Below, piece by piece: positions 1 to 64,000 of a stretch of DNA of 64,000 bases. The translations under genes were made by a program, and so were the position numbers. A model generated the notes under the pieces. That model ran no database searches, was not told where the DNA came from, and saw only the letters and a list, made by a program, of their open reading frames with translations. The number at the start of each line of letters is the position of its first letter. Position 1 is the first letter of the stretch. Source of the DNA: Candidatus Moranbacteria bacterium GW2011_GWE2_35_2- (lineage in GTDB: Bacteria; Patescibacteriota; Minisyncoccia; Moranbacterales; UBA9337); contig LBQD01000002.1 in assembly GCA_000990585.1 (NCBI GenBank), positions 120,016-184,015 on the forward strand. The letters run 5' to 3'.

Positions 1-70
1 TTTACTGACTATCTTTACTATTTTTTAATTTGATATTTTTAAGGATAAATAAATTTGCAAAAAATTTAAC

Positions 71-112
71 AAAATTGTCAATTAATCGCATATGCGATTA
101 ATTGACAATTTT
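71..112. promoter_or_regulatory. 42-bp perfect palindrome (AAAATTGTCAATTAATCGCA|TA|TGCGATTAATTGACAATTTT) carrying TTGACA on both strands; operator and/or bidirectional terminator upstream of murI
   Basis: Read directly from the sequence: a perfect dyad centred on CATATG, with an A-run before it and a T-run after it. Confidence 0.6.
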
Positions 113-198
113 TTGTTCAAATGAGTATATGTTTAATATTGCCAAGTATGGGTGGACGGGGTAGTATGAATGTAATTTAATTGATAACGGCAAAAAAT

Positions 199-987
199 AT
201 GATTGGAGTTTTTGATAGCGGGGTTGGGGGACTTACTGTCGTAAAGGAGATTAAAAAAGCGATGCCGGATTGCTCGATTGTTTACTTTGGAGATACGGCG
301 CGCTATCCCTGGGGAAACAAAAATGCCGAAACGGTACAGAGATATTCCGAGGAAATTTGCATCTTTTTGATTGCGCAGGGAGTCGAGGACATTGTAATTG
401 CTTGCAACACCGCTTCTACTTTCGCCGGAGATTATTTACGGAAAAAATTTCCCAAAATTAATTTTTTTAATGTGATTGATCCGGTGGTGGATAGGATAAA
501 ATTGGAATTAAGCGCCGAGAAGAATCAAAAGCGGAACATCAGGGCGGGGGTTATCGGAACGCGGGGAACGATTGAAAGCCGAGTGTATGAAAAAAAGATC
601 AAAAAAAATAATCCTACAGTCGGGATTATTTCGCAAGCCTGCCCCCTGTTTGTTTCTATGGTAGAGGAGAATATGACTTCTCATCCGGCGGCAAAAATAA
701 TTGTTGATGAATATTTGAAAAAAATTAAAAAAGCGAAAGTTGATTTTCTTGTTTTGGGTTGTACGCATTATCCTTTACTTGAAAAGGTTATTCGGAAATC
801 GATCGGAAATGTCGCAATGATAAGTTCCGCTAAGGAAGTGGCGAAAGAATTATTGCGAAGAAAAAATATTAGGGAAGATTTCAAAGAAAAAGATATTTTT
901 TATTTTTCCGATGTTTCAAATCATTACGACAAATTGACTCGAAAAATTCTTGGAAAGAAAATAAAAATAATAAAAAAAGCCTTGTAA
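199..987 (+). CDS. murI: glutamate racemase
   Basis: Carries the VFDSGVGGLTV motif and the Asp/Glu racemase cysteine motifs (ACNTAS, LGCTHYP). The ATG at 199 is preferred over the TTG at 181. Confidence 0.9.
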   Translation: MIGVFDSGVGGLTVVKEIKKAMPDCSIVYFGDTARYPWGNKNAETVQRYSEEICIFLIAQGVEDIVIACNTASTFAGDYLRKKFPKINFFNVIDPVVDRIKLELSAEKNQKRNIRAGVIGTRGTIESRVYEKKIKKNNPTVGIISQACPLFVSMVEENMTSHPAAKIIVDEYLKKIKKAKVDFLVLGCTHYPLLEKVIRKSIGNVAMISSAKEVAKELLRRKNIREDFKEKDIFYFSDVSNHYDKLTRKILGKKIKIIKKAL

Positions 988-989
988 CT

Positions 990-1080
990 TGGCGGAGAGA
1001 GGAGGATTCGAACCCCCGGACCCCGTGAAGGGTCTTCAGTTTTCAAGACTGATGCATTCGACCGCTCTGCCATCTCTCCA
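990..1080 (-). tRNA. tRNA-Ser (anticodon TGA), long variable arm
   Basis: The reverse complement starts GGAGAGATGGCAGAGCGGTCGAATGC, has anticodon loop CTTGAAA, a T-arm GGTTCGAATCC, and ends CTCTCCGCCA with CCA encoded. Confidence 0.85.
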
Positions 1081-1283
1081 TATCAAATTTAATTTTTTCT
1101 GTTTAAGGTATTTGTCTTCTCGAGGGGCGAGCAGATGCCCTTGGAGGAGATCAGTCTTGGATTAACAAGACTGTTGCCTTCAACTATTCAATTATATTCT
1201 TTTTCAAAATTATTATAATCCTAACAGTTGGAAAAAAATTTGTAAATAGATTATAATAACGGAAAGGAAATAAAAATAAAAAA

Positions 1284-1820
1284 ATGGATTTATTAAAACA
1301 TAAGAAAGCCGTTGAACAAAGAGAATATTACAAAGATAATTATTCGAGAAATATGCACAACGATGTGTTGATTCAATGGCAGGGTCCGGAATATGAAAAT
1401 TATCCGAAAGACAAAAGATGGTATATGATTACCTCTTTTGTTTTGGTAGTAATTATTGCATATGCCTTGATAACCAATAGCCCATTGATGGCGATTACCT
1501 TTATTTTGATTGGAATTGTGGGATTTGTTTATTTGCAAAGAGATCCGCAAATATGTACATACGCGATAACGTCCAGAGGTGTGATAGTAGAAAAAGAATT
1601 ATATGATTTTGAGGACATTAAATCTTTTTGGATAATGTATAAAGAACCACATCAGCGGATTCTTAGTTTACATACTGAAGGAATGCTTATCCCATATGTT
1701 CATATTCCGATGCATCAAAAAGATCCGGATCAAATTAGAGAAATATTATTGGAATTTATTCCGGAAAAAAGGCAATTTCCTAGTGCGATCGATACTTTGG
1801 AAAGATTACTGCATATTTAG
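1284..1820 (+). CDS. hypothetical membrane protein (2 TM helices)
   Basis: Clean 178 aa ORF with a hydrophobic stretch and a TATAAT promoter about 30 nt upstream. Confidence 0.6.
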   Translation: MDLLKHKKAVEQREYYKDNYSRNMHNDVLIQWQGPEYENYPKDKRWYMITSFVLVVIIAYALITNSPLMAITFILIGIVGFVYLQRDPQICTYAITSRGVIVEKELYDFEDIKSFWIMYKEPHQRILSLHTEGMLIPYVHIPMHQKDPDQIREILLEFIPEKRQFPSAIDTLERLLHI

Positions 1821-1912
1821 TCATAAAAAATTACAAGATATTTTTTAATAAAAGCGATAGTAGTTATCTATTGCTTTTTTGTTTCAAAATGTTAGTATGT
1901 TTGAGTATAAAA

Positions 1913-1985
1913 GCGCTTGTAGCTCAGTGGATAGAGCGTCTGGTTGCGGTCCAGAAGGTCGCAGGTTCGATTCCTGCCAAGCGCA
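1913..1985 (+). tRNA. tRNA-Arg (anticodon GCG, unusual)
   Basis: Sequence GCGCTTGTAGCTCAGTGGATAGAGCG-TCTGG-TTGCGGT-CCAGA-AGGTC-GCAGGTTCGATTCCTGC-CAAGCGCA. The acceptor 7/7 and anticodon stem 5/5 pair, and the loop is U33-GCG-R37. Confidence 0.75.
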
Positions 1986-2082
1986 CTAAGGTTCCCCGCC
2001 ATAGGCGGACCAGCAGACTGGGATTCCTGCCAAGCGCACTAAGGTTCCCCGCCATAGGCGGACCAGCTTCCTGCCAAGCACA
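1971..2082 (+). repeat. 2.3 tandem copies of a 44-53 bp unit (TTCCTGCCAAGCGCA-CTAAGGTTCCCCGCCATAGGCGGACCAGC) whose first copy is the tRNA-Arg 3' end
   Basis: Copies read at 1971-2014 and 2024-2067, with a partial third at 2068-2082. Each unit holds a CCGCC-ATA-GGCGG hairpin. Confidence 0.85.
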
Positions 2083-2166
2083 AAATAATATTAAATAAAT
2101 TGCCAAAAAAACTAAATACTTTATAATTAAAATATACTAGTATAAAAAAATAAAATAGAGAATAAA

Positions 2167-2901
2167 ATGACACTCGTATTATTCAATAATTTAACTGAAA
2201 AAGATAAAGCACGAGCAATTGAAAACTTGATTTGCGAAAGTACACCGCGTCAAGACTTCTTTTTATTGGTGGTTCTTTCTATTTTAATGGCAACTTTCGG
2301 TCTTCTCATTGATAGTGCGTCGGTAATCATTGGAAGTATGCTTATCGCCCCGATTCTTTATCCAATTCTTAGTCTTTCTTTGGGCGTAGTAATCGCGGAT
2401 ACAAAATTGATTGCACGTTCATTTTATACAATATTAAAATCATTGACATTTGGAATTGCCGCTTCGGCCATTGTAACTGTCTTTTTTGCTTCAAATTTTC
2501 AGGAAAATTCTGAGATTTTAGCGCGCACTCAACCATCATTGATTTATGCTGCAATTGCGATTATCGCTGGTTTTGCCGCTTCTTTTGCGCTTATAAAACC
2601 GCATTTGAGCGAAACATTACCCGGAATCGCAATTTCTGTCGCTTTAATGCCGCCACTTGCAGTTACCGGAATTGGAATTGCTAGATTTGATTGGTATATT
2701 ATTAGTAATTCATTTTTATTGTTTTTAATTAATGCCGCCGGGATTATTTTTGCGAGTATGATTGTTTTTTCATTAATGCATTTATATATCAAACGACAGG
2801 TTGCTTCTGAAGCTATCAAGAAGGAATTGGCTGCGGTAAAAAAAGAATTAGAAAAAGCCAAAAAAGAACAAGAAAAAAATAATAAGGTTTATGAAAAATA
2901 A
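2167..2901 (+). CDS. DUF389-like integral membrane protein
   Basis: Multi-pass hydrophobic ORF with a C-terminal Lys/Glu-rich tail. The family assignment is made from memory of the domain pattern. Confidence 0.5.
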   Translation: MTLVLFNNLTEKDKARAIENLICESTPRQDFFLLVVLSILMATFGLLIDSASVIIGSMLIAPILYPILSLSLGVVIADTKLIARSFYTILKSLTFGIAASAIVTVFFASNFQENSEILARTQPSLIYAAIAIIAGFAASFALIKPHLSETLPGIAISVALMPPLAVTGIGIARFDWYIISNSFLLFLINAAGIIFASMIVFSLMHLYIKRQVASEAIKKELAAVKKELEKAKKEQEKNNKVYEK

Positions 2902-2947
2902 ATCAGTTAGATAGAGCGCAAAAGTAAAATAAGAAAAAAGATAGGCA

Positions 2948-2984
2948 AAAAACCGCCCAAAATAATTTTGAAGGCGGTTTTTTG
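2948..2984. terminator. rho-independent terminator (AAAACCGCC...GGCGGTTTTTTG), bidirectional
   Basis: A GC stem followed by a T-run, with an A-run on the other side. Confidence 0.6.
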
Positions 2985-2987
2985 TCT

Positions 2988-3079
2988 TGGGCGGAGAGGG
3001 TGGGATTTGAACCCACGAGGGCGATTAAACCCTGCCACGTTAGCAGTGTGGTGCTTTCGACCAGCTCAGCCACCTCTCC
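2988..3079 (-). tRNA. tRNA-Ser (anticodon GCT), long variable arm
   Basis: The reverse complement reads GGAGAGGTGGCTGAGCTGG...CTGCTAA...GGGTTCAAATCCCACCCTCTCCGCCA. Confidence 0.85.
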
Positions 3080-3193
3080 TTTTGTAAATTTTTCAACAAA
3101 ATAAGCTTAACATTGATTTATTTATATTTCAAGTGTGCGTCGTTTTTCGTTTGATGATCTGATAAAATAAAGTATGTTATAAAATTATCGACA

Positions 3194-3931
3194 TCATACT
3201 TTTTGCCTAGCAATTACAATGCCAAAAACTTTTTTGGCGCCGGATTGTTTGAGAATTTTGGCGCATTCAAAAAGGGTGGATCCAGTAGTGGCAATATCAT
3301 CAACTAAGAGTATGTTTTTATTTTTAATATTTTCTTTTTGTAAAACTGTGAAAGCATTTTGAATATTTCTTTGTCTTTCTTTATAATTTTTTATTTTCAT
3401 TTGAGGTGAAGTATAATATTTTCGAATTAAATTATTTTCTAAAATCGGAATATCAAAACCGGGAGTTAAATTTTTCCCCAAATATTGTGCCAGTAATTGC
3501 GATTGATTGAATCCGCGCCAGCGCAGACGGTGCGGATGAAGAGGAATCGGAATAATGATGTCCGGTAAACGTAGATCGAAATTGCGAGAAGCTTCAAGCA
3601 TTATTTTACTAAGTGGAATAGACAATCTTTTTACAAAACGGTATTTGAAATATCCAACTGCGCGGGAGATTATTTTCTCTTTGTATGAAGTGCAAACCAA
3701 GAGTCCGTCAATGGAGTTTTTTTTGTGGCAAGAAAAACATATTTCTCCTTTTGGTGTGATTATTTTTTCACAAATCGGGCAAATCTGATCTTTTTTTAAT
3801 GATATTTTTTTCAAACAATGTTCGCAAATCCATTGATCAGATTGTTTTTGACATCCAAGGCAAGTAATTGGAAAAAGAGTATCTAAGATGAATTTTTCAA
3901 TCTTTTGCTTATATCGCAATAATCTTTTCAT
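3194..3931 (-). CDS. comFC: ComF family protein (competence; zinc-finger plus phosphoribosyltransferase domain)
   Basis: N-terminal Cys4 region (CLGC...CEHC...CPIC...CFSC) and a C-terminal PRTase motif LLVDDIATTGSTL. Confidence 0.8.
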   Translation of the reverse strand: MKRLLRYKQKIEKFILDTLFPITCLGCQKQSDQWICEHCLKKISLKKDQICPICEKIITPKGEICFSCHKKNSIDGLLVCTSYKEKIISRAVGYFKYRFVKRLSIPLSKIMLEASRNFDLRLPDIIIPIPLHPHRLRWRGFNQSQLLAQYLGKNLTPGFDIPILENNLIRKYYTSPQMKIKNYKERQRNIQNAFTVLQKENIKNKNILLVDDIATTGSTLFECAKILKQSGAKKVFGIVIARQKV

Positions 3932-6449
3932 TTTCGATTTTCAATTGAATTTTTTTATCTTTGATTTTTTCTTCAAGAATAGCTTTGGCGATTTCTGTTT
4001 CTATGAATTTTTGAATGTTTTTACGCACGAATCTGGCACCTTGATCAAAAGCGAGACTCTTTTTCGTAAGAAAATTCAACACTTCAGAAGAATATAAAAG
4101 AAGGATATTTTTTGTTTGCAATCTTTCTTTAAGTTTTTTCAGCTCAAGACTTGCAATTTTTTTGATTTCATTTTTCCCCAAAACATTAAAGGCGATAATA
4201 TTATCCAACCGATTGAGAAGCTCCGGTTTCATTTGCCTTTTGAGTTCTTTTAGGGAATTTTCTTTTAAGCTAGCCCATTTTTGTGAGATTTCCTGTTCTT
4301 TTTGACCAAATCCCATATTTGAAATATCAGAAAATTCCGCAGTTCCCGTGTTGGAAGTAAGAATGATTATGGTATTTTTGAAATTCACACTGCGTCCTTC
4401 CGAGTCAGTGAGTATCCCATCTTCCAATATTTGTAGTAGGATATTGAAAATGTCCGGATGAGCTTTTTCTATTTCGTCAAAAAGAACTAAGCTGTGAGGC
4501 TTGCGGCGAACTTTTTCCGTGAGTTTTCCTCCTTCGCCAAACCCGACATATCCAGCTGGCGCTCCTAGAAGTTGGGATGTTTGGTGTCTTTCCATAAACT
4601 CACTCATATCTATACGAATTAGCGAATTTTCATTGCCAAATAAGTTTTTTGCCAGCTCTTTAGCTGTCAATGTTTTTCCTGATCCGGTTGGTCCTAAAAA
4701 AAGGAATGATCCAATTGGGCGATTAGGATCTCCTATTCCGCTATATGCGCGATAAACAACTTCAATTATTTTTTCAATCGCTTCCGTCTGCCCGATTATT
4801 GTGGAGCTTAATTTTTGATGTAAATTTTTTAGTTCGGGAGCGAAAGAATGTGACAATTTTTCCGAAGGAATGCCGGTTATTTGTGAAACAGTATTGGTAA
4901 TATCATTACTGTCAATAAAAACCGGATTAGTTTTTTCCAATTCCTGCTGTTTCTTTTTTAGATTTTCTAATTGTATGGCAAGCAAATCTTCTTTTTTGCG
5001 AAGAGTAGCGGCTTCTTCATATTTTTCCGTATTAACAAAGTTATTTTTTTCAGTGGAAATTTCTTTCAGTTGTTTTTCTGTTTTTTTAATTTCAGGCAAA
5101 AAAGATAATCCGGTTGATTTGTTTCGCAGTCTTGAAGCTGTTTCATCTAGGATGTCGATGGCTTTGTCAGGAAAAAATCGTTCAGTTATATATCTACTGC
5201 TTAGAGCGACGATTTGATCCAGCGCTTGATTGGAAATTTCAGCGTTATGAAATTTTTCATAAGATGGTTTTATTCCTTGGAGAATTTTTCTTGTATCATG
5301 AGTATTTGGTTCGTTTACGATTACGTTTTGAAATCTTCTTTCCAGTGCGGGATCTTTTTCAATATATTTCTTATATTCATCTAATGTGGTGGCTCCGATG
5401 CATTGAATTTTTCCGCGCGCCAAGGCAGGTTTGAGAATATTGGCAGCATCCAACCCGCCACTGGCGTTTCCTGCTCCGATAAGCGAGTGAATTTCATCAA
5501 TAAATAAGATTATATCTTCGTTTTCTTCCGCTTCGTAGATAATATCTTTGATACGACTTTCAAATTCTCCGCGAAAATTCGTTCCAGCAACAACCAGCGC
5601 TAAATCTAAAGACAAGATTTTTTTTCCTGCCAGCCGAGGAGAAACTTTGCCTGAATTTATTTTTTGCGCCAAGGCGGAAACTAATGCTGTTTTTCCTACA
5701 CCCGGATCTCCGATAAGAAGAGGATTGCTTTTATTTTTTCTTCCGAGAATATGAATTATCCTTTCTATTTCTTTTTCTCTTCCGATTATTTTTTCTTTTT
5801 TCAAGAAAACGTCATCATTGATATTGACACAAAAAACATCTAATGTTGGAGTTTCTGATTCGGACAATTCTTGTCCGGTAAGCGATAAACCCGGAAGATC
5901 AAATAATTTAGAAAGGCTTTTTATATCCGATCCTTCAAGGAATGATTGTTGCATAGCGCCATTCCCTTGCTTTTTTGCTTTATTTTTTTTCAATAGGCGC
6001 GAGATATTTTTATTTGGCGTTTTGATAATAGAATGAATGAGGTGTTCGGTTCCGACGTATGGGTAACCCATTTTCTTAGCAACAAGATATGCGCGAGTAA
6101 TTGCCAGAGAAACATCCGGCGATAATTGAGGTTTTTCTTTCGCTTGATTGACACGTGAATCGTTCGAATAGTTTTTTAAAGAAAAAATATTATCAAAGTC
6201 GGATCTTTTCACATTCATATTTTCCAAGATTCTATTACCCATACTTCCTTTTTCTAAGAAAATAGCGAAAAGTAAATGTTCTGAAAGTATATAGGGAGAT
6301 TCATAAAATAAAGCGATTTTGCCAGATTCATAGAGGCTTTTTTTCGCGTGCGATGTCATTTTTTTGGATAATTTTGGTTCTAACATAATAGTTTTTGTTA
6401 TTATCAAATATGTACATACTATTCTATTTTTATCTTCGTTGAATGTCAA
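3909..6449 (-). CDS. Clp/Hsp100 AAA+ chaperone, ClpB/ClpC family, two nucleotide-binding domains
   Basis: Clp_N-like N-terminus, Walker A GDPGVGKT and a second one GPTGSGKT, with a coiled-coil linker. The real start may be an internal Met about 60-90 nt downstream of 6449. Confidence 0.85.
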   Translation of the reverse strand: MTFNEDKNRIVCTYLIITKTIMLEPKLSKKMTSHAKKSLYESGKIALFYESPYILSEHLLFAIFLEKGSMGNRILENMNVKRSDFDNIFSLKNYSNDSRVNQAKEKPQLSPDVSLAITRAYLVAKKMGYPYVGTEHLIHSIIKTPNKNISRLLKKNKAKKQGNGAMQQSFLEGSDIKSLSKLFDLPGLSLTGQELSESETPTLDVFCVNINDDVFLKKEKIIGREKEIERIIHILGRKNKSNPLLIGDPGVGKTALVSALAQKINSGKVSPRLAGKKILSLDLALVVAGTNFRGEFESRIKDIIYEAEENEDIILFIDEIHSLIGAGNASGGLDAANILKPALARGKIQCIGATTLDEYKKYIEKDPALERRFQNVIVNEPNTHDTRKILQGIKPSYEKFHNAEISNQALDQIVALSSRYITERFFPDKAIDILDETASRLRNKSTGLSFLPEIKKTEKQLKEISTEKNNFVNTEKYEEAATLRKKEDLLAIQLENLKKKQQELEKTNPVFIDSNDITNTVSQITGIPSEKLSHSFAPELKNLHQKLSSTIIGQTEAIEKIIEVVYRAYSGIGDPNRPIGSFLFLGPTGSGKTLTAKELAKNLFGNENSLIRIDMSEFMERHQTSQLLGAPAGYVGFGEGGKLTEKVRRKPHSLVLFDEIEKAHPDIFNILLQILEDGILTDSEGRSVNFKNTIIILTSNTGTAEFSDISNMGFGQKEQEISQKWASLKENSLKELKRQMKPELLNRLDNIIAFNVLGKNEIKKIASLELKKLKERLQTKNILLLYSSEVLNFLTKKSLAFDQGARFVRKNIQKFIETEIAKAILEEKIKDKKIQLKIENEKIIAI

Positions 6450-6599
6450 CTTTTTCCGGGATAAGTTTTTAATATGAATAATTTTGGAAAAATATGATAT
6501 GCAAGTTGCTTGTGTGGAAAAAATATATTATAATATAAGAAGATAATGTTTTCTATTTATTGTAAGATAAAATAAAAATAAAAGTTAAATCAAAAAAGA

Positions 6600-7715
6600 A
6601 TGTTTAATTTTTTTAAGAGTAAAGAAAATCGCTTTTTCGGGGTTGATTTTGGCGGGAGCGCTATCAAGGCAGTAGAACTTTCTTTAGAAAATCAAAAAGT
6701 TACTTTGATGAATTATGCATGGATTGATTTTAGCGGAGAACAAATAAAGGAAGAGCTGGATAGTCAATCTATTAATAAAATTACGGAAATTTACTTGGGT
6801 AAGCTCATAGATAAAATGGAGCCGAAAACTAAAAATGTTTGCGCTTCTATTCCGGGATTTAGCGGATTGGTTAATGTTATTGAGATTTCCAATATTAAAA
6901 AAGAGGAAGTGGGAAATGCTATCGAATACGAAGCGTATAAATATATTCCCGTTTCTTTGGATGAAGTGTATTTGTCATGGGATGTCCTTGATTTAGGAGA
7001 AGCGGATAGAAAAATCATTCAAAATGAAGAAAATGGCAAAGATTTTTCCGAAAAAAATGAGAAAGAAAAAATAAAAGTACTTCTTGTGGCTGCTCCAAAA
7101 GATGAAGTTAACAAATACGAAGAATTGATAATGAAAAATGGATTAAGAACTGCTACATTGGAATTGGACGTGTTTTCATCCGTACGTTCTCTTGTGGGAG
7201 ATGATATGGGGAATTATTTATTGATTGAAATTGGAGCGCGCACGACAACTATTGCCGCAATTAAAAAAGGTAATGTGATTATAAATCGTAATTTATATAT
7301 TGGCGGGAATGAATTTACAAAAAATATTTCCAGAGGAATGGATATTTCTTGGTTTAGGGCAGAAAGATATAAAAAAGAGAAGAAAGATTTAATAAATACA
7401 AATCAGGCGAGTGTAAATTTTTCCGCTTTGGATGTCATTTCCGGGGAAGCTAAGCGAATAATGCGAATGTTTCAAGAAAAAGAAGATGTGTCTCGAATGG
7501 ATGGAATTATTATTTCCGGAGGAACTGCAAAAATGGTTGGAATATTGGAATATTTTGAAAGGGAGCTGGGAAAGGGTGTTATAATTGGTAATCCGTGGAA
7601 AAAAGTGAAGTATGAAGCAAATTTGGAGGCGGTAATCAAGGATATCGGACCATCTTTTTCTGTTGCGGTCGGAGCGGCATTGAAAGGCGTGGAAGATTAT
7701 CAGCGAAATATTTAA
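6600..7715 (+). CDS. pilM: type IV pilus assembly ATPase-like protein PilM
   Basis: Actin-like fold; begins FFGVDFGGSAIKAV. Confidence 0.8.
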   Translation: MFNFFKSKENRFFGVDFGGSAIKAVELSLENQKVTLMNYAWIDFSGEQIKEELDSQSINKITEIYLGKLIDKMEPKTKNVCASIPGFSGLVNVIEISNIKKEEVGNAIEYEAYKYIPVSLDEVYLSWDVLDLGEADRKIIQNEENGKDFSEKNEKEKIKVLLVAAPKDEVNKYEELIMKNGLRTATLELDVFSSVRSLVGDDMGNYLLIEIGARTTTIAAIKKGNVIINRNLYIGGNEFTKNISRGMDISWFRAERYKKEKKDLINTNQASVNFSALDVISGEAKRIMRMFQEKEDVSRMDGIIISGGTAKMVGILEYFERELGKGVIIGNPWKKVKYEANLEAVIKDIGPSFSVAVGAALKGVEDYQRNI

Positions 7716-7791
7716 TTGAAAATATAAATCTTAAATTTTTTCGAATTTCTTGAATATTTTTATTCGGTTTTTCGAAAATAATATTAAAGCG

Positions 7792-8346
7792 ATGGTTAAT
7801 ATAAATCTTCACAGGGAAGAAAAAAAAGAAAATAGAATCTATGAATTGAATTTTTGGCGTAGCGGAACTTTTTTTTCAATAACTTTACTGATCGTGACTT
7901 CTTTTATTTATGCTGGTCAACTTTTATATAAAAAAAAGTTGGTTTCAAATGAAAATGCTATTATAAAGGAAATATCCGAAAAGAAAAGTTCTTTAGGAAG
8001 CGCGGCTCTTGTCAGTATTAAGGATTTCGATCAAAGGATTTCTAAGATTGATAATAATTTGGCACAGCGAGTTTATCCTAATGATGTGCTTGCTTATATA
8101 GAGGATTTTTTAGTAAAGAATGTTTATATTGATAGTTATAAATATGAAGATTCAAAGCAAGAGGTTGCGTTGAACGTAATAGCTGATAGCTATAATGCAA
8201 TAGCTAGTCAAATTTTAAATTTTAAAAAATCAGATAAGTTTTCTAATGTAGATATTTCCAGTACAAACAGAACGGAGGAGGGAAAAATAACATTTACATT
8301 AACGATGATTTTATCTAATTATAATAATCCGGAAAATAATTTGTAA
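7792..8346 (+). CDS. pilN: type IV pilus assembly protein PilN-like
   Basis: N-terminal MVNINL plus a single TM helix, placed after pilM. An internal Met start is preferred. Confidence 0.6.
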   Translation: MVNINLHREEKKENRIYELNFWRSGTFFSITLLIVTSFIYAGQLLYKKKLVSNENAIIKEISEKKSSLGSAALVSIKDFDQRISKIDNNLAQRVYPNDVLAYIEDFLVKNVYIDSYKYEDSKQEVALNVIADSYNAIASQILNFKKSDKFSNVDISSTNRTEEGKITFTLTMILSNYNNPENNL

Positions 8347-8367
8347 GAATAATTATTTTATAAAAAT

Positions 8368-9279
8368 ATGAAACTAAAATTCTTGTTTGTTCCCTTATCA
8401 ATCTTAATTTCCATAGTGTTGGTTATTTGGTACATTTGGCCGACATGGTTTGGCTTGGAGGGAATCAGAGAATATCAAAAGCGCATAGATATAAAAAAAT
8501 GCGAATTGGAAGAAGCGGATTTCAAAGTTCAAAACGCTGAAAGTTTGAAAAATTTTATGAGTTCTACTGATGGAAAAGTCTCAGTGGACAAGATTTATGA
8601 ATATTTTCCAATTGAAGAAAAGAATGAAAACATCATTAATGATATAAATTATATCGGAAACAGTTCTTCTGTAAGCATTATTGGCATAAATGTTAAAAGT
8701 GAAGAATTGAAGGATGATGATGATAAAGTTTTAACAACAGCAAAAGGTAGTGCAAATAAAAAATTATCCAGTACGCCTATGGCTAAAGCATGTTTAGATA
8801 GGATAGCGGAAAAATACGGAGACGTATCTGATATGGACATTAGTTATTTAGATCCTTTTGCCGGTCTGAACAATAGTTCCAGTGATATTGTTGGTGAAAT
8901 TGAGGGTACTAAAGAAAATTCAATAGTATCCATCAAAGCGGATGTTAAAGTTTCCGGTTCATATAAACAGTTGATTGTATTTTTGGATAATTTGTATCGA
9001 ATGAGGACTATAAATAATGTGTCCTCGATAAATATTTATAAGGATAATAATAAAAGAAATGAAGAGAATGCTGTTTCGAATCTCGATTTTTTGTCGATGG
9101 ATGTGAGTGCATATTTTGCTTATTTGCCAACGGATAATAATACCGCGCTAGGATTTGACGATCCAATTTTTGAAAAGAAATTATTTAATTTAACTGCCAT
9201 TAATAAATTAAATAAAATTGTGGAAATTCCAGAAATAAATATTGGTGATACGGGAAAAGACAATCCTTTTATTCCCTAA
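8368..9279 (+). CDS. pilO: type IV pilus assembly protein PilO-like
   Basis: N-terminal TM helix and its position between pilN and pilB. Confidence 0.5.
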   Translation: MKLKFLFVPLSILISIVLVIWYIWPTWFGLEGIREYQKRIDIKKCELEEADFKVQNAESLKNFMSSTDGKVSVDKIYEYFPIEEKNENIINDINYIGNSSSVSIIGINVKSEELKDDDDKVLTTAKGSANKKLSSTPMAKACLDRIAEKYGDVSDMDISYLDPFAGLNNSSSDIVGEIEGTKENSIVSIKADVKVSGSYKQLIVFLDNLYRMRTINNVSSINIYKDNNKRNEENAVSNLDFLSMDVSAYFAYLPTDNNTALGFDDPIFEKKLFNLTAINKLNKIVEIPEINIGDTGKDNPFIP

Positions 9280-9347
9280 TATAATTTTTGTTTAAAAAGA
9301 TGCTTAAGTTTAGGTTGATTATTAAAAATGAAAAATAAGCTGAAAAA

Positions 9348-11057
9348 ATGGAGGATAAAAATAAAAAACATCAAAAAGATGAAAAAAAATCAAATTCTTC
9401 AATAGTTGACAATGGAGTGGATTCGCTAGAGGAGAGAGCAAAGGAAATGAAAATTCCTTTTTTGAAAAAAGCTCCTTCGGCAGTCAGTGATTCGATTTTG
9501 AGAATAATTCCGGAAAAAACGGCGCGCAATTTTAATATGGTTGCATTTGAAGATTCTGAAAGCAAGGGAGTAAGTGTGGCAATGGTTGATCCGCAGGATA
9601 TTCAAGCACTGGACGTGCTTAGATTTATTGCAGAAAAAGAAAAAAAGGAAATAAATATTCATATAGCTTCTGCGGAAGTGGTAAGGGAAATCATTGATAA
9701 ATATAATACTGCCGAAGAAGCAGTAGAGGCGGTAGTTGAATCGTTTGAATTAGAGAGATTTAAGGATCAAAGATCTTTGTTGGGAAAAAGGAATGTTGAT
9801 GACCAACAAAATAATATACAAGATGCTCCGGTTTCAAAACTTGTAAGTGTGGTAATAAAACATGCTGTTGAAAAAAGAGCTAGTGATATTCATTTGGAGC
9901 CGACTGATGATGGTTATCGTATTAGGTTTCGTGTCGATGGAGTTCTTTATGCATCCTTGATTCTTCCAATGGAAGTAGGAAAGGCTTTTGTTTCGAGAAT
10001 TAAAATACTTTCAAATTTGAAAATAGATGAAAAACGAAAACCGCAAGATGGTAGATTCAATGTGAGTGAAGGCGGAGAAAATATTGATTTTCGCGTTTCT
10101 ACTTTTCCTGTTGTCGGAGGAGAAAAAGTAGTTATGCGTGTTCTTACTAAAGATAAGGGAATTTTTGATTTTAGCAAGCTGGGGCTTATTGGGCATAGCA
10201 AAGAGATTTTATCACGTAAAATTAATGAACCGAATGGAATTATATTAATTACTGGTCCTACCGGAAGCGGAAAATCAACAACATTGTATTCATTTCTTAA
10301 TGTAATCAATCAAGATACAAGAAATATTGTAACGTTGGAAGATCCTGTTGAATATTCAATAGAAGGTGTGAATCAAAGTCAAATTAAGCCGGAAATAGGA
10401 TATGATTTTGCTAACGGGCTACGTTCAATCTTGCGTCAAGACCCTAATGTTATTATGGTAGGAGAAATTCGTGATGGAGAAACAGCTGAGCTGGCAATTC
10501 ATGCCGCGCTTACTGGACATTTGGTTTTTTCTACCCTGCACACTAACAGCGCTATTGGCGCAGTTCCGAGGCTTGTGGACATGGGTATTGAGCCTTTTTT
10601 ACTTTCTTCCTCTCTTAAGGCTGTTGCTGCTCAGAGATTGGTGCGTAAAATTTGTACTTCTTGCAAAGAGGAATTTTCTGTATCCGATAAAGTAAAAAAC
10701 AATCTCTTAGAGGAAATAAAAAATGTGCCAGAAGAAGAATTGAAGAAATATGATCTGGACATATCCAAAGGATTGAAATTTTATAAAGGACGAGGATGTG
10801 AAGAATGTGGGGGGACTGGTTTGAAGGGTCGATTAGCAATTTATGAATGTATTGAGGTTAATGAAAGTATTCAGGAGGCAATCAATGAGGGTAAGGAAAT
10901 GAAAGTGGATGAATTGGCGAAAAGCCAAAAAATGATTACAATGAAGCAAGATGGAATATTGAAAGCGCTCAAAGGGATGACAGCTCTTTCAGAGGTTGAG
11001 AGAGTAACGGAAGGAAGTTTGACTATCGGAGGGGATGTGGATGATGATCGCGGATAA
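9348..11057 (+). CDS. pilB: type IV pilus assembly/extension ATPase PilB (GspE family)
   Basis: Walker A ILITGPTGSGKSTT, the GspE signature, and a C-terminal CxxC...CxxC motif. Confidence 0.9.
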   Translation: MEDKNKKHQKDEKKSNSSIVDNGVDSLEERAKEMKIPFLKKAPSAVSDSILRIIPEKTARNFNMVAFEDSESKGVSVAMVDPQDIQALDVLRFIAEKEKKEINIHIASAEVVREIIDKYNTAEEAVEAVVESFELERFKDQRSLLGKRNVDDQQNNIQDAPVSKLVSVVIKHAVEKRASDIHLEPTDDGYRIRFRVDGVLYASLILPMEVGKAFVSRIKILSNLKIDEKRKPQDGRFNVSEGGENIDFRVSTFPVVGGEKVVMRVLTKDKGIFDFSKLGLIGHSKEILSRKINEPNGIILITGPTGSGKSTTLYSFLNVINQDTRNIVTLEDPVEYSIEGVNQSQIKPEIGYDFANGLRSILRQDPNVIMVGEIRDGETAELAIHAALTGHLVFSTLHTNSAIGAVPRLVDMGIEPFLLSSSLKAVAAQRLVRKICTSCKEEFSVSDKVKNNLLEEIKNVPEEELKKYDLDISKGLKFYKGRGCEECGGTGLKGRLAIYECIEVNESIQEAINEGKEMKVDELAKSQKMITMKQDGILKALKGMTALSEVERVTEGSLTIGGDVDDDRG

Positions 11058-11130
11058 ATATGGTAGAATGAAATTGATTTGAAAAGTATTTTAATTATAA
11101 AACAATAATTAGGTTAATTTTTCGGAAACT

Positions 11131-11505
11131 ATGAAAAATAAAAAGCTGATTTTATTGGTGGAAGATGATATTTTCGTGAAAGATATTTATAATTACAAAC
11201 TTACATCCGAAGGATATGAGGTAGCAGTGGCAGGAAACGGAGCGGAAGCACTTAAATTTATGGAAAGCAGAAAACCGGATCTTATTTTATTGGATATTGT
11301 AATGCCGTTTATGGATGGGAAAGAAACGCTTCGAAAAATAAAATCTAACGATGAATGGAAAACAATTCCAATTATTATGTTAACTAATTTGTCGGAAGCT
11401 GATGATATTGAAGAAGTAGAATCTCTAGGTATAGATAAATATCTAATAAAATCGCATTTTTCTCCATCGGAAGTTTTTGCAAAAATTCAATTGATGATTG
11501 GATAG
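11131..11505 (+). CDS. stand-alone response-regulator receiver (CheY/PilH-like)
   Basis: LLVEDD...LILLDIVMP...K receiver motifs in a 124 aa protein. Confidence 0.85.
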   Translation: MKNKKLILLVEDDIFVKDIYNYKLTSEGYEVAVAGNGAEALKFMESRKPDLILLDIVMPFMDGKETLRKIKSNDEWKTIPIIMLTNLSEADDIEEVESLGIDKYLIKSHFSPSEVFAKIQLMIG

Positions 11506-11605
11506 GTAAAACTAATCATAGAATAGTATTCGCGTGCTTGAAAATCTAATGCTTTTTGTCTGAATGTATAAATTATATAGAAAACAAAAATAAAAAATAA
11601 ATATT

Positions 11606-12682
11606 ATGGAATCATTTCATGTCGAACAAAAAATAAAAAGCCTGCTACTTCTTGTTGCTCAGCAGGGCGCTTCGGATATTCATTTTGTCGTGGGACGTTA
11701 TCCGACGCTTCGGATTGACGGAAAGTTGCAACCAATAGCTAAGGAAAATATTTTAACTGCGGATGATACAAAAGCTATCAGTAAGGTTTTTCTCAGTGAA
11801 GAAAAAAGCAAGGAATTGGCGGAAACCGGAGAAACGGGATTTTCTTATAATTTTGAGAATAAAGCCAGATTTCGCGTGAATGTATTTTTTCAAAAAGGAT
11901 TCATTAGTATCGTTATGCGTCTGGTGCAGACAAAAATCCGAACTCTAGATGAATTAAATATGCCGTCTGCGCTCTATGATTTCACGAAACATTCGCAAGG
12001 ACTTGTTTTGGTTACCGGACCGGTGGGACACGGAAAATCAACTACTATGGCGGCTTTGGTTGATTATATTAATCATAATTATGAGAAAAATATTATTACA
12101 ATTGAAGATCCGATTGAATATATCTACGATCAAGATCGTTGTATTATAAACCAACGAGAAATCGGACAGGATGCGCAGAATTTTGAAAGAGCATTGCGTG
12201 CGGTTTTTCGTGAAGATGCCAACGTTTTGCTTATTGGAGAAATGAGAGATTTGGAAACTATCGCCACTACGCTCACAGCGGCGGAAACCGGACATTTGAT
12301 TTTTGCAACTATTCACACGAATAACAGTGCGGAAACTATCGATCGTATTGTGGATGTTTTTCCTTCTCATCAGCAAAATCAAGTACGTTCGCAATTGGCG
12401 AATGTTCTTCTTGGCGTTATTTCTCAGCGTTTGGTACCGAAGATAGGAGGAGATAGAATTCCAGCCGTTGAAATTATGGTGAAAAACAATGCGGTTGAAA
12501 ATTTGATTCGTGAAAATCGTTCATATCAAATTGACGGAGTAATTGAAACCGGAATGAGAGAAGGAATGGTTTCTTTGGATAAATCGCTTAGTGATTTGGT
12601 GAAAAAAGGATTGATTACGATTGATGATGCTTTTACGTACGCTAAAAATAAGGATTATTTTAAAATGTTAATCAAGAAATGA
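11606..12682 (+). CDS. pilT: twitching-motility retraction ATPase PilT
   Basis: LVLVTGPVGHGKSTT and PilT-family motifs. Confidence 0.9.
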   Translation: MESFHVEQKIKSLLLLVAQQGASDIHFVVGRYPTLRIDGKLQPIAKENILTADDTKAISKVFLSEEKSKELAETGETGFSYNFENKARFRVNVFFQKGFISIVMRLVQTKIRTLDELNMPSALYDFTKHSQGLVLVTGPVGHGKSTTMAALVDYINHNYEKNIITIEDPIEYIYDQDRCIINQREIGQDAQNFERALRAVFREDANVLLIGEMRDLETIATTLTAAETGHLIFATIHTNNSAETIDRIVDVFPSHQQNQVRSQLANVLLGVISQRLVPKIGGDRIPAVEIMVKNNAVENLIRENRSYQIDGVIETGMREGMVSLDKSLSDLVKKGLITIDDAFTYAKNKDYFKMLIKK

Positions 12683-12735
12683 AATTCCAATAAGTCCGAT
12701 TAGTCAAATAAGACAAATAGGACGAATAAAATATT

Positions 12736-13947
12736 ATGAAATTTGTTTTTGAAGCCAAAGATCAAAATGGAAAAGTGAAAAAAGGAAAAGTGGAGGCCGT
12801 CAACAAAGAAACGGCGGTTGAGGTTTTACATCAAAATATGTTAGTTCCTTTTTCTATTGAGCAGGAAAAGGAAATGAACAAGTTTCTCAAAGATTTGCAA
12901 AATTCATGGGATCGAGTGAGTCAGAAAGAATTGATGATTTTTTTTCGTCAATTTTCTACCTTGATTGGAGCTAAAGTTTCAATTATTAATTCTTTGCAGG
13001 CAGTGCGCGAGCAGATGGAAAACAAGGCATTGCGCAGGGTTATTCAGGAAATTTCTAATGATATCGAAGACGGAATGACACTGGCAGAAAGTCTTGAAAA
13101 ACATCCGGAAATTTTTTCAGCTCTCACAGTAAGTACGGTAAAAGCGGGAGAAGTTTCTGGAAATTTGCAAAAATCGATTTCCTATATCGCCGATAATATC
13201 GAGAAAAATTATCAACTTACCGCGAAAATAAAAGGAGCGCTTTTTTATCCGGTATTTGTTATTATTGCCGCATCAATCATCGGTTTTTTGACGATGATTT
13301 TTGTCATACCTAAACTTACTCAAGTTATTATTGATATGGGAGCGGAAATTCCTTGGTATACTCAAGTGATAATTACTACTTCTAGTTTTTTTGAAAATTA
13401 TTGGTGGGCGATTTTGGTGGTTATTTTGGGGGTTGTCGGAGGGAGTATGTATTACACTAGAACGGAATCCGGAAAAAGAGATTGGGATTTTGTTGTTTTG
13501 AAAATTCCAATTATTGGAAAATTGGCGCGATATGTATATATAACCAGATTTTCTAGTAATTTTTCAATGCTTTTAGCGGGAGGAATTCCGATTGTGCAGG
13601 CGCTTGTGGTGGTAAGCGAAGTTGTCAATAATACTATTTACAAGGGAATCATTCTTCGTGGCGCGGATGAGGTCAAGGCAGGGGGAAATATTAGCAGTAT
13701 TTTTTCCCGGTCGACATATATTCCCGTAATTGTCACCAGAATGATAAAAATAGGAGAAGAGACGGGAGAGATGAATGGTTCGCTTGACAGTATCGCCAGT
13801 TTTTATGAAAAAGAAACGGATAATATTGTTCGTAATTTGACATCATTGATTGAACCGGTTTTGATTGTGTTTTTGGGAATTGGTGTGGCAGTTTTGGTTT
13901 TTGCGATTTTGCTGCCAATATATAACATTACGGGAAATATTAAGTAG
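12736..13947 (+). CDS. pilC: type IV pilus inner-membrane platform protein PilC (GspF family)
   Basis: Two T2SS-F-like repeats and TM segments. Confidence 0.85.
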   Translation: MKFVFEAKDQNGKVKKGKVEAVNKETAVEVLHQNMLVPFSIEQEKEMNKFLKDLQNSWDRVSQKELMIFFRQFSTLIGAKVSIINSLQAVREQMENKALRRVIQEISNDIEDGMTLAESLEKHPEIFSALTVSTVKAGEVSGNLQKSISYIADNIEKNYQLTAKIKGALFYPVFVIIAASIIGFLTMIFVIPKLTQVIIDMGAEIPWYTQVIITTSSFFENYWWAILVVILGVVGGSMYYTRTESGKRDWDFVVLKIPIIGKLARYVYITRFSSNFSMLLAGGIPIVQALVVVSEVVNNTIYKGIILRGADEVKAGGNISSIFSRSTYIPVIVTRMIKIGEETGEMNGSLDSIASFYEKETDNIVRNLTSLIEPVLIVFLGIGVAVLVFAILLPIYNITGNIK

Positions 13948-14049
13948 TTCTATGTTTTATATTGAGGGTGTGATATAATTATTGTAAGGAAATTGGGATA
14001 GGTTTAAATATAGAAAATAAAAATTAAAAAAAAGAATGGAGGTGAAAAT

Positions 14050-14403
14050 ATGAAAAATACAATGAAAAAAGGTTTTACATTGATCGAACTTTTGATTGTT
14101 ATTGCAATTATCGGTATCTTGGCTTCCATCGTTTTGGTATCCTTGAACAGTGCGAGAACAAAAGCTAGGGATGCTCAGTTTAAGGCACAAGCTTCCAGTG
14201 TTCATGCGGCGGTTGTTATAGATTGTGATGATGGAACATATAATACTACCGAAGCTCTGCCTGATCCAACATCGTGGACAACTACTCCTGTTTGCGGATC
14301 TAGTGGAATTATCACATCCGGAGTTCTTGCGCCAGGCGCAACTGGAACTGCATGTACTTCGGCTACAATTTCAAATACTGGAGTTGTTTTTGCGGACTGC
14401 TAA
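14050..14403 (+). CDS. pilA: type IV major pilin (prepilin, class III signal G|FTLIELLIV)
   Basis: Prepilin motif [20 protein letters not shown], with RBS GGAGGTG. Confidence 0.9.
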
Positions 14404-14474
14404 TTTTAGTCTTTTTACCTACTAACATAAAGTTGGTAGGTATATGAGGTTAAAATTGTTTTATATTTTATATA

Positions 14475-14900
14475 ATGTTAAAAAAATATTTATTTACAGA
14501 AAGACAAGGGTTTACATTAATCGAGCTTTTGATTGTTATTGCAATTATCGGTATTTTGGCTTCCATCGTTTTGGTATCCTTGAATAGCGCGAGAATTAAG
14601 GCTAGGGATGCGTCATTCAAATCAACCGCGTCCAGTGTGAATGCGGCGGCAATGATGTGTTGTAATTCTGAAGGAATAATTCAAGAAAAAAATGCGGGTG
14701 ATGGTGGCGCGGTGGCAATTTGTAATCCTGCCCAAGGAACAGTCTATCCGGATGATGCAAATTTGGAAACAGCGGTTGTGAACACCGCTTGCGCCAATGA
14801 TCATTATCAAATTACTGTTACACCTGGAACAGGAAACCTTGGGACTTGTACTAGTGCGACATTTAATCAAACTGGAATTATCGGCTATGCCGGATGCTAA
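14475..14900 (+). CDS. type IV pilin paralog (second major-pilin-like gene)
   Basis: [30 protein letters not shown]; the first ~100 nt of the mature N-terminus are ~90% identical to pilA. Confidence 0.85.
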
Positions 14901-14956
14901 TTTTCAAGGAATTAGGAATCGAGACATATTTATAGGGTATTTACTTTTTTGAAGAT

Positions 14957-15754
14957 ATGATTATTTTAATTTTTTTTATCGGCGGTTTAATAACAGGGAG
15001 TTTTTTAAATGTTGTTGTATATCGATTGAATTTGGCAGAGTCGATGTTCGCTGGGCGATCGATGTGTCCGCATTGCAAAGCCAAAATCCGTTGGTATGAC
15101 AACATTCCGCTTCTTAGCTTTGTTCTTCTGCGGGCTGAGTGTCGCGATTGCAAGGGAAAAATTTCATGGCAATATCCATTGGTGGAATTTTTGACAGGAT
15201 TGTTTTTTGCGTTAATCGGTATGTGTTTTTTTTCTCTGACAGATTATCAGTCTTGGATTGAAACCGGATTTTTATTAGTGCTTTTTTCCGCGCTAATGGT
15301 GATTTTTGCTTATGATTTGAAGTTTATGGAAATCCCGATGATTTTTTTGTGGGCGGGAATCGGCTGGACACTGGTATTTTATATATATTTTGACGCAGTT
15401 AATTTTTCTGAATTTGCTTCAATGTTTTCTTCACAAACATTTTCCGGAATAATTGGTGCGTTTGTTGCTTGGGTATTCTTTTTTTCAATGGCATTTTTTT
15501 CCAAGGAGAAATGGATGGGAATGGGTGATGCTTATTTGGCGATACTTGTCGGACTTACAGTTGGATGGCCGAAAATTTTCCTAACATTAGTACTTTCTTT
15601 TTTATCGGGAGCGATTTTTAGTATATTTTTGATTTTATCTAAGAAAAAAAGCATGAAAAGCCAAGTGCCCTTCGCGCCTTTTTTGGTAATTGGAACAATC
15701 GCAACTCTTTTCTTATATCAAGCCTTTCCTCAATATTTGAAGTACTTGTTTTGA
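14957..15754 (+). CDS. pilD: prepilin peptidase PilD (A24 family)
   Basis: Zinc-binding CPHC...CRDC region and multi-TM peptidase A24 motifs. Confidence 0.85.
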   Translation: MIILIFFIGGLITGSFLNVVVYRLNLAESMFAGRSMCPHCKAKIRWYDNIPLLSFVLLRAECRDCKGKISWQYPLVEFLTGLFFALIGMCFFSLTDYQSWIETGFLLVLFSALMVIFAYDLKFMEIPMIFLWAGIGWTLVFYIYFDAVNFSEFASMFSSQTFSGIIGAFVAWVFFFSMAFFSKEKWMGMGDAYLAILVGLTVGWPKIFLTLVLSFLSGAIFSIFLILSKKKSMKSQVPFAPFLVIGTIATLFLYQAFPQYLKYLF

Positions 15755-15757
15755 AAT

Positions 15758-16375
15758 ATGATAAAAATAAAAAATAAATTTGTTCCAGGGTTTACTCTTC
15801 TTGAGGTTCTGGTCACAGTTGCCATTATTGGAATAATGGCAACTGTGGCACTTGTTTCAACGCAGAGAGGAAAAATCGACAAGGAAGTAAGCGTAGCGGC
15901 AGAACAGGTGGCTTCCAGTATTCGCGAGGCGCAAAATTACGCGCTGTCCGGAAAACAGCCGGATGCGACTAATACCGCTTGCGGCTTTGGTTTCAGAAGA
16001 AGTAGCGCAAATGCTTATAGTGTTTTTTATAATCATACTACGGAAGATTTAGTCACTTGTAATGCGATTATTAAATATTATAGTACCACTATTCCTAATC
16101 AGGTTTCAGCTAGTCTTAATTCTTCTGGTATTATTCTTCCAAATGGAGTTTCTTTCTATAATAATGCATCTACCGGAGCTATGAACTCTCAGATAGTTTA
16201 TTTTTTGATTCCTTTTGCGATTGTATATAATTTTGATGGAGATACTCTTGGAGCAATAAAAACAATTATGGTTGGAAAAGATTCTATTTATTATGCTATT
16301 TGCGTGAGTCCCGTGGGAGCTGTTGAAGTAAAGAAGGTTGAGGGTGATGAAGCGACATTTGATTGTGATAATTAG
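15758..16375 (+). CDS. minor pilin / pseudopilin (FimT/FimU-like)
   Basis: N-terminal GFTLLEVLVTVAIIGIM. Confidence 0.7.
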   Translation: MIKIKNKFVPGFTLLEVLVTVAIIGIMATVALVSTQRGKIDKEVSVAAEQVASSIREAQNYALSGKQPDATNTACGFGFRRSSANAYSVFYNHTTEDLVTCNAIIKYYSTTIPNQVSASLNSSGIILPNGVSFYNNASTGAMNSQIVYFLIPFAIVYNFDGDTLGAIKTIMVGKDSIYYAICVSPVGAVEVKKVEGDEATFDCDN

Positions 16376-16385
16376 TTTAATAGTT

Positions 16386-17000
16386 ATGAAATCAAAAATT
16401 AAAAATAAAAAGTTTTTAATTTCAATCAAGCGAGGGTTTTCTATCGGCGAAGTACTTCTAGCAGCCTTTGTTTTGAGTGTGGCGATGCTGGCGGCGGTTA
16501 ATCTTTTGATTGCCGGTTTTTCTAATTCCGCTGATAGTCGCGATCGCATTATTGCATCAATGTTAGTGCAAGAAGGAATTGAAATTGCTAGAAACGTTAG
16601 GGATAATAATTGGGCGACAGGAAAGGTTACTTTTAGTAATACTAATTTTCCGGACGTGAGTCGTGCTGCAGATAATACTCCTCTCGGATGTGCGCTTGAT
16701 AAAAATTCATTGGCGATTCGTGGTACTTGCGATAGCGCAGCAGTTTCAAAGGTTTTAAAAATCAATGCTGATGGATATTATATGAAAGTAGGTGCGACTA
16801 TAACAAAATTTAAAAGAAAAGTGATGATTCAATATTTTAATTCAAGCGGAGCTCCTTCAGATAGAGCCAGTGCTGCCACTGCAAAATTGACTAGTGTGGT
16901 GATTTGGGGAACTGATTGGCCAAAGATTGATCTTTCGGATTGTAGTACTGCGACTCGATGTGTTGCTGCGGTATCTATTTTGACAAAATGGGGAGAGTAA
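16386..17000 (+). CDS. minor pilin (PilV-like)
   Basis: RGFSIGEVLLAAFVLSVAM prepilin-like motif. The internal start avoids overlap with the upstream gene. Confidence 0.65.
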   Translation: MKSKIKNKKFLISIKRGFSIGEVLLAAFVLSVAMLAAVNLLIAGFSNSADSRDRIIASMLVQEGIEIARNVRDNNWATGKVTFSNTNFPDVSRAADNTPLGCALDKNSLAIRGTCDSAAVSKVLKINADGYYMKVGATITKFKRKVMIQYFNSSGAPSDRASAATAKLTSVVIWGTDWPKIDLSDCSTATRCVAAVSILTKWGE

Positions 17001-17025
17001 AATATTTAAAAATAACAGGTGTCAT

Positions 17026-17589
17026 ATGAAGATGTTAAAAATAAAAAATAAAAAAGGATATACTTTTTTGGAGGTAATAGTTTCAGTTTCCATCTTCGTT
17101 ATTATAATAGCCGCTTCCACGGATGCTTTTTCTAATTTGTTTAATAATTATCGAAAAATTCGCGATTTTCAGGAAAGTATAGAAAATGTTCAGTTTGCAA
17201 TGAGTGAGATAGCGAAAGTTCTCAGAACTAGTTCGATTGTTGATGATGGAAATTCTTTTGTCCAAGCTTTTGATTATTCGCAAGAAATTTGCGTGCGTTA
17301 TGAGATAAACGGCGGTCAATTAATGCGTGCATATGATGACAGTATGGCAACGAGTATTGATCCGTTGAGTGATTGTTCTGCTAGAAATTTTGCGGCGGAT
17401 GAATTTTTAAAAATGACAACTGGATCAATAAGTGGAAGTTTCAGTACAGTCTCCTCAAGTTCTGTCGTTGGATCTGAGGAAGTGGGAAAGGTCACGATTA
17501 TGCTTAACATCCAAAAAGGAGATTCAGAATTGATAAAACTGCAATCCTCTGTTTCTTTGCGTGATTATGAAAAAGCAGGCATTCAGTAA
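17026..17589 (+). CDS. minor pilin (PilW-like)
   Basis: KKGYTFLEVIVSVSIFVII. Confidence 0.65.
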   Translation: MKMLKIKNKKGYTFLEVIVSVSIFVIIIAASTDAFSNLFNNYRKIRDFQESIENVQFAMSEIAKVLRTSSIVDDGNSFVQAFDYSQEICVRYEINGGQLMRAYDDSMATSIDPLSDCSARNFAADEFLKMTTGSISGSFSTVSSSSVVGSEEVGKVTIMLNIQKGDSELIKLQSSVSLRDYEKAGIQ

Positions 17590-17617
17590 ATTAGTGGAAA
17601 TAATCTTTTGAAAATTT

Positions 17618-18964
17618 ATGAAAATTAAAAGAAAAAAAGGTTCAGTGTTGGTATTTACTTTAATTATTGTTCTTACGATTTTGGTTATTTCATTGGGAGC
17701 AGTAACTATTTCAACTACTGAATTGCGCTCGTCTTCTTCAACCGATAAAGCGACAATGGCTTTTCAAATTGCTGATACTGGCATGGAATCAATATTAGAG
17801 AAGATAAAAAGTTCTAATTATCTTGATGATACCATTCTGGAAGTTTTTTCGGATTGTGTAGATGGAAAAATATTAGAAATAATTGATGCAAATAAACAGT
17901 ATGAAATAGAATTTTTCAAGTATGATGATTCCCCGCTTGAGTGTAATGATAGAGTCGGAGATATCGGAAAAGCAAAATCATCAGGAAGTTATCTGTCTGT
18001 TGAGCGTGCCGTAAGCTCAAGTGTTTGTGTTTCCGGTTGGGAAAAAATAGGGGCAAATGATGGTAATTGGGATGGAATTGCGACTTCAAATGATGGAAAA
18101 AAGTTGGCAGCGGTTATTCGAGGGGGACAAATTTATACGTCAATTGATGGAGGAGAAATATGGACAGATAGAGAAAGTGATCGAAATTGGGATGTGATAG
18201 CTTCTTCAGGGAACGGGAATACTCTTTTGGCTGCGGATCAAGGGGGAATGTTGTATTTATCTATTGATTCCGGAATAAATTGGGATGCTCAATCTGATTG
18301 CGGAAATCATATATGGACGTCAGTTGCTGTTTCTGATGACGGAACACATTTGGGCGCAGTTTATCGTCCTGGTAATATTTGGATTTCTAATGATTCGGGA
18401 AATAATTGGAATGAAGAAACGGTCGAAGGCGGTGTTGCTCAGGGGTGGTTGGGAATTGCTTTTTCTGCTGATGGAGAAAAAGTGGTGGCAGTCAATGATA
18501 ATGTTAGCGGAGGGGAAATTTATATTTCATCGGATGGTGGAGATAGCTGGTCTCGTAAAAATTCGGGACTTGGAAGTTTACCGGCAGTAGCTGTTTCAGA
18601 TGATGGAAATAAAATAGCGGTAGGTAGATATGGAGGGCAGGTATATCGTTCAATTGATGGTGGAGATAATTGGTTGGCAGTTTCTAATTCTGGTTCAGGA
18701 AATTTATCTTCTGTGGCAATGTCTTCTGATGGAACGAAAGTTGTAGTTGCCAAGGGTACTGTTCCTCCAGCAGGAGCATTAGAGGGTTATGTGTATATTT
18801 CAAATGAAGGAGGAGATATAGGTACATGGAAAATGCATGATCCTGCTGAAGATGCAAGAGATTGGTCGCATGATTCTTTGGCAATATCGGAAGATGGAAA
18901 ACAAATTTTTGCCGCAACATATGATGTGACGGATGGAATTTGGAAATATCACGGGTGTAAATAA
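17618..18964 (+). CDS. PilX-like pilus-associated protein fused to a BNR (Asp-box) repeat beta-propeller
   Basis: The N-terminus KKGSVLVFTLIIVLTILVISLG...ELRSSSS...AFQIADTGMES is PilX_N-like. At least 6 S-x-D-x-G-x-x-W repeats follow (SIDGGEIW, SIDSGINW, SNDSGNNW, SSDGGDSW, SIDGGDNW). Confidence 0.65.
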   Translation: MKIKRKKGSVLVFTLIIVLTILVISLGAVTISTTELRSSSSTDKATMAFQIADTGMESILEKIKSSNYLDDTILEVFSDCVDGKILEIIDANKQYEIEFFKYDDSPLECNDRVGDIGKAKSSGSYLSVERAVSSSVCVSGWEKIGANDGNWDGIATSNDGKKLAAVIRGGQIYTSIDGGEIWTDRESDRNWDVIASSGNGNTLLAADQGGMLYLSIDSGINWDAQSDCGNHIWTSVAVSDDGTHLGAVYRPGNIWISNDSGNNWNEETVEGGVAQGWLGIAFSADGEKVVAVNDNVSGGEIYISSDGGDSWSRKNSGLGSLPAVAVSDDGNKIAVGRYGGQVYRSIDGGDNWLAVSNSGSGNLSSVAMSSDGTKVVVAKGTVPPAGALEGYVYISNEGGDIGTWKMHDPAEDARDWSHDSLAISEDGKQIFAATYDVTDGIWKYHGCK

Positions 18965-18982
18965 ATAAAAAAGTAATTCAGT

Positions 18983-19008
18983 AAAACCGGTAGAACCCCG
19001 GTTTTTTG
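18983..19008 (+). terminator. rho-independent terminator AAAACCGG-tagaacc-CCGGTTTTTT
   Basis: Stem-loop plus T-run after the pilus operon. Confidence 0.7.
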
Positions 19009-19015
19009 ATTGTGA

Positions 19016-21124
<2,109 letters not shown>

Positions 21125-21194
21125 TTAAAACTTACCTATTCAAAAAATACTTGTTCGATTTTTGTTTAAGTGCGTAAAATAATAGCTAAATAGT

Positions 21195-21482
21195 ATGCTA
21201 ACCAAGCAAGAAATAAAAAATGTTGCCGCATTGGCTCGATTAGGACTTCAAGAAGAAAATATCGAAAGATATCAAAAAGATCTTTCCGGCATTTTGGATT
21301 ATTTCAAACAAATGGAAGAACTGGATACGGAAAATATTCAGCCAATCGGACATATTGCCGGAACCAGTAATGTTTTTCGTGAGGATCAAAAAAAAGAACT
21401 TGATGAAAAAGAGAGAAATGCGATTTTGAAAAATGCTCCGGAGATAAAAAATGATCTGATAAAAGTAAGAAGTGTTTTGTAG
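21195..21482 (+). CDS. gatC: Asp/Glu-tRNA amidotransferase subunit C
   Basis: 95 aa GatC-like protein directly upstream of gatA. Confidence 0.8.
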   Translation: MLTKQEIKNVAALARLGLQEENIERYQKDLSGILDYFKQMEELDTENIQPIGHIAGTSNVFREDQKKELDEKERNAILKNAPEIKNDLIKVRSVL

Positions 21483-21502
21483 GTAATTTTTATTTTTTTG
21501 CA

Positions 21503-22966
21503 ATGATTAAGGAATTACATAATAAACTTGTCAATAAAAAAATAACCGCAGTTGAATTGGCGGAGAGTTATTTTGCGCGTATTAAAGAAAAAGATGGAGA
21601 AATTGGTGCTTATTTGACTTTGACCGAAGATTTAGCGTTGGAGCAAGCAAGGAAAGTTGATGAGAAAATATTCCGAGGAGAAAAAATTGGGATTATGGAA
21701 GGAATACCAATAGCAATTAAAGATAATCTTTGTATAATGGGAGTGCGGACAACTGCCGGATCGAAAATTTTGGATAATTATATCGCTCCCTATGACGCAA
21801 CTGTAATAAAAAAACTCAAAGAAGCTGGAGCGGTGATTTTGGGTAAAACTAATATGGATGAGTTTGCGATGGGATCTTCAACGGAAACCAGTATTTATCA
21901 AAAAACCAGAAATCCGCTTGATTTGGAAAGAGTACCGGGGGGATCTTCCGGAGGATCTGCTGCTTCGATAGCAAGTGAGGAAGCTGTTTGCGCTCTGGGA
22001 ACGGATACTGGAGGTTCAATTCGACAGCCGGCGTCATTTTGTGGAGTAGTTGGACTTAAACCCACTTATGGACGTGTTTCGCGTTATGGCGCGATCGCAA
22101 TGGCTTCCAGTCTTGATCAAATCGGACCATTTGGAATGACCGTGGAGGACACAGCTATTGTTCTTTCAGTGATTTCCGGGCAGGATAAAATGGATGCCAC
22201 TTGTGCCCAGAGTCCGACAAAAGATTATACAAATTATCTTACTGGCGATATTAAGGGAATTAAAATTGGAATTGTGAAGGAATATTTTGAAGGATTAAAT
22301 GGAAATATTAAAAAAATAGTAGATGATACTATTGAAAAATACAAAAAATTAGGAGCGGAAATAAAAGAGATTTCTTTGCCACATAGTCAATATTCTCTGG
22401 CGATATATTATATGATTATGCCTTGCGAGGTTAGTTCCAATTTGGCGAGATTTGATGGAATAAAATATGGATTACGAATCAATGATAAGCAGAGTGATAG
22501 TAATGAGAGTGGTGATTTTCCACAAACTCTCCTGGAAACTTATCTAGACAGTCGAAAATACGGCTTTGGAGATGAAGTAAAAAGAAGAATAATGCTTGGA
22601 ACGTACGCTCTTAGCGCCGGATATTACGATGCATATTATAAAAAAGCGCAAAAAGTGCGCGCGCTTATAAAACAAGATTTTGAAAAAGTTTTTGAGGAGA
22701 TTGATTTTATATTTTCTCCGACTGCGCCGGAAATGGCATTTAAATTCGGGGAAAAAACCGATGATCCGATGAAAATGTATTTGTCGGATATATATACCAT
22801 TACTGCTAATTTAGTTGGTATTCCGGCGATTTCTTTTCCAATTGGTATGATTTCTGAAAAAGGAGATTCTTCCAAAAAACTTCCGATTGGCGGACAACTT
22901 ATGGGAAAATGGTTCGATGAAGAAGGCTTATTGAATGCCGCTTATACTTTTGAGATTAATAAATAA
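21503..22966 (+). CDS. gatA: Asp/Glu-tRNA amidotransferase subunit A (amidase)
   Basis: Amidase signature GGSSGGSAA and Ser-cisSer-Lys triad context. Confidence 0.9.
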   Translation: MIKELHNKLVNKKITAVELAESYFARIKEKDGEIGAYLTLTEDLALEQARKVDEKIFRGEKIGIMEGIPIAIKDNLCIMGVRTTAGSKILDNYIAPYDATVIKKLKEAGAVILGKTNMDEFAMGSSTETSIYQKTRNPLDLERVPGGSSGGSAASIASEEAVCALGTDTGGSIRQPASFCGVVGLKPTYGRVSRYGAIAMASSLDQIGPFGMTVEDTAIVLSVISGQDKMDATCAQSPTKDYTNYLTGDIKGIKIGIVKEYFEGLNGNIKKIVDDTIEKYKKLGAEIKEISLPHSQYSLAIYYMIMPCEVSSNLARFDGIKYGLRINDKQSDSNESGDFPQTLLETYLDSRKYGFGDEVKRRIMLGTYALSAGYYDAYYKKAQKVRALIKQDFEKVFEEIDFIFSPTAPEMAFKFGEKTDDPMKMYLSDIYTITANLVGIPAISFPIGMISEKGDSSKKLPIGGQLMGKWFDEEGLLNAAYTFEINK

Positions 22967-22975
22967 TTCAAATAA

Positions 22976-23503
22976 ATGCTTGAAATTTTTCTATCCATCA
23001 TTGATTATATCTTTAAATTAGCGATTTCATTTTCGGATTCTGGTTTTTTTATGGTAGCGAAATTTATTTTAGCGATTTATATTTTGGTTTTGTTTGTGGA
23101 TATTGTCTTACTTTTGTTTTTTCGCGGACTTGGCAAGGATTTGCGAAAAATGCTCAGAGGAGCCGATTTACCTCCATTGGTTAAGAGCAAATTTGAATTG
23201 CAATGGAATAAAATAAGAGACAGGCTGAAAAGTAAAAATCAATCTCAATATAAAGCGGCGGTTTTAGAAGCTGATAGTATAGCAGATGAAATGCTTAAAA
23301 AAATCGGATATTTAGGGAAGGATATGTCGGAACGATTGGAAAGCGCCAATATTGGACAGATTGAAAACTTAGAGGAGTTGAAGAAGTCTCATCAGGTGCG
23401 AAATAGGATTGTATATGAAAAAGATTTTTCATTGGATTTGGACAGTGCGAAAGAAGTAATAAAATCTTATGAAGAATTCTTGAAATTTATTGACATTTTA
23501 TAA
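22976..23503 (+). CDS. hypothetical membrane protein
   Basis: ORF with an N-terminal hydrophobic region. Confidence 0.5.
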   Translation: MLEIFLSIIDYIFKLAISFSDSGFFMVAKFILAIYILVLFVDIVLLLFFRGLGKDLRKMLRGADLPPLVKSKFELQWNKIRDRLKSKNQSQYKAAVLEADSIADEMLKKIGYLGKDMSERLESANIGQIENLEELKKSHQVRNRIVYEKDFSLDLDSAKEVIKSYEEFLKFIDIL

Positions 23504-23637
23504 ATTTTCATTATACTGGGACATAGTGTTTCGAATGCGTATTTATAGTATATAATGGGGGTGGAGTCCGCCTATGGCGGAACAGCTTGTAGTTGAATTA
23601 AGATTAAGGTAAAAGTTTTTTTAAAAAAGTATGATAT

Positions 23638-23712
<75 letters not shown>

Positions 23713-23713
23713 A

Positions 23714-23797
23714 ATAAAAAGCAATGAGAGTAGTGGTTGCAGGTTCTCACCCTCACGGGTGATCATCCGTTAGGATGAAAATCCTGCCCCCGCAACA
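23714..23797 (+). repeat. partial duplicate of the tRNA-fMet 3' half (GTTGCAGGTTC...AAATCCTGCCCCCGCAACA) interrupted by a 32-nt insert of two hairpins
   Basis: 23779-23797 exactly repeats tRNA positions 23694-23712. The insert is TCACCC-tcac-GGGTGA plus TCATCC-gtta-GGATGA. Confidence 0.8.
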
Positions 23798-23890
23798 AAA
23801 GTATAAAACCATAGAGCACATAATAATATATATAGTAGCTGGCATATAATGTATTTGAGCCTTATTTTTTATTCTATGCTATGTTGTTTT

Positions 23891-23964
23891 GGCAGGGTAG
23901 CTCAGCTGGTTAGAGCACAGGACTCATAAGCCTGGGGTCGTGAGTTCGAATCTCACCTCTGCTA
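23891..23964 (+). tRNA. tRNA with CAT anticodon (elongator Met or Ile2/lysidine)
   Basis: GGCAGGGTAGCTCAGCTGGTTAGAGCA-CAGGA-CTCATAA-GCCTG...GTGAGTTCGAATCTCAC. Confidence 0.8.
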
Positions 23965-23976
23965 CAAAAAATATAT

Positions 23977-24050
23977 GGGGGCGTAGCTCAGCTGGTTAGA
24001 GCGATTGCCTGTCACGCAATAGGTCGCCGGTTCGAGTCCGGTCGTCCCCG
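23977..24050 (+). tRNA. tRNA-Asp (GTC)
   Basis: GGGGGCGTAGCTCAGCTGGTTAGAGCG-ATTGC-CTGTCAC-GCAAT...GCCGGTTCGAGTCCGG...CCCCG. Confidence 0.85.
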
Positions 24051-24054
24051 CATA

Positions 24055-24085
24055 AAAAAGAGATTTTTTTTAATCTCTTTTTTGT
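24055..24085 (+). terminator. rho-independent terminator after the tRNA cluster (AAAGAGATT-ttttt-AATCTCTTTTTTG)
   Basis: Hairpin plus T-run. Confidence 0.75.
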
Positions 24086-24248
24086 TTGAAAAACGGTATT
24101 GACCGAAAGGTGTTTTAATGCTATGATTGATTTTAGCTTGAAAATAAAGTATTTTTAGCAAGCAAAAAAGGTGTTTGTTATTTACTTTCGAGTTAAATAA
24201 AGGTCGAACATTAAAAATAGAATAATTCGCATAATTATTACGAAACAT

Positions 24249-24518
24249 ATGATGCTATTTTTTGTTGGTGTTTTGGAGATGATTATTGTCACACTGTGGA
24301 CCAAATTGGTTGTAGAAACCAGAGTTGTTGCCAGCGGGGTAATAACAATGGTTAATATTCTGATTTGGTACTATGTATTGCAAGCGATTGTTGATGATAT
24401 CAGCAATTGGAGACTAGTTCTTTTGTATGCTTTTGGGTGTGCGGCAGGAACAGTTATAAGTACATATTATTTTCACAGAGATGAAATTTCCAAGGCGAAC
24501 CTTGCTAAGCAAGAGTAA
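24249..24518 (+). CDS. small hypothetical membrane protein (89 aa)
   Basis: ORF with 2 TM helices, followed by a terminator at 24580-24612. Confidence 0.5.
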   Translation: MMLFFVGVLEMIIVTLWTKLVVETRVVASGVITMVNILIWYYVLQAIVDDISNWRLVLLYAFGCAAGTVISTYYFHRDEISKANLAKQE

Positions 24519-24629
24519 TTATTAAAAATAAAAAAATGTGTGAAGATATTCCCTTAGGAATAACTAAAAAAATATAAAAACCGCTAACTTGAAAAAGATC
24601 GCGGTTTTTATATTTTTTCTTTACGATGC

Positions 24630-24658
24630 TTGACTTTTGTCCTTATCGATGCTACAAT
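24630..24658 (+). promoter_or_regulatory. sigma70-like promoter TTGACT-17-TACAAT driving the RRM-protein gene with a ~147 nt leader
   Basis: Consensus hexamers with 17 nt spacing. Confidence 0.6.
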
Positions 24659-24811
24659 GGTATTAGTAAGGTTTCAAGGTAAATTCCGTCCCAAAGTTAA
24701 GTTAGCAATCGTTAGCGACCTGAGGGCAAGTGCGAGTTTCCGAGAAAGCGGTCGTCTTACGTTTGTTAATTTTTTTATTTTAAAGTTCGTAAGAACTTTG
24801 CAAGAAATAAA

Positions 24812-25117
24812 ATGGAAAAGAAACTATATATCGGAGGTTTGCCATATTCGACAACTGACGATGAATTAAAAGAAGCCTTTTCAGCAGCTGGAAACGTTGA
24901 ATCAGTAACTATCATTATTGATAAAATGTCCGGACGCTCAAGAGGATTCGGTTTTGTTGAAATGGCTACTCCTGAAGAAGCTCAAAAAGCTATCGAAATG
25001 TTCGATGGAAAAGACTTCGGAGGAAGAACCTTGACTGTCAATGAAGCTAGACCTTTGGAAGATCGTCCAAAGAAAAGCTTTGATAGAGACAGAAACAACT
25101 CTCGAAACAATTGGTAA
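24812..25117 (+). CDS. RNA-binding protein (single RRM domain)
   Basis: RNP2 LYIGGL and RNP1 RGFGFVEM motifs. Confidence 0.85.
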   Translation: MEKKLYIGGLPYSTTDDELKEAFSAAGNVESVTIIIDKMSGRSRGFGFVEMATPEEAQKAIEMFDGKDFGGRTLTVNEARPLEDRPKKSFDRDRNNSRNNW

Positions 25118-25350
25118 TTTTTACCAACTTTTGATAACAAAAATCCCGACATCAAGTCGGGATTTTTTGTTTGACAAAAAGGTTTTTTTACAGTAAAATG
25201 TTAGACAGTATCTTATTTATTAATTAAAAAATATCGATTTTGACCAGTAGCCAGCGGGCACACTAATGAAACTGACAATTAACAATAAGTTGTAGGTTTT
25301 ATTGGCGTGTTTTCTTGGATTTTATTGGCAGATACCGATAGAATCAAATT

Positions 25351-27471
25351 ATGGAGCAGAAAAAGTGGTCCCTCCAAATTGGAGGAAGAGAACTTGAGAT
25401 TGCAACCGGTCTTTTAGCTAAACAAGCCGGTGGTTCAGTCACAGTGCGTTACGGCGACACAATGGTTCTTGCGACAGCAACAATGAGCAAGGGTCTTTCA
25501 AAGTTTGGTGGCGGGTATTTTCCATTGATGGTGGACTTTGAAGAAAGATATTATGCAGCTGGAAAAATTAAAGGTTCAAGATTTATTAAACGTGAAGGAA
25601 GACCTTCAGATGATGCGGTCTTGACCGGACGCGTGGTGGATCGAACTATACGCCCGCTTTTTAATGCTAGAATGCGTAATGAAGTTCAAGTGATTGTAAC
25701 CGTTTTATCAATCGATGGTGAAAATGATCCAGATACAATTTCTGTGATTGCAGCCTCAGCTGCTTTGGCGATTTCTAATATTCCATGGAATGGACCGGTA
25801 GCAGCTGTGCGTGTCGGGCAAGCAACTAACGGTGAGTTTATCCTAAATCCAGTCAATGGTGAATTAACAGATAGTAAATTGGACTTGGTAATTTCTGGTA
25901 CAAAAGACAAAATTAATATGTTGGAAGCTGGCGCTAAGGAAGTTCCTGAAGAGACTATTGTCAAGGCTTTTGCTTTCGGACAAGAAGCCATCACTAAAAT
26001 TGCTAGTTTCGTGGAAGAAATTGCCAGGGAAATTGGAAAAGAAAAATCTGAGCCAATCCTTTTGCAAGGCACTCCTGAATTCGAAGCGAAAGTTAAGGAA
26101 ATTTTGATTGCGGAAGGTTTAGCCGAGGCTTTGTATGACCCAAAAAAGGAAGTTATTGAGAAAAAAATCAAGGCTATTAATGAAAAAATAGAGGAATACA
26201 TAGTCGCTAACTTTACAGAAGGTTTGGATAAGCTAAAAGAAATTGCTCAGCAAGTCTTTGAAGAAGTGTCAGACGAGATTGTGCATACTAATATATTGGA
26301 AAAAGAACAAAGACCAGATGGACGCAAGCTAAATCAACTTCGTCAAATTGATTGCCAAACTGGTATTTTGCCGAGAACTCATGGCACCGGACTTTTTACT
26401 CGTGGAGAAACTCAGGCTTTGACTGTAACCACATTAGGATCACCCGGGGATGAACAAATCATCGACACTATGGAAGTGGATATGAAGAAAAGATATATCC
26501 ATCACTACAATTTCCCTCCATATTCAGTGGGAGAAGTTCGAATGATGCGCGGACCGGGACGAAGAGAAATCGGACACGGTGCTTTGGCGGAAAAAGCTTT
26601 GATTCCAGTTTTGCCAGCTAAAGAAATTTTTCCATATACTATTTTGTTGGTTTCTGAGGTACTTGAATCCAATGGTTCTTCTTCGATGGCTTCTACTTGC
26701 GGATCAACTTTGTCGTTGATGGACGCGGGAGTGCCAATTATCAGACCAGTTTCTGGAATTGCGATGGGGATTATTGTTGGAAAAGATGGAAAATTTAAAG
26801 TTTTAACTGATATCCAAGGAATGGAAGACCATTATGGAGATATGGACTTTAAAGCCGCTGGAACAACTGAAGGTATTACTGCTTTGCAAATGGATGTGAA
26901 GGTACAAGGTGTCACTTTGGAAATGCTTGAAGCGGTTCTTGCACAATCTAAAATAAATCGTTTAGAAATTATGGAAAAAATTGTAGATACTATTCCAGCT
27001 CCAAGAGCTGAAATGAGTCAATATGCTCCAAGAATAATCATAATGAAAATAAATCCGGATAAAATTCGTAATGTTATTGGAACCGGAGGAAAAATTATTA
27101 ACGAAATTATTGATGAAACCGGAGTGGAGATTGATATTGAAGATGATGGATCAATTTTTATCACATCTCCAGATCAAGAATCTTCCAAGAAAGCGCAAGA
27201 ATGGATTGAAAATCTTACTCACGAAGTGAAAATCGGAGAAATATTTAAGGGAAGAATAACCAGAATAATGAATTTCGGAGCCTTTGCCGAGGTGCTTCCC
27301 GGACAAGAGGGATTGATTCATATTTCACAACTTTCAGATAAGCGAGTGGAAAAAGTCGAAGATGTTGTGAAAATCGGAGACATTGTTTCGGTTAAAGTGA
27401 AAGAGATTGATGATAAAGGAAGAATTAATCTTTCTATGAAAGATGCCGTGAAATCGGAAAAAAATGATTGA
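25351..27471 (+). CDS. pnp: polynucleotide phosphorylase
   Basis: Two RNase PH domains, then KH (IGTGGKIIN) and a C-terminal S1 domain. An upstream terminator and a TTGACA-17-TAAAAT promoter lie at 25141-25199. Confidence 0.9.
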   Translation: MEQKKWSLQIGGRELEIATGLLAKQAGGSVTVRYGDTMVLATATMSKGLSKFGGGYFPLMVDFEERYYAAGKIKGSRFIKREGRPSDDAVLTGRVVDRTIRPLFNARMRNEVQVIVTVLSIDGENDPDTISVIAASAALAISNIPWNGPVAAVRVGQATNGEFILNPVNGELTDSKLDLVISGTKDKINMLEAGAKEVPEETIVKAFAFGQEAITKIASFVEEIAREIGKEKSEPILLQGTPEFEAKVKEILIAEGLAEALYDPKKEVIEKKIKAINEKIEEYIVANFTEGLDKLKEIAQQVFEEVSDEIVHTNILEKEQRPDGRKLNQLRQIDCQTGILPRTHGTGLFTRGETQALTVTTLGSPGDEQIIDTMEVDMKKRYIHHYNFPPYSVGEVRMMRGPGRREIGHGALAEKALIPVLPAKEIFPYTILLVSEVLESNGSSSMASTCGSTLSLMDAGVPIIRPVSGIAMGIIVGKDGKFKVLTDIQGMEDHYGDMDFKAAGTTEGITALQMDVKVQGVTLEMLEAVLAQSKINRLEIMEKIVDTIPAPRAEMSQYAPRIIIMKINPDKIRNVIGTGGKIINEIIDETGVEIDIEDDGSIFITSPDQESSKKAQEWIENLTHEVKIGEIFKGRITRIMNFGAFAEVLPGQEGLIHISQLSDKRVEKVEDVVKIGDIVSVKVKEIDDKGRINLSMKDAVKSEKND

Positions 27472-27552
27472 ATGATTTTGCAATAAAACTCTTTTGGTGT
27501 AAAATAAAAGCAAGTCAATCTTGCTTTTATTTTTTATTTGTAAAACAAAAAT

Positions 27553-28923
27553 ATGTTTGGATATAAAGATTCTAAAAAAAATAATCAAAAACTTACTGAT
27601 CAAGAAAAAAAGACAGAAATGTTTTTTAGCGGTCAAGAAAATAATATTGATTCAGATTACAATTTTTCTGTGCATACAATGAAAGATGATCTGGTTTCTT
27701 CATTAAACGGAGGGATAACTGATGCAAAAGAGGAAGATCTTAAAAAACTAAAAATGCCGTTTCCAAATAAAGCGGATATATCCGCTCCAAAAATAAATAA
27801 TGAAAAAATGACAGTCAAAGATAGTCCATTTTTGGAAAAAAACACTTCTTTTAGGATAGATTTGTCTCAAAATGCAAAAGAAAGTGATTTAAATGAGTCT
27901 TTGGTAAAAAAAGAATTTTCAGATAAAAAAAACATTGATTTTGAGAGGAAAGAAAAGGTTGAAGCTTCCGCCTTATCGGAAAGAATGGAAAATAATTTCT
28001 CGCAAAAAAGAGATTCAAAAATGAATAATAGCAAGCAATCTTTTGTTGCGGTTAATTCTTCCGATGAGTTTTCGCATCCGATCGAAAAACATTTGAATTG
28101 GAAAAAGGTTGTTGTAATTTCAGTAATCGCAGTTATTTTTTTAGCTGTATTTGGAGGAGCTTATTATTTATATATAACGAGAAAGACAGCAGAGCCTCAG
28201 TTGTCGGTTGAAAATCCGATTATTGATAATGATGTAGTCTCAGATATTCATGAATCCGATGAATTTATGTACTCTTCGGAAAATCCGAATTATCTTAATT
28301 TAGATATGGAAACGGCTAATAATGAATCAATTTCTCAATTATTGACTGATACTTTTGAGAATATTTTAGTTGAACAAGAAAATATCGCAATTGAGTTTAT
28401 TCTTCGGGATATAAATAATAATCCAATTGCTTTTTCCCGTTTTGCTTATATATTTCCCCTTTCTTTGCCAGAGGCAGTATTGGGAGAAATGGATGAAAAT
28501 TTTTCTTTGTTTTTAATGAAAAACGGTAATAACAGAAGGATAGGGTTGGCAGTGGATGTTAAGGATTCGAACGTTGTTCCGTTTGTGTTGAAAGAAAATG
28601 AATCAACGTTGGTTTCCGCTCTTAGATTATTATTCTTAAAGAAAGAGATTGGGGATGTATCCAATGTTGAGTTTAAGGATGGCTCGTATGGCAATATCAG
28701 AGTTCGATATGCAAATGTTAATCCTGCAGACGGAGATTCAATTGATTATGCAATATGGGCAGATAAATTTTTAATTAGCACCAATAAAGATTCTCTACGG
28801 AGTGTCATTGATAAAATTGAAGCAGAAAAAAATAGTGAACAAATAGTGGAAGTGAATGATGCTGATATTTTCGATGAGAATCAGGGGGATGTGAGTGATT
28901 TAGAGACCGGTATCGTAAAATAG
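27553..28923 (+). CDS. hypothetical protein, single TM anchor
   Basis: 456 aa ORF, low complexity at the N-terminus. Confidence 0.5.
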   Translation: MFGYKDSKKNNQKLTDQEKKTEMFFSGQENNIDSDYNFSVHTMKDDLVSSLNGGITDAKEEDLKKLKMPFPNKADISAPKINNEKMTVKDSPFLEKNTSFRIDLSQNAKESDLNESLVKKEFSDKKNIDFERKEKVEASALSERMENNFSQKRDSKMNNSKQSFVAVNSSDEFSHPIEKHLNWKKVVVISVIAVIFLAVFGGAYYLYITRKTAEPQLSVENPIIDNDVVSDIHESDEFMYSSENPNYLNLDMETANNESISQLLTDTFENILVEQENIAIEFILRDINNNPIAFSRFAYIFPLSLPEAVLGEMDENFSLFLMKNGNNRRIGLAVDVKDSNVVPFVLKENESTLVSALRLLFLKKEIGDVSNVEFKDGSYGNIRVRYANVNPADGDSIDYAIWADKFLISTNKDSLRSVIDKIEAEKNSEQIVEVNDADIFDENQGDVSDLETGIVK

Positions 28924-29067
28924 CTTGAAATATAGCCTTTTTGGTTTTTTTAAGAAAGTAATTTACTTTTTCAAAAAGAAAGATTTCTGTATATTTTTTG
29001 TAAAAAGAACAAAGAATGAAAAATAGTGTATATATTACTGTTATTGCGGTATTTTTTCTCAGAGATT

Positions 29068-29096
29068 TTGACCGGATGCATTTTTTTTGCTATAAT
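29068..29096 (+). promoter_or_regulatory. sigma70-like promoter TTGACC-17-TATAAT at the head of a ~590 nt non-coding structured region
   Basis: Consensus hexamers with 17 nt spacing. Confidence 0.55.
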
Positions 29097-29102
29097 AACA
29101 GT

Positions 29103-29689
29103 GTTGGAGTTATTTATAGGAGTATTTTAACAAAATATGTGGAAACGGTGGGAGAACTTTCAATCACAACTTCCCCCTAATTGTGATTGAAACTTCTTCT
29201 ACTGTTCGAGTCTCCGGTTATTATATCGGAGCTCTCCGATTTCTGACCGGAGAACTAAAACAAAAACAAAAATTACTTGGAGCCTACTCGCAGTCCTTAT
29301 TTGAAAAAATTAGTTTTGCGAGTAGGTTTCCAAGATTTAAAACAAAAATAAAAAACAAAATATTAGTTCTTTTAAGTTTAAAGGCTATATGCCAGAGATC
29401 GGTAGAAGGAAGTGTTTGTTAAATAAAAAGTCAGAACAAACGCTGAAAATATGTATACAAAATACATGCAGCTCATAATATTTAATGCCAAATAAAATTC
29501 GGCTAGGATATTTCCGGCTTACATGTTGGTACATATAAAAAACACCGCGGCTCTCAGCCACATTATTTATATATTTGGGCTTCGAGAGCCCGGTTTCCAT
29601 ATCATATTTGAACGGATGCCGGAAGATAATTTGTTTATTGCTCGATATCTTTTCAAATGCCCCGACATTGCGTCGGGGTTTTGGTTTTT
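29103..29689 (+). ncRNA. candidate structured non-coding RNA / long leader (unclassified)
   Basis: No credible ORF. Nested hairpins: TCAATCACAA..TTGTGATTGA, TCTCCGGT..ACCGGAGA enclosing ATCGGAG-CT-CTCCGAT, and CCTACTCGCA..TGCGAGTAGG. It ends at terminator CCCCGAC-attgc-GTCGGGGTTTTGGTTTTT (29660-29689). Confidence 0.35.
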
Positions 29690-29697
29690 ATAAACAT

Positions 29698-30090
29698 ATG
29701 TTTTGGAGAAAAAATAATGATTTAGCTTTTGGCGAGGCGGGAGAAAAAGTCGCTGCCAAATATTTGAAGAAAAAAGGATACAAGATTTTAGATTTTAATT
29801 ATTGTAATTTTAAAGGCAGGCGATTAGGCGAGATTGATATTATTTCTAAGGATGGAGAATGTTTTGTTTTTGTGGAAGTTAAGACGCGAAAATTGGAGAA
29901 ATTCGATGGAAGTTTGCCCGAAGAAAGTATTAACAGGCAGAAATTACACAAATTGAATAAAATTGCTCAATTTTATTTGCGTAAAAACAAGTTGTTGGAT
30001 AAAAATTGGCGTTTTGATGCTGTTTCGGTTTGGCTTAGTGACGATATGAAAGAAGCTAAAGTAAAGCATCTAGAAAGCATTTTTTTATAG
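29698..30090 (+). CDS. yraN: YraN family (UPF0102) endonuclease-like protein
   Basis: LAFGEAGEKVAAKYLKKKGYKILDFNY...EIDII..DG...FVEVKTR motif. The internal ATG is preferred. Confidence 0.8.
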   Translation: MFWRKNNDLAFGEAGEKVAAKYLKKKGYKILDFNYCNFKGRRLGEIDIISKDGECFVFVEVKTRKLEKFDGSLPEESINRQKLHKLNKIAQFYLRKNKLLDKNWRFDAVSVWLSDDMKEAKVKHLESIFL

Positions 30091-30182
30091 TTGGGATAGT
30101 TGGAAAATAGCAGGAAATATGCTAAAATAATGGCAGGAGGTTTAAATGAAATGTGTCGTAATAAAAAATAATTATAAAAAAT

Positions 30183-30530
30183 ATGTTGGAACAAGAAATT
30201 TTAGATGAACTCAATGGGGCGCTTGTTGAAGAGAAAAAAAGATTGGAAGATGATTTGGAGCGGATTGCAAATCCTACGGAGACCCCCGGTGATTATGAAA
30301 CAAGGTTTGAAGATTTGGGAACTGACAGTGATGAGAATGCTACCGAGGTTGAAGATTATGCTGATAAGTTGGCAGTTGAAAATGATTTAGAAAAGCAACT
30401 TAAGGATGTTAATGATGCATTGGAAAGAATAGAGAAGGGTACTTATGGATTTTGTGAAAATTGCCAGCAAGAAATTGATATTGAAAGGCTGCGGGCATAT
30501 CCGGCGGCAAGAACTTGCATTAAATGCTAA
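30183..30530 (+). CDS. DksA/TraR family C4 zinc-finger protein
   Basis: Acidic coiled-coil N-terminus and a C-terminal CENCQQEI...CIKC. Confidence 0.75.
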   Translation: MLEQEILDELNGALVEEKKRLEDDLERIANPTETPGDYETRFEDLGTDSDENATEVEDYADKLAVENDLEKQLKDVNDALERIEKGTYGFCENCQQEIDIERLRAYPAARTCIKC

Positions 30531-30979
30531 TGACTGATGCGAAGATACAAATAAAAGAAAATAATCGAAGTGAAAATATAAAATTGTTTTTTCTCGGAGT
30601 CGGTTTAATTTTCGTTGATCAACTGTCAAAAAATGTTGTCCGTCTTTATGATAAAGGCGGATTTTATATTTGCAATGAAGGTATCGGATTCGGAATTAAA
30701 ATTCCGGAATTAATATTTTTTTCTTTGTGGACAGTTGCGGTTATTTTTTTGGCGCATTCCGTTTTTTTGAAAAAAAAATATATTCTGCGTCTTATATCTT
30801 GCGTTTTTATCTTATCCGGAGCTGTGTCGAATATGTTCGACCGATTTGCACATGGCTGTATAATTGATTTTATCGATCTGAAGATATGGCCGGTCTTCAA
30901 TTTGGCGGATATTTTTATAGTAATCGGTTTTGCGGGATTTATCTATTCTATTCAAAAAACAAAATCCTTTCAAAATTAA
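30524..30979 (+). CDS. lspA: lipoprotein signal peptidase II
   Basis: FNLADIFIVIG and DRF motifs with 4 TM helices. Confidence 0.85.
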   Translation: MLMTDAKIQIKENNRSENIKLFFLGVGLIFVDQLSKNVVRLYDKGGFYICNEGIGFGIKIPELIFFSLWTVAVIFLAHSVFLKKKYILRLISCVFILSGAVSNMFDRFAHGCIIDFIDLKIWPVFNLADIFIVIGFAGFIYSIQKTKSFQN

Positions 30980-31060
30980 TGGGGGGGTGTGGAGGTATAG
31001 AAAATTGTGCGAGGATTTTTTCTATATTATAAGGAAACAAATGCCCGAATATTAAAATAT

Positions 31061-31504
31061 TTATATGCTTTTGATATAATGAGTTATTTTTTCAATAAAT
31101 ACTTCGTAGTCATTTAATATTATTGTATTACCGAATACACTATTTATATTGGCAGATGTTTGTATCGGAGAATCGGGTATTTGATTTAAATAGTATTGTT
31201 TATATTTAGTTTTCGTTGTTATCTTATTATGATCGCAATTAGGAAATTTTATAATGAGCAGTAGGGTTTTAACAGGTGTATGAAAAAATCTATTGGTGTT
31301 GTCTTTGGATAGTGCGATGTATTTATCAATATTGTGCGCGGTAAGTTTTTCCCATTTTATTATTATGCCTCTATTGTTGTAATAAGGCATTTCATCTGGC
31401 AATATTAAAATTTGAAAATAATCCTTGTTATTTGTTCTGATATTTGCCGTTTCGCCTAACATATTCTCAAAATAGTTATTTGAATTTTGGGAATAGTTAT
31501 TCAT
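31061..31504 (-). CDS. hypothetical protein (147 aa), island gene A
   Basis: ORF only. A T8 homopolymer lies at 31567-31574 just upstream. Confidence 0.45.
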   Translation of the reverse strand: MNNYSQNSNNYFENMLGETANIRTNNKDYFQILILPDEMPYYNNRGIIIKWEKLTAHNIDKYIALSKDNTNRFFHTPVKTLLLIIKFPNCDHNKITTKTKYKQYYLNQIPDSPIQTSANINSVFGNTIILNDYEVFIEKITHYIKSI

Positions 31505-31630
31505 TACAAACTTTACACCGATACCGGCTAAATCATCCTCGTCTTTTGAAATTAATATGTCAACCGTTTTTTTTCATATATCTTCCATTGAGTTTTCCCT
31601 CCTTACCCTCTCCAAGTCCAAGCGATTTGA

Positions 31631-32623
31631 TTATATAATTTTTTTCCTTAAAAAAGAAATTAATTTTTCAAGTTGCTCTTCATTTTGTATAAATATTTCA
31701 AATCTTTCTTTCCCCAAGCTTCCTTTTGGCTTGCCGTTTTTTTCTTTTAAATATTTTTCATTAAAACGATCGTCAAAAACCAATGACGGTATATTTGTAA
31801 TATCAAAGTCGGTATTAATTTGCAAAAATGCCTTCCATTTTCCACTACCGTTATTTGGTATTATAGAAAAAGATGTATTTTTAATTTTAAGTGATATATT
31901 GGTTTGATTAATTTTTAAATCTACAACTCCAAAACCATTTAAGAAATTAAAAAAATTATCGAAAAATAGTTTAGATTTTTCTTTTTTATAAAAAAACATT
32001 GTTATTTCCGATAATTCATCCTTGCCATTAATTATTTTCTTAATCTTTTTAATTTTTTCAGTATTGCGATTATCTTCATCATCAGGATCATTGTTTATAT
32101 AATCAACTAAAAATAAATCATTTTCAAACCAAAAATATTTTATAAGCGTAATATTATTTCGTTTTTTTGCGTTGGTAATGTGTATTTGAGTAAATTTTTG
32201 AGCAATAAAAATAATTTCTATTTGATCTTTTGAAATTTTATTATAACCCGGCAAAATTACCCCATATTTTTGAGTTGTTTCTAGATAAATTTCAGCAAAA
32301 TTATCTTCTATAAAATCTTTGTAATCACTTGCTTGTTGTGAAATATTTCTATCAAAATTCTTTTTTAATTCAAAAATAACAAATCTTTTCGTTTTTGGAT
32401 TAAAAGCAAAAATATCAATCCTACCAGAAGTTCCATTGTTTCTGACATTTCCAGACAAACGAAATTCATTTTTAATAAATTCGAAATTAGGAAAAAAATA
32501 TTTCCAATGATTTGTTAAAAAATTATTGAGTTCCGTTTCAGTTTTTTGAACCTGATTTAATATTTTTTTGTCGTTTATTGAAAAAAGTTTGGGCATATTT
32601 TTATTTTTTAAAATTAATTGCAA
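31631..32623 (-). CDS. PD-(D/E)xK-type nuclease candidate (putative restriction endonuclease), island gene B
   Basis: GRIDIFAF...RFVIFELKK gives a D...(D/E)xK core near the N-terminus. It sits next to methyltransferase remnants. Confidence 0.5.
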   Translation of the reverse strand: MQLILKNKNMPKLFSINDKKILNQVQKTETELNNFLTNHWKYFFPNFEFIKNEFRLSGNVRNNGTSGRIDIFAFNPKTKRFVIFELKKNFDRNISQQASDYKDFIEDNFAEIYLETTQKYGVILPGYNKISKDQIEIIFIAQKFTQIHITNAKKRNNITLIKYFWFENDLFLVDYINNDPDDEDNRNTEKIKKIKKIINGKDELSEITMFFYKKEKSKLFFDNFFNFLNGFGVVDLKINQTNISLKIKNTSFSIIPNNGSGKWKAFLQINTDFDITNIPSLVFDDRFNEKYLKEKNGKPKGSLGKERFEIFIQNEEQLEKLISFLRKKII

Positions 32624-33258
32624 AGATATTCATAAATTCTTGACCTATTTCACGCATTTCTTCCAAATCATCAATATTCCAAATAGTTTCTTCGTCTCCA
32701 TAAATTTCGCAAAAATTATCATAAAGTTTTGACATTTCCTGAAATTTTTTCCCTGATATTTTTATTGTTTCCATATTTAATAAAATAATATTATTTATTA
32801 TACAAATCAATAGATCCACTTGATGCTGTAATATAATTTTTTTGCAATTGTTCTTTTCTACCGTTTAAATTCTGTATGCGAACATAAGGAGGATTTCCGA
32901 TTATAAAGTCAAAATTTTTATTAAACTTATGGAAGCAAAAATCATCAGGGATTGCGTTATATTTTTTAATTTTTGTTTTTGACAATTTCTGCAAATTTTG
33001 TTTTGTTTTTTCTGTGTACTCTTTCGATATATCGGCAAAATAAATATTATCTTCAATTACTTTTTCTATTTTTTTCCCTGATAACTTTGAAAATTTTTGA
33101 GCTGCAATGGTCGTAAATACCCCTTCGCCACAACCAGCGTCTAATATTCTTTCATTTCCGCTGAATTTATGATTACTAAATACTTCTTCAATCATAAAAT
33201 CAGCCACCCATTCAGGGGTAAAAACAATTCCATTTTCTTTTTTGATAGTCATATTCAT
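32601..33258 (-). pseudogene. decayed gamma-class N6-adenine DNA methyltransferase (Eco57I/TaqI-like), N-terminal 155 aa plus a frameshifted 72-aa fragment
   Basis: FTPEWVADFMI (motif X), ILDAGCGEGVF (motif I) and IIGNPPY (motif IV) are present, then a stop ~35 aa later. Motifs V-VIII and the target-recognition domain are missing, and the next ORF is in another frame. Confidence 0.6.
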
Positions 33259-33340
33259 ATCTGCCTGTATTATAACGTATTTTGGAATAAAATAAAAACC
33301 GTCTTTTCTGCAATTACATGAGCAAAAAAACACTTTATTC

Positions 33341-33399
33341 CTTTCTATAATTAATGAAAAAGAAATTTTAAAATTTTTTAAAACAATTGGGCGATAGCC
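33341..33399 (-). promoter_or_regulatory. 57-bp repeat R1 copy A, upstream of the MTase remnant (also found at 39747-39802)
   Basis: CTTTCTATAATTAATGAAAAAGAAATTTTAAAATTTTTTAAAACAATTGGGCGATAGCC matches the second copy at ~54/57. Confidence 0.7.
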
Positions 33400-33404
33400 C
33401 AAAA

Positions 33405-33548
33405 AAGAAAAGGAATATTTCAGCTAACGTATCGCAATATCTGACGTTTCGTCACCACTTTTAAATTATAACATAGAGTGACGAAATGTGGCTTTAGCCC
33501 TTGCAGATATTGCGTGTTAGCTGATGTATTAAAAAATTCTTTTCGGCT
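33405..33548. mobile_element. palindromic MITE-like element P1 (imperfect TIRs ~40 bp, internal nested palindrome)
   Basis: Left end ATATTTCAGCTAACGTATCGCAATATCTG; right end CAGATATTGCGTGTTAGCTGATGTATT...AAAAAATTCTTTTCGG. Confidence 0.6.
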
Positions 33549-33565
33549 TTTGCCTTTAGGCAAAA

Positions 33566-33595
33566 GATTTAATCGGGGCAAATTTATTTTTATTT
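33566..33595. repeat. cassette D left inverted repeat GATTTAATCGGGGCAAATTTATTTTTATTT (partner at 34317-34347, 29/29)
   Basis: The exact reverse complement lies directly upstream of the gene D start codon. Confidence 0.85.
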
Positions 33596-33622
33596 CTTAC
33601 TAAAATAATTGTATAAATATTG

Positions 33623-34309
33623 TTAATTGCTCTGGTACTCTGGTAATCCTGTTTTTTTCAGGCATTCATTTTGCAAATTTATACTTAATTTCGAACATTT
33701 TGACGAACATTTCACCCAGGCTTCATTATAATCATTAATCATTTTTTCAGTACGTTCAGATGGAAATGGTAGTGTTGAAAGACTCTTTTCACAATCTTCA
33801 AGACAATTAGTCGCTTCAATTGGTTCTTTATTACACTTTTCAATAGCATCGTTGTTTGCTCTTAGCAATGGTGCGTTTTGCCACCCGCGAACAGTAGCAA
33901 AAGCAAAGCTGGAAATATCAAAAATAATTATAACCGATAAAAATAATATAAAGTATTTTTTCCAATTTTTCGTATTGATATAACGCCCAATAAAAAAAGC
34001 AGGAATCAAAAATGTTATCGCCATTGCCAAGCTTACTATTAAGGTTCCAAACATGTTAAATGTGGGAAAACCAAAATAGTCAGTTGTAGCATATCCAATC
34101 GGTAAAAAACTGAAAAACTTGCCATATACCATATAAAGCAGAAAAGAAAATGGGGAGAATAAGGTATCAAATATGTAAAACGGAGAGTTCAACCAGATAT
34201 CATTAGGGTTTAGTAGCCATGACTCAAAAAGTTCCTTGGTACCACTAAAAATAATCCAAATAAACAATAAAGATTGTGTTGTTGATAATTTCAGTTTTTT
34301 TTTATTCAT
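33623..34309 (-). CDS. hypothetical multi-TM membrane protein with Cys-rich extracytoplasmic C-terminus (cassette D)
   Basis: 228 aa ORF bounded precisely by a 29-bp IR pair. Confidence 0.55.
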   Translation of the reverse strand: MNKKKLKLSTTQSLLFIWIIFSGTKELFESWLLNPNDIWLNSPFYIFDTLFSPFSFLLYMVYGKFFSFLPIGYATTDYFGFPTFNMFGTLIVSLAMAITFLIPAFFIGRYINTKNWKKYFILFLSVIIIFDISSFAFATVRGWQNAPLLRANNDAIEKCNKEPIEATNCLEDCEKSLSTLPFPSERTEKMINDYNEAWVKCSSKCSKLSINLQNECLKKTGLPEYQSN

Positions 34310-34316
34310 GTTTTTA

Positions 34317-34347
34317 AAATAAAAATAAATTTGCCCCGATTAAATGC
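34317..34347. repeat. cassette D right inverted repeat (abuts the ATG of gene D)
   Basis: AAAATAAAAATAAATTTGCCCCGATTAAATG is the reverse complement of 33566-33595. Confidence 0.85.
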
Positions 34348-34348
34348 C

Positions 34349-34566
34349 CGAAGGGTCGAAAAGAATTTTTTAATATTTCAGACAACGTTTCGGCACATGC
34401 GAAGTTGCGCCGTGGATTATTGATTAACTTTTAATATTCACTTGCCTCTATTATATAACTAAACTTGCCATTTCGTCAGCGCAATTTGGGAGAGGAAATT
34501 TTGCACTCCCTGGAATATATTTACGCAAAATTTCTGAACCGCATGTGCCGTGTTGTCTGATGTATT
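34349..34566. mobile_element. palindromic MITE-like element P2 carrying an outward promoter (TGACGA-17-TATAAT on minus strand) toward cassette D
   Basis: TIRs CGAAAAGAATTTTTTAATATTTCAGACAACGTTTCGGCACATGCG and CGCATGTGCCGTGTTGTCTGATGTATTTTTTCAT. Its centre is shared with P3 (GAAGTTGCGCC...CAGCGCAATTTGGG). Confidence 0.65.
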
Positions 34567-34663
34567 TTTTCATCTTCTACCTTAATTGCACAAACTTTAC
34601 TTTGCGCAAAGAAAATTTGATTTTTTAAATTAAAAGTTTTTGTTTTGCCTTTAGGCAAAACAG

Positions 34664-34692
34664 ATTATTTGGGGCTATTTTTTATTTTTTAC
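34664..34692. repeat. cassette E left inverted repeat GATTATTTGGGGCTATTTTTTATTTTTTAC (partner 35819-35848)
   Basis: Near-perfect reverse complement directly upstream of the gene E ATG. It is preceded by the hairpin TTTTGCCTTTAGGCAAAA, which is also found before the cassette D repeat. Confidence 0.85.
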
Positions 34693-35817
34693 AAAAATTT
34701 GTCCTCTGCCTATCCACTCAATCAATTCATTGGCTTGAGAATCAATGTTTGAAAGAAGCTCTGGATAACAGGGTTGTAATTCAGCATTAAAAATCAGCAA
34801 ATCCTTTAATCCGTGTGCGTAGTCAAATCCTATCTTTTCGCAATTCTGTAAAAATTTTCTTCTGAAAGGTATCAGTTTTTCTTTTCGTGAATCAGATACA
34901 ACCGAAAAAGTTTTCATATCCGCTACAATTCTATGAAAAACTCGCAATAATTCCATTGTAACTCGACAAAGCTGGACGTCCGAGCTACCAGTAATTTCTG
35001 AAAATTTTGTAATCAGTGGCATGATGTGATCGGCTTCATAGGCCTTGTCTGAGTTGTTTACCAACATTAACAGCCTTTCTAAACCTACAACTGAAAATGA
35101 CCAAAAATTTTCCCAGCGAACCAAATCAACAACTGTGTCATTCTCGTAAATAGGTCTCCATAACAAATTTTCGATTGAAGCGATATCCAACGGCTCACTC
35201 AGGTTGTCAGTTTTATACAAAATTTCATTCCTATATCCCCACGCAACTGGCGGGGTAAAGTTTAGAGCTAGTAGAGTTGTCCTCGTTTTGTCCGGTATAA
35301 ATTGCTCTTCATTGATTCCAAATTCTTTTGCAATCCCAATGAATGGGTCAGCCTCGATATTTTTATCAAACTTATATTTTCCAGCGGTTATTTCTTCAGC
35401 TTTTCCGCCCGATAAATATGAAATAACGAAGCGTTTTGGCTCTAGCCCCAACTCATTTATCAAAAACTCGAAAATTTTTCTGATAGTAAAATCGGCGATG
35501 TCTTTGCGTTGCTCATCTGCAATATCTTTTCCACCAATAAAGCCCGACACATCAGCCATATCAAAAAGCAAAAGATGAGTATCATCCATGGCATCATTGA
35601 AGTCATTAACTCTTATGACTTGCTGAATTGTTGAAAAGTTGTAGGCCTCAGAATTGTCTAGATAATTACCGAATTTTTCAAGAAATGGTCCTTCGCCAAA
35701 ACTTATGTTGAAATTTCCAGGAAATCCCTTGTTCACGATTAAAGAATGAGGAATTTTTTGAGTTCCCTGAAATTTAGAAAAATTTTCAATTTTATTCCTT
35801 AACTCTAAATATTTCAT
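34675..35817 (-). CDS. alanyl-tRNA synthetase catalytic-core paralog (class IIc aaRS-like, 380 aa, degenerate active site), cassette E
   Basis: Co-linear similarity to the AlaRS N-terminus (FSKFQGTQKIPHSL, QQVIRVND...THLLLFDMADVSGFIGG, WENFWSFSVVGLERL, LRVFHRIV). The motif-2 loop [13 protein letters not shown] is replaced by RVNDFNDAMDD and the VDTGMGLER segment by SVVGLER. The alignment is made from memory. Confidence 0.6.
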   Translation of the reverse strand: MKYLELRNKIENFSKFQGTQKIPHSLIVNKGFPGNFNISFGEGPFLEKFGNYLDNSEAYNFSTIQQVIRVNDFNDAMDDTHLLLFDMADVSGFIGGKDIADEQRKDIADFTIRKIFEFLINELGLEPKRFVISYLSGGKAEEITAGKYKFDKNIEADPFIGIAKEFGINEEQFIPDKTRTTLLALNFTPPVAWGYRNEILYKTDNLSEPLDIASIENLLWRPIYENDTVVDLVRWENFWSFSVVGLERLLMLVNNSDKAYEADHIMPLITKFSEITGSSDVQLCRVTMELLRVFHRIVADMKTFSVVSDSRKEKLIPFRRKFLQNCEKIGFDYAHGLKDLLIFNAELQPCYPELLSNIDSQANELIEWIGRGQIFVKNKK

Positions 35818-35818
35818 A

Positions 35819-35848
35819 AAAAAAATAAAAAATAGCCCCCAAATAATC
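35819..35848. repeat. cassette E right inverted repeat (abuts the ATG), followed by hairpin CCCGCCGTAGGCGG
   Basis: AAAAAATAAAAAATAGCCCCCAAATAATC. Confidence 0.85.
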
Positions 35849-35935
35849 CCGCCGTAGGCGGAAAAACTTTTAATTTAAAAAATCAAATTTTCGTCTTTAT
35901 TCATTGCACAGAATCTGAAATTACCACCAAAGATG

Positions 35936-36065
35936 AAAAAATATTTCAGACAACGTTTCCGAATATCTGAAGTTGCGCCCATATTTGTTGGCTAAAACTT
36001 CAAACATTCACCTATTTTGATTATATCACCAAATCTTACTTTATCATAGCGCAATTTGGGTGGAG
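35936..36065. mobile_element. truncated P-element copy P3 with promoter TTGCGC-18-TGaTATAAT (minus strand) toward cassette E
   Basis: The left TIR ATATTTCAGACAACGTTTCCGAATATCTGAAGTTGCGCC and the centre are conserved; the right TIR is absent. Confidence 0.55.
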
Positions 36066-36099
36066 CAAAAGAAAAATATAGAATAATTCTCCTTATTAT

Positions 36100-36124
36100 T
36101 AGTGCCCTTTTGAAATTTTTTTGG
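36100..36124. repeat. cassette F left inverted repeat TAGTGCCCTTTTGAAATTTTTTTGG (partner 36517-36539)
   Basis: 20/22 reverse-complement match; flanks a one-gene module with its own promoter and terminator. Confidence 0.8.
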
Positions 36125-36219
36125 CGTGGTCTTGACAGGCTGACTATTTTCTGCTATACTATTTTGAACACTAATTTTGGTGTCAAATTGTACCTACACA
36201 ATAAACAAAGGAGACTGAA

Positions 36220-36447
36220 ATGAGTTCAGAAAACTTACTTCTAGCGATGGTTTGGGTGCTTTCTGGCTTGTTTGTTGCATTCATAATGCACAAGGCTGAC
36301 GAAAGTAAGAGCGAAAATTACAAAGGAAATTATTGGCTTAAAAACAGCCGTCATCTAGAAATCATCGTTTTTAATATCGTTCTTCTCGCGCCACTCGCTC
36401 TTATTTTTGGCATAGCCGCAATGATGGACTATGTCAAAAAAGAGTAG
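36220..36447 (+). CDS. small hypothetical membrane protein (75 aa, 2 TM), cassette F
   Basis: Promoter TTGACA-17-TATACT at 36133-36161, RBS AAGGAG, and terminator CCACC...GGTGGTTTTTTT at ~36466-36510. Confidence 0.6.
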   Translation: MSSENLLLAMVWVLSGLFVAFIMHKADESKSENYKGNYWLKNSRHLEIIVFNIVLLAPLALIFGIAAMMDYVKKE

Positions 36448-36516
36448 GCTATAACAGAGCTCTGTTCGCACACAAGCCACCCCGGGACTCTTTCTCGAGG
36501 TGGTTTTTTTCTTTTC

Positions 36517-36539
36517 TAAAAAATTTCAAAAGGGCACAA
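36517..36539. repeat. cassette F right inverted repeat AAAAAATTTCAAAAGGGCACAA
   Basis: Reverse complement of 36100-36122. Confidence 0.8.
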
Positions 36540-36724
36540 TTTAAATAAAAAATTATTCTATATTTTTCTTTTGCGTAACCAGATACACAGTGTGAGTTGA
36601 TGTATTCCTTTTATTTTTTCCGAATGCTGTCGGAATTGTTTTTAAAAATTTTAAAATTTCTTTTTCCGTTTTGGATTTTGGGCAGAGGGAAATTAAAGGG
36701 GTGAATGCCCGAAGCCCAAAACTC

Positions 36725-37708
36725 CTATTTCTTTTTGCATGTCAAAAAATTATCTAATGCTTCAAACGAATTAAATATATTTGAAGGTGATAATTCTAAA
36801 ATAATAGCAATCAGTTGCTCTGTTAATCTGATAAACATTTCCATTTCTTTATAGTCAATCTGCTCCGTCTTTTTGCCAAAATGAATTAGGCGATTTCTTG
36901 TTTTATTGATCCTCTGAATATTTTTTCTGGAAGTATCATCAATATTTTTTAAAAAATATTCGTTTAAGATAAAAGCGATTTTTTTATCGCCACTCATTTG
37001 TTCAATTGCTGTATTATCAAGCCATTTGCGATTTTTAATCGCAAAAATATGTTCCCAAATTGTCCAACAAGAAATAAATGCTGTTTCAATTATCTGTCTT
37101 TGCATAGCGGATTTGAATAAAAATAAAAAATATCCACCCTCGTATTCATTTTGCCATTTCTCACTTGAAATAAGATTGAGAACCTTGTTTATAGTATTCT
37201 CAAAACCTACATTGATTTGGTGATAATCAAAAACTGGTATGTCCTTCATTTCTATTTCAGTTTTTAATTTTCCAGTATTTATATTTTTCCACCTTGATTC
37301 GTATTGTATTGAACATCCTAGCTGACCACCATATTGATGTATTCTGTGATCGCTTATTATCGCGATATTTTCGCTATCCTCCCAGTCCTTTTTAAACACA
37401 TTTCTATCGGTAAATATGGTAAGTAAAAATAAAATATCATCAAGTTGTGTTAGCTTGTCATCACCGAATGGCAATACACATTTTTTCTCATTTTCTGGTA
37501 TGCCTACTTCTGCTGTTATTTGGTGTGAGCCAACTTTAATTGTTGTATTGAATTCGCTACCAAATGAATTTACCAAACACATCATGCCATCAAAAGCATC
37601 TTTATAATTTTTTATTCTTTTAAAAATATAGTCTCCTATTTTCAGTTCTTCTATGTATGGCTCAAATTCTAAATTGAAAATTTGCAGTATTTTATTTTTT
37701 TGTTCCAT
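36725..37708 (-). CDS. hypothetical protein (327 aa), last gene of the C5-MTase restriction-modification operon
   Basis: Sits 3 nt downstream of the C5-MTase stop; function unknown. Confidence 0.5.
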   Translation of the reverse strand: MEQKNKILQIFNLEFEPYIEELKIGDYIFKRIKNYKDAFDGMMCLVNSFGSEFNTTIKVGSHQITAEVGIPENEKKCVLPFGDDKLTQLDDILFLLTIFTDRNVFKKDWEDSENIAIISDHRIHQYGGQLGCSIQYESRWKNINTGKLKTEIEMKDIPVFDYHQINVGFENTINKVLNLISSEKWQNEYEGGYFLFLFKSAMQRQIIETAFISCWTIWEHIFAIKNRKWLDNTAIEQMSGDKKIAFILNEYFLKNIDDTSRKNIQRINKTRNRLIHFGKKTEQIDYKEMEMFIRLTEQLIAIILELSPSNIFNSFEALDNFLTCKKK

Positions 37709-37711
37709 AAT

Positions 37712-38689
37712 TTATTTTAAATCAGCCATTATTTTTTTTGCTAAATGGTGAGCAAAATTTACAGCAACAGCATTCCCAATCATTTTATATCCGTCAGCGA
37801 TATCACGATATTTGAAAATAAAATCATCAGGGAATGTTTGAATTCTTGCACATTCACGAACAGACAAACGACGATATAAATGTTCTTTTCCGGGAACAAA
37901 AATTCTTTTGTTTTGTTCAATGAATTTCATTTTTGGGGCTTGTGGATGAAGTGGAGCATGACGACCTCCTGCTTGAATTGTGAAAGAGGGTTCATCCCAT
38001 GAGCGAACGCGATTTCGCGACATATAAATTGAAGAAAAACCGCCATTCATATATTCGTGATTTGGGATTTTCAATACATCGCCATTTGTTTTATTTTTAT
38101 CTAAAGCAGGTTTTGCTAAACGTAAATCATAAATAGCGTCTTTCAATACAGGTTTATATTTTTGCGGTTCTGGAAATTCAAATTTTTTCTTTAGTTTTTT
38201 ATTATATCCCACAATAATGACACGTAATCTATCTTCAGGAACATCATAATCATTTGCATTCAATAATTTGCAAGAAATTTCATATCCAGCATTCTCAAAT
38301 TCTTTTATTATATTTGAAAAAGCCTCTTTGTGTTTAGGATGAAGAATACCCGATACATTTTCTGCAAGAAAAAATTTTGGCTGTTTTTCTTTTAATAAAC
38401 GGATATAATCATAAAATAATTTTCCTCGCTTGTCATTTATTCCACGCCCAGCTCCAGCCTCACTCCAACTTTGACAAGGTGGTCCGCCAATAATTCCGTC
38501 AACATCAGGAATTTCAGAAGCGGGAACATCAACAATACTTCTTTTATCAAGTTTTGTTTTTGGAAAATTGTGTTCAAAAGTTTCCCAAATAGTTGGGTCA
38601 TATTCATTTGCCCAGATGACATGAAAACCAGCTTTTTCAAAGCCTAGATCAAGTCCTCCTGCACCTGTAAACAATGAAGCTATTTTCAT
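37712..38689 (-). CDS. DNA (cytosine-5)-methyltransferase, small M.HhaI-size enzyme
   Basis: Motif [12 protein letters not shown], motif [11 protein letters not shown], motif VI ENV and motif X GNAVAV. Confidence 0.9.
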
Positions 38690-38691
38690 AA

Positions 38692-39672
38692 TTATTCGTG
38701 ACTAATATTTAGTGTGTTTTTAAATAATTTTTTCGGTGATTTCAAAAGATTTATATCAAATTTCAAAGACGATTCAACTCTAGAACTTGCATTATGAATA
38801 CGAAAAGAAAGAGTCCAATCATTATTCATGGTTACTATTGCTGTTGTTTGACTATCGGTTTTGAAACAAATATCAACAATTTCTGTTGGCAATGGAACTT
38901 TTGGTGTTTTGTATTTTGGAAGAATGTCGTCAAAAGGTAAATTTAATGTTCCATTCAAATTGTAAGCGTGTATTTCTACACTATTTTTGCCCTTAATAAC
39001 TTTGTAAAAATCTTTATTTCCAACAAGGTATGCGACTAGATTAGACGCTACTTTTTTAAAATCTTTTTTGTATAGATTTTTTAGTTCTTTAATAAAGGCT
39101 TTTAAAATTGGAATATAGATTGATGAATGATAATCACCAAGCTCACTCCATTTTTTCTTTGCACCGCTTTCTTTTCTAATTTTTTCTAAATTAGAAAAAA
39201 TAGGTTTTACTGTGTCAAAATATTCTTTTGATGTTTTTATTCCAAGCCACTTTTCACCAAAATCAATATTCGAAGATAGTCGGGAGTGCTTTACTGCATG
39301 ATGATTGTTTTTGGCTGATACTCCAATTTCCCATTTTTGCAATAAACGAATTGCTAAAACATCTCTAACATCGCCTGATTTTCCATGTTGATCTGATAAA
39401 ATTTCAAGTTGCAGAATATCGTCTTTGCCAATATCGTTTGTGAGACGTGGCTCTATATCCATTAAAAAATTAACTGCAAAACTAGCAGTGAGTAGATAAT
39501 CGCTCTTTTCTGTTTCGCTCACATTCTCAAAACAGCCTTTTGCAATTTCAAAAGAAGAATTTTTGATAACTTCAAGATTTGTTTTGTCTTTCAATTTTTC
39601 TTCAAATTGAACAAGCAAAGCATACTCAAAAGATTTTCCAGTTGTCATTTGTCTTGATGCAGTAGTTGTCAT
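38692..39672 (-). CDS. putative type II restriction endonuclease (possibly HaeIII-like family), first gene of the operon
   Basis: Called from its position 2 nt upstream of the C5-MTase and an N-terminal GKSFEYALL motif recalled from GGCC-type endonucleases. The family call is tentative. Confidence 0.4.
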
Positions 39673-39746
39673 ATTTTTATTATTACATTTTTCCTCTTAA
39701 AAATAAATCGTTTTCGTAACGGAGTGGAGAAAACACCTTATACCCC

Positions 39747-39802
39747 TCTTTAATTAATGAAAAAGAAATTTGAAAATTTTTTAAAACAATTGGGCAACAG
39801 CC
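39747..39802 (-). promoter_or_regulatory. 57-bp repeat R1 copy B, ~75 nt upstream of the restriction-modification operon start
   Basis: CTCTTTAATTAATGAAAAAGAAATTTGAAAATTTTTTAAAACAATTGGGCAACAGCC. Confidence 0.7.
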
Positions 39803-40135
39803 GTGAATCCGCTGATATGAGAAGTTCCGCGTAAATGAGTCCCCCTTCGCAAATCCGCGCACGATATGAAAAATGGAGCGAAGCGGAATTTTTTATATCT
39901 CGTTATTATGCGAAACTTTAGTTTGTTTTGCGTGTTTTTTGTTTATGTAAAAAGTATAGCATATATTCATTTTCGTGTAATCTGGCGGATATTTTCATAC
40001 TTTTCGGCGTCGTGATGTTGGTTTTTGGTTTTGCGGGAAATAAAAAAGAAAAGGTGGTATAATAAGTGAAGTAAAAAGTTAAATACATGGCGCATAATAG
40101 AAATTTGATGTTTTTTGTTATGTGTTTCATGCATA

Positions 40136-41671
40136 ATGTTTGTGCCATCTCGAGTATTTTCAGCAGCTACAATTGGACTGGATAGTGAAGTGGTCGAGGT
40201 GGAAGTCGACGTTCTTTCTGGTGGACTGCATCAATTTACGATTGTCGGATTGGCGGATACTTCTATTAAAGAATCGCGCGATCGCGTTTCCAGCGCCATC
40301 AAAAATAGCGGATTCAAGCCGCCTCATCAGTGTGGAAGAATCACAGTTAATCTTGCTCCCGCTGATCTTCCAAAAATCAGTCCGATTTATGATCTTCCTA
40401 TTGCTATCGGTTTTTTGACGGCGACAAATCAGTTGGATTTTGATTTTTCCAAGAAAATATTTGCCGGAGAGTTGGCTCTTGATGGAAAAGTGCGCGCGGT
40501 GCAGGGAATTTTGCCGATCGCTCTTATGGCAAAGGAAAAAGGATTTGAGGAAATTTATATTCCTAATGAAAATGCCAGGGAGGCGAGCGTGGTAAAAGGA
40601 ATAAAAATTATCCCTATCGGTAGTCTTTTTCAAATTTCCAATCATTTGATAGGAGATGAAATTGTGAGCGAATTTCCTCCGGCTGAAATTGAAGATTTGT
40701 TTTTAGATTACAAAAGTGAATATGATATGGCGGATGTCAAAGGGCAACAGCAAGCCAAACGGGCATTGGAAATTGCCGCTGCTGGAGGGCATAATATTAT
40801 TCTTAATGGTCCTCCGGGATCGGGAAAAAGTATGTTGGCAAAAACTATGGTTTCAATTTTACCGCGACTCACAATGAAAGAGGCGCTTGAGGCGACAAAA
40901 ATATTTTCTATTTCCGGAAAATTGAGCAAGAATAATCCGTTGGTTTTGGAGCGACCGTTTCGATCTCCCCATCACAGCGCCAGCGCCGTTTCTTTGGTGG
41001 GTGGCGGGACATATCCCAGACCCGGGGAAATCAGTCTTTCTCATCGCGGAGTTTTGTTTTTGGATGAGTTTGCCGAATTTCCGAAAAACGTTATGGAAAG
41101 TTTGCGTCAGCCGTTGGAAGATGGGGTGATTACGGTATCGCGCGCCAGAGGAACACTGCAATTTCCGGCACAGTTTATTTTAGTAGCGGCAATGAACCCG
41201 TGTCCTTGCGGAAACGCGACCGATCCGGGCAAGCTTTGTTCTTGTACGCCAGCACAGATATCGAAATATCAAAGAAAAATATCCGGTCCAATTTTGGATC
41301 GTATTGATTTGCAAATTGAAGTTCCGCGTCTTGATTTTGATAAATTGGATAGTGAAATCAAGGGAGAATCGAGCGTTTCTATCCGAAAAAAAGTTGAAAG
41401 CGCGCGAAAAATTCAAGCCGATAGATTTTCAAATCTTCCAATTATTACTAATAGTGAAATGGGAGCCAAGCAAGTCAGGAAATTTTGTGTTTTGGATGAT
41501 GAGTGCAAGAGTCTTTTGCGATCGGCAGTTTCTTCGATGGGACTTTCTGCTCGGTCGTATTTTCGCTTGATTAAAATTGCGCGAACTATTGCCGATTTGG
41601 ACGGTATTGATGATATAAAAAAAGGGCATATAGCTGAAGCAGTACAATATCGTTTTAAAACGGATTTGTAA
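40136..41671 (+). CDS. comM: YifB/ComM family Mg-chelatase-like AAA+ ATPase
   Basis: Walker A LNGPPGSGKSML, ChlI motifs and a C-terminal HTH. An extended -10 TGgTATAAT lies upstream. Confidence 0.9.
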   Translation: MFVPSRVFSAATIGLDSEVVEVEVDVLSGGLHQFTIVGLADTSIKESRDRVSSAIKNSGFKPPHQCGRITVNLAPADLPKISPIYDLPIAIGFLTATNQLDFDFSKKIFAGELALDGKVRAVQGILPIALMAKEKGFEEIYIPNENAREASVVKGIKIIPIGSLFQISNHLIGDEIVSEFPPAEIEDLFLDYKSEYDMADVKGQQQAKRALEIAAAGGHNIILNGPPGSGKSMLAKTMVSILPRLTMKEALEATKIFSISGKLSKNNPLVLERPFRSPHHSASAVSLVGGGTYPRPGEISLSHRGVLFLDEFAEFPKNVMESLRQPLEDGVITVSRARGTLQFPAQFILVAAMNPCPCGNATDPGKLCSCTPAQISKYQRKISGPILDRIDLQIEVPRLDFDKLDSEIKGESSVSIRKKVESARKIQADRFSNLPIITNSEMGAKQVRKFCVLDDECKSLLRSAVSSMGLSARSYFRLIKIARTIADLDGIDDIKKGHIAEAVQYRFKTDL

Positions 41672-41675
41672 AAAT

Positions 41676-42659
41676 ATGAAATCAAAAAGTAAATTTAAAA
41701 TTATTATAGTAGTAGGAATGCTTCTGGGTGTGGTTTTTGGCGCTAAAGCTTTTTTTTCTGAGGGAGAACTGATACAGGGAAGCATTGAAAGTGAAAAAAA
41801 AGTCATTTGCGATGATGATGGAATGGTTTTTGAAGTGCGGACGAAAGCCAAATTTGTCAAGGATTTTTTAGATGAACAGAAAATCGAAATCGGAAAAAAA
41901 GATTATATATCAATGCCGGAAGATGCTGTTTTGTACTCCAACTCTATAATTTCCATTTTACGTTCCAAAAAAATAACTGTTTTCGATGGTGATATTAAAA
42001 AAGAATATGAAACTTTTTTTTCGGATATGCAAAATTTTTTTTGGAGTAATAACATCAAATTGGCTGAATTTGATATTGTTGATCCTGAAATTTCAACTCC
42101 GATTTACAACAAGATGGAAATTGAAATAATCAGAGTGGAAATTCGAGAAGAAGTAAAAAATGAACAGATAAAATTTAAAACAGTTAGCGAGGATGATAGC
42201 GATATGGGGTGGAGAGAAGAAAAGGTTATACAGAAGGGAGAAAATGGGACAAAAAAAATCGAATATGAAGTGGTTTATTACAATGACAAAGAAATTTCTC
42301 GTAAAATTAAAAATAGTGAAATTATTAAAGAACCGACTGAAAAAATTATTAAAAAAGGAACTTATGTGAAAATCGGGAAAGCGCACAAAGGTTTGGCGAG
42401 TTGGTATGCTCAGCCAAGTCACTTGAAATCAGCTTTCCCGTCTCTTACCGGATACTACGCAGCTAATCCTTGGCTTCCCAAAGGAAGTTATGTTAAAGTA
42501 ACAAATAAAAATAGCGGAGATTCGATAATTGCTAGAATTAATGACAGAGGACCGTTTGGTCCGGGAAGAATAATTGATCTGGATAAGACGGCATTTTCCG
42601 CAATTGCTTCGCTCGGAGCCGGAGTAGTGGATGTTAAGATGGAAGAAATACTGAATTAA
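41676..42659 (+). CDS. RlpA-like (DPBB / 3D domain) protein with a G5 domain and N-terminal TM anchor
   Basis: C-terminal LASWY...GSYVKVTNKNSGDSIIARINDRGPF motif. Confidence 0.75.
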   Translation: MKSKSKFKIIIVVGMLLGVVFGAKAFFSEGELIQGSIESEKKVICDDDGMVFEVRTKAKFVKDFLDEQKIEIGKKDYISMPEDAVLYSNSIISILRSKKITVFDGDIKKEYETFFSDMQNFFWSNNIKLAEFDIVDPEISTPIYNKMEIEIIRVEIREEVKNEQIKFKTVSEDDSDMGWREEKVIQKGENGTKKIEYEVVYYNDKEISRKIKNSEIIKEPTEKIIKKGTYVKIGKAHKGLASWYAQPSHLKSAFPSLTGYYAANPWLPKGSYVKVTNKNSGDSIIARINDRGPFGPGRIIDLDKTAFSAIASLGAGVVDVKMEEILN

Positions 42660-42823
42660 TTTAAGACCTGTGCATTTGGATAATTTTCGTATGGTTTTCC
42701 AGAAAAATATTTTTTTCTCCGGTCCTTTCGAGGGACACGGACAGCTACGAAAAAAACATTTTTCCGGAAAACCGAAAGTTTTGTTATTCAATCAGGTGAG
42801 TCTTGTATATTAATTTAAAAATT

Positions 42824-43699
42824 ATGCCAGTTAAGCTCGGTCAAAATTTTTTAAAGGATGAGAATGTTGTGGAAAAAATTATTAAAGCGGCAGACTTGAA
42901 AAGTGATGACGTGGTTTTGGAAGTGGGACCAGGGAAAGGAGTGTTGACTAATGAATTAGCCAAATTTTCCAATCGAGTGATTGCAGTGGAGAAGGATGAA
43001 GAATTGGTGAAAATGACAGCTGGCAATTTTCAATTTTCAATTTTTCCTCCAAAGGCGGACCAGCCCGGGGCTGGCAATTTTCAATCAATTTCCAATGATT
43101 TAAGTTTAAATTTTAAAAATAATGTTGTCATCATTTCAGGTGATATCCTGGAAATAAATCTGGATAAATTGCTAGAAGCTAATAATGTTGTAAACTACAA
43201 GGTGGTTGCCAATATTCCATATTACATCACTTCAAAAATTATCCGTTTGTTTTTGGAAAGTGAAAATCCGCCGAGTGAGATGATTTTGATGGTGCAAAAA
43301 GAAGTAGCAGAGCGGATTGTGGCAAATCCGGGACAAATGAGCATTTTGGCGGTGAGTGTGCAATATTATGCCAAAGCCGAGTATCTTTTTACGGTCGGAA
43401 GGGAGTCGTTTGATCCGGCGCCGGAAGTGGATAGCGCGGTTATAAAAATTTCAGGAATCAGGAATCAGGAAGCAGGAAGCAGGAATAATGAAGAGGTAAA
43501 AAAGTTTTTTCGGATTGTGAAAGCGGGGTTTTCCGCCAAGAGAAAAACGTTGGCCAACAATCTTTCCAATAGTTTGCATAAAGATAAAAAAGAAATCGAA
43601 AGCATACTTTCGCAATTGGGATTTCTTTCAACAGTCCGGGCGCAGGAACTTTCAGTGGAAGATTGGAAAAAGCTTTCCAATATATTTAATATTGGATAA
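42824..43699 (+). CDS. rsmA: 16S rRNA (adenine1518/1519-N6)-dimethyltransferase
   Basis: LGQNFL, VLEVGPGKGVLT and NIPYYITS motifs. There is a ~50 aa insert (FQFSIFPPKADQPGAGNFQ...) relative to typical KsgA. Confidence 0.85.
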   Translation: MPVKLGQNFLKDENVVEKIIKAADLKSDDVVLEVGPGKGVLTNELAKFSNRVIAVEKDEELVKMTAGNFQFSIFPPKADQPGAGNFQSISNDLSLNFKNNVVIISGDILEINLDKLLEANNVVNYKVVANIPYYITSKIIRLFLESENPPSEMILMVQKEVAERIVANPGQMSILAVSVQYYAKAEYLFTVGRESFDPAPEVDSAVIKISGIRNQEAGSRNNEEVKKFFRIVKAGFSAKRKTLANNLSNSLHKDKKEIESILSQLGFLSTVRAQELSVEDWKKLSNIFNIG

Positions 43700-45329
43700 A
43701 AATAATTTTTATCAATATTGCTCCGTAAAAAATCAAAGGAGCCATTATCCACCAGGGGAGGTTGCGGTGGGTTATTTTTTTTGTGCTATCTGGTGAAGAA
43801 TAGTTCACAATCCAAAAAGAAATTCCGCCAAACAAAATTGCCCACCAAAACAAACGCGATTCATTGAGAAGGAAAACACTTGAGATATAGGAAATCAAAA
43901 TTCCGCTTCCAACAACAATTTTTCCCCAATATTCTCCAAAAACAACCGGAATTGTAAAAACCCCGTCATTTCTGTCTCCCTCGATATCTTTGAAATCTTT
44001 AATTGGCAGAGAAAGCGTGAAAGAAATTAAAAGCAGCCAGATTATTTCCGATGGAAGGCGAGAAATGTTTTGTTCGGGGGCAACCAGAATAAATCCGGAA
44101 AATAAAATTATAAGCGAAGCTAGCGCGCTTACAGCGGTGGAAATGAAAGCAAAACGCTTGAGGCGCAAAGGAAAAGCGGAATACATCCATGCAATAGCTT
44201 GGTAAGCAATCAGAAGAAGGGCAATCTTAAAGTCGATAATCGCGGAAAAAAATATAGAAACAATAAAAAGAGTAATTCCAATAGATAGATATTGTTGCAA
44301 AGAAAAGATGCCTTTTGCAAGTGGACGATTTGAATTTGAGATGGTATCAATTTTTTGATCGAAAACATCATTAAAAACAACTGAAGCCGTCCATGCAAAC
44401 GATATCGAAAGTAAAAGTAGAATCAGAGAAAAAATATTGAAAAAAGAAAAAAACAGAATCGGTTTTGTAAAAATAATTCCCAAACCTATTCCGAAAATAA
44501 ACAATCCCGAATGGTAAAATATTTGTGGTAGGCGAACGTTATGCAAAAAAGACACAAGTTTATGTTTGTTTGTGTGAAAATAGAATATGAAAATGATGAT
44601 AAACAACAGGAGTGAATATATAATACTCATTTTTATATTCAAGGCGTCGATCAGTTCGGTGTTGTTGGTCGAGAAAATATTTGCCGGAGTCAAAAACATT
44701 TGAGCAATATCGGTAGAATTTATATCGGTAAATCCTCGTATCCAGCCTCGTGTTGCGATTGTAATCCATGAAGGAAAAGTTCCGAGAATAAAAAAAGCCA
44801 TATAGGAAGATAGGGTTAGCAAAAAGGATTTCAGTATTTTTTTAGTTTTAGTAAAGCTGTAAATAAAAATAAAAAATAGCGAAAGGGCCACTTCGATTCT
44901 GACTCCATAGGTAATTCCCATTTGAGGATTGTCGCCGAAAAAAGTGAAAAATCTTTGCGTCATCCCATATAGGCTGTCAAAAATATAGAAACTCCAAAAA
45001 CCTTGCCCATTGGAAATTACATAATCTATTGTTGGAGGAGTTAATAGTATTAAGAATCCCCATGATAAAACATTAGCTATTTTTTTAATTTCAATTGGAA
45101 TAAATATTTTTATTATCCAAATAAATATTAAAAAGGAAGTCAAAAAAAACAAAAAAGTGTGCGTGAATTCGAAAAACAAAAAATTTCCAGAAGCACTGGA
45201 GAATCCGTGTAAAAAAGCTTCCGTGAAAAGACGAAGAATAATTAAAGAGAAGAAAAAAACAGAAAAGCTTGACATGCTTATTTGCGTGTTCTCAATGCTG
45301 GTTATTATCTTTTCGACTTGTTTTAGCAT
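43686..45329 (-). CDS. polytopic membrane protein: N-terminal unknown TM domain fused to a UbiA-family prenyltransferase domain
   Basis: NDVFDQKID gives the NDxxDxxxD motif at ~aa 300, followed by PLAKG. There are more than 12 TM segments. Confidence 0.65.
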   Translation of the reverse strand: MLKQVEKIITSIENTQISMSSFSVFFFSLIILRLFTEAFLHGFSSASGNFLFFEFTHTFLFFLTSFLIFIWIIKIFIPIEIKKIANVLSWGFLILLTPPTIDYVISNGQGFWSFYIFDSLYGMTQRFFTFFGDNPQMGITYGVRIEVALSLFFIFIYSFTKTKKILKSFLLTLSSYMAFFILGTFPSWITIATRGWIRGFTDINSTDIAQMFLTPANIFSTNNTELIDALNIKMSIIYSLLLFIIIFIFYFHTNKHKLVSFLHNVRLPQIFYHSGLFIFGIGLGIIFTKPILFFSFFNIFSLILLLLSISFAWTASVVFNDVFDQKIDTISNSNRPLAKGIFSLQQYLSIGITLFIVSIFFSAIIDFKIALLLIAYQAIAWMYSAFPLRLKRFAFISTAVSALASLIILFSGFILVAPEQNISRLPSEIIWLLLISFTLSLPIKDFKDIEGDRNDGVFTIPVVFGEYWGKIVVGSGILISYISSVFLLNESRLFWWAILFGGISFWIVNYSSPDSTKKITHRNLPWWIMAPLIFYGAILIKIIFIQY

Positions 45330-45488
45330 ATTTTTTTTAAAACTAGCATTTATTCTTGTATATGTCTAGAAATATAATTTTTTTTATGGTATAATTTTAG
45401 GTATGGAATATGCGGTTTGCGTATATTTTGAATAGTGTTAAAATAATAATAAATTGTGCGATAGTGCCATTTATAAAATAAAATAAAA

Positions 45489-46478
45489 ATGAAATCCAGA
45501 AGTATTCTCTTGCCATTATTTGTATTTTTAGTTATTGTTTTTTCAAGTTTTTCATTTTTTGTTTTTGCGGATGATAACAAAAATGAAAAAAGCGTTCTTT
45601 TAGATTCGGATCAGGATGGTCTTAGCGATCAAGAAGAGAAATCTTATGGAACTGATCCTAATAATGCTGATACTGACGGAGATGGTTATTCTGACGGAGT
45701 GGAATTGAGAGGCGGATATGATCCGCTTAAACCCGCTCCCGGAGATAAAATCATAAATAACAGTGATAGTGTTGTTATGGCGGAAGGCGTGGGCGGAGAG
45801 CAGGATCTTTCAGAAGATGAAAATCTAACCAATGAATTGTCAAAAAATGTTGCCAATTTGATTTCTGATGCAAAGTTGAGCGGTGAAGATTTGAGCTTGG
45901 CGGATATTGATGAACTGGTTAATACTACTTTAACTTCCAAAGTATCATTTGAAGATCTTCCTAATGTGAATGAGGATGAAATTAAAATAAAAAAACAGAA
46001 TTACAGCAAGCTGGATGAGGATGAGCGAAAAGAAAAAGAGAATGAGGATACGCTGGAATACTTGACAGCTGTTTCTTATTTGGCGTTGGATAGTTTTCCT
46101 TATAAAATTTCAGAAGAAAAAGATTTAGAGAAATTTTCCCTTGATTTTGTTTCTCAATTTTCTCTTTTTCTTTCCGCTTCTTCCGATAGCGAGGAATATT
46201 TTAGTGGTCTGGCGGAAAAAGGCGAAGATTTTTTGGATGCTTTGAAAGAAATAGAAGTTCCCGAAAATTTACTAGAAAATCATATTCAGGGAATGCAATT
46301 GGCAAATTATGTTATTTCTATGAAAGGAGAGATGACGATTGATCAAACTGATCCGATATCTTCACTTGTCCAGTTGTCAAAAATTCAAGGGTTGATTACT
46401 CTAACGGAAGAATATGTTCAAGAAATGCATCTTTTATTTATAACCGCGGGGATATCTGAAATTCCTATAGAATTGTAA
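45489..46478 (+). CDS. secreted protein with thrombospondin-type-3-like Ca-binding Asp repeats
   Basis: Signal peptide followed by DSDQDGLSDQEE...DTDGDGYSDGVE. Confidence 0.6.
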   Translation: MKSRSILLPLFVFLVIVFSSFSFFVFADDNKNEKSVLLDSDQDGLSDQEEKSYGTDPNNADTDGDGYSDGVELRGGYDPLKPAPGDKIINNSDSVVMAEGVGGEQDLSEDENLTNELSKNVANLISDAKLSGEDLSLADIDELVNTTLTSKVSFEDLPNVNEDEIKIKKQNYSKLDEDERKEKENEDTLEYLTAVSYLALDSFPYKISEEKDLEKFSLDFVSQFSLFLSASSDSEEYFSGLAEKGEDFLDALKEIEVPENLLENHIQGMQLANYVISMKGEMTIDQTDPISSLVQLSKIQGLITLTEEYVQEMHLLFITAGISEIPIEL

Positions 46479-46489
46479 AATAAAAATAA

Positions 46490-47392
46490 ATGAATAAATA
46501 TAGAAAAATAAAAACAACTACCTTTTTTCTTCTTATATTTTTTTTCGGTATTTTCGGAGGAAAGTCAGCCAGAGCTGCTTGGTGGGGTGAGAATTTTGCC
46601 GCTAATGGCGTGCAGATTATGATAGAGGAGTTGAAAAAACAAATCAAGGATATGGGTCTGGGAGCGGGAAAACAAGCAGCTGCTGAAATGGTTATTGATC
46701 AAGTTGATTCAATATTGTCAGGATCTTCCGGCAGTGGATCGTTGATAATTCAAGATTGGGATGAGTATCTTTTTGAAGCCTCTACGGATAATACTAATTT
46801 ATATGTAAACGACCTGATTTCTGCGAGTATGGGGGGGAAAAATTCAAATCTCAATTATATTCCGGCAGGAGGAGATTTTAATTATTCCCATTATTTGGCA
46901 GAATATACTAAAAAGCAGTTGGGTGGCGGCGGATCGATAAAGAAAAATTCTTTTATTGAAGAGATTATCGGAGATCCGACTGTTCCTATGACCGGTACTG
47001 CCGGTTGGCGGCGGTTTAGCGCTCTTCAAGAGAGTAATCCTATAGGCAACACTTTGAAAATTCAGTCTGCGATGATGGAAAAGCAAAGACAAGAAGAAAA
47101 AAAAGCGGAAATAAAAGCGATTATTGGAGGAGGATATAAGGGTATTGAAAGTGGAGGGCAGACAATTACTCCCGGATCAACAGTAAAATCTCTCAAAGAT
47201 CAGAGTCAGGCAATGAGTTTCAATATTATTTCTTCTGCAAACAGTATTCCTGAAGTGATTACTTCGGTTATGTCAAGGGTTGTTTTGCAGACGTTTCAAA
47301 AAGGCGTCGGTTCAGCGCGAAGTAATATAAATAAAGAAGAAAATAGCACTCCTCAAACTCCAAAACCGTGGATTAATCCAAATAGCTATTAG
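46490..47392 (+). CDS. secreted hypothetical protein
   Basis: Signal peptide and Gly/Ser-rich stretches. Confidence 0.5.
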   Translation: MNKYRKIKTTTFFLLIFFFGIFGGKSARAAWWGENFAANGVQIMIEELKKQIKDMGLGAGKQAAAEMVIDQVDSILSGSSGSGSLIIQDWDEYLFEASTDNTNLYVNDLISASMGGKNSNLNYIPAGGDFNYSHYLAEYTKKQLGGGGSIKKNSFIEEIIGDPTVPMTGTAGWRRFSALQESNPIGNTLKIQSAMMEKQRQEEKKAEIKAIIGGGYKGIESGGQTITPGSTVKSLKDQSQAMSFNIISSANSIPEVITSVMSRVVLQTFQKGVGSARSNINKEENSTPQTPKPWINPNSY

Positions 47393-47479
47393 AAAAATTC
47401 AATTTTTTCAATATTAAAAACAAGCTTTCTAAGGTTTGTTTTTTTAAATAGATAAATATTCTAAGCTTATAAGTCTTAA

Positions 47480-48682
47480 TTATTTTATTTTTATAATTTC
47501 CATTTCTTTTAAAGCAGATATTATATATTTTGATACGGAGAGATTTTTTTCAATATCTTTTATTTGAAATAAATTAGCACGGGTTTCCGGATGCTTAGGA
47601 ATAAAACGCGTACAACAATCTTGGTGAGGAAGAATAGATGTTTCGAATGTGTCAATTTCTTGTGCTTTGGTGATAATTTCTTCTTTGTCGAATCCAATCA
47701 ATGGTCGTAAAATTGTAATTTGCACTGATTCATTGGTGGCGTTGATATTTTCCAATGTTTGAGAAGCTACTTGAGCGACTGATTCTCCCGTATAGAGCGC
47801 CAAATACTTTTCTTTTTTTGCTAAAGATTCGGCTATCTGAAACATTAGGCGACGATAAAAAATTACACGCAGTTTTTCCGGAACATTCAACAAAATTTCT
47901 TTTTGTATTTCTCCGAATGGTATCATAAATATTTTTGAATTGAGTTGGAATTTTCCTATTATCTTTGCCAATTGTTTGACTTTTTCGACGGATGCCGGAG
48001 AAACAAACGGCATAGAATGAAAATGAATAAAGTCAATTTTGACTCCACGCTTAATTGCGTAGTAGGCAGCAACCGGAGAATCGATTCCTCCGGAAAGAAG
48101 CGCGAGGGCTTTACCGCTTACCCCCTGAGGCATTCCACTCGCGCCTTTGATTTTTTCAAAATATATGAATGAATATTTTTCGGTTATTTCCACGAAACAA
48201 TTAAGATTTGGATTTTTCAGGCACACTTTTATTTTCGGTATTTTTTTTTCCAATTTTGAAAAAAGATAGCCGCCTATTCGTTGGTTTATTTGCTCTGATG
48301 TGAGTGGAATATTTTTATCGCTGCGGCGGGCGCTTATGCGAAAAGTTTTTATTTTTCCAGCCAATTTATTGGTTTGTATTATTTTCCAAATGTTTTTTTC
48401 AATTTCTTTCAAATCGCGGGAAAGTTTCCACGCAAAGGAAAAATTGGCAATTCCGAATACATTCATTAGGGAGTTTGTTATTTTCTTTTGTGTTGCGGCA
48501 TCTATTATTTTTGAAGATGAAATCATAATTCTTCCAAAAAGTCTTTCAGTTTTGAATTCTATTTGTGGAAAGTCTCTTTGTAGAAATTTTCCAATATTTC
48601 GCGTCAAAAAATTTTCGAAAAATTTTCGATTTCCACTTTTGAGAGCGATTTCATTGTAATGGATGATAATACATTGGTTCAT
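47480..48682 (-). CDS. thiI: tRNA 4-thiouridine(8) synthase
   Basis: THUMP-like N-terminus and PP-loop LLSGGIDSPVAA. Confidence 0.85.
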   Translation of the reverse strand: MNQCIIIHYNEIALKSGNRKFFENFLTRNIGKFLQRDFPQIEFKTERLFGRIMISSSKIIDAATQKKITNSLMNVFGIANFSFAWKLSRDLKEIEKNIWKIIQTNKLAGKIKTFRISARRSDKNIPLTSEQINQRIGGYLFSKLEKKIPKIKVCLKNPNLNCFVEITEKYSFIYFEKIKGASGMPQGVSGKALALLSGGIDSPVAAYYAIKRGVKIDFIHFHSMPFVSPASVEKVKQLAKIIGKFQLNSKIFMIPFGEIQKEILLNVPEKLRVIFYRRLMFQIAESLAKKEKYLALYTGESVAQVASQTLENINATNESVQITILRPLIGFDKEEIITKAQEIDTFETSILPHQDCCTRFIPKHPETRANLFQIKDIEKNLSVSKYIISALKEMEIIKIK

Positions 48683-48868
48683 ATTATTTCAGATTAGGTA
48701 AAAAATGATAAAATGTCAATTTTTATATCAGGATTAGAAATTTTAATGGATATGGTAAAATAATAATATTAATAAATATAAATTATATTTATGATTTGAT
48801 AGTCTATCTGAGAGAAAGAAAATAATTTTAAAAAGGTAGTAAAAAGCGTAATCATTAATCATAAAAAA

Positions 48869-49258
48869 ATGACAAACGTAAGTGAGAAAAATCAAATTTT
48901 TAGGTGCAATATTTGCGGAAATATTGTAGAAACGGTTAATGTTGGTGGAGCAGAATTGGTTTGTTGTGGGCAGCCGATGGAATTTTTAGTTGCTAAAACG
49001 GAGGATCAAGGCATGGAAAAGCATATTCCAGTTGTGGAAAAAATTGAAAATGGAATTTTGGTAAAAATTGGTGAAATGGCTCATCCGATGCAGCAACAAC
49101 ATTATATTCAATGGATTGAAATATTGTTGAAAAATGGAGAGTCATGTCGAAAATATCTCAATCATGGAGATGCTCCCGAGGCAATTTTTAAGATTGATGA
49201 AAGTCAGATTGAAGGAGTGAGGGAGTATTGCAATGTCCACGGATTGTGGAAAAAGTGA
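48869..49258 (+). CDS. desulfoferrodoxin (superoxide reductase, 2Fe-SOR)
   Basis: Desulforedoxin CNICGN...CCGQ N-terminus and centre-II ligands EKHIP, HYIQWIE, CNVHGLW. Confidence 0.85.
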   Translation: MTNVSEKNQIFRCNICGNIVETVNVGGAELVCCGQPMEFLVAKTEDQGMEKHIPVVEKIENGILVKIGEMAHPMQQQHYIQWIEILLKNGESCRKYLNHGDAPEAIFKIDESQIEGVREYCNVHGLWKK

Positions 49259-49265
49259 AAAAATT

Positions 49266-49814
49266 TTAGAATAAAATATTTTTTTCGATTTGGAGAATGA
49301 TGTCGAGAATTTTTTTTATTTCTTGTCGGGAAAATTTTCCAAGAACGAATTCATGTGCGCCCAAGCGACATGTTTGAGAATCGGAAGTTTTTTCTCCGAT
49401 TCCGACTCGTATTCTGCGGAATTCTTGTGTTCCGATTTCATCGATGATGCTTTGCACCCCGTTGTGTCCGGCAGAAGATGAATTGATGGAGATTTTTAGA
49501 TTTCCCAGTGCAATGTCTAAATCATCATGAATGACAATTATTTTTTCCGGAGTCATTTTGTAAAAATCTAAAATCTTTTTTACAGATTTTCCGGACAAGT
49601 TCATAAAAGTTTGCGGTTTAGCAAAAATAATCTTTTTGTCATCTTGAAATCCTTCGGAAATTTCAGCATTAAATTTTTTTTCCAACTTGAATTGTGAAAA
49701 AAACCATTTTTTTTGCAGTTGATCTAGCAAAATAAACCCCGTATTATGACGGGTTTTTTCATATTTTTTTCCTGGATTTCCAAGGCCTATTACTAATATA
49801 TTTTCTTTATTCAT
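49266..49814 (-). CDS. pth: peptidyl-tRNA hydrolase
   Basis: VIGLGNPGKKYEKTRHNTGF. Confidence 0.9.
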   Translation of the reverse strand: MNKENILVIGLGNPGKKYEKTRHNTGFILLDQLQKKWFFSQFKLEKKFNAEISEGFQDDKKIIFAKPQTFMNLSGKSVKKILDFYKMTPEKIIVIHDDLDIALGNLKISINSSSAGHNGVQSIIDEIGTQEFRRIRVGIGEKTSDSQTCRLGAHEFVLGKFSRQEIKKILDIILQIEKNILF

Positions 49815-51405
49815 ATTTTATTTGATTAAAATCCATTTGCTCCATATCTGTATTTTGCATATCTTCAAAGGAATCTTCTTCGAAAGAATAAAGAGGGATT
49901 AAGTCAGTTCCTAACATTAAGAGAAAATCGTAATTTTCAATTTTCTCATCTTTTATTATAGCATTTTTATTGTCAGTTATGATAGCCGGAAGTTTTCCTG
50001 CAATTTCATCAAGACTAAATGGTTTTAATCTTTCAGTATTATCAAAAATTAGAGTGGAGGAAAGTTTTTGATTTGTGGAGTTTTTGATAATGGAAATTTT
50101 ATCAAAAGATAATTTGTCTTGCAATAGGCCGACTATTTTATTGGTTAACTCTGAGTCATCAGTAGTATTAATTATGGCTAGGGTCGTTTTTTCTTTTTCG
50201 ATTTCTTCTTTTTTTCTCGCAATGAAATTCAAATCGAAAATATTGTGTGCCAATTCTTGTATTTCGCTATAATTTCCAACTCGCGGGACTAAGATAAATG
50301 CTCGGATATTTCCAATAAATATGTGGGAAACTTTCAATAGACTTTCTTTTTTCCATGCATCTATAACTGCAGTGGAAATATTTTGAGTATCTAATCGTCG
50401 ACTAAGAGAGATAAAGCTTCTTATTTCATCTATGCGAATATCAGTTTTTATGTGTTCTCCTAATGTGTTGAGAAGATTGTTTAGTGCAATGAAATTGAAA
50501 AGTGTTTTTAGGGAAAAAACTTTATTTTTGGCGGCTTGAATAACCTGTTGTTGGCGTTTGGCGCGTCCAAAATCTCCTTCGGGATCATTGTGCCGTTGTC
50601 GGGCATATTTGAGTGCGGTAGAACCATCCATTTTATGAAGACCTTTTTTTATTTCAAATGTTTCATAGCTGTAGTTTGGACCGGGATAACGTGAATCATA
50701 AATATCTCTTTCAACATTAACATTAATTCCTCCGAGATTATCAATTATTTTTTCAAAACCTTCGAAATCAATAACCATAAAATAATGAATATCCAGTCCG
50801 GTAATATTATTAACAGCTTCTTTTATGGGAGTTATTCCTTGATTTTCGTCCAGTCCGTATTGGTAGATAGAATTTATCTTAGTATAATTTTTTGTTTCCG
50901 GAATGTTGGTATATAGATCACGCGGCAGAGAGAGCATTCCAATTTTTTTAGTAACGGTATTAATACTCATTATTATTATGGTATCAGTCAGATTTTTCCC
51001 CGGCTTGTTTTCTCCTGCAATTCCCAACATTAATATGTTTATTCTCCCATCCTTTTCTCCCCTTAGTTCTGTTTCAGTCGTGATTGAGCCGGAAAGATCT
51101 GAGGAATAATTTTCTTTATTCTTATCCGAATTTAATATTATTTTTTCTCCCACATAATTTATTTTCCATAAAAAATAAGAAAACAATGAGATGATTAAGA
51201 GGATAAGAAAGAAAGTAAAAAGTAAAAACTTTCTCCTGAAACCCGAATTTTTTTTTGTGTCAAAATCATTGTTGTAGTTATGCAATTGAATCTTCCGAGG
51301 GGAAGGAATATTAGAATAGTAAAAAACATCATCGCGTATTTTTTCAATAGCATCAATGCTTCCGGATGTTTTTTTGCGGATGTTTTTTTTTCTGATTATG
51401 TCCAT
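49807..51405 (-). CDS. LytR-CpsA-Psr (LCP) family cell-envelope phosphotransferase
   Basis: TM anchor followed by the LCP core INILMLGIAG...TDTIIIMSIN...LSLPRDL. Confidence 0.8.
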   Translation of the reverse strand: MDIIRKKNIRKKTSGSIDAIEKIRDDVFYYSNIPSPRKIQLHNYNNDFDTKKNSGFRRKFLLFTFFLILLIISLFSYFLWKINYVGEKIILNSDKNKENYSSDLSGSITTETELRGEKDGRINILMLGIAGENKPGKNLTDTIIIMSINTVTKKIGMLSLPRDLYTNIPETKNYTKINSIYQYGLDENQGITPIKEAVNNITGLDIHYFMVIDFEGFEKIIDNLGGINVNVERDIYDSRYPGPNYSYETFEIKKGLHKMDGSTALKYARQRHNDPEGDFGRAKRQQQVIQAAKNKVFSLKTLFNFIALNNLLNTLGEHIKTDIRIDEIRSFISLSRRLDTQNISTAVIDAWKKESLLKVSHIFIGNIRAFILVPRVGNYSEIQELAHNIFDLNFIARKKEEIEKEKTTLAIINTTDDSELTNKIVGLLQDKLSFDKISIIKNSTNQKLSSTLIFDNTERLKPFSLDEIAGKLPAIITDNKNAIIKDEKIENYDFLLMLGTDLIPLYSFEEDSFEDMQNTDMEQMDFNQIKYE

Positions 51406-51673
51406 AAATTGTACGTTTATCCTAATGGTAGCTCAATTATTGATTTGATGTCAAAAAATAAAATTTATTAATGGTTTTTTATTATAAATCATTAGTTGAA
51501 CATTTGTATGAAAATGCAAGCCACATCATCATTATGCGTGAATTTTTTGGGATTTTTTAGAAAATATTGACTTTTGTTTAAAAAGGGTGTATAATAGTAA
51601 TGTTAAGTGGTAATATTTTGAAAAATTAAGCTAATATTCCAATAATTTAATTCAATAATCAGAGGGTAAAAAA

Positions 51674-51823
51674 ATGGAAACAAAAAATATTAAAAAATGC
51701 GTTCATTGCGAAAATAGAGCAAAAGAAGACAGCGGGCAGGAGGAAATTAATTTTGCCGTTTTATTGGCGTTGGTTCCTCTTATGACATTGACACTTTTCA
51801 GTCAACTCAATTTGCTTTAATAA
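51674..51823 (+). CDS. unannotated small protein (49 aa; CxxC N-terminus plus C-terminal TM helix)
   Basis: Promoter TTGACT-17-TATAAT at 51570-51598, RBS GAGGG, and a strong terminator AAATCCGCCTTCT..AGAAGGCGGATTT at 51852-51890. It falls below the ORF-track cutoff. Confidence 0.45.
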
Positions 51824-51956
51824 AATTGAATCAGTAGAGATATTCCTTTTAAATCCGCCTTCTTTCCAGAAGGCGGATTTGATTTTTCCAAAAAAAGGAA
51901 AAAATGTGTTATTATATATAAGATAAATGCAGATTATAAAAAACAAAAAATAAATT

Positions 51957-52865
51957 ATGAATTGGATATTTTTTTCCGTAGCGGCATATTTTCTTTTGGC
52001 TGTTTCTTTTGTTATTGATAAGGTTTTATTAAAACAAAGAATTCCCCATCCGGCGGTTTATGCATTTTATGTGGCACTTTTGAGCTTGCTGGCGTTGTTG
52101 CTGGCTCCATGGGGAATGCATTGGTTGGGGGGCGGGTTGCTCGCGATTTCTTTTTTAGGCGGAATTTTTTTTGTTTATGCATTACTCTTTTTTTACCAAG
52201 CGGTGAAGGAAAATGAAATTTCTCGAGTAGCTCCTTTGATCGGATCTATTACTCCGGTAGCAACTTTGCTGGTGGGATTATTATTTGATCAAAGATTTTC
52301 CACTTTTACTTTTACAGGAATAGGGTTGCTGGTGGCAGGAGGCTTTTTTATTTCTTTTGATTTGCCAATTAGATCGCTCAAAATTTTCCGAGGATTTTTA
52401 AGTTCAATTACTAGCGGAATTTTTTTCGCGCTCGCATATCTTGCATTTGAATATGTATATAGAATCGAAGGATTTTTGAATGGATTTATATGGACAAGGT
52501 TAGGACTTTTTGTCGGTGCGTTAAGTTTGTTATTTGTTCCTGTTTTTAGAAAAAATATCATAAATTCTTTTAAGGGAGCCAAGAAGAAAAAAAGAAAAAA
52601 TATCTCAACCGTTTTTGTTTTTGTTCTTAATAAAATTTTTGGAGGAGGTTCTTCTGTTTTGATAAACTTTGCGATTTCCATTAGTAGCGCTTCAGTGGTT
52701 AATGCGCTTGGAAGTGTGCAATTTGTTTTTGTTTTAGGTTTAGCGGCTTTGGCATCTTTAAAATATAGCCATATTTTTGAAGAAAAATTGTATTTTTGGG
52801 ATTGGGCGCAGAAAATTGCGGCAATCGGAATAATTGCCATAGGTATGTTTCTTGTTTCATTTTGA
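51957..52865 (+). CDS. EamA/DMT-superfamily-like transporter
   Basis: ~10 TM helices in two halves. Confidence 0.5.
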   Translation: MNWIFFSVAAYFLLAVSFVIDKVLLKQRIPHPAVYAFYVALLSLLALLLAPWGMHWLGGGLLAISFLGGIFFVYALLFFYQAVKENEISRVAPLIGSITPVATLLVGLLFDQRFSTFTFTGIGLLVAGGFFISFDLPIRSLKIFRGFLSSITSGIFFALAYLAFEYVYRIEGFLNGFIWTRLGLFVGALSLLFVPVFRKNIINSFKGAKKKKRKNISTVFVFVLNKIFGGGSSVLINFAISISSASVVNALGSVQFVFVLGLAALASLKYSHIFEEKLYFWDWAQKIAAIGIIAIGMFLVSF

Positions 52866-52922
52866 TTTATTCAAGTTTTTTATTTAAAAAAAAGAGTTGT
52901 AATTAAGGATATTTATTGAAAT

Positions 52923-53954
52923 ATGTTTGAAAAAATGATAAAATTTTTTGCAGTTTTTGTGCTTGGTTTTCTTTGGTTGGCTGTTTTATTGTTGGCGTAT
53001 TTTAATTTTCCCGTAAAAAAAACAAATAACCCGATTGAACTGGGAATTACCTTTTCTAGTCGGTATTCGCAGGATATCGGATTGAATTGGAAAGAAAATT
53101 ACGTGGCATTATTGGATGATTTAAGAGTTAAAAAAATTCGCATTCCAATATATTGGGATTTGGTGGAAAAAGAAAAGGATGTGTATGATTTTTCTGATAT
53201 CGATTGGCAGCTTGATGAAGCGGAAAAAAGAAATGCGGAGATAATTCTGGTTGTCGGACAAAAAGTTCCTCGTTGGCCGGAATGTTTTATTCCAAAGTGG
53301 ATAGGTGTTAATAATGAAGAATTGAGAAAAAATGAGTTATTAAAGAATGAAGAAATATTGCAGTTTATAAAAGATGCGGTAGTACGGTACAAGGAGCATC
53401 CCGCGATCAAGTATTGGCAAGTGGAGAATGAACCGTTTTTAGCTTTTGGTGATTGTCCGACTCCGACAATTAACGCGAATATTCTTGATCGGGAAATTGA
53501 AATAATCAGACGTCTTGATCCTGATAAAAAAATAATCATTACTGACAGCGGTGAGTTGAGTACTTGGATGTCGGCGGCCGCGAGGGCGGATATTTTTGGG
53601 ACTACAATGTATCGAAATATATATAGGCAAGGTTGGGGATATTATGTTTATCCTTTAGGACCAAGGTTTTTTCAATTTAAACGCTGGATAATTGATAGGT
53701 TTGTCGGACAAAAAAATGCAATAGTTATAGAACTTCAAGGTGAGCCGTGGGTTTCAGGATGGACGGTACACCGTAGTTTGGAGGAGCAATTTGCATCAAT
53801 GAATGAAAGAAAACTGCGTCAGATCGTTGAATATGCTGGAGATGGAGGATTTTCCGAAGTATATCTTTGGGGAGCGGAGTGGTGGTATTGGCTCAAGGAA
53901 AAGCAAGATCATCCGGAAGTCTGGGAGGAAGCGCGAAGTTTGATTAATATGTAG
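52923..53954 (+). CDS. glycoside hydrolase, clan GH-A (GH5-like TIM barrel), membrane-anchored
   Basis: WQVENEP catalytic acid/base motif with an N-terminal TM helix. Confidence 0.65.
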   Translation: MFEKMIKFFAVFVLGFLWLAVLLLAYFNFPVKKTNNPIELGITFSSRYSQDIGLNWKENYVALLDDLRVKKIRIPIYWDLVEKEKDVYDFSDIDWQLDEAEKRNAEIILVVGQKVPRWPECFIPKWIGVNNEELRKNELLKNEEILQFIKDAVVRYKEHPAIKYWQVENEPFLAFGDCPTPTINANILDREIEIIRRLDPDKKIIITDSGELSTWMSAAARADIFGTTMYRNIYRQGWGYYVYPLGPRFFQFKRWIIDRFVGQKNAIVIELQGEPWVSGWTVHRSLEEQFASMNERKLRQIVEYAGDGGFSEVYLWGAEWWYWLKEKQDHPEVWEEARSLINM

Positions 53955-53979
53955 CTAAAGTATAGAGTATTGTGTTTAT

Positions 53980-55137
53980 GTGTTTTGCAAAATTATGCCA
54001 ACAAGAAAAATCAAAAAACATCATATAAGCCTAACTATGGCACTGGTAGTTTTCTTTTTTGGAGTAGCCGGAAGTTTTTTGAGCGTGCAGGCGTATCCGG
54101 AAATTTTTACAACGACGGCTTCTTTGGAAAGATCGGGAGATTTGCGTCAAGACGAGGAAGTTATTGTTCATTTTTCCGATTCGATGATCGCCGGAAAAAT
54201 GAATGAAAAAATTAGAATAATTCCTAGTGTCGAAGCAGATTTTATTTGGAGCGGTGCTGGAAAAAAACTTACTATAAAACCTCGGTCTGTTTGGGATGCC
54301 GGAAAAAACTATCAAATAACCATCAATGGCGGTGAAAATATAATGATGGTAAAAAATGATTTTAATTTTAATTTTGACGTAATTGGGTATCCGGTGTTGG
54401 AGAGTTTTTATCCGGCAGATAAGCAAAAAGAGGTTATTGTTGATATTGAGGATCCTATTCTGGCGGTTTTTGACAGAACATTAGTTGATTATCAGATTAA
54501 ATTTGAAATAAATCCTCCTGAAGCGATTTCTTATGACATAGACTCTTCTGAAAAGCGAGTTAAATTAGTATTTAAGGATAATTATAAAAAAGGACAATTA
54601 TACAAAGTAGATGTATATATTAAGCATAAAAATGAAACGAAATTTTCAAAAAAAATTTATGAAACATCCTTTGAGACATTGCCTCCTGTTCCAGCGCAGT
54701 GGAGTGATGATTTGTCTTTGCGCTTAATACAGGCAAAAAAATATGCAGTTGCTCAAATAAAGGAAGGAAAGCTGATTGATATAAATTTAAAAAATCAAGT
54801 GATGACTATTTTTGAAAACGGGATTTTCGTAGATGCTTTTTTGATTTCATCCGGAAAAAAAGGGATGGATACACCAGAAGGATCATATCAAATTCGCAAT
54901 AAACATCCTCGTCCGTGGTCGAAAACATATGGATTATATATGCCATATTGGATGGCAATTGTTCCGAGTGGAAAATTTGGAATTCATGAGCTTCCGGAAT
55001 GGCCAGGAGGATATAAAGAAGGCGCAAACCATCTTGGAATTCCTGTTTCCCATGGTTGTGTGAGATTAGGTGTTGGTTCAGCGGAAAAAGTTTATAATTG
55101 GGCGGAAATTGGTACGCCGGTTATTGTACATAAATGA
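53980..55137 (+). CDS. L,D-transpeptidase (YkuD domain)
   Basis: Catalytic SHGCVRL with upstream His, plus an N-terminal TM helix. Confidence 0.8.
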   Translation: MFCKIMPTRKIKKHHISLTMALVVFFFGVAGSFLSVQAYPEIFTTTASLERSGDLRQDEEVIVHFSDSMIAGKMNEKIRIIPSVEADFIWSGAGKKLTIKPRSVWDAGKNYQITINGGENIMMVKNDFNFNFDVIGYPVLESFYPADKQKEVIVDIEDPILAVFDRTLVDYQIKFEINPPEAISYDIDSSEKRVKLVFKDNYKKGQLYKVDVYIKHKNETKFSKKIYETSFETLPPVPAQWSDDLSLRLIQAKKYAVAQIKEGKLIDINLKNQVMTIFENGIFVDAFLISSGKKGMDTPEGSYQIRNKHPRPWSKTYGLYMPYWMAIVPSGKFGIHELPEWPGGYKEGANHLGIPVSHGCVRLGVGSAEKVYNWAEIGTPVIVHK

Positions 55138-55204
55138 GGATGTGTTAAAATTAAACTAGTTTGATAAATGAAAAAATAAAAATAGAAAGGATGGTGAAAA
55201 TTAA

Positions 55205-55405
55205 ATGAAAAATATGAAATCATTAAAAGAAACAGCTTTTTGGCTTTCTGTTGTGGCGGCTGTTTTAGGAGGAGTCGTTTCTATTTCCGGAATGGATCAA
55301 ATTTTGGGACTAGCCGGAACACAATGGGCGATGGTAGCGATTTTGTTGGCTGTATATGCTGTTTATTTTGAGCATGCTTCTTGTGGAATGGATAATAATG
55401 AATAA
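55205..55405 (+). CDS. small membrane protein (66 aa)
   Basis: Two hydrophobic helices, followed by a terminator at 55443-55480. Confidence 0.45.
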   Translation: MKNMKSLKETAFWLSVVAAVLGGVVSISGMDQILGLAGTQWAMVAILLAVYAVYFEHASCGMDNNE

Positions 55406-55513
55406 GCTCGGCTTATTTCGTTAAAATCTGAAAAAATAAAAACCTTTGCAGTTTTTATTTGTAAAGGTTTTTGTTTTTAAAAAATATTCTGCAAATTATG
55501 ATATAATAAGTTT

Positions 55514-56206
55514 ATGGAAAAAAAGAGAATTGCAATTTTTGATATTGATGGAACGATTTTTCGAAAAAATCTTCATTTTGAATTGATAAATGAATTGGTT
55601 TGGATGAAAGTTTTTCCGCGTGAAGTTCGAGGTGATTTAACTCGTTTATATACGAGCTGGTTGGAACATAAAGGAACATATGAAGATTATCGCGTAGCGT
55701 TGGTGCGGCTTTATGAAAAACATATCGCGGGAAAGAAAAAAAAGGATGTGATTGAGGCGAGCAGAATCGTTGTTCCGTTTCATAAGAATCGAACGTATGT
55801 TTTTGTGGAAAAACTGATTGAAAAATTACGAAAAGATAATTTTTGCATAATTGCTATTTCCGGATCACCGCTTGAGATAGTGGAAGAGTTTAATTTGCAA
55901 CATCTCCGATTCGAAAAAGTTTTCGGGAGCACTTACAAAATTGATAAAAAAGAAATTTATACAGGCGCGGCGGAATTTGAGCCGACGAAAGACAAAGGGC
56001 AAGTTTTGCGACAGTATGTTTTTGAAAATAATCTTACGCTGGAAGGTTCGTTTGGAGTTGGAGATACTGAATCGGATGCTGGATTTTTGGATTTGGTTGA
56101 CAATCCGATTGCCTTTAATCCAAATTATAATTTGAAAAATATTGCCGAGGAAAAAGGGTGGCGAATCGTGGTAGAGAAAAAAGATGTAATTTATGAAATA
56201 CGTTAA
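55514..56206 (+). CDS. HAD-superfamily hydrolase (subfamily IB-like)
   Basis: Motif I IAIFDIDGTIF and a C-terminal GDTESD. Confidence 0.75.
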   Translation: MEKKRIAIFDIDGTIFRKNLHFELINELVWMKVFPREVRGDLTRLYTSWLEHKGTYEDYRVALVRLYEKHIAGKKKKDVIEASRIVVPFHKNRTYVFVEKLIEKLRKDNFCIIAISGSPLEIVEEFNLQHLRFEKVFGSTYKIDKKEIYTGAAEFEPTKDKGQVLRQYVFENNLTLEGSFGVGDTESDAGFLDLVDNPIAFNPNYNLKNIAEEKGWRIVVEKKDVIYEIR

Positions 56207-56334
56207 TTAAACTATTTTTTAAAAAATTAGGACTTACGCTCTTGAAAAATATGCATCCGGTTTTTAGAAAAAACATTTTTTCGTAAAACCTAACGTTTTT
56301 TGTTTGAATGCGCAAGTCTTATAGATAAAAAATT

Positions 56335-56463
56335 ATGGCAACAAATACAAATCAAATTATTGATGATTTTTTAAAAAAGACACTTTGGGTGTGGCTTCCT
56401 TTTGTTGCATTGTATCGTTTAATGAAGGAACTGGTGGAAAAAATAGGAAAATTTTTAAAATAA
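56335..56463 (+). CDS. unannotated small protein (42 aa, one TM helix)
   Basis: ATG at 56335; immediately followed by the bidirectional terminator AAAAAATCCCGTCCCAATTGGGACGGGATTTTT (56462-56496) that is shared with rplT. Confidence 0.35.
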   Translation: MATNTNQIIDDFLKKTLWVWLPFVALYRLMKELVEKIGKFLK

Positions 56464-56509
56464 AAAATCCCGTCCCAATTGGGACGGGATTTTTCTATTA
56501 CGTCAAAGT

Positions 56510-56857
56510 TTATTTTTTCAATTCAACAATGAAATTTTCAAATACTTTCGGATCTTCCATTGCCATTTGGGATAATACTTTTCTATCTAGAATATTTTTT
56601 TTGCTTACTTGAGCTTTGATTAATTCGCTGTATTTCATACCCAGTAGTCTGACGGCATTATTAAGGCGAATAATCCAAAGTCGGCGCATAGTCCTTTTCT
56701 TGGTACGCCTGTCTCGATAGGCGTATTTTCCAGCTTTCATTATAGCTTCTTTGGCGGCGCGAAAATTAGACTTTCTTCTCCAGCGAAAACCTTTTGTCAT
56801 TTTTAAAACATTTTTTCTTCTTTTGGAAGCGGCTACTCCTCTTTTTACTCTAGTCAT
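56510..56857 (-). CDS. rplT: 50S ribosomal protein L20
   Basis: MTRVKRGVAA...RRK... Confidence 0.95.
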   Translation of the reverse strand: MTRVKRGVAASKRRKNVLKMTKGFRWRRKSNFRAAKEAIMKAGKYAYRDRRTKKRTMRRLWIIRLNNAVRLLGMKYSELIKAQVSKKNILDRKVLSQMAMEDPKVFENFIVELKK

Positions 56858-56942
56858 ATATTAGCTTTTAGGGGGTTAGCTTTTTAGCTTTTTAGTTTGT
56901 GGGATTAAGAATATCTACAAACTGCAAGCTACAAGCTATAAT

Positions 56943-57134
56943 CTAATTAATTGCTTTTAAAATATTTTTTTCGTCGGTTTTAAACAGTCTTTGGTCGTTT
57001 CTTTTGTGGCGACGAAATTTTCCTGTTTCTTTGCTGTTTCCGTGGTTCTGTTTAGTATGTCGTTTGATGACTTTCTTGTTTTTGGTTATGCGAACTTTTT
57101 TAATAAGTGATTTGTTGGTTTTTTGTTTGGGCAT
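56943..57134 (-). CDS. rpmI: 50S ribosomal protein L35
   Basis: MPKQKTNKS...; the internal Met start is preferred over the ORF-track start. Confidence 0.85.
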   Translation of the reverse strand: MPKQKTNKSLIKKVRITKNKKVIKRHTKQNHGNSKETGKFRRHKRNDQRLFKTDEKNILKAIN

Positions 57135-57229
57135 ATTTTTTAATAAAACATGGAACATATAATATGGAACATTGATAAAGAATATTATCTTTTCTTTTGT
57201 TACATGTTATATGCTATGTGTTGTGTGAT

Positions 57230-57772
57230 TTATTCTGGCGCGATTATTATATTAAACCCTCCTGGGAATCTTTTTACATCTTCTTCAATTTTGTGCGGAG
57301 TTTCGATGCTATTGGAAAAATCTTTCAAATTTCTTCTGGCTAAATCTTGATGCGCTTTTTCTCTTCCGCGAAGCCTTATTTCAATTTTTATCTTATTTCC
57401 TTTAGAGAGAAATTTTTCTGCTTGTTTTTTCTTGAATTCCAAATCGTGAGTGTCGGTTCTGATTCCAATGCGAATTCCTTTTGTTTCAGTTTTTTTCTGC
57501 GTTGATTGGGATTTGTTCTTTTTGGCTTGTGCGTATTGAAACTTTCCATAATCCATTATCTTGCATACAGGGGGTCGAGTATTAGGAGCCACTTCTACTA
57601 AATCTAATTCTCGTGAGCGAGCTAATTCTATAGCTTCAAAACTCGGCATTTCTCCAAGCTTAACTCCACTTTCATCAATAACAGAAACGCGAGGAATGCG
57701 AATGCGTTCGTTTACTCGGTAGCGCGGTTGTTGAAATTGTTGAGGTTTTCTAGGTTTAAATCTTCTTCGCAT
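57230..57772 (-). CDS. infC: translation initiation factor IF-3
   Basis: IRIPRVSVIDESG...LDLVEVAPNTRPPVCKIMDYGK. Confidence 0.9.
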   Translation of the reverse strand: MRRRFKPRKPQQFQQPRYRVNERIRIPRVSVIDESGVKLGEMPSFEAIELARSRELDLVEVAPNTRPPVCKIMDYGKFQYAQAKKNKSQSTQKKTETKGIRIGIRTDTHDLEFKKKQAEKFLSKGNKIKIEIRLRGREKAHQDLARRNLKDFSNSIETPHKIEEDVKRFPGGFNIIIAPE

Positions 57773-57866
57773 TTTTTAGCTTTTTAGAAATTAGCTTTTT
57801 AGCTTTTTAGCTTATAGATCTGAAAGCCTAAAAAGCCACAGCCTATAATCTAATTGCTAATTTACG

Positions 57867-58262
57867 TGGAGCTGATGGGAATTGAACCCATGTCCAAATT
57901 GAAATTAAAAAATATTCTACAAGTTTAGTTTGTTTATTTAGTACGGATTATTGACTGAAAAACAGACAAAACATCAATAATACGTTCTTGGAATATTTTA
58001 TCGGAAACAATCAAGAATAATTGTGTCCGACTATCTCAATGGTTGGCACCAAGATCTGTTTATTGAGAATCAACAGCTTGATGGCTACCGGCCTGTATTA
58101 GGCAATAGCTGAAGCAAAAGCGAAGTTTCTTGCGAAAGTTGCCTTTACTTTTGATATAAAGTTTGCACTTAGATATCTTTCATAAACATTTTTTCGACTT
58201 GTATTATGAATGGTCGACTTGCGTATTTTTTAAGGTGCAATCTGTCGAAGCTAAGCAGCCCC
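57867..58262 (-). ncRNA. ssrA: tmRNA (ssrA)
   Basis: 5' GGGGCUGCUUAGCUUCGAC... and 3' ...GGACAUGGGUUCAAUUCCCAUCAGCUCCA. The acceptor has the G3-U70 pair. Candidate tag ORF GCA AGA AAC UUC GCU UUU GCU UCA GCU AUU GCC UAA (A)RNFAFASAIA*. Confidence 0.85.
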
Positions 58263-58364
58263 ATTTTTTTGGAATTTTTAATTTCCAATTTTTAATTTTT
58301 AAACAATTTCTAATGAATAAATTTGTTAAACATTAAAATATGATATTTGTTTTAAAACTAAAAA

Positions 58365-58811
58365 CTAAAAACTTTTTAACGCTTTTTGCGCTCTTCTTTT
58401 TGAATCTCTTTTTTTGATGTTTTCCCGTTTATCGAACTTCTTTTTCCCACGAGCCAGAGCGAACTGGAGTTTAATCAGTCTTTTCCTAGTATAGACTTGA
58501 ATTGGCACTAATGTCAAGCCTTCGGTGCGGACTTTTCCGATTAATTTTCTTATTTCTGATTTTTTGACCAGCAGTTTTCGTGCTTGGTCGGGAATGTAGT
58601 TTTTCAATTGTCCAGCAAAGGGATAGGGAGGAATGAAGGCATTAGTCAAAAAAAGCTCTTCTCCTTTAATAGTAACAAAGCTTCCTTTTAGACTAAGATG
58701 TCCGGTTTTGATGGATTTTACCTCTTGACCGCTCAAAATCAAGCCCGCTTCATATTTTTCAATAAGGGTGTAATCAAAGCCAGCTCTTTTATTGTATGCC
58801 AGTGCTTTCAT
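58365..58811 (-). CDS. smpB: SsrA-binding protein
   Basis: SmpB family sequence, directly upstream of ssrA. Confidence 0.9.
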   Translation of the reverse strand: MKALAYNKRAGFDYTLIEKYEAGLILSGQEVKSIKTGHLSLKGSFVTIKGEELFLTNAFIPPYPFAGQLKNYIPDQARKLLVKKSEIRKLIGKVRTEGLTLVPIQVYTRKRLIKLQFALARGKKKFDKRENIKKRDSKRRAQKALKSF

Positions 58812-58934
58812 AAATGCATATTGTGGAGGTTATCCACAGTTTTAATTATAGTAGATTATTGCAATATATTTTAATTATTATATAATTAAAATGTTATGTA
58901 GTCAATTCTTGCGAGTGTTAAAATAAATATAAAA

Positions 58935-59879
58935 ATGTTTATCAAAAAAAATAAAAAAATATTATTATTCCTTGTTGTATTTTGCGCAACTTTTATGTTA
59001 GGCGCTTTTTTGAAAGCAAATGCAGCGTTGGTAACCGGTTATCTTTGGGGTGGAACTGAACAAGTCTCAGATGGAGCAATAAATGGGAATGAGACCGGAG
59101 TGGGGTGGATTGATTTGAGCGATAAAGTAGATGTTCCTTCTTCCGATGGAAACGTTTCCGGTTATGGCTGGAGTGAAAACATCGGTTGGGTGGATTTTAA
59201 TCCGGCAGGACCATATCCGGAAGCTCCGAATAATAGTGTTAGACGAGTTGGAAATAATTTGGTTGGTTGGGCGAGAATTGTGAGTATTGCAACGGCGAGA
59301 GCAGCGGGAAATTCCGGGGGATGGCTTGGATGGGTAAAAATGCACAACGTGTCCATTGATAGCGCAACCGGACAGATGTCGGGATATGCATGGTCTGATG
59401 AATTAGGTTGGATTGATTTTGCAAATGCAAAAATAGAGGCAAGTAAGATTCTTAATATTATTGTTTCAGCTAGTCCGAGTGCTTGTATCTCGTGCTCTTC
59501 TTTGGATTTTGATCTTGAAGCTGTTAGGGAAGATACATCCACAACTCTTGGTAATATTATTTATGAGTTTGATTGCGATGGAGATGGAACTTATGAAGGA
59601 ACATATAATACTATCAATAGTAGTCAGTCGCACGGTTGTACTGTGGTATCTTCCGTAACGGCACAAGTCAGAGTAACGCAAGATGGCATAACTCAAACCG
59701 GATCAGCGGCTATTTCCATCACTGCTCCAAGTTGCGGAGATGGGATTCTTGGTGTCGGAGAGGAATGTGATGACGGAGCGGCGAATAATGGTGTATGCCC
59801 GGCTAGTTGTAGCGCAAGTTGTACAAGTAATGTTTGTTCGGATAACTCTAACTATAACTGGATAGAAGTAGCCCCTTAA
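58935..59879 (+). CDS. secreted repeat protein (GxxWSxxxGW[IV]DF repeats) with a C-terminal Cys-rich CGDG...EECDDG repeat
   Basis: Signal peptide; internal repeats GYGWSENIGWVDF / GYAWSDELGWIDF; C-terminal CGDGILGVGEECDDGAANNGVC. Confidence 0.55.
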   Translation: MFIKKNKKILLFLVVFCATFMLGAFLKANAALVTGYLWGGTEQVSDGAINGNETGVGWIDLSDKVDVPSSDGNVSGYGWSENIGWVDFNPAGPYPEAPNNSVRRVGNNLVGWARIVSIATARAAGNSGGWLGWVKMHNVSIDSATGQMSGYAWSDELGWIDFANAKIEASKILNIIVSASPSACISCSSLDFDLEAVREDTSTTLGNIIYEFDCDGDGTYEGTYNTINSSQSHGCTVVSSVTAQVRVTQDGITQTGSAAISITAPSCGDGILGVGEECDDGAANNGVCPASCSASCTSNVCSDNSNYNWIEVAP

Positions 59880-59915
59880 AAATAATAGGTGTAATAATTT
59901 AATTTAGAATAACCG

Positions 59916-60260
59916 GTGAAAAAAGAAATTTCAAAAACAAATAAAGTAGCAGTTATTGCGGTGATTACTTTTGCATTGTTAATGTTTCTGATTTTGTTTT
60001 TTTCGTTATTTATAAAAAACAGAAGTCAACAAAAAGATAATAGTATTCAGTTTCCTGTCCAAAATGAGCAAGGAGAATTGAATGAAGAAAAGAAAATTGA
60101 AGAAGCGATTAACTTTATGGAGCAATCGGAAAGAGATTTAACTGAACAAGAGAACGTGATGATAGAAGAAGCGATGGATTCTATTGAGCAATCGGATTCG
60201 AATAGAAAATTAACCGAGCAAGAGAAAGCATTATTGGAAGAAGCTATGCAAATAAATTGA
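59916..60260 (+). CDS. hypothetical anchored acidic repeat protein
   Basis: TM helix followed by LTEQE repeats. Confidence 0.4.
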   Translation: MKKEISKTNKVAVIAVITFALLMFLILFFSLFIKNRSQQKDNSIQFPVQNEQGELNEEKKIEEAINFMEQSERDLTEQENVMIEEAMDSIEQSDSNRKLTEQEKALLEEAMQIN

Positions 60261-60283
60261 TTTAAAATATTTTTTAAAATAAA

Positions 60284-60907
60284 ATGAATAAAAAAATGGA
60301 AAACACAAAAATGTCAATCAGGAGTGGAAGAAAAATAATTCAAAATATTAAATGGTTTATCTTTTCTTTGACTCTGGGTCTTTTTCTTGGAGGAGGGTTG
60401 ATTGCTGTAAATGCATGGACAAATCCGACTGTTGCTCCTCCGGGAGGAAATATTGCTGCTCCGGTTAATGTGAGCGGGATAACTCAATTAAAAAGCGGAA
60501 GGTTGAATATGGATGGTTCGGTTCTTTTGAGTCCCACCACTGCTTTGCTTGTTCCTGTCGGTAATGTGGGGATCGGGGATAATTCTCCGGATGTTGGTAC
60601 CGGAGGACAGTTAAGATTGGATGTTAATGGAAATATTGGCGCAACAAAATATTGCGATGCGGCAGGAAATAATTGTAAGGCGATAACGGAGATGAAAGGA
60701 GTAACTGGCGCTTATTTTAGAACCTGTAACGGAAATTGTACTGTTTCTTGTAATGCGGGAGACTTGCGTACGGGATGTACTATGCGACCGACAGGAAATG
60801 CTCATAACAATAGTCTTGATTATTCGATTCCGAGTGGAACGAATAGCTGTACATGCACCTTATATGGATCATCCGGAACTTGTTATGCCAATTGTCTTGA
60901 TATATAG
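60284..60907 (+). CDS. hypothetical secreted Cys-rich protein
   Basis: TM/signal helix and a C-terminal Cys cluster. Confidence 0.45.
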   Translation: MNKKMENTKMSIRSGRKIIQNIKWFIFSLTLGLFLGGGLIAVNAWTNPTVAPPGGNIAAPVNVSGITQLKSGRLNMDGSVLLSPTTALLVPVGNVGIGDNSPDVGTGGQLRLDVNGNIGATKYCDAAGNNCKAITEMKGVTGAYFRTCNGNCTVSCNAGDLRTGCTMRPTGNAHNNSLDYSIPSGTNSCTCTLYGSSGTCYANCLDI

Positions 60908-60994
60908 ATAAAATACAAATTTTATTTTTTTTTAAAGCAGAGCTTTTATGGAGGTCTGCTTTATTTTTTTTTGTTTATGCGGTAGGATAAAAAT

Positions 60995-62587
60995 ATGAAG
61001 AAGGAAATAGTAAAAATTATCCATAAAACAGTAAAAGATTTGTTTGCAATAGAACAAGTCGATTTTGTTGCGGATTATCCGAAAGATGAGAAATTCGGGG
61101 ATTTTTCGACGAATGTCGCAATGGTTTTGGCGCCAATATTAAAAAAGAGCCCGATGGAAATAGCGGAAAGAATCAAGAATCAAGAATCAAGAATCAAGGA
61201 TATTGAGAAGGTTGAAATTATAAGTCCGGGATATATTAATTTTTATTTATCCAAAAAATATTTTCAAAATAAAGTAAAAGAAATAAATGAAAAGAAAGAA
61301 AGCTATGGAAATAGCAATGTCGGAGAAAATAAAAAATTCTTGATTGAATTCGTGAGTGCCAATCCGACCGGACCGATTCATCTGGGAAATGCCAGAGGAG
61401 GACCGTTGGGCGATGCGTTGGCGAATGTTTTGAAAAAAAGCAATCATCAAGTTGAAAAAGAATATTATGTGAATGATTTTGGCAATCAGGTTTTGATGTT
61501 GGGACATTCCATTTTGAAAGACGAGCAAGCTCAATACCGGGGGGATTATGTAGATGATTTGGCTTTGCAAAAAAACAAAGAAATGAACGATCCGATGGAA
61601 GTCGGAAATTGGGGAGCGAATGTGATTTTGGAAAAATTCATCAAACCGACTTGTGAAAGTTTGGGAGTGGATTTTGACGGTTGGTTTTCGGAAAAAAGTT
61701 TGCATACAAGCGGAAAAGTCGATGAAATTGTTCAAATGCTTCGTGAAAAAAATTTGATATATGAAAAAGACGGGGCGGTTTGGTTCAAATCGACCGAATT
61801 TGGCGATGACAAGGACAGAGTTTTGATTAAATCGAACGGTTTCAAAACTTATTCGGCAACTGATTTTGCGTACCATAAAAATAAAATCGAAAGAGGTTTT
61901 GATAAACTGATAAATATCCAAGGAGCGGACCATCACAAACAAGCGGAGGTAGTGAAATCCTTTGTGGAAAATTTTTTGCACGAAGGAAAAAAATTGGATT
62001 TGATTATGACGCAGATTGTGCGCGTAATTAAAGATGGAAAGGAAATAAAAATGTCAAAGAGAAAGGGAATATATTTTGCGCTTGATGATCTTTTGGAGGA
62101 GGTTGGAAAAGACGCGGTGAGATTTATTTTTTCTTCCTATGCTCCAACGAGCCATATTAATTTTGATTTGAATTTGGCATTGGAACGCAGTGAAAAAAAT
62201 CCGGTATTTTATGTTCAATACGCGCACGCGCGAATTTGTTCCATTTTGAAGAAAGCAGAAGATGATGAAGCGGGTGAGCGTAATAAAAATAAAGAAAATG
62301 CAGAGTTGTCCTTGCTTGTACATGAAAAAGAGATGAGCTTAATGCGGGAGCTGGAGAAGTTTCCGGGATTGATTGAAGAAATATCCCGAACATACGAGGT
62401 GCATAAATTGCCGCATTATGCCGTCGGCTTGGCTGATAAATTTCACTCTTTTTATGCGGCTTGTAAGGTTAACGATTCGGAGAATCCCAAGCTTTCACTA
62501 GCTAGACAAGAGTTGGTAAAAGCTGTTAGAATAGTATTAGAAGAAACCTTAAGATTGATTGGGGTGAGTGCGCCAAATAAGATGTAA
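60995..62587 (+). CDS. argS: arginine--tRNA ligase
   Basis: SANPTGPIHLGNARGG (HIGH region), a DALR domain, and the conserved C-terminal ...NKM. Confidence 0.9.
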   Translation: MKKEIVKIIHKTVKDLFAIEQVDFVADYPKDEKFGDFSTNVAMVLAPILKKSPMEIAERIKNQESRIKDIEKVEIISPGYINFYLSKKYFQNKVKEINEKKESYGNSNVGENKKFLIEFVSANPTGPIHLGNARGGPLGDALANVLKKSNHQVEKEYYVNDFGNQVLMLGHSILKDEQAQYRGDYVDDLALQKNKEMNDPMEVGNWGANVILEKFIKPTCESLGVDFDGWFSEKSLHTSGKVDEIVQMLREKNLIYEKDGAVWFKSTEFGDDKDRVLIKSNGFKTYSATDFAYHKNKIERGFDKLINIQGADHHKQAEVVKSFVENFLHEGKKLDLIMTQIVRVIKDGKEIKMSKRKGIYFALDDLLEEVGKDAVRFIFSSYAPTSHINFDLNLALERSEKNPVFYVQYAHARICSILKKAEDDEAGERNKNKENAELSLLVHEKEMSLMRELEKFPGLIEEISRTYEVHKLPHYAVGLADKFHSFYAACKVNDSENPKLSLARQELVKAVRIVLEETLRLIGVSAPNKM

Positions 62588-62624
62588 AATAAGACCTATA
62601 GGTCGCATATGACATATATGTCTG

Positions 62625-63809
62625 ATGATTTTTATGAGAATAGGAATTGACGCCAGAACAATATTGAATCCGGAAAAGGGTGACGCTATTGGTGTCGGAC
62701 ACTATACTTTTCAATTGATTCGCCATCTTTTGGAAATTGATCATGAAAACGAATATGTTTTGTTTTTTGATTTTCGCGTGCGGGAAAAAGATGTGAAGAA
62801 ATTCACTCGACCAAATGTGAAAATAAAATTTTATCCTTTTTCCGATTATAAAAAATATTTACCGGGCGCATATAGTGAGATTTTAGGAACTGCCACTTTG
62901 CAGCGAGAAAAATTGGATATATTGCATTCCACTTCTCCTTCTAGTCGAATTCCATTGGGGTACAAAGGAAAAACTGTTGTAACCTTCAATGATCTCGGCG
63001 CATATAAAATTCCCGGCTCTTTTTCGGCAGTTACCCGCAGTCGAAATAAGGCATTGGATCGACTAATGGAAAGTAAAGCAGACAAGATTATCGCAGTTTC
63101 AGAGTCGATGAAAAAAGATTTGCAGTCCGTATTCAAAACCAAAGAAGAAAAAATAGAAGTTATTTATAGTGGATTGGACAAGCGATTTTTTGAAATTTCC
63201 GATATGGGCGCAAAAAAGATTTTAGATCGTTATGGAATTAGAAAAAAATATATATTATTTCTGGGAACTTTGGAGCCGAGTAAAAATATTACTCGTCTCT
63301 TGCAAGCATTTGCCAAATTCAAAGAAAAGAGTTTGCTAAAAAATAAACAGACTGACGAAAAAAAATTCAAATATCAATTGGTGCTGGCAGGAAAGAGGGG
63401 TTGGCTTTCCAAGGAATATTTGCAAATCGCTAAGGATTTGGGGATTGCCAAAGATATTGTATATACGGGTTATGTTATTGGCGACGAATTGGTGCCTCTG
63501 TTTTCCGGTGCGGAATTTTTCGTTATGCCTTCACTCTATGAAGGATTCGGGATGACAGTTTTGGAAGCTTTTGCCACTAAAACTCCGGCAATTGTTTCTA
63601 ATGTTTCTTCGCTTCCGGAAATTGCCGGTGATGCGGCACTTTTAGTGAATCCTTTGGATGTTAATGAAATTTCCGAGGCTATTTGGGAATTTTCACAAAA
63701 TGAGCAGTTGCGGGAAAAATATCGCCAAAGAGGATTGGAACAAGCTAAGAAATTCAATTGGGAGAAATGCGCGCGCGCGACGTTGGAAGTATATAAATCA
63801 TTGATGTAG
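62625..63809 (+). CDS. glycosyltransferase family 4 (GT-B)
   Basis: EGFGMTVLEAFATKTPAIVSNVSSLPE in the EX7E region. Confidence 0.8.
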   Translation: MIFMRIGIDARTILNPEKGDAIGVGHYTFQLIRHLLEIDHENEYVLFFDFRVREKDVKKFTRPNVKIKFYPFSDYKKYLPGAYSEILGTATLQREKLDILHSTSPSSRIPLGYKGKTVVTFNDLGAYKIPGSFSAVTRSRNKALDRLMESKADKIIAVSESMKKDLQSVFKTKEEKIEVIYSGLDKRFFEISDMGAKKILDRYGIRKKYILFLGTLEPSKNITRLLQAFAKFKEKSLLKNKQTDEKKFKYQLVLAGKRGWLSKEYLQIAKDLGIAKDIVYTGYVIGDELVPLFSGAEFFVMPSLYEGFGMTVLEAFATKTPAIVSNVSSLPEIAGDAALLVNPLDVNEISEAIWEFSQNEQLREKYRQRGLEQAKKFNWEKCARATLEVYKSLM

Positions 63810-63817
63810 ATTTGTTT

Positions 63818-64000
63818 ATGTTCAAGAAAGTTGATGTTCGAAAAAAGCTTCCTGAATTAGAAAAGGAAGTTCTTGATTTTTGGAAGAAGAATAAAATATT
63901 TGAAAAATCTTTGAAAAAAAACAAAGATAAGCCTGCATATACTTTTTATGACGGGCCGCCTTTTGCTACCGGAACTCCGCACTATGGCCATATCGTGGGA
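63818..64000 (+). CDS. ileS: isoleucine--tRNA ligase, 5' partial (continues beyond the window)
   Basis: FYDGPPFATGTPHYGHIVG (HIGH). Confidence 0.85.
   Translation, partial: MFKKVDVRKKLPELEKEVLDFWKKNKIFEKSLKKNKDKPAYTFYDGPPFATGTPHYGHIVG

Follow-up and report, generated by a model that had tools for sequence, protein, structure and literature searches.

Judged by its layout, the closest precedent for the array described here is the tyrT/tyrV-rttR region of E. coli, whose repeats yield a processed RNA and a small ORF, in part according to the annotation of the record. In the K-12 tyrT-tyrV reference locus, which we checked, the 17-mer TCCTTCCCCCACCACCA occurs six times, and three of these occurrences lie downstream at 178-bp spacing. 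The locus of this study lies behind a tRNA-Arg gene in a 64,000-nt stretch of DNA (the window), and it resembles tyrT-rttR (rtT RNA, tpr) in that head-to-tail units follow the tRNA directly, each ending with a tRNA 3′ segment from the end of the T-loop. The E. coli unit, however, is 178 bp long, its copies include CCA and it has no twin palindrome, whereas the unit in the window measures 53 bp. The Rfam family rtT had no match in the window at the gathering threshold.

The ssrA islands of Dehalococcoides are tandem att arrays of integrative elements at the tmRNA gene (PMC3146451). Like attL/attR remnants and such tandem att arrays, our locus has serial direct repeats of the 3′ end of a small-RNA gene, with the boundary in an RNA loop. 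It differs from them in having no integrase, cargo or element-sized DNA, and in spacers that are mutually identical and 36 nt long.

The hairpins within the unit call for a further comparison. Short GC-rich palindromes, often paired and with a structure that compensatory changes preserve, are found in REPIN/RAYT systems and in the hairpin-ended derivatives of IS200/IS605. The GC clusters of yeast mitochondria are palindromic selfish insertions, as are the Rickettsia palindromic elements (RPE), reportedly described by Ogata et al. in 2000. RPE are also mentioned in PMC1779305, and REP elements are the subject of PMC3733652.

The tRNA-Arg(GCG) gene and its anticodon

The window comes from a tiny groundwater bacterium (Moranbacteria, CPR), and its contents include a type IV pilus cluster, LigA, GatCA, PNPase, SmpB and tmRNA, which are typical CPR functions. 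The ksgA product of the window matches, at 100% identity, a protein recorded for Candidatus Moranbacteria bacterium GW2011_GWE2_35_2-. The gene that precedes the array is the following:

1913-1985, + strand: tRNA-Arg, anticodon GCG, functional copy, no encoded CCA (ARAGORN; Rfam RF00005)

An earlier, sequence-only reading of this DNA had recognized a tRNA-Arg with a GCG anticodon at this place, and both ARAGORN (tRNA-Arg, anticodon gcg, 1913-1986) and Rfam (RF00005, 74 bits at 1913-1985 against a gathering score of 29) agree. The anticodon loop, UUGCGGU, supplies the arginine anticodon with the identity base C35, and the D-loop contains GUGGAUAG, which fits the identity base A20 under a numbering that we deduced by reading the sequence. 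Other assemblies of the organism carry an identical tRNA.

The same reading had treated the GCG anticodon as an oddity, a view that the distribution of this tRNA does not bear out. A scan of GTDB (one genome per species) with the GCG anticodon arm and the T arm of the window found tRNA-Arg(GCG) arms in 95 species-level genomes, nearly all of them labelled Patescibacteria/CPR, from groups that include Moraniibacteriota, Parcubacteria, Saccharibacteria, Berkelbacteria, Komeilibacteria, Gracilibacteria and Woesebacteria. In several of the 95 loci a tRNA-Arg(CCG) lies just downstream. Because of this distribution, the GCG anticodon is, to judge from the scan, the norm of the lineage and its standard solution for reading CGU and CGC, and no peculiarity of the gene in the window. 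Inosine-type decoding of CGN codons (A34 together with tadA) does not apply to this gene, which encodes G34, and no deaminase domain was seen among the ~50 window ORFs scanned. It has been reported before that some bacterial lineages lost the inosine system (PMC6063277; PMC3711424). CGA is as frequent as CGU in the window ORFs (118 codons each), and since G34 cannot read CGA, a UCG isoacceptor would have to exist elsewhere.

Layout of the array

A repeat search found two 46-nt copies, 100% identical, at 1969-2014 and 2022-2067, with a period of 53. The 15-mer TTCCTGCCAAGCGCA occurs three times, at 1971, 2024 and 2068, the last time with a G->A change (GCGCA to GCACA). Dinucleotide shuffles gave an expectation of 0.00 for the 25-nt hairpin tail, which was observed twice, and of 0.16 for the 15-mer, which was observed three times. 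The array is missing from the output of Tandem Repeats Finder at its default settings, and the repeat call is therefore based on the repeat search and on direct reading. The parts are as follows:

1969-1985, + strand: repeat copy 1, GATTCCTGCCAAGCGCA, from T-loop G57 to the discriminator, within the tRNA (repeat search)
1986-1994, + strand: filler CTAAGGTTC (sequence reading)
1995-2021, + strand: twin-palindrome copy 1, CCCGCC-ATA-GGCGGA plus CCAG-CAGA-CTGG, at pseudo T-loop position 56/57 (DNA fold; covariance model R1, 17.2 bits; homologues in L088, L059 and L033)
2022-2038, + strand: repeat copy 2 of the tRNA 3′ end, identical to copy 1 (repeat search)
2039-2047, + strand: filler of the second unit (sequence reading)
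2048-2067, + strand: twin-palindrome copy 2, shortened (comparison with other assemblies)
2068-2082, + strand: terminal degenerate copy of the tRNA 3′ end, TTCCTGCCAAGCACA, with G->A at position 71 (repeat search; other assemblies)
Junctions of the array insert: left GCGCA-CTAAGGTTCC..., right ...CCAGCAGACTGG-GATTCC

The 53-nt unit is therefore made of the last 17 nt of the tRNA, a 9-nt filler and a 27-nt double hairpin. The filler starts with CTAA, the customary trailer start in the clade, and its remainder, AGGTTC, resembles the 5′ strand of the T-stem and the start of the T-loop. In the second unit the first hairpin is whole, and of the second a 9-nt deletion has left only CCAGC; because the nine nucleotides AGACTGGGA, present in other assemblies, are missing here, the third copy of the tRNA 3′ end abuts the second unit. 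After the terminal copy comes the native AT-rich flank, and the GCACA of this copy is the acceptor variant of related species, for example L010. To the left of the hairpins, the 5′ strand of the T-stem and the following TTC are intact at the tRNA-Arg of L033, the tRNA-Met of the window and the tRNA-Glu of L033 (the T-stem part reads GCAGGTTC in the first of these and GGGAGTTC before the L033 tRNA-Glu copy). The distal copy would accordingly be a longer tRNA 3′ fragment that carries the hairpins in its T-loop, between positions 56 and 57.

The sequence-only reading had placed the tandem copies at 1971-2014 and 2024-2067 with a partial one at 2068-2082; these coordinates are right, but the shared block starts two bases earlier (GATTCC..., T-loop G57). 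The 9 nt that it saw between the copies exist, and they consist of the last part of the second hairpin (CCAG-CAGA-CTGG) followed by GA. Its hairpin module was likewise confirmed, as two hairpins, and what escaped it is their membership in an independent family of mini-palindromes that also enters protein genes.

No terminator separates the array from the tRNA, and the next promoter comes only after the array. For this reason it is probably transcribed as a 3′ trailer and then trimmed off.

Copy number in other assemblies

The loci of other assemblies were retrieved by the exact sequence of the two flanking proteins and compared side by side:

L002: 1 unit plus the terminal copy (contig named k141)
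L001, L005, L006: 2 full units (L006 contig named k127)
L008: at least 3 units, contig starts within the array
L007: at least 4 units, contig starts within the array
L004: contig ends within the array
Window: 2 units, the second minus 9 nt

Wherever an assembly extends to the distal end of the array, it has the GCACA terminal copy followed by the identical AT-rich flank, and the 1- and 2-unit alleles have unique sequence on both flanks. Since these arrays are shorter than k (141 and 127, as the contig names suggest), single k-mers would span them, and they would be real alleles and not collapsed ones. Contigs end at the locus in L003, L004 and L007-L009, and those of L004, L007 and L008 break in the array itself, presumably because longer arrays exceed k. 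The units stand head to tail, in 1, 2, at least 3 and at least 4 copies with identical flanking genes, as in a minisatellite or VNTR. Judged by these assemblies, the array is a minisatellite with polymorphic copy number; its general kind is known already, and its building block is unusual. This supports one of the two origins that had been proposed from the window, a replication-slippage minisatellite seeded on the tRNA, given that copy number differs among assemblies of the same organism. For the window, the exact number of copies should not be relied on.

Related genomes and spare tRNA pieces

The hairpin module of the window type was found in exactly those three genomes, L088, L033 and L059, that are closest by the flanking 178-aa protein (90%, 68% and 64% identity, respectively). 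Because it is confined to its three closest hosts, the module looks vertically inherited, and because all three have it at the same place, the arrangement appears to be older than the species. The differences in the stem of the first hairpin are compensatory (CCGCC/GGCGG versus CAGCC/GGCTG), and the second hairpin is almost invariant. L088 has a tandem array of its own, with a 64-nt unit and an assembly gap. About two thirds of the related genomes are without such a module.

Spare copies of tRNA ends were counted by running ARAGORN on ~95 loci and searching for the 3′ 15-mer of each tRNA within 400 nt downstream and for its first 12 nt upstream:

Arg(GCG): downstream 3′ copy 26/81, upstream 5′ copy 10/83
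Ser(TGA): downstream 3′ copy 10/55, upstream 5′ copy 10/53
Ser(GCT): downstream 3′ copy 10/38, upstream 5′ copy 7/40
Glu: downstream 3′ copy 4/6, upstream 5′ copy 1/5
Pro: downstream 3′ copy 0/8, upstream 5′ copy 0/9
Arg(CCG): downstream 3′ copy 0/6, upstream 5′ copy 0/8

Of the tRNA-Arg and tRNA-Ser loci examined, between about a quarter and a third thus have spare 5′ or 3′ pieces. In the upstream fragments of tRNA-Arg, the same small palindromes recur at fixed places, namely behind nt 12, behind nt 21 and within the anticodon loop. Many of the downstream copies close a larger module of 150-165 nt that opens with an inverted copy of the tRNA 3′ end and whose consensus structure is well supported, with 40 pairs, 15 of them showing compensatory changes. 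This larger module matches no Rfam family, and a permissive Rfam scan of one A-type module returned a chance snoRNA match only; at gathering thresholds, the window and ten loci yielded tRNAs and tmRNA only. Members of one subfamily of the module are 86-98% identical while the syntenic protein of their hosts is ~58-65% identical, and module type does not track host relatedness. These two comparisons suggest that the subfamily spread horizontally.

The twin-palindrome family

The hairpins of the array belong to a family of twin palindromes with the consensus TCCGCC-N3-GGCGGA plus CCAGCC-N3-GGCTGG, in which 15-nt palindromes combine into 30-nt doublets. Perfect 30-nt doublets are present in six other genomes of our set. 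The window holds five palindrome sites in 64 kb, one of them within a gene. Besides the array, the features concerned are these:

23555-23581, + strand: 5′ pseudo-fragment of tRNA-Met, GGGGTGGAG, plus a single palindrome TCCGCCTATGGCGGA before CAG (D-arm position), then ACAG (R1 search)
23638-23712: tRNA-Met
23735-23797, + strand: 3′ pseudo-fragment of tRNA-Met, GGTTGCAGGTTC + TCACCCTCACGGGTGA + TCATCCGTTAGGATGA + AAATCCTGCCCCCGCAACA (DNA fold)
35846-35863, no strand assigned: solitary palindrome CCGCC-GTA-GGCGG (found at 35849), apparently intergenic (R1 search)
43045-43074, + strand: 30-nt twin palindrome TCCTCCAAAGGCGGA+CCAGCCCGGGGCTGG, in frame (PPKADQPGAG) in ksgA/rsmA (ORF 42803-43699) (R1, 44.8 bits)

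The covariance model of the doublet, R1, scored 44.8 bits on the ksgA site, 23.0 on the tRNA-Met 5′ fragment and 17.2 on the Arg array, and these are its matches in the window at 0.04 or better. On the tRNA-Met 3′ fragment it scored 9.3 bits (E = 2.3), which is in the chance range. This fragment nevertheless has the architecture of the Arg unit, with two hairpins inside a T-stem and, behind it, a copy of the last 19 nt, and it folds far better than shuffles (z = -4.45).

The ksgA insertion forms an extra segment relative to solved KsgA structures, and the closest orthologue (L106, 89% identical) is without exactly these ten codons. In the DNA alignment the two genes differ by a clean presence or absence of 30 nt, with no target duplication; the filled site reads ...CAATTTT, then the 30 nt, then CAATTTTC..., and L106 represents the empty site. 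A second orthologue has a decayed copy of the insert, and a third has an insert of the CCTGCC...GGCAGG type at the identical place. We had considered the direct repeats around the ksgA hairpin as target-site duplications and rejected this, as the NFQFSI/NFQSIS repeat pre-exists in orthologues and the insertion is a clean 30 nt. The RecG protein of L051 has a 12-aa insertion that contains the twin palindrome and is missing from 14 orthologues, and long ORFs contain further in-frame copies, among them the ORFs of a TsaD-like protein and of RecG-like proteins.

In having short, often paired, GC-rich palindromes whose structure survives through compensatory changes, the family is like REP/REPIN sequences and the derivatives of IS200/IS605, and the ksgA insertion without target duplication is a further likeness to the latter. 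The palindromes of the window differ from REP/REPIN, which are extragenic, high-copy palindromes of 20-40 nt, in being 15 nt long, in the lack of a GTAG/CGTC tag, in their low copy number and in that many lie within genes; no Y1/HUH (RAYT) gene was seen in the ~50 window ORFs scanned. With RPE and the GC clusters the family shares the character of palindromic selfish insertions, placed in frame in conserved protein genes (ksgA, RecG of L051 and others) as well as in RNA genes of a reduced AT-rich genome. RPE, however, measure ~100-150 bp as against 15-30 nt here and belong to another lineage, and a link to tRNA pseudo-fragments is not described for them. Element orientation relative to local GC skew was consistent with a replication-strand bias in 7 cases and inconsistent in 5, so that no clear bias is seen. 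The palindromes resemble REP/REPIN, IS200/IS605 derivatives and RPE in behaviour, and they fail defining features of these families such as size, tags and copy number. No enzyme that might move them was seen among the window ORFs scanned (~50). A description of the family was found neither in Rfam 15 nor in the searchable literature on CPR palindromic insertions and tRNA fragments, and the palindromes and the surrounding tRNA-fragment pattern appear, on that basis, to be undescribed.

Discussion

We consider it probable, with moderate confidence, that the array arose by partial duplication of the tRNA 3′ end and insertion of a mini-palindrome into the spare T-loop, followed by expansion and contraction through unequal recombination or slippage. 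The 3′ part of the tRNA, from the T arm to just past the 3′ end, would have been duplicated in tandem, leaving an intact gene and then a spare, non-functional 3′ fragment. A GC-rich twin palindrome of 27-30 nt would then have landed in the spare T-loop between C56 and G57. We infer that the duplication came first and the hairpin second. The family to which the hairpin belongs would consist of very small insertion elements of Patescibacteria, met with only at sites that tolerate them, that is in loops of tRNA pseudo-fragments and in permissive protein loops. The direct repeats of at least 17 nt that flank the insert would permit unequal recombination or slippage, which would be why the 53-bp unit expands and contracts, as the polymorphism among the assemblies shows that it does.

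Some observations speak against this model, among them that no mobilizing enzyme was seen in the window ORFs scanned, that element orientation has no clear strand bias and that the Arg unit alone has a weak folding score (z = -1.35). The high frequency of partial tRNA duplicates (26 of 81 tRNA-Arg loci, and tRNA-Ser and tRNA-Glu loci as well) is not accounted for by it. The compensatory changes that keep the first hairpin foldable could mean a selected function, and the model needs none.

It is possible, and we suggest it tentatively, that Patescibacteria carry undescribed ultra-small GC-rich palindromic insertion elements (15-nt single, 30-nt twin) that enter potentially single-stranded sites without target duplication, and that these, together with the partial tRNA duplications and the ~150 nt modules, turn the tRNA genes of such reduced genomes into hot spots for small mobile DNA. 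The proposed sites would be the T-, D- and anticodon loops of tRNA copies and, in frame, AT-rich stretches of essential protein genes. The array of the window would then be one amplified example.

The other origin proposed from the window was a scar of repeated integration and excision. Here the unit would be the remnant of an insertion into the T-loop by an integrase of the tyrosine type, in which a new 3′ end (GCGCA + CTAAGG...) pushed the older one downstream, and repetition of the event built the array. The tRNA T-loop is said, by Williams in 2002, to be a classic crossover site of integrases, and the repeat does begin in the T-loop and does consist of the 3′ part of the tRNA gene. The distal GCACA variant mismatches the 5′ strand of the tRNA, as a displaced old end would, and the modules of 150-165 nt bounded by tRNA 3′ ends in other Patescibacteria suggest horizontal spread. 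Tandem att-site arrays are, moreover, known at tRNA and tmRNA genes (PMC3146451). Several results stand against this. No integrase, recombinase or transposase was found in the ~50 window ORFs scanned, and no tyrosine-recombinase signature emerged when 69 ORFs that follow tRNA-Arg in the loci were screened crudely for motifs. Element-sized DNA is missing as well, with spacers of only 36 nt, and the 53-bp unit is too small for an integrating circle. No distant copy of any tRNA 3′ end was found within the 8-kb loci of ~95 genomes, and the integrated element at the tRNA-Arg 3′ end that the sequence-only reading had thought worth seeking in related genomes was found in none of these ~95 loci. Four scans of viral contigs (with the hairpin tail, the right junction, L003-type downstream sequence and the A-module core) had no match, and a metagenome scan for a parent element found only L010, from a related species. 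The units are mutually identical, as after recent amplification, and the hairpin enters protein genes without any tRNA sequence. L003, in which a tRNA of the window type is joined to a module of the L010 type, was the sole apparent case of fresh horizontal integration, and we no longer take it as such; it may be an assembly chimera, because a 28-nt stretch is common to the tRNAs of both species and the contig stops 66 nt further on. The starting point in the T-loop and the variant distal acceptor thus remain in favour of integration, and on the whole we regard it as unlikely.

A selected RNA structure is also rather improbable in our view. The hairpins and the spare 3′ end would in that case form a trailer structure that serves as a signal for processing or stability, or an alternative 3′ end that pairs with the 5′ strand of the tRNA. 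Such a role would suit the retention of the module at the same site in four species, with compensatory stems and a flanking protein identity down to 64%, as well as its GC content of ~66% in a window and genome of 34% GC and the lack of a terminator ahead of it. The minimum free energy fold does join the tRNA 5′ strand to the second repeat copy, and the tRNA-Met module has the strong folding score given above. The fold of the whole region, however, is no better than that of shuffles (z = -1.07), and the Arg unit alone has a weak score (z = -1.35). The array varies from 1 to at least 4 copies, with a partly deleted unit, within one population; no Rfam family matches it, and some two thirds of related genomes do without it. 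The palindromes lie in frame in ksgA, RecG and a TsaD-like ORF, where a role as RNA is unlikely.

That an assembler created tandem copies of a sequence that is single in the reads is very improbable: contigs do break exactly here, copy number varies by assembly and the 9-nt deletion of the window is in none of the other assemblies inspected, but at least four independent assemblies, produced by different assemblers, contain the repeat, its 1- and 2-unit alleles have unique flanks, L088, L059 and L033 have homologous modules, and the tRNA-Met locus in the window is built alike. A T-loop intron, a CRISPR-like array, a guide-RNA-like arrangement of scaffold plus target copy and a reverse-transcription stop at m1A58 were all dropped because the interrupted copy always has an intact tRNA beside it, the spacers do not differ from one another, no accompanying genes were seen, and the copies are without CCA and extend fuzzily into the T-stem.

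For the window itself, the result is mostly clarifying, in that this anticodon is usual in the lineage and the repeat is polymorphic and breaks assemblies. As a polymorphic minisatellite with this effect on assembly, the array is useful both as a strain marker and as a caution in genome curation. The wider pattern is of more interest: streamlined CPR genomes with single-copy tRNA genes carry spare tRNA pieces, and some of these are populated by palindromes. Should the palindromes prove to be mobile, they would rank with the smallest known insertion elements. The survival of selfish DNA in minimal genomes could then be studied in a tractable case, and the palindromes would be a source of variation in the protein loops and RNA flanks of uncultivated bacteria.

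Structured modules and pseudo-copies around tRNA-Arg(GCG)

In other Patescibacteria, tRNA-Arg(GCG) is followed on its 3′ side by structured modules of 150-165 nt, found at the four loci listed here and at others besides.

Modules 3′ of tRNA-Arg(GCG)
L010:1367-1514, minus strand
L021:3359-3506, plus strand
L015:6672-6833, minus strand
L023:3195-3357, minus strand

Each module opens with the tRNA 3′ end copied in inverted orientation and interrupted by a covarying hairpin, continues with a conserved core (GGAATCGAAMGCCGGAGC ... GAGGCGG ...) and closes with the tRNA 3′ end copied in direct orientation. The consensus structure comprises 40 pairs, with compensatory changes in 15 of them, and the modules matched no family in Rfam. 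Homologous cores are present at two further loci (L074 and L030), but there the ends match tRNA-Ser.

The 5′ part of tRNA-Arg is also copied. Pseudo-copies split by GC-rich palindromes lie upstream of the gene at L088 (5114-5197), L043, L027, L044, L103, L075 and L028, and the palindromes occupy fixed positions, namely after nt 12, after nt 21 and in the anticodon loop. One fragment at L043 carries three insertions, and L044 has a tandem pair of fragments.

In one public MAG, which supplies both L003 (the last 66 nt of DODQ01000003.1) and L009 (the first bases of DODQ01000007.1), the downstream module of the related species represented by L010 is joined onto the window-type tRNA, with a C2-A71 mismatch, and the contig end follows. 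The L003 junction probably arose as a chimera at the end of the contig, via a 28-nt tRNA stretch common to both species.

Fragments of tRNA-Met, and possibly of tRNA-Ser, in the window

The tRNA-Met gene is flanked on either side by pseudo-fragments.

tRNA-Met and its fragments
23638-23712, tRNA-Met
23555-23581, 5′ pseudo-fragment holding a single palindrome
23713-23797, 3′ pseudo-fragment with two hairpins within the T-loop

The 3′ pseudo-fragment shares the design of the 53-nt tandem unit that follows tRNA-Arg, although at tRNA-Met it is present as a single copy. Upstream of tRNA-Ser(TGA) (minus strand), positions 1080-1200 resemble part of tRNA-Ser, with a D-loop end and an anticodon-arm-like hairpin (CAGTCTTG...AAGACTG), and on this likeness may be a further tRNA pseudo-fragment.

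Palindromes inside protein genes

A 30-nt twin palindrome (43045-43074, plus strand) has been inserted in frame in ksgA/rsmA (ORF 42803-43699), the gene for the 16S rRNA dimethyltransferase, and encodes the residues PPKADQPGAG in one of the enzyme's loops. Exactly these 30 nt are missing from the nearest orthologue. Another orthologue retains the palindrome in decayed form, and at the identical spot a third carries a different one.

Elsewhere, palindromes that belong to this type or to related ones lie in frame within long conserved ORFs; 14 orthologues of the RecG ORF lack its insertion.

In-frame palindromes at other loci
L051:3447-3476, RecG ORF
L033:215-244, TsaD-like ORF
L089:2474-2492, long conserved ORF
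L079:4548-4575, long conserved ORF
L012:4526-4570, long conserved ORF
L016:3122-3160, long conserved ORF

Other gene content of the window

Other features
36725-39672, minus strand, HaeIII-type restriction endonuclease, C5 cytosine methylase and HEPN (Apea-like) protein
32794-33402, Eco57I-type methylase fragment
57866-58262, minus strand, tmRNA (tag peptide ANFISKVKATFARNFAFASAIA)
58365-58811, smpB, adjoining tmRNA
6600-18961, plus strand, complete type IV pilus cluster

The restriction, methylase and HEPN genes sit within a low-GC (27-34%) stretch of reversed GC skew at about 31-40 kb, which looks like an acquired defence island. The tmRNA and smpB pair is ordinary and confirms a bacterial, CPR-type genome. 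The pilus cluster encodes PilM/N/O, two PilB/T-type ATPases, PilC, several pilins, a prepilin peptidase and a PilX-like protein bearing a Sortilin/BNR domain. A DNA-uptake lifestyle has been proposed for CPR bacteria, and the cluster fits that proposal.

What the first reader, a model, noticed from the sequence alone, without database searches (positions are those of the whole stretch)
34675..35817. Stand-alone alanyl-tRNA-synthetase catalytic-core paralog with a remodelled active site inside a defence/accessory island
The 380-aa product aligns co-linearly with the N-terminal aminoacylation core of AlaRS. The shared segments are FxxFxxxGxQxxPxSL, QQVIRVND...H..LF.M...SGFIGG (versus [36 protein letters not shown]), WENFWSFSVVGLERL (versus IWNIVFMQF...VDTGMGLERI) and LRVFHRIV (versus LRRIIRRAV). 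It lacks the C-terminal tRNA-recognition, editing and C-Ala domains. The motif-2 GGKH loop is gone, and the Asp of the VDTG segment that reads the alanine alpha-amino group is replaced. It is therefore unlikely to be a simple alanine-activating enzyme. It may be an inactive sensor or decoy, or it may activate another substrate. aaRS-core paralogs such as HisZ, AsnA, YadB and PoxA are known, but I know of no AlaRS-core paralog of this kind. Its placement in an IR-flanked cassette between two restriction-modification modules suggests a defence or toxin role.
Basis: partly seen in the sequence, partly recalled or inferred. Interest (0 to 1): 0.75.

Follow-up and report, generated by a model that had tools for sequence, protein, structure and literature searches.

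The report
Stand-alone AlaRS-core paralog on a cassette
This gene encodes a shortened, re-tooled copy of the enzyme that normally loads alanine onto tRNA; it belongs to an undescribed family found only in ultra-small bacteria and archaea, keeps its ATP site but not its alanine site, and so probably activates some other molecule, while nothing beyond its location points to a role in phage defence.

The parts
34675..35817 (-). 380-aa ORF. AlaRS N-terminal paralog: class II aminoacylation core plus the first helical part of the tRNA-recognition (ATL) domain.
   Evidence: ORF. Homology and fold. Family alignment A1 has 31 invariant residues. dN/dS is 0.07 against L009.
36020..36047 (-). Sigma-70-like promoter (ATGATA, 16-nt spacer, TATAAT, TG-extended) inside the upstream hairpin element, facing the ORF.
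   Evidence: 10 of 12 matches. This is a consensus match only; promoter-like sites are not enriched in the region overall.
35940..35979 (.). Right ('b') arm of the upstream junction element, ending ...AACGTTGTCTGAAATATT on the gene strand. Homology with the related genome L009 starts here.
   Evidence: Repeat family D1. Sequence. The blastn homology boundary is at 35957.
36580..36606 (.). Left ('a') arm of the same upstream junction element. A nested insertion separates it from its right arm.
   Evidence: Repeat family D2. Sequence.
36065..36574 (.). Nested element bounded by 57-nt inverted repeats (86% complementary). It carries a 75-aa hydrophobic ORF (36220-36447, +) and is inserted into the upstream junction element.
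   Evidence: Inverted repeat I1. ORF. No Pfam or PADLOC match.
35820..35892 (-). 5' leader segment that is the inverted repeat of the 3' trailer. It includes a small GC hairpin and a G-rich, ribosome-binding-site-like stretch (my reading of the sequence).
   Evidence: I2 (31 nt, 100% complementary), I6 and I7. Hairpin at 35863-35847.
34611..34690 (-). 3' trailer, the inverted-repeat partner of the 5' leader. It overlaps the stop codon.
   Evidence: I2, I6 and I7. Hairpin at 34639-34664.
34372..34566 (.). Downstream junction element: arm a (AATACATCAGACAACACGGCACATGCG), an internal promoter-like site (34479-34450), then arm b (CGCATGTGCCGAAACGTTGTCTGAAATATT). It folds as a long imperfect hairpin.
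   Evidence: D1, D2 and I22. DNA fold -32.1 kcal/mol, z -4.07. Promoter-like site. About 89% identical to L009.
34301..35957 (-). The unit shared with the related Patescibacteria genome L009 (87.8% nt identity): leader, ORF, trailer and downstream junction element. Nothing else in the two neighbourhoods aligned.
   Evidence: L010 carries the same junction architecture.

Best explanation
The gene encodes a functional member of an uncharacterised family of stand-alone AlaRS N-terminal paralogs. Each has the aminoacylation core plus a truncated tRNA-recognition (ATL) domain. The family is restricted to CPR/Patescibacteria and DPANN archaea and exists alongside the genuine (small) AlaRS.

Shown:
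- Homology and fold.
- Purifying selection.
- Retention of all aligned class II ATP/adenylate-site residues.
- Replacement of five of the six alanine-binding residues by other residues that are conserved within the family.

Inferred: the protein still binds ATP and forms an acyl- or aminoacyl-adenylate, from a carboxylate other than L-alanine, and passes the acyl group to an unknown acceptor.

Two recurrent associations elsewhere in the family give candidate partners. One is a tRNA gene that abuts or overlaps the 3' end of the ORF in one CPR clade. The other is a divergently transcribed TrmB/TrmBL2-like regulator, whose C-terminal domain is fused to the paralog in several members. The candidates are therefore a tRNA 3' end as acceptor, and regulator-coupled control similar in logic to BirA. 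Neither partner is next to the gene in this window.

In this window the gene travels as a single-gene, hairpin-bounded, promoter-carrying cassette inside a variable island rich in restriction-modification genes. That explains its neighbours without giving it a defence role.
For: Fold and homology:
- Foldseek E 1e-17.
- hhalign E 2.5e-34, co-linear to E. coli 1-372.

ATP site, E. coli residue to family residue:
- R69 to R69, D76 to D72, F90 to F85, G239 to G245, E241 to E247, R242 to R248: all 28 of 28.
- E209 to E216: 27 of 28.
- E91 to D/E86; M92 to M/L87.

Alanine pocket (residue list from PMC12467997):
- M43 to E42 (28 of 28).
- W170 to L183 (28 of 28).
- N212 to a variable residue.
- D235 to F/I/L/V.
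- G237 to V/A.

Further family-invariant polar residues not aligned to the AlaRS ligand-binding residues I mapped are K147, R179, R196 and D211; E198 aligns to E. coli E183.

Selection: dN/dS 0.07.

Family size and distribution: 143 cluster representatives; 42 GTDB species loci in CPR and DPANN.

Co-occurrence with a genuine small AlaRS on contig L042.

TrmB-like link:
- 18 of 42 loci.
- Full-length match to TrmBL2, PDB 5box.
- Fusions L048, P0032, P0050, P0071 and P0170-P0173.

tRNA link:
- tRNA genes abut or overlap the ORF end in L007, L012, L014, L018, L020, L022, L031 and L037.
- The cloverleaf is supported by covariation: 98% of cells paired, 12 pairs with compensatory changes.
- Fifteen protein tails '...GVAQ' are the translated 5' end of the tRNA.

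Cassette.
Against: - No biochemical data exist for any member.
- I had no model coordinates. The residue mapping rests on a profile-profile alignment, and the strand around E209/N212 aligns differently in BLAST and hhalign.
- The part of the AlaRS tRNA-recognition domain that carries D400 is absent, and the Asn-303 equivalent is not conserved. tRNA charging is therefore unproven.
- The window clade has neither an adjacent tRNA nor a TrmB-like gene. Both associations are extrapolated from relatives that are 33-40% identical.
- The unusual elbow of the adjacent tRNAs (no GG in the D-loop, GTGC in the T-loop) is not specific to this family. None of 80 metagenome loci with such tRNAs encodes the paralog.
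- Three of the four closest relatives, counting the window itself, do lie beside R-M or other defence genes.
Confidence: 0.5

Rival explanations
1. Non-catalytic sensor or regulatory subunit. The paralog binds ATP, a small ligand or uncharged tRNA without turnover, and passes this signal to the TrmB-like transcription factor. This would resemble HisZ with HisG, or the HisRS-like domain of GCN2.
Against: The motif 2 and motif 3 arginines, the adenine-stacking Phe and the acidic residues are all kept invariant. From my memory of HisZ and GCN2, degenerate pseudo-synthetases usually do not keep these. The window clade and many CPR members have no TrmB-like partner nearby. The AF2 model of a fusion gave no confident placement of the C-terminal domain.
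Confidence: 0.2
2. Aminoacyl-tRNA-dependent transferase like AcmF. The AlaRS-like scaffold would bind an already charged tRNA and move the aminoacyl group onto a small molecule or an envelope precursor.
For: AcmF is a truncated AlaRS-like protein with only the aminoacylation and tRNA-recognition domains and altered Asn/Asp residues (PMC12945691). tRNA genes abut the ORF in one clade. One close relative lies between mraY and murD.
Against: AcmF is reported to have lost most ATP-binding residues; this family keeps all of them. The distal tRNA-recognition segment is missing. No biosynthetic cluster is conserved around the gene.
Confidence: 0.1
3. Anti-phage defence or toxin component. It could be, for example, a decoy or sensor of phage interference with translation, or a tRNA-directed toxin acting with the neighbouring HEPN or R-M genes.
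For: In the window it sits among HaeIII R-M, an Apea-like HEPN protein, a methylase fragment and a PDC-S18-like gene. In L009 it follows a type III R-M pair and a KAP NTPase. In L010 it precedes an N6/N4 methylase and a HicA toxin.
Against: There is no PADLOC match. The neighbouring defence genes differ in every case and are on separate cassettes. A 75%-identical relative is in the dcw/mur cluster. Across 42 loci no defence family is enriched: the maximum is 2 of 120 neighbours. The gene is absent from IMG/VR viral contigs. No conserved partner gene that could act as an effector was found.
Confidence: 0.07
4. A genuine alanyl-tRNA synthetase: either a split or minimal AlaRS, or an assembly fragment of alaS.
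For: Co-linear homology to the AlaRS core. Minimal AlaRS forms exist: the 461-aa Tupanvirus enzyme (PMC10036535) and the CPR/DPANN small AlaRS (bioRxiv 10.1101/2023.05.29.542759). No other alaS lies in this 64-kb window.
Against: D235, N212, G237, W170 and M43 are all replaced. Scores are far below the alaS cut-offs: 23 bits against 457. The ORF is complete, has its own stop codon, and is conserved at 366-391 aa in almost all of the sequences collected. A full small AlaRS lies 5 kb from a family member on L042. NJ distances give the family a long separate stem from the one small AlaRS used as outgroup, so monophyly was not tested.
Confidence: 0.03

Closest known systems
AlaRS aminoacylation fragment (E. 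coli AlaRS 1-441, PDB 3HXU; 9JC7; A. aeolicus 1RIQ)
   Different: About 20% identity. Five of the six alanine-binding residues are replaced. It ends near E. coli residue 372, so it lacks the D400 segment, the editing domain and C-Ala. From memory, this end point is close to the E. coli 368N fragment that forms adenylate but does not charge tRNA. It scores below the curated family cut-offs.
Small AlaRS of CPR/DPANN/Asgard (catalytic + ATL + editing; bioRxiv 10.1101/2023.05.29.542759), e.g. P0030
   Same: Same organisms. Same shortened motif 2 loop, without GKHN: 'R-x-x-D-x-x-x-x-x-D-D-T-H' aligns without gaps. It is the closest AlaRS found by sequence (E 5e-13) and so a candidate ancestor (not tested).
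   Different: Small AlaRS keeps HHTFFEM, the W of NFW, EIWN and VDTG, and has an editing domain. The paralog has none of these alanine-site signatures and no editing domain. The two co-occur on L042.
AcmF (Streptomyces ascamycin pathway; PMC12945691)
   Same: A truncated AlaRS-like protein limited to the aminoacylation and tRNA-recognition domains, with the canonical Asn and Asp changed. It was recruited to a non-translational reaction.
   Different: AcmF lost most ATP-binding residues and uses pre-charged Ala-tRNA. This family retains the ATP site. AcmF sits in an antibiotic gene cluster in Actinobacteria; this family is in CPR/DPANN with no conserved biosynthetic neighbours.
Tupanvirus mini-AlaRS (TuAlaRS, 461 aa; PMC10036535)
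   Same: [quoted passage not shown] It shows that a core-only AlaRS can still bind an acceptor stem.
   Different: TuAlaRS keeps motifs 1-3, activates alanine, charges tRNA-Ala and has the whole tRNA-recognition domain. The paralog is about 80 residues shorter and has a different substrate pocket.
Other aaRS-core paralogs: HisZ, AsnA, PoxA/EpmA (GenX), YadB/GluQRS, SerRS-like amino acid:carrier-protein ligases; also BirA
   Same: The same evolutionary pattern: a class I or II catalytic core freed of its tRNA-anticodon or editing modules and re-used. BirA offers an analogy for an adenylating enzyme coupled to a winged-helix repressor. GluQRS offers an analogy for a truncated synthetase that still acts on a tRNA. 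These comparisons are from my own knowledge.
Non-proteogenic tRNA-Gly of staphylococci (PMC7826273)
   Same: The tRNAs that abut relatives of this gene have TGC instead of TTC in the T-loop, as those cell-wall tRNAs do. Several also have irregular anticodon loops.
   Different: The same elbow type is widespread in metagenomic tRNAs of all anticodons, none of them next to the paralog. By itself it therefore does not mark a non-translational tRNA. No such tRNA is present in this window.

Membership tests
Alanyl-tRNA synthetase (class IIc; Pfam PF01411, TIGR00344) | Homology and fold of the class IIc aminoacylation core | tested here: met
Alanyl-tRNA synthetase (class IIc; Pfam PF01411, TIGR00344) | Score above the curated family thresholds | tested here: not met
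   PF01411 gives 15.4 bits against 30.3. TIGR00344 gives 23.2 against 457. NF002436 gives 17.3 against 529.
Alanyl-tRNA synthetase (class IIc; Pfam PF01411, TIGR00344) | Alanine-binding residues M43, R69, W170, N212, D235, G237 (E. coli numbering; PMC12467997) | tested here: not met
   Only R69 is kept. The others become E42, L183, a variable residue at 221, F/I/L/V at 241 and V/A at 243.
Alanyl-tRNA synthetase (class IIc; Pfam PF01411, TIGR00344) | Class II ATP-binding residues (motif 2 Arg and Phe, motif 3 GxER, acidic residues) | tested here: met
   R69, D72, F85, D/E86, E216, G245, E247 and R248 are invariant or nearly so in 28 sequences.
Alanyl-tRNA synthetase (class IIc; Pfam PF01411, TIGR00344) | G3:U70 readers Asn303 and Asp400 in the tRNA-recognition domain (PMC10036535) | tested here: not met
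   The alignment ends at E. coli residue 372, so the D400 segment is absent. By my reading of the alignment, the conserved Asn aligns to V306 in the window protein, and that column is Asn in only some family members.
Alanyl-tRNA synthetase (class IIc; Pfam PF01411, TIGR00344) | Editing (tRNA_SAD) and C-Ala domains | tested here: not met
   The protein is 380 aa with no Pfam PF07973 hit. Family members are almost all 366-391 aa.
Alanyl-tRNA synthetase (class IIc; Pfam PF01411, TIGR00344) | It is the genome's only alaS | tested here: inconclusive
   No other alaS lies in the 64-kb window, and the rest of the genome is not available. In relative L042, a full small AlaRS (46% identical to P0030 over 592 aa) lies on the same contig.
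AcmF-type Ala-tRNA-dependent transferases | Loss of the ATP-binding and adenylation residues, with Asn-to-Gln and Asp-to-Glu changes (PMC12945691) | tested here: not met
   The ATP-site residues are retained. The Asn and Asp equivalents are a variable residue and a hydrophobic residue, not Gln and Glu.
AcmF-type Ala-tRNA-dependent transferases | Location in a nucleoside-antibiotic gene cluster with a partner AlaRS (AcmD) | tested here: not met
   No conserved biosynthetic neighbours in 42 loci.
Known or candidate anti-phage defence proteins (PADLOC-DB 2.0) | Match to a defence-system protein model | tested here: not met
   No family at E <= 0.01.
Known or candidate anti-phage defence proteins (PADLOC-DB 2.0) | Conserved co-occurrence with defence genes across relatives | tested here: not met
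   Three of the four close relatives, counting the window, lie beside different R-M genes. The fourth is in the dcw cluster. No defence Pfam family is enriched among 120 neighbours.
Integron gene cassette / CALIN (PMC4889954, PMC9668308) | Single ORFs in one orientation, separated by imperfect-hairpin recombination sites with a GTT...AAC core | tested here: inconclusive
   Three junction elements fold as long imperfect hairpins (z -4.1 and -7.1 for the two I folded). Their outer boxes are CAGACAAC/GTTGTCTG or CAGCTAAC/GTTAGCTG, followed by an asymmetric spacer and an inner box. The cores fit GTTRRRY only partly. At 117-195 nt the elements are long, and they contain promoter-like sites. The IntegronFinder attC model could not be run.
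Integron gene cassette / CALIN (PMC4889954, PMC9668308) | The same cassette occurs in different arrays, with the homology break at the core site | tested here: met
   Window and L009 share only 35957-34301, starting 3 nt before the GTT. L010 has the same junction architecture and shares the leader of the window's methylase cassette.
Integron gene cassette / CALIN (PMC4889954, PMC9668308) | An integron integrase nearby | tested here: not met
   tblastn with the L009 XerC-like recombinase found no tyrosine recombinase in the window, and Pfam on the island ORFs found none. This is a weak test, and CALINs lack an integrase by definition.
HisZ-like regulatory pseudo-synthetases | Degenerate catalytic motifs plus an obligate partner enzyme | tested here: not met
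   The catalytic motifs are conserved. The only recurrent partner is a TrmB-like regulator, not an enzyme.

The most novel reading that the evidence does not exclude
The family is one half of a previously unrecognised, non-translational synthetase:tRNA pair in CPR bacteria and possibly DPANN archaea. An AlaRS-derived enzyme would activate a non-alanine acid and load it onto a dedicated, co-transcribed tRNA whose gene overlaps the enzyme's stop codon. A TrmB-like regulator, which shares a domain with the enzyme, would control the pair. Cassette-borne copies such as the one in this window would be spreading this capacity between genomes and perhaps between domains.
Probability: 0.15. Interest if true: 0.85.

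Novelty: new variant of a known kind. Interest (0 to 1): 0.62.

Why it matters
Re-use of aaRS cores outside translation is well known (HisZ, AsnA, PoxA, GluQRS, SerRS-like carrier-protein ligases). AlaRS was long described as never changing its architecture, and the first AlaRS-like paralog with a new chemistry, AcmF, was reported only recently. This finding adds a sizeable family that nobody appears to have named or described. It is restricted to the two radiations of ultra-small, host-dependent prokaryotes. Its ATP site is intact and its substrate pocket is new and strongly conserved. It also comes with two concrete experimental handles: a fused or divergent TrmB-type regulator, and a tRNA gene overlapping the ORF in one clade.

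If the enzyme charges that tRNA or makes a signalling adenylate, it would reveal a new piece of CPR/DPANN physiology, for example in envelope building, regulation or host interaction. It could also be a natural candidate for an orthogonal synthetase:tRNA pair.

The cassette structure around the gene also suggests an integron-like gene-shuffling system in Patescibacteria. That would be a plausible route for the cross-domain spread of such genes.

Tried and rejected
1. **Single-sequence search against PDB**. It gave only chance hits to a GH65 hydrolase. The profile search was needed.

2. **Defence role.** PADLOC on the protein was negative. Pfam enrichment over 120 neighbouring proteins of 42 loci found no family in more than 2 proteins.

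3. **Dedicated 'non-proteogenic' tRNA marker.** I scanned metagenome contigs for the D-loop/T-loop signature of the adjacent tRNAs. None of the 80 loci returned encodes the paralog, and the tRNAs carry all kinds of anticodons, many of them in tRNA arrays. That elbow type is therefore not specific, and I withdrew it as evidence for a non-translational tRNA. The physical overlap with the ORF and the irregular anticodon loops still stand.

4. **A tRNA-like element beside the window gene.** A covariance-model search with filters off over 33300-36800 found nothing above 5 bits. All six window tRNAs are canonical.

5. **A TrmB-like gene in the window.** tblastn was negative.

6. **Phage origin.** No relative was found in IMG/VR.

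7. **AF2 model of a fusion protein**, to see where the TrmB-like C-terminal domain docks. That domain came out at pLDDT 34-64, so the model is uninformative.

8. **AFDB50 fold search.** The library was unavailable.

9. **Small ORFs between the TrmB-like gene and the paralog in DPANN loci.** I did not run Pfam on them; the local clustering showed only limited recurrence (2-3 loci), and I saw nothing informative in the sequences.

10. **Literature.** Eight full-text searches found no description of this family. One paper I tried to open for AlaRS active-site residues was not held. I used PMC12467997 for the residue list instead.

11. **Tyrosine recombinase in the window.** None was found with an XerC-like query.
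Full report
**1. The observation**

Window 34675-35817 (minus strand) is an intact ATG-initiated ORF of 380 aa. It lies in a 9-kb stretch (about 31-40 kb) whose genes are on the minus strand and whose GC content and GC skew differ from the flanks.

Single-sequence HMM matches to AlaRS are weak and below the curated thresholds. Pfam tRNA-synt_2c gives E 0.0068 and 15.4 bits against a 30.3 cut-off. TIGR00344 gives E 1.8e-5 and 23 bits against 457. They do fall at co-linear positions. Stronger methods settle the question:
- BLASTP against a 594-aa Pacebacteria AlaRS (P0030) gives E 5e-13 over residues 1-300.
- A profile of 28 family members (alignment A1) hits AlaRS catalytic fragments in the PDB at E 1.3e-6 to 2.8e-3.
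- hhalign of that profile against an alignment of eight AlaRS N-termini gives probability 99.9% and E 2.5e-34. It runs co-linearly from residue 1 to the C-terminus, equivalent to E. coli residues 1-372.
- An AlphaFold2 model built on the family alignment is confident (mean pLDDT 92.4, pTM 0.91).
- The model matches AlaRS catalytic fragments with Foldseek E 1e-17 and TM 0.73-0.78.

**2. What is kept and what is changed**

I checked my recalled E. coli AlaRS sequence against PDB 3HXU, so that the published numbering could be used. I then mapped residues through the hhalign alignment.

The residues listed as binding alanine or lactate in E. coli AlaRS are M43, R69, W170, N212, D235 and G237 (PMC12467997). 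In the family they map as follows:

| E. coli residue | Family equivalent | Conservation |
|---|---|---|
| M43 | E42 | 28 of 28 |
| R69 | R69 | 28 of 28 |
| W170 | L183 | 28 of 28 |
| N212 | position 221 | variable (R/K/Q/A/E/C/D) |
| D235 | position 241 | F/I/L/V |
| G237 | position 243 | V/A |

Only the motif 2 arginine survives.

Every aligned residue of the ATP/adenylate site is kept. These are R69, D72 (E. coli D76), F85 (F90), D/E86 (E91), M/L87 (M92), E216 (E209, 27 of 28), G245, E247 and R248 (the motif 3 GxER).

The family has 31 invariant positions in sequences as low as 33% identical. Several are polar residues that do not correspond to any AlaRS ligand-binding residue I mapped: K147, R179, R196 and D211. 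E198 aligns to E. coli E183.

This is the pattern of a new function evolving on an old scaffold, not of decay. The comparison with the 91%-identical L009 gene agrees, giving dN/dS 0.07.

One caveat applies. BLAST and hhalign place the strand around E209/N212 in different registers, and I had no coordinates to resolve this.

- The protein retains the helical first part of the tRNA-recognition (ATL) domain. [quoted passage not shown] N303 and D400 are the G3:U70 readers (PMC10036535).
- 'LRVFHRIV' pairs with E. coli 'IRSCAFLIAD', not with 'LRRIIRRAV'.
- The missing GGKH loop is not informative. The bona fide 577-608-aa AlaRS of CPR bacteria (P0030, P0130, P0144, P0147) have the same short loop, 'CxRTxDIxEVGDxTH'. 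These are the 'small-AlaRS' of bioRxiv 10.1101/2023.05.29.542759. They align without gaps to the paralog's 'IRVNDFNDAMDDTH', which makes a small AlaRS a candidate ancestor.

**3. The family**

One word-indexed search found 29 full-length relatives. An exhaustive HMMER search of 1.8 billion cluster representatives found 143. A second indexed search found 95. Almost all are 350-400 aa. All are annotated 'hypothetical', apart from two automatic 'alanyl-tRNA synthetase' calls.

In GTDB species genomes I recovered 42 loci. They belong to Patescibacteria (Uhrbacteria, Buchananbacteria, Berkelbacteria, MAGs labelled Saccharibacteria) and to DPANN archaea (Woesearchaeota, Pacearchaeota, Nanoarchaeota, Iainarchaeum). 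None was found in IMG/VR viral contigs.

On contig L042 (a Pacearchaeota MAG) the paralog lies at 7650-8786. A complete small AlaRS lies at 13836-15623 and is 46% identical to P0030 over 592 residues. So the paralog is not the cell's AlaRS. The 64-kb window holds no other alaS, which says little for a genome of unknown size.

**4. Context in this window: a cassette, not a defence operon**

Reading along the gene strand, the island holds:
- the HaeIII endonuclease (38692-39672), a C5 methylase (37712-38689) and an Apea-like HEPN protein (36725-37708);
- the paralog;
- a 228-aa multi-pass membrane protein (33623-34309);
- a 203-aa Eco57I-type methylase fragment (32791-33402);
- a PDC-S18-like protein (31631-32623).

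The paralog itself matches no PADLOC model.

The intergenic spaces are built from repeated modules. Each junction has three parts: a left arm (AATACATCAG[AC][CT]AAC...), an internal promoter-like site, and a right arm (...GTT[GA][TG]CTGAAATATT). These pair into a long imperfect hairpin. The DNA fold z-scores are -4.1 and -7.1, with no shuffle folding as well. Two of the internal sites score 10 of 12 against the sigma-70 consensus and face the downstream gene.

Each ORF is also bracketed by its own leader/trailer inverted repeat. For the paralog this is 31 nt at 100% complementarity plus 23 nt at 96%.

The window and L009 align only over 35957-34301. This covers the leader, ORF, trailer and downstream junction. 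The alignment begins 3 nt before the GTT of the upstream right arm. Everything else differs. L009 has a type III R-M pair, a KAP NTPase and, farther downstream, dnaN and dnaA. L010 (79% identity) has the same junction architecture. Its next cassette shares a leader with the window's methylase cassette.

This looks like an integron-type cassette array without an integrase (a CALIN; PMC4889954, PMC9668308). However, the core sites fit GTTRRRY only partly, the elements are long, and I could not run the attC model.

A fourth close relative (L011, P0004, 75% identity) has none of these elements. It sits between mraY and murD in a complete dcw/mur cluster.

**5. Context across the family**

I called ORFs in all the loci and clustered them. 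Only one neighbouring protein family recurs: a roughly 250-aa protein with an N-terminal TrmB winged-helix domain (Pfam PF01978). It aligns over its full length with TrmBL2 (PDB 5box, E 1e-6).

- It lies upstream and divergent, adjacent or within two small ORFs, in 15 loci.
- It lies within 3 kb upstream in two more.
- Its C-terminal 140-residue domain, without the DNA-binding part, is fused to the C-terminus of the paralog in L048 (Berkelbacteria) and in P0032, P0050, P0071 and P0170-P0173 (blastp E 1e-19 to 5e-28).
- It occurs in both archaeal and bacterial members.

No other Pfam family appears in more than 2 of 120 flanking proteins.

A second association appears in one CPR clade, whose proteins are 36-39% identical to the window protein. 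A tRNA gene on the same strand abuts or overlaps the ORF end in L007, L012, L014, L018, L020, L022 (two copies plus an odd 83-nt one), L031 (two) and L037. In five of these loci the last 18-21 nt of the ORF are the first bases of the tRNA, and the stop codon is the TAG in its D-loop. The protein tails '...GGVAQ' and '...AQQ' are therefore translated tRNA sequence. Fifteen database proteins carry this tail.

The cloverleaf is real: 98% of cells are paired, 12 pairs show compensatory changes, and the slid controls reach at most 56%.

These tRNAs have these features:
- G2-C71, G3-C70 and A73.
- Often A1 with a weak or mismatched 1:72 pair, and a G5-U68 wobble.
- No GG in the D-loop, and TGC instead of TTC in the T-loop.
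- In five of seven, an irregular anticodon loop: a pyrimidine at position 37, or a non-U at position 33, around UAC or UAU.

L022 also has canonical tRNA-Ile(UAU) and tRNA-Val(GAC) genes 4 kb away. In addition, tRNA-Ser genes lie directly upstream of the paralog in L015, L018 and L019.

I tested whether the elbow signature marks a dedicated tRNA class, as TGC does for staphylococcal cell-wall tRNA-Gly (PMC7826273). It does not. Eighty metagenome loci with the same signature hold tRNAs of every specificity, and none has the paralog.

The window gene has no such tRNA beside it, and the window tRNAs are canonical.

**6. Interpretation**

*Shown.* This is an AlaRS-core paralog. It is intact and under selection. 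Its ATP site is conserved and its alanine site has been replaced. It is separate from the genuine AlaRS. In this lineage it is mobile as a single-gene cassette.

*Inferred.* It is most likely an ATP-dependent adenylate-forming ligase for a substrate other than L-alanine. A family-invariant Glu at the M43 position, together with the loss of D235, suggests a differently anchored amine or a non-amino acid.

*Acceptor.* It is unknown. The conserved, very basic helix equivalent to the AlaRS 'RGYVLRR' segment (R311 invariant) and the ORF-overlapping tRNAs make a tRNA 3' end a serious candidate. On the other side, the missing distal recognition segment argues for caution.

*Regulator link.* The TrmB-like link points to regulated expression, or to an enzyme-regulator complex. 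BirA is an analogy for this logic, not a relative.

*Rivals.* In order of likelihood:
- a non-catalytic sensor;
- an AcmF-like aminoacyl-tRNA-dependent transferase;
- a defence or toxin role;
- a true AlaRS.

The defence idea rests only on location. The cassette structure explains the location, and the wider family contexts contradict a defence role.

**7. Novelty**

Eight full-text searches found AcmF, the mini-AlaRS, the small AlaRS and AlaX-type literature. None described this family. I rate it a new variant of a known kind, namely aaRS catalytic-core paralogs. It is of moderate to high interest, mainly because of the intact ATP site, the CPR/DPANN restriction, the regulator fusion and the tRNA overlap.

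Noticed in passing
window 33414-33530, 34372-34566, 35940-36606 (and L009 9780-9881 and 11252-11440; L010 60-150 and 1395-1605): Every gene of the island is separated by the same kind of junction element: two arms that pair into a long imperfect hairpin with GTT...AAC outer boxes, plus an internal promoter-like site. Homology between genomes breaks at the GTT, and cassettes recur in different orders. This looks like an integron-like cassette array (CALIN) in Patescibacteria, with no integrase in view.
   Followed up: partly
L007 11156-11228; L012 4687-4760; L014 1481-1553; L018 11141-11213; L020 2756-2833; L022 11150-11413; L031 9230-9390; L037 11147-11228: In one CPR clade of the family, a tRNA gene abuts or overlaps the 3' end of the paralog's ORF. 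Where it overlaps (L007, L012, L014, L018, L020), the stop codon is the TAG of the tRNA D-loop and the protein tail 'GGVAQ' is translated tRNA. RNase P processing of a co-transcript would then remove the stop codon. Several of these tRNAs have irregular anticodon loops and 1:72 mismatches.
   Followed up: partly
L048 9926-11557; proteins P0032, P0050, P0071, P0170-P0173; TrmB-like genes e.g. L023 9160-9903: The C-terminal, non-DNA-binding domain of the divergently encoded TrmB/TrmBL2-like regulator is fused to the paralog in several CPR sequences. This is a Rosetta-stone link between the enzyme and the regulator.
   Followed up: partly
L051-L130 (metagenome contigs): tRNAs that combine a D-loop without G18G19 (CA[AG]NAG[CT]AGAGC) and a GTGC T-loop (U55 replaced by G) are common in metagenomes. 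They carry all anticodon types and often sit in large tRNA arrays of 20-38 tRNAs per locus. This appears to be an alternative tRNA elbow design.
   Followed up: partly
window 36065-36574: A 510-nt element bounded by 57-nt inverted repeats is inserted into a junction element. It carries a 75-aa hydrophobic ORF on the opposite strand (36220-36447) with its own strong promoter-like site (36132-36160, 11 of 12 matches).
   Followed up: no
window 36725-39672: An Apea-like HEPN protein (327 aa) is encoded directly after the HaeIII endonuclease and C5 methylase, with 2-3 nt gaps between the genes. This suggests a three-gene R-M-HEPN module.
   Followed up: no
window 31631-33402: A 203-aa Eco57I/N6-type methylase ORF looks like an N-terminal fragment of a longer type II/IIG enzyme. 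The following 330-aa ORF matches the PADLOC candidate defence family PDC-S18 (E 6e-16).
   Followed up: no
P0030, P0130, P0144, P0147, P0159 (CPR AlaRS): Genuine CPR 'small' AlaRS lack the GKHN segment of the motif 2 loop that is conserved in E. coli, Aquifex and human AlaRS.
   Followed up: partly
P0164 (1488 aa), P0166 (910 aa), P0138 (460 aa): More divergent AlaRS-core-like N-termini ('SAGMVQFE', 'IQNCFRYFDL', 'HLSLFQM') occur at the start of much larger proteins. This is possibly yet another AlaRS-derived family.
   Followed up: no
L027 8535-10858: A Nanoarchaeota MAG carries two tandem, diverged copies of the paralog downstream of one TrmB-like gene.
   Followed up: no
L043 223-1422; L044 279-1472 (also L023, L036, L038): An MFS-type transporter (about 399 aa) lies directly upstream of the paralog on the same strand in L043 and L044 (Woesearchaeota). 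Related copies lie farther from the paralog in L023 (563-1762), L036 and L038.
   Followed up: no
window 57864-58262: A tmRNA with the tag peptide ANFISKVKATFARNFAFASAIA. A related CPR locus (L016) has ANLSNNVAKRIVSPFATLNYAFA. Both are longer than the 10-11-residue tag I recall for E. coli and end in an alanine-rich stretch.
   Followed up: no
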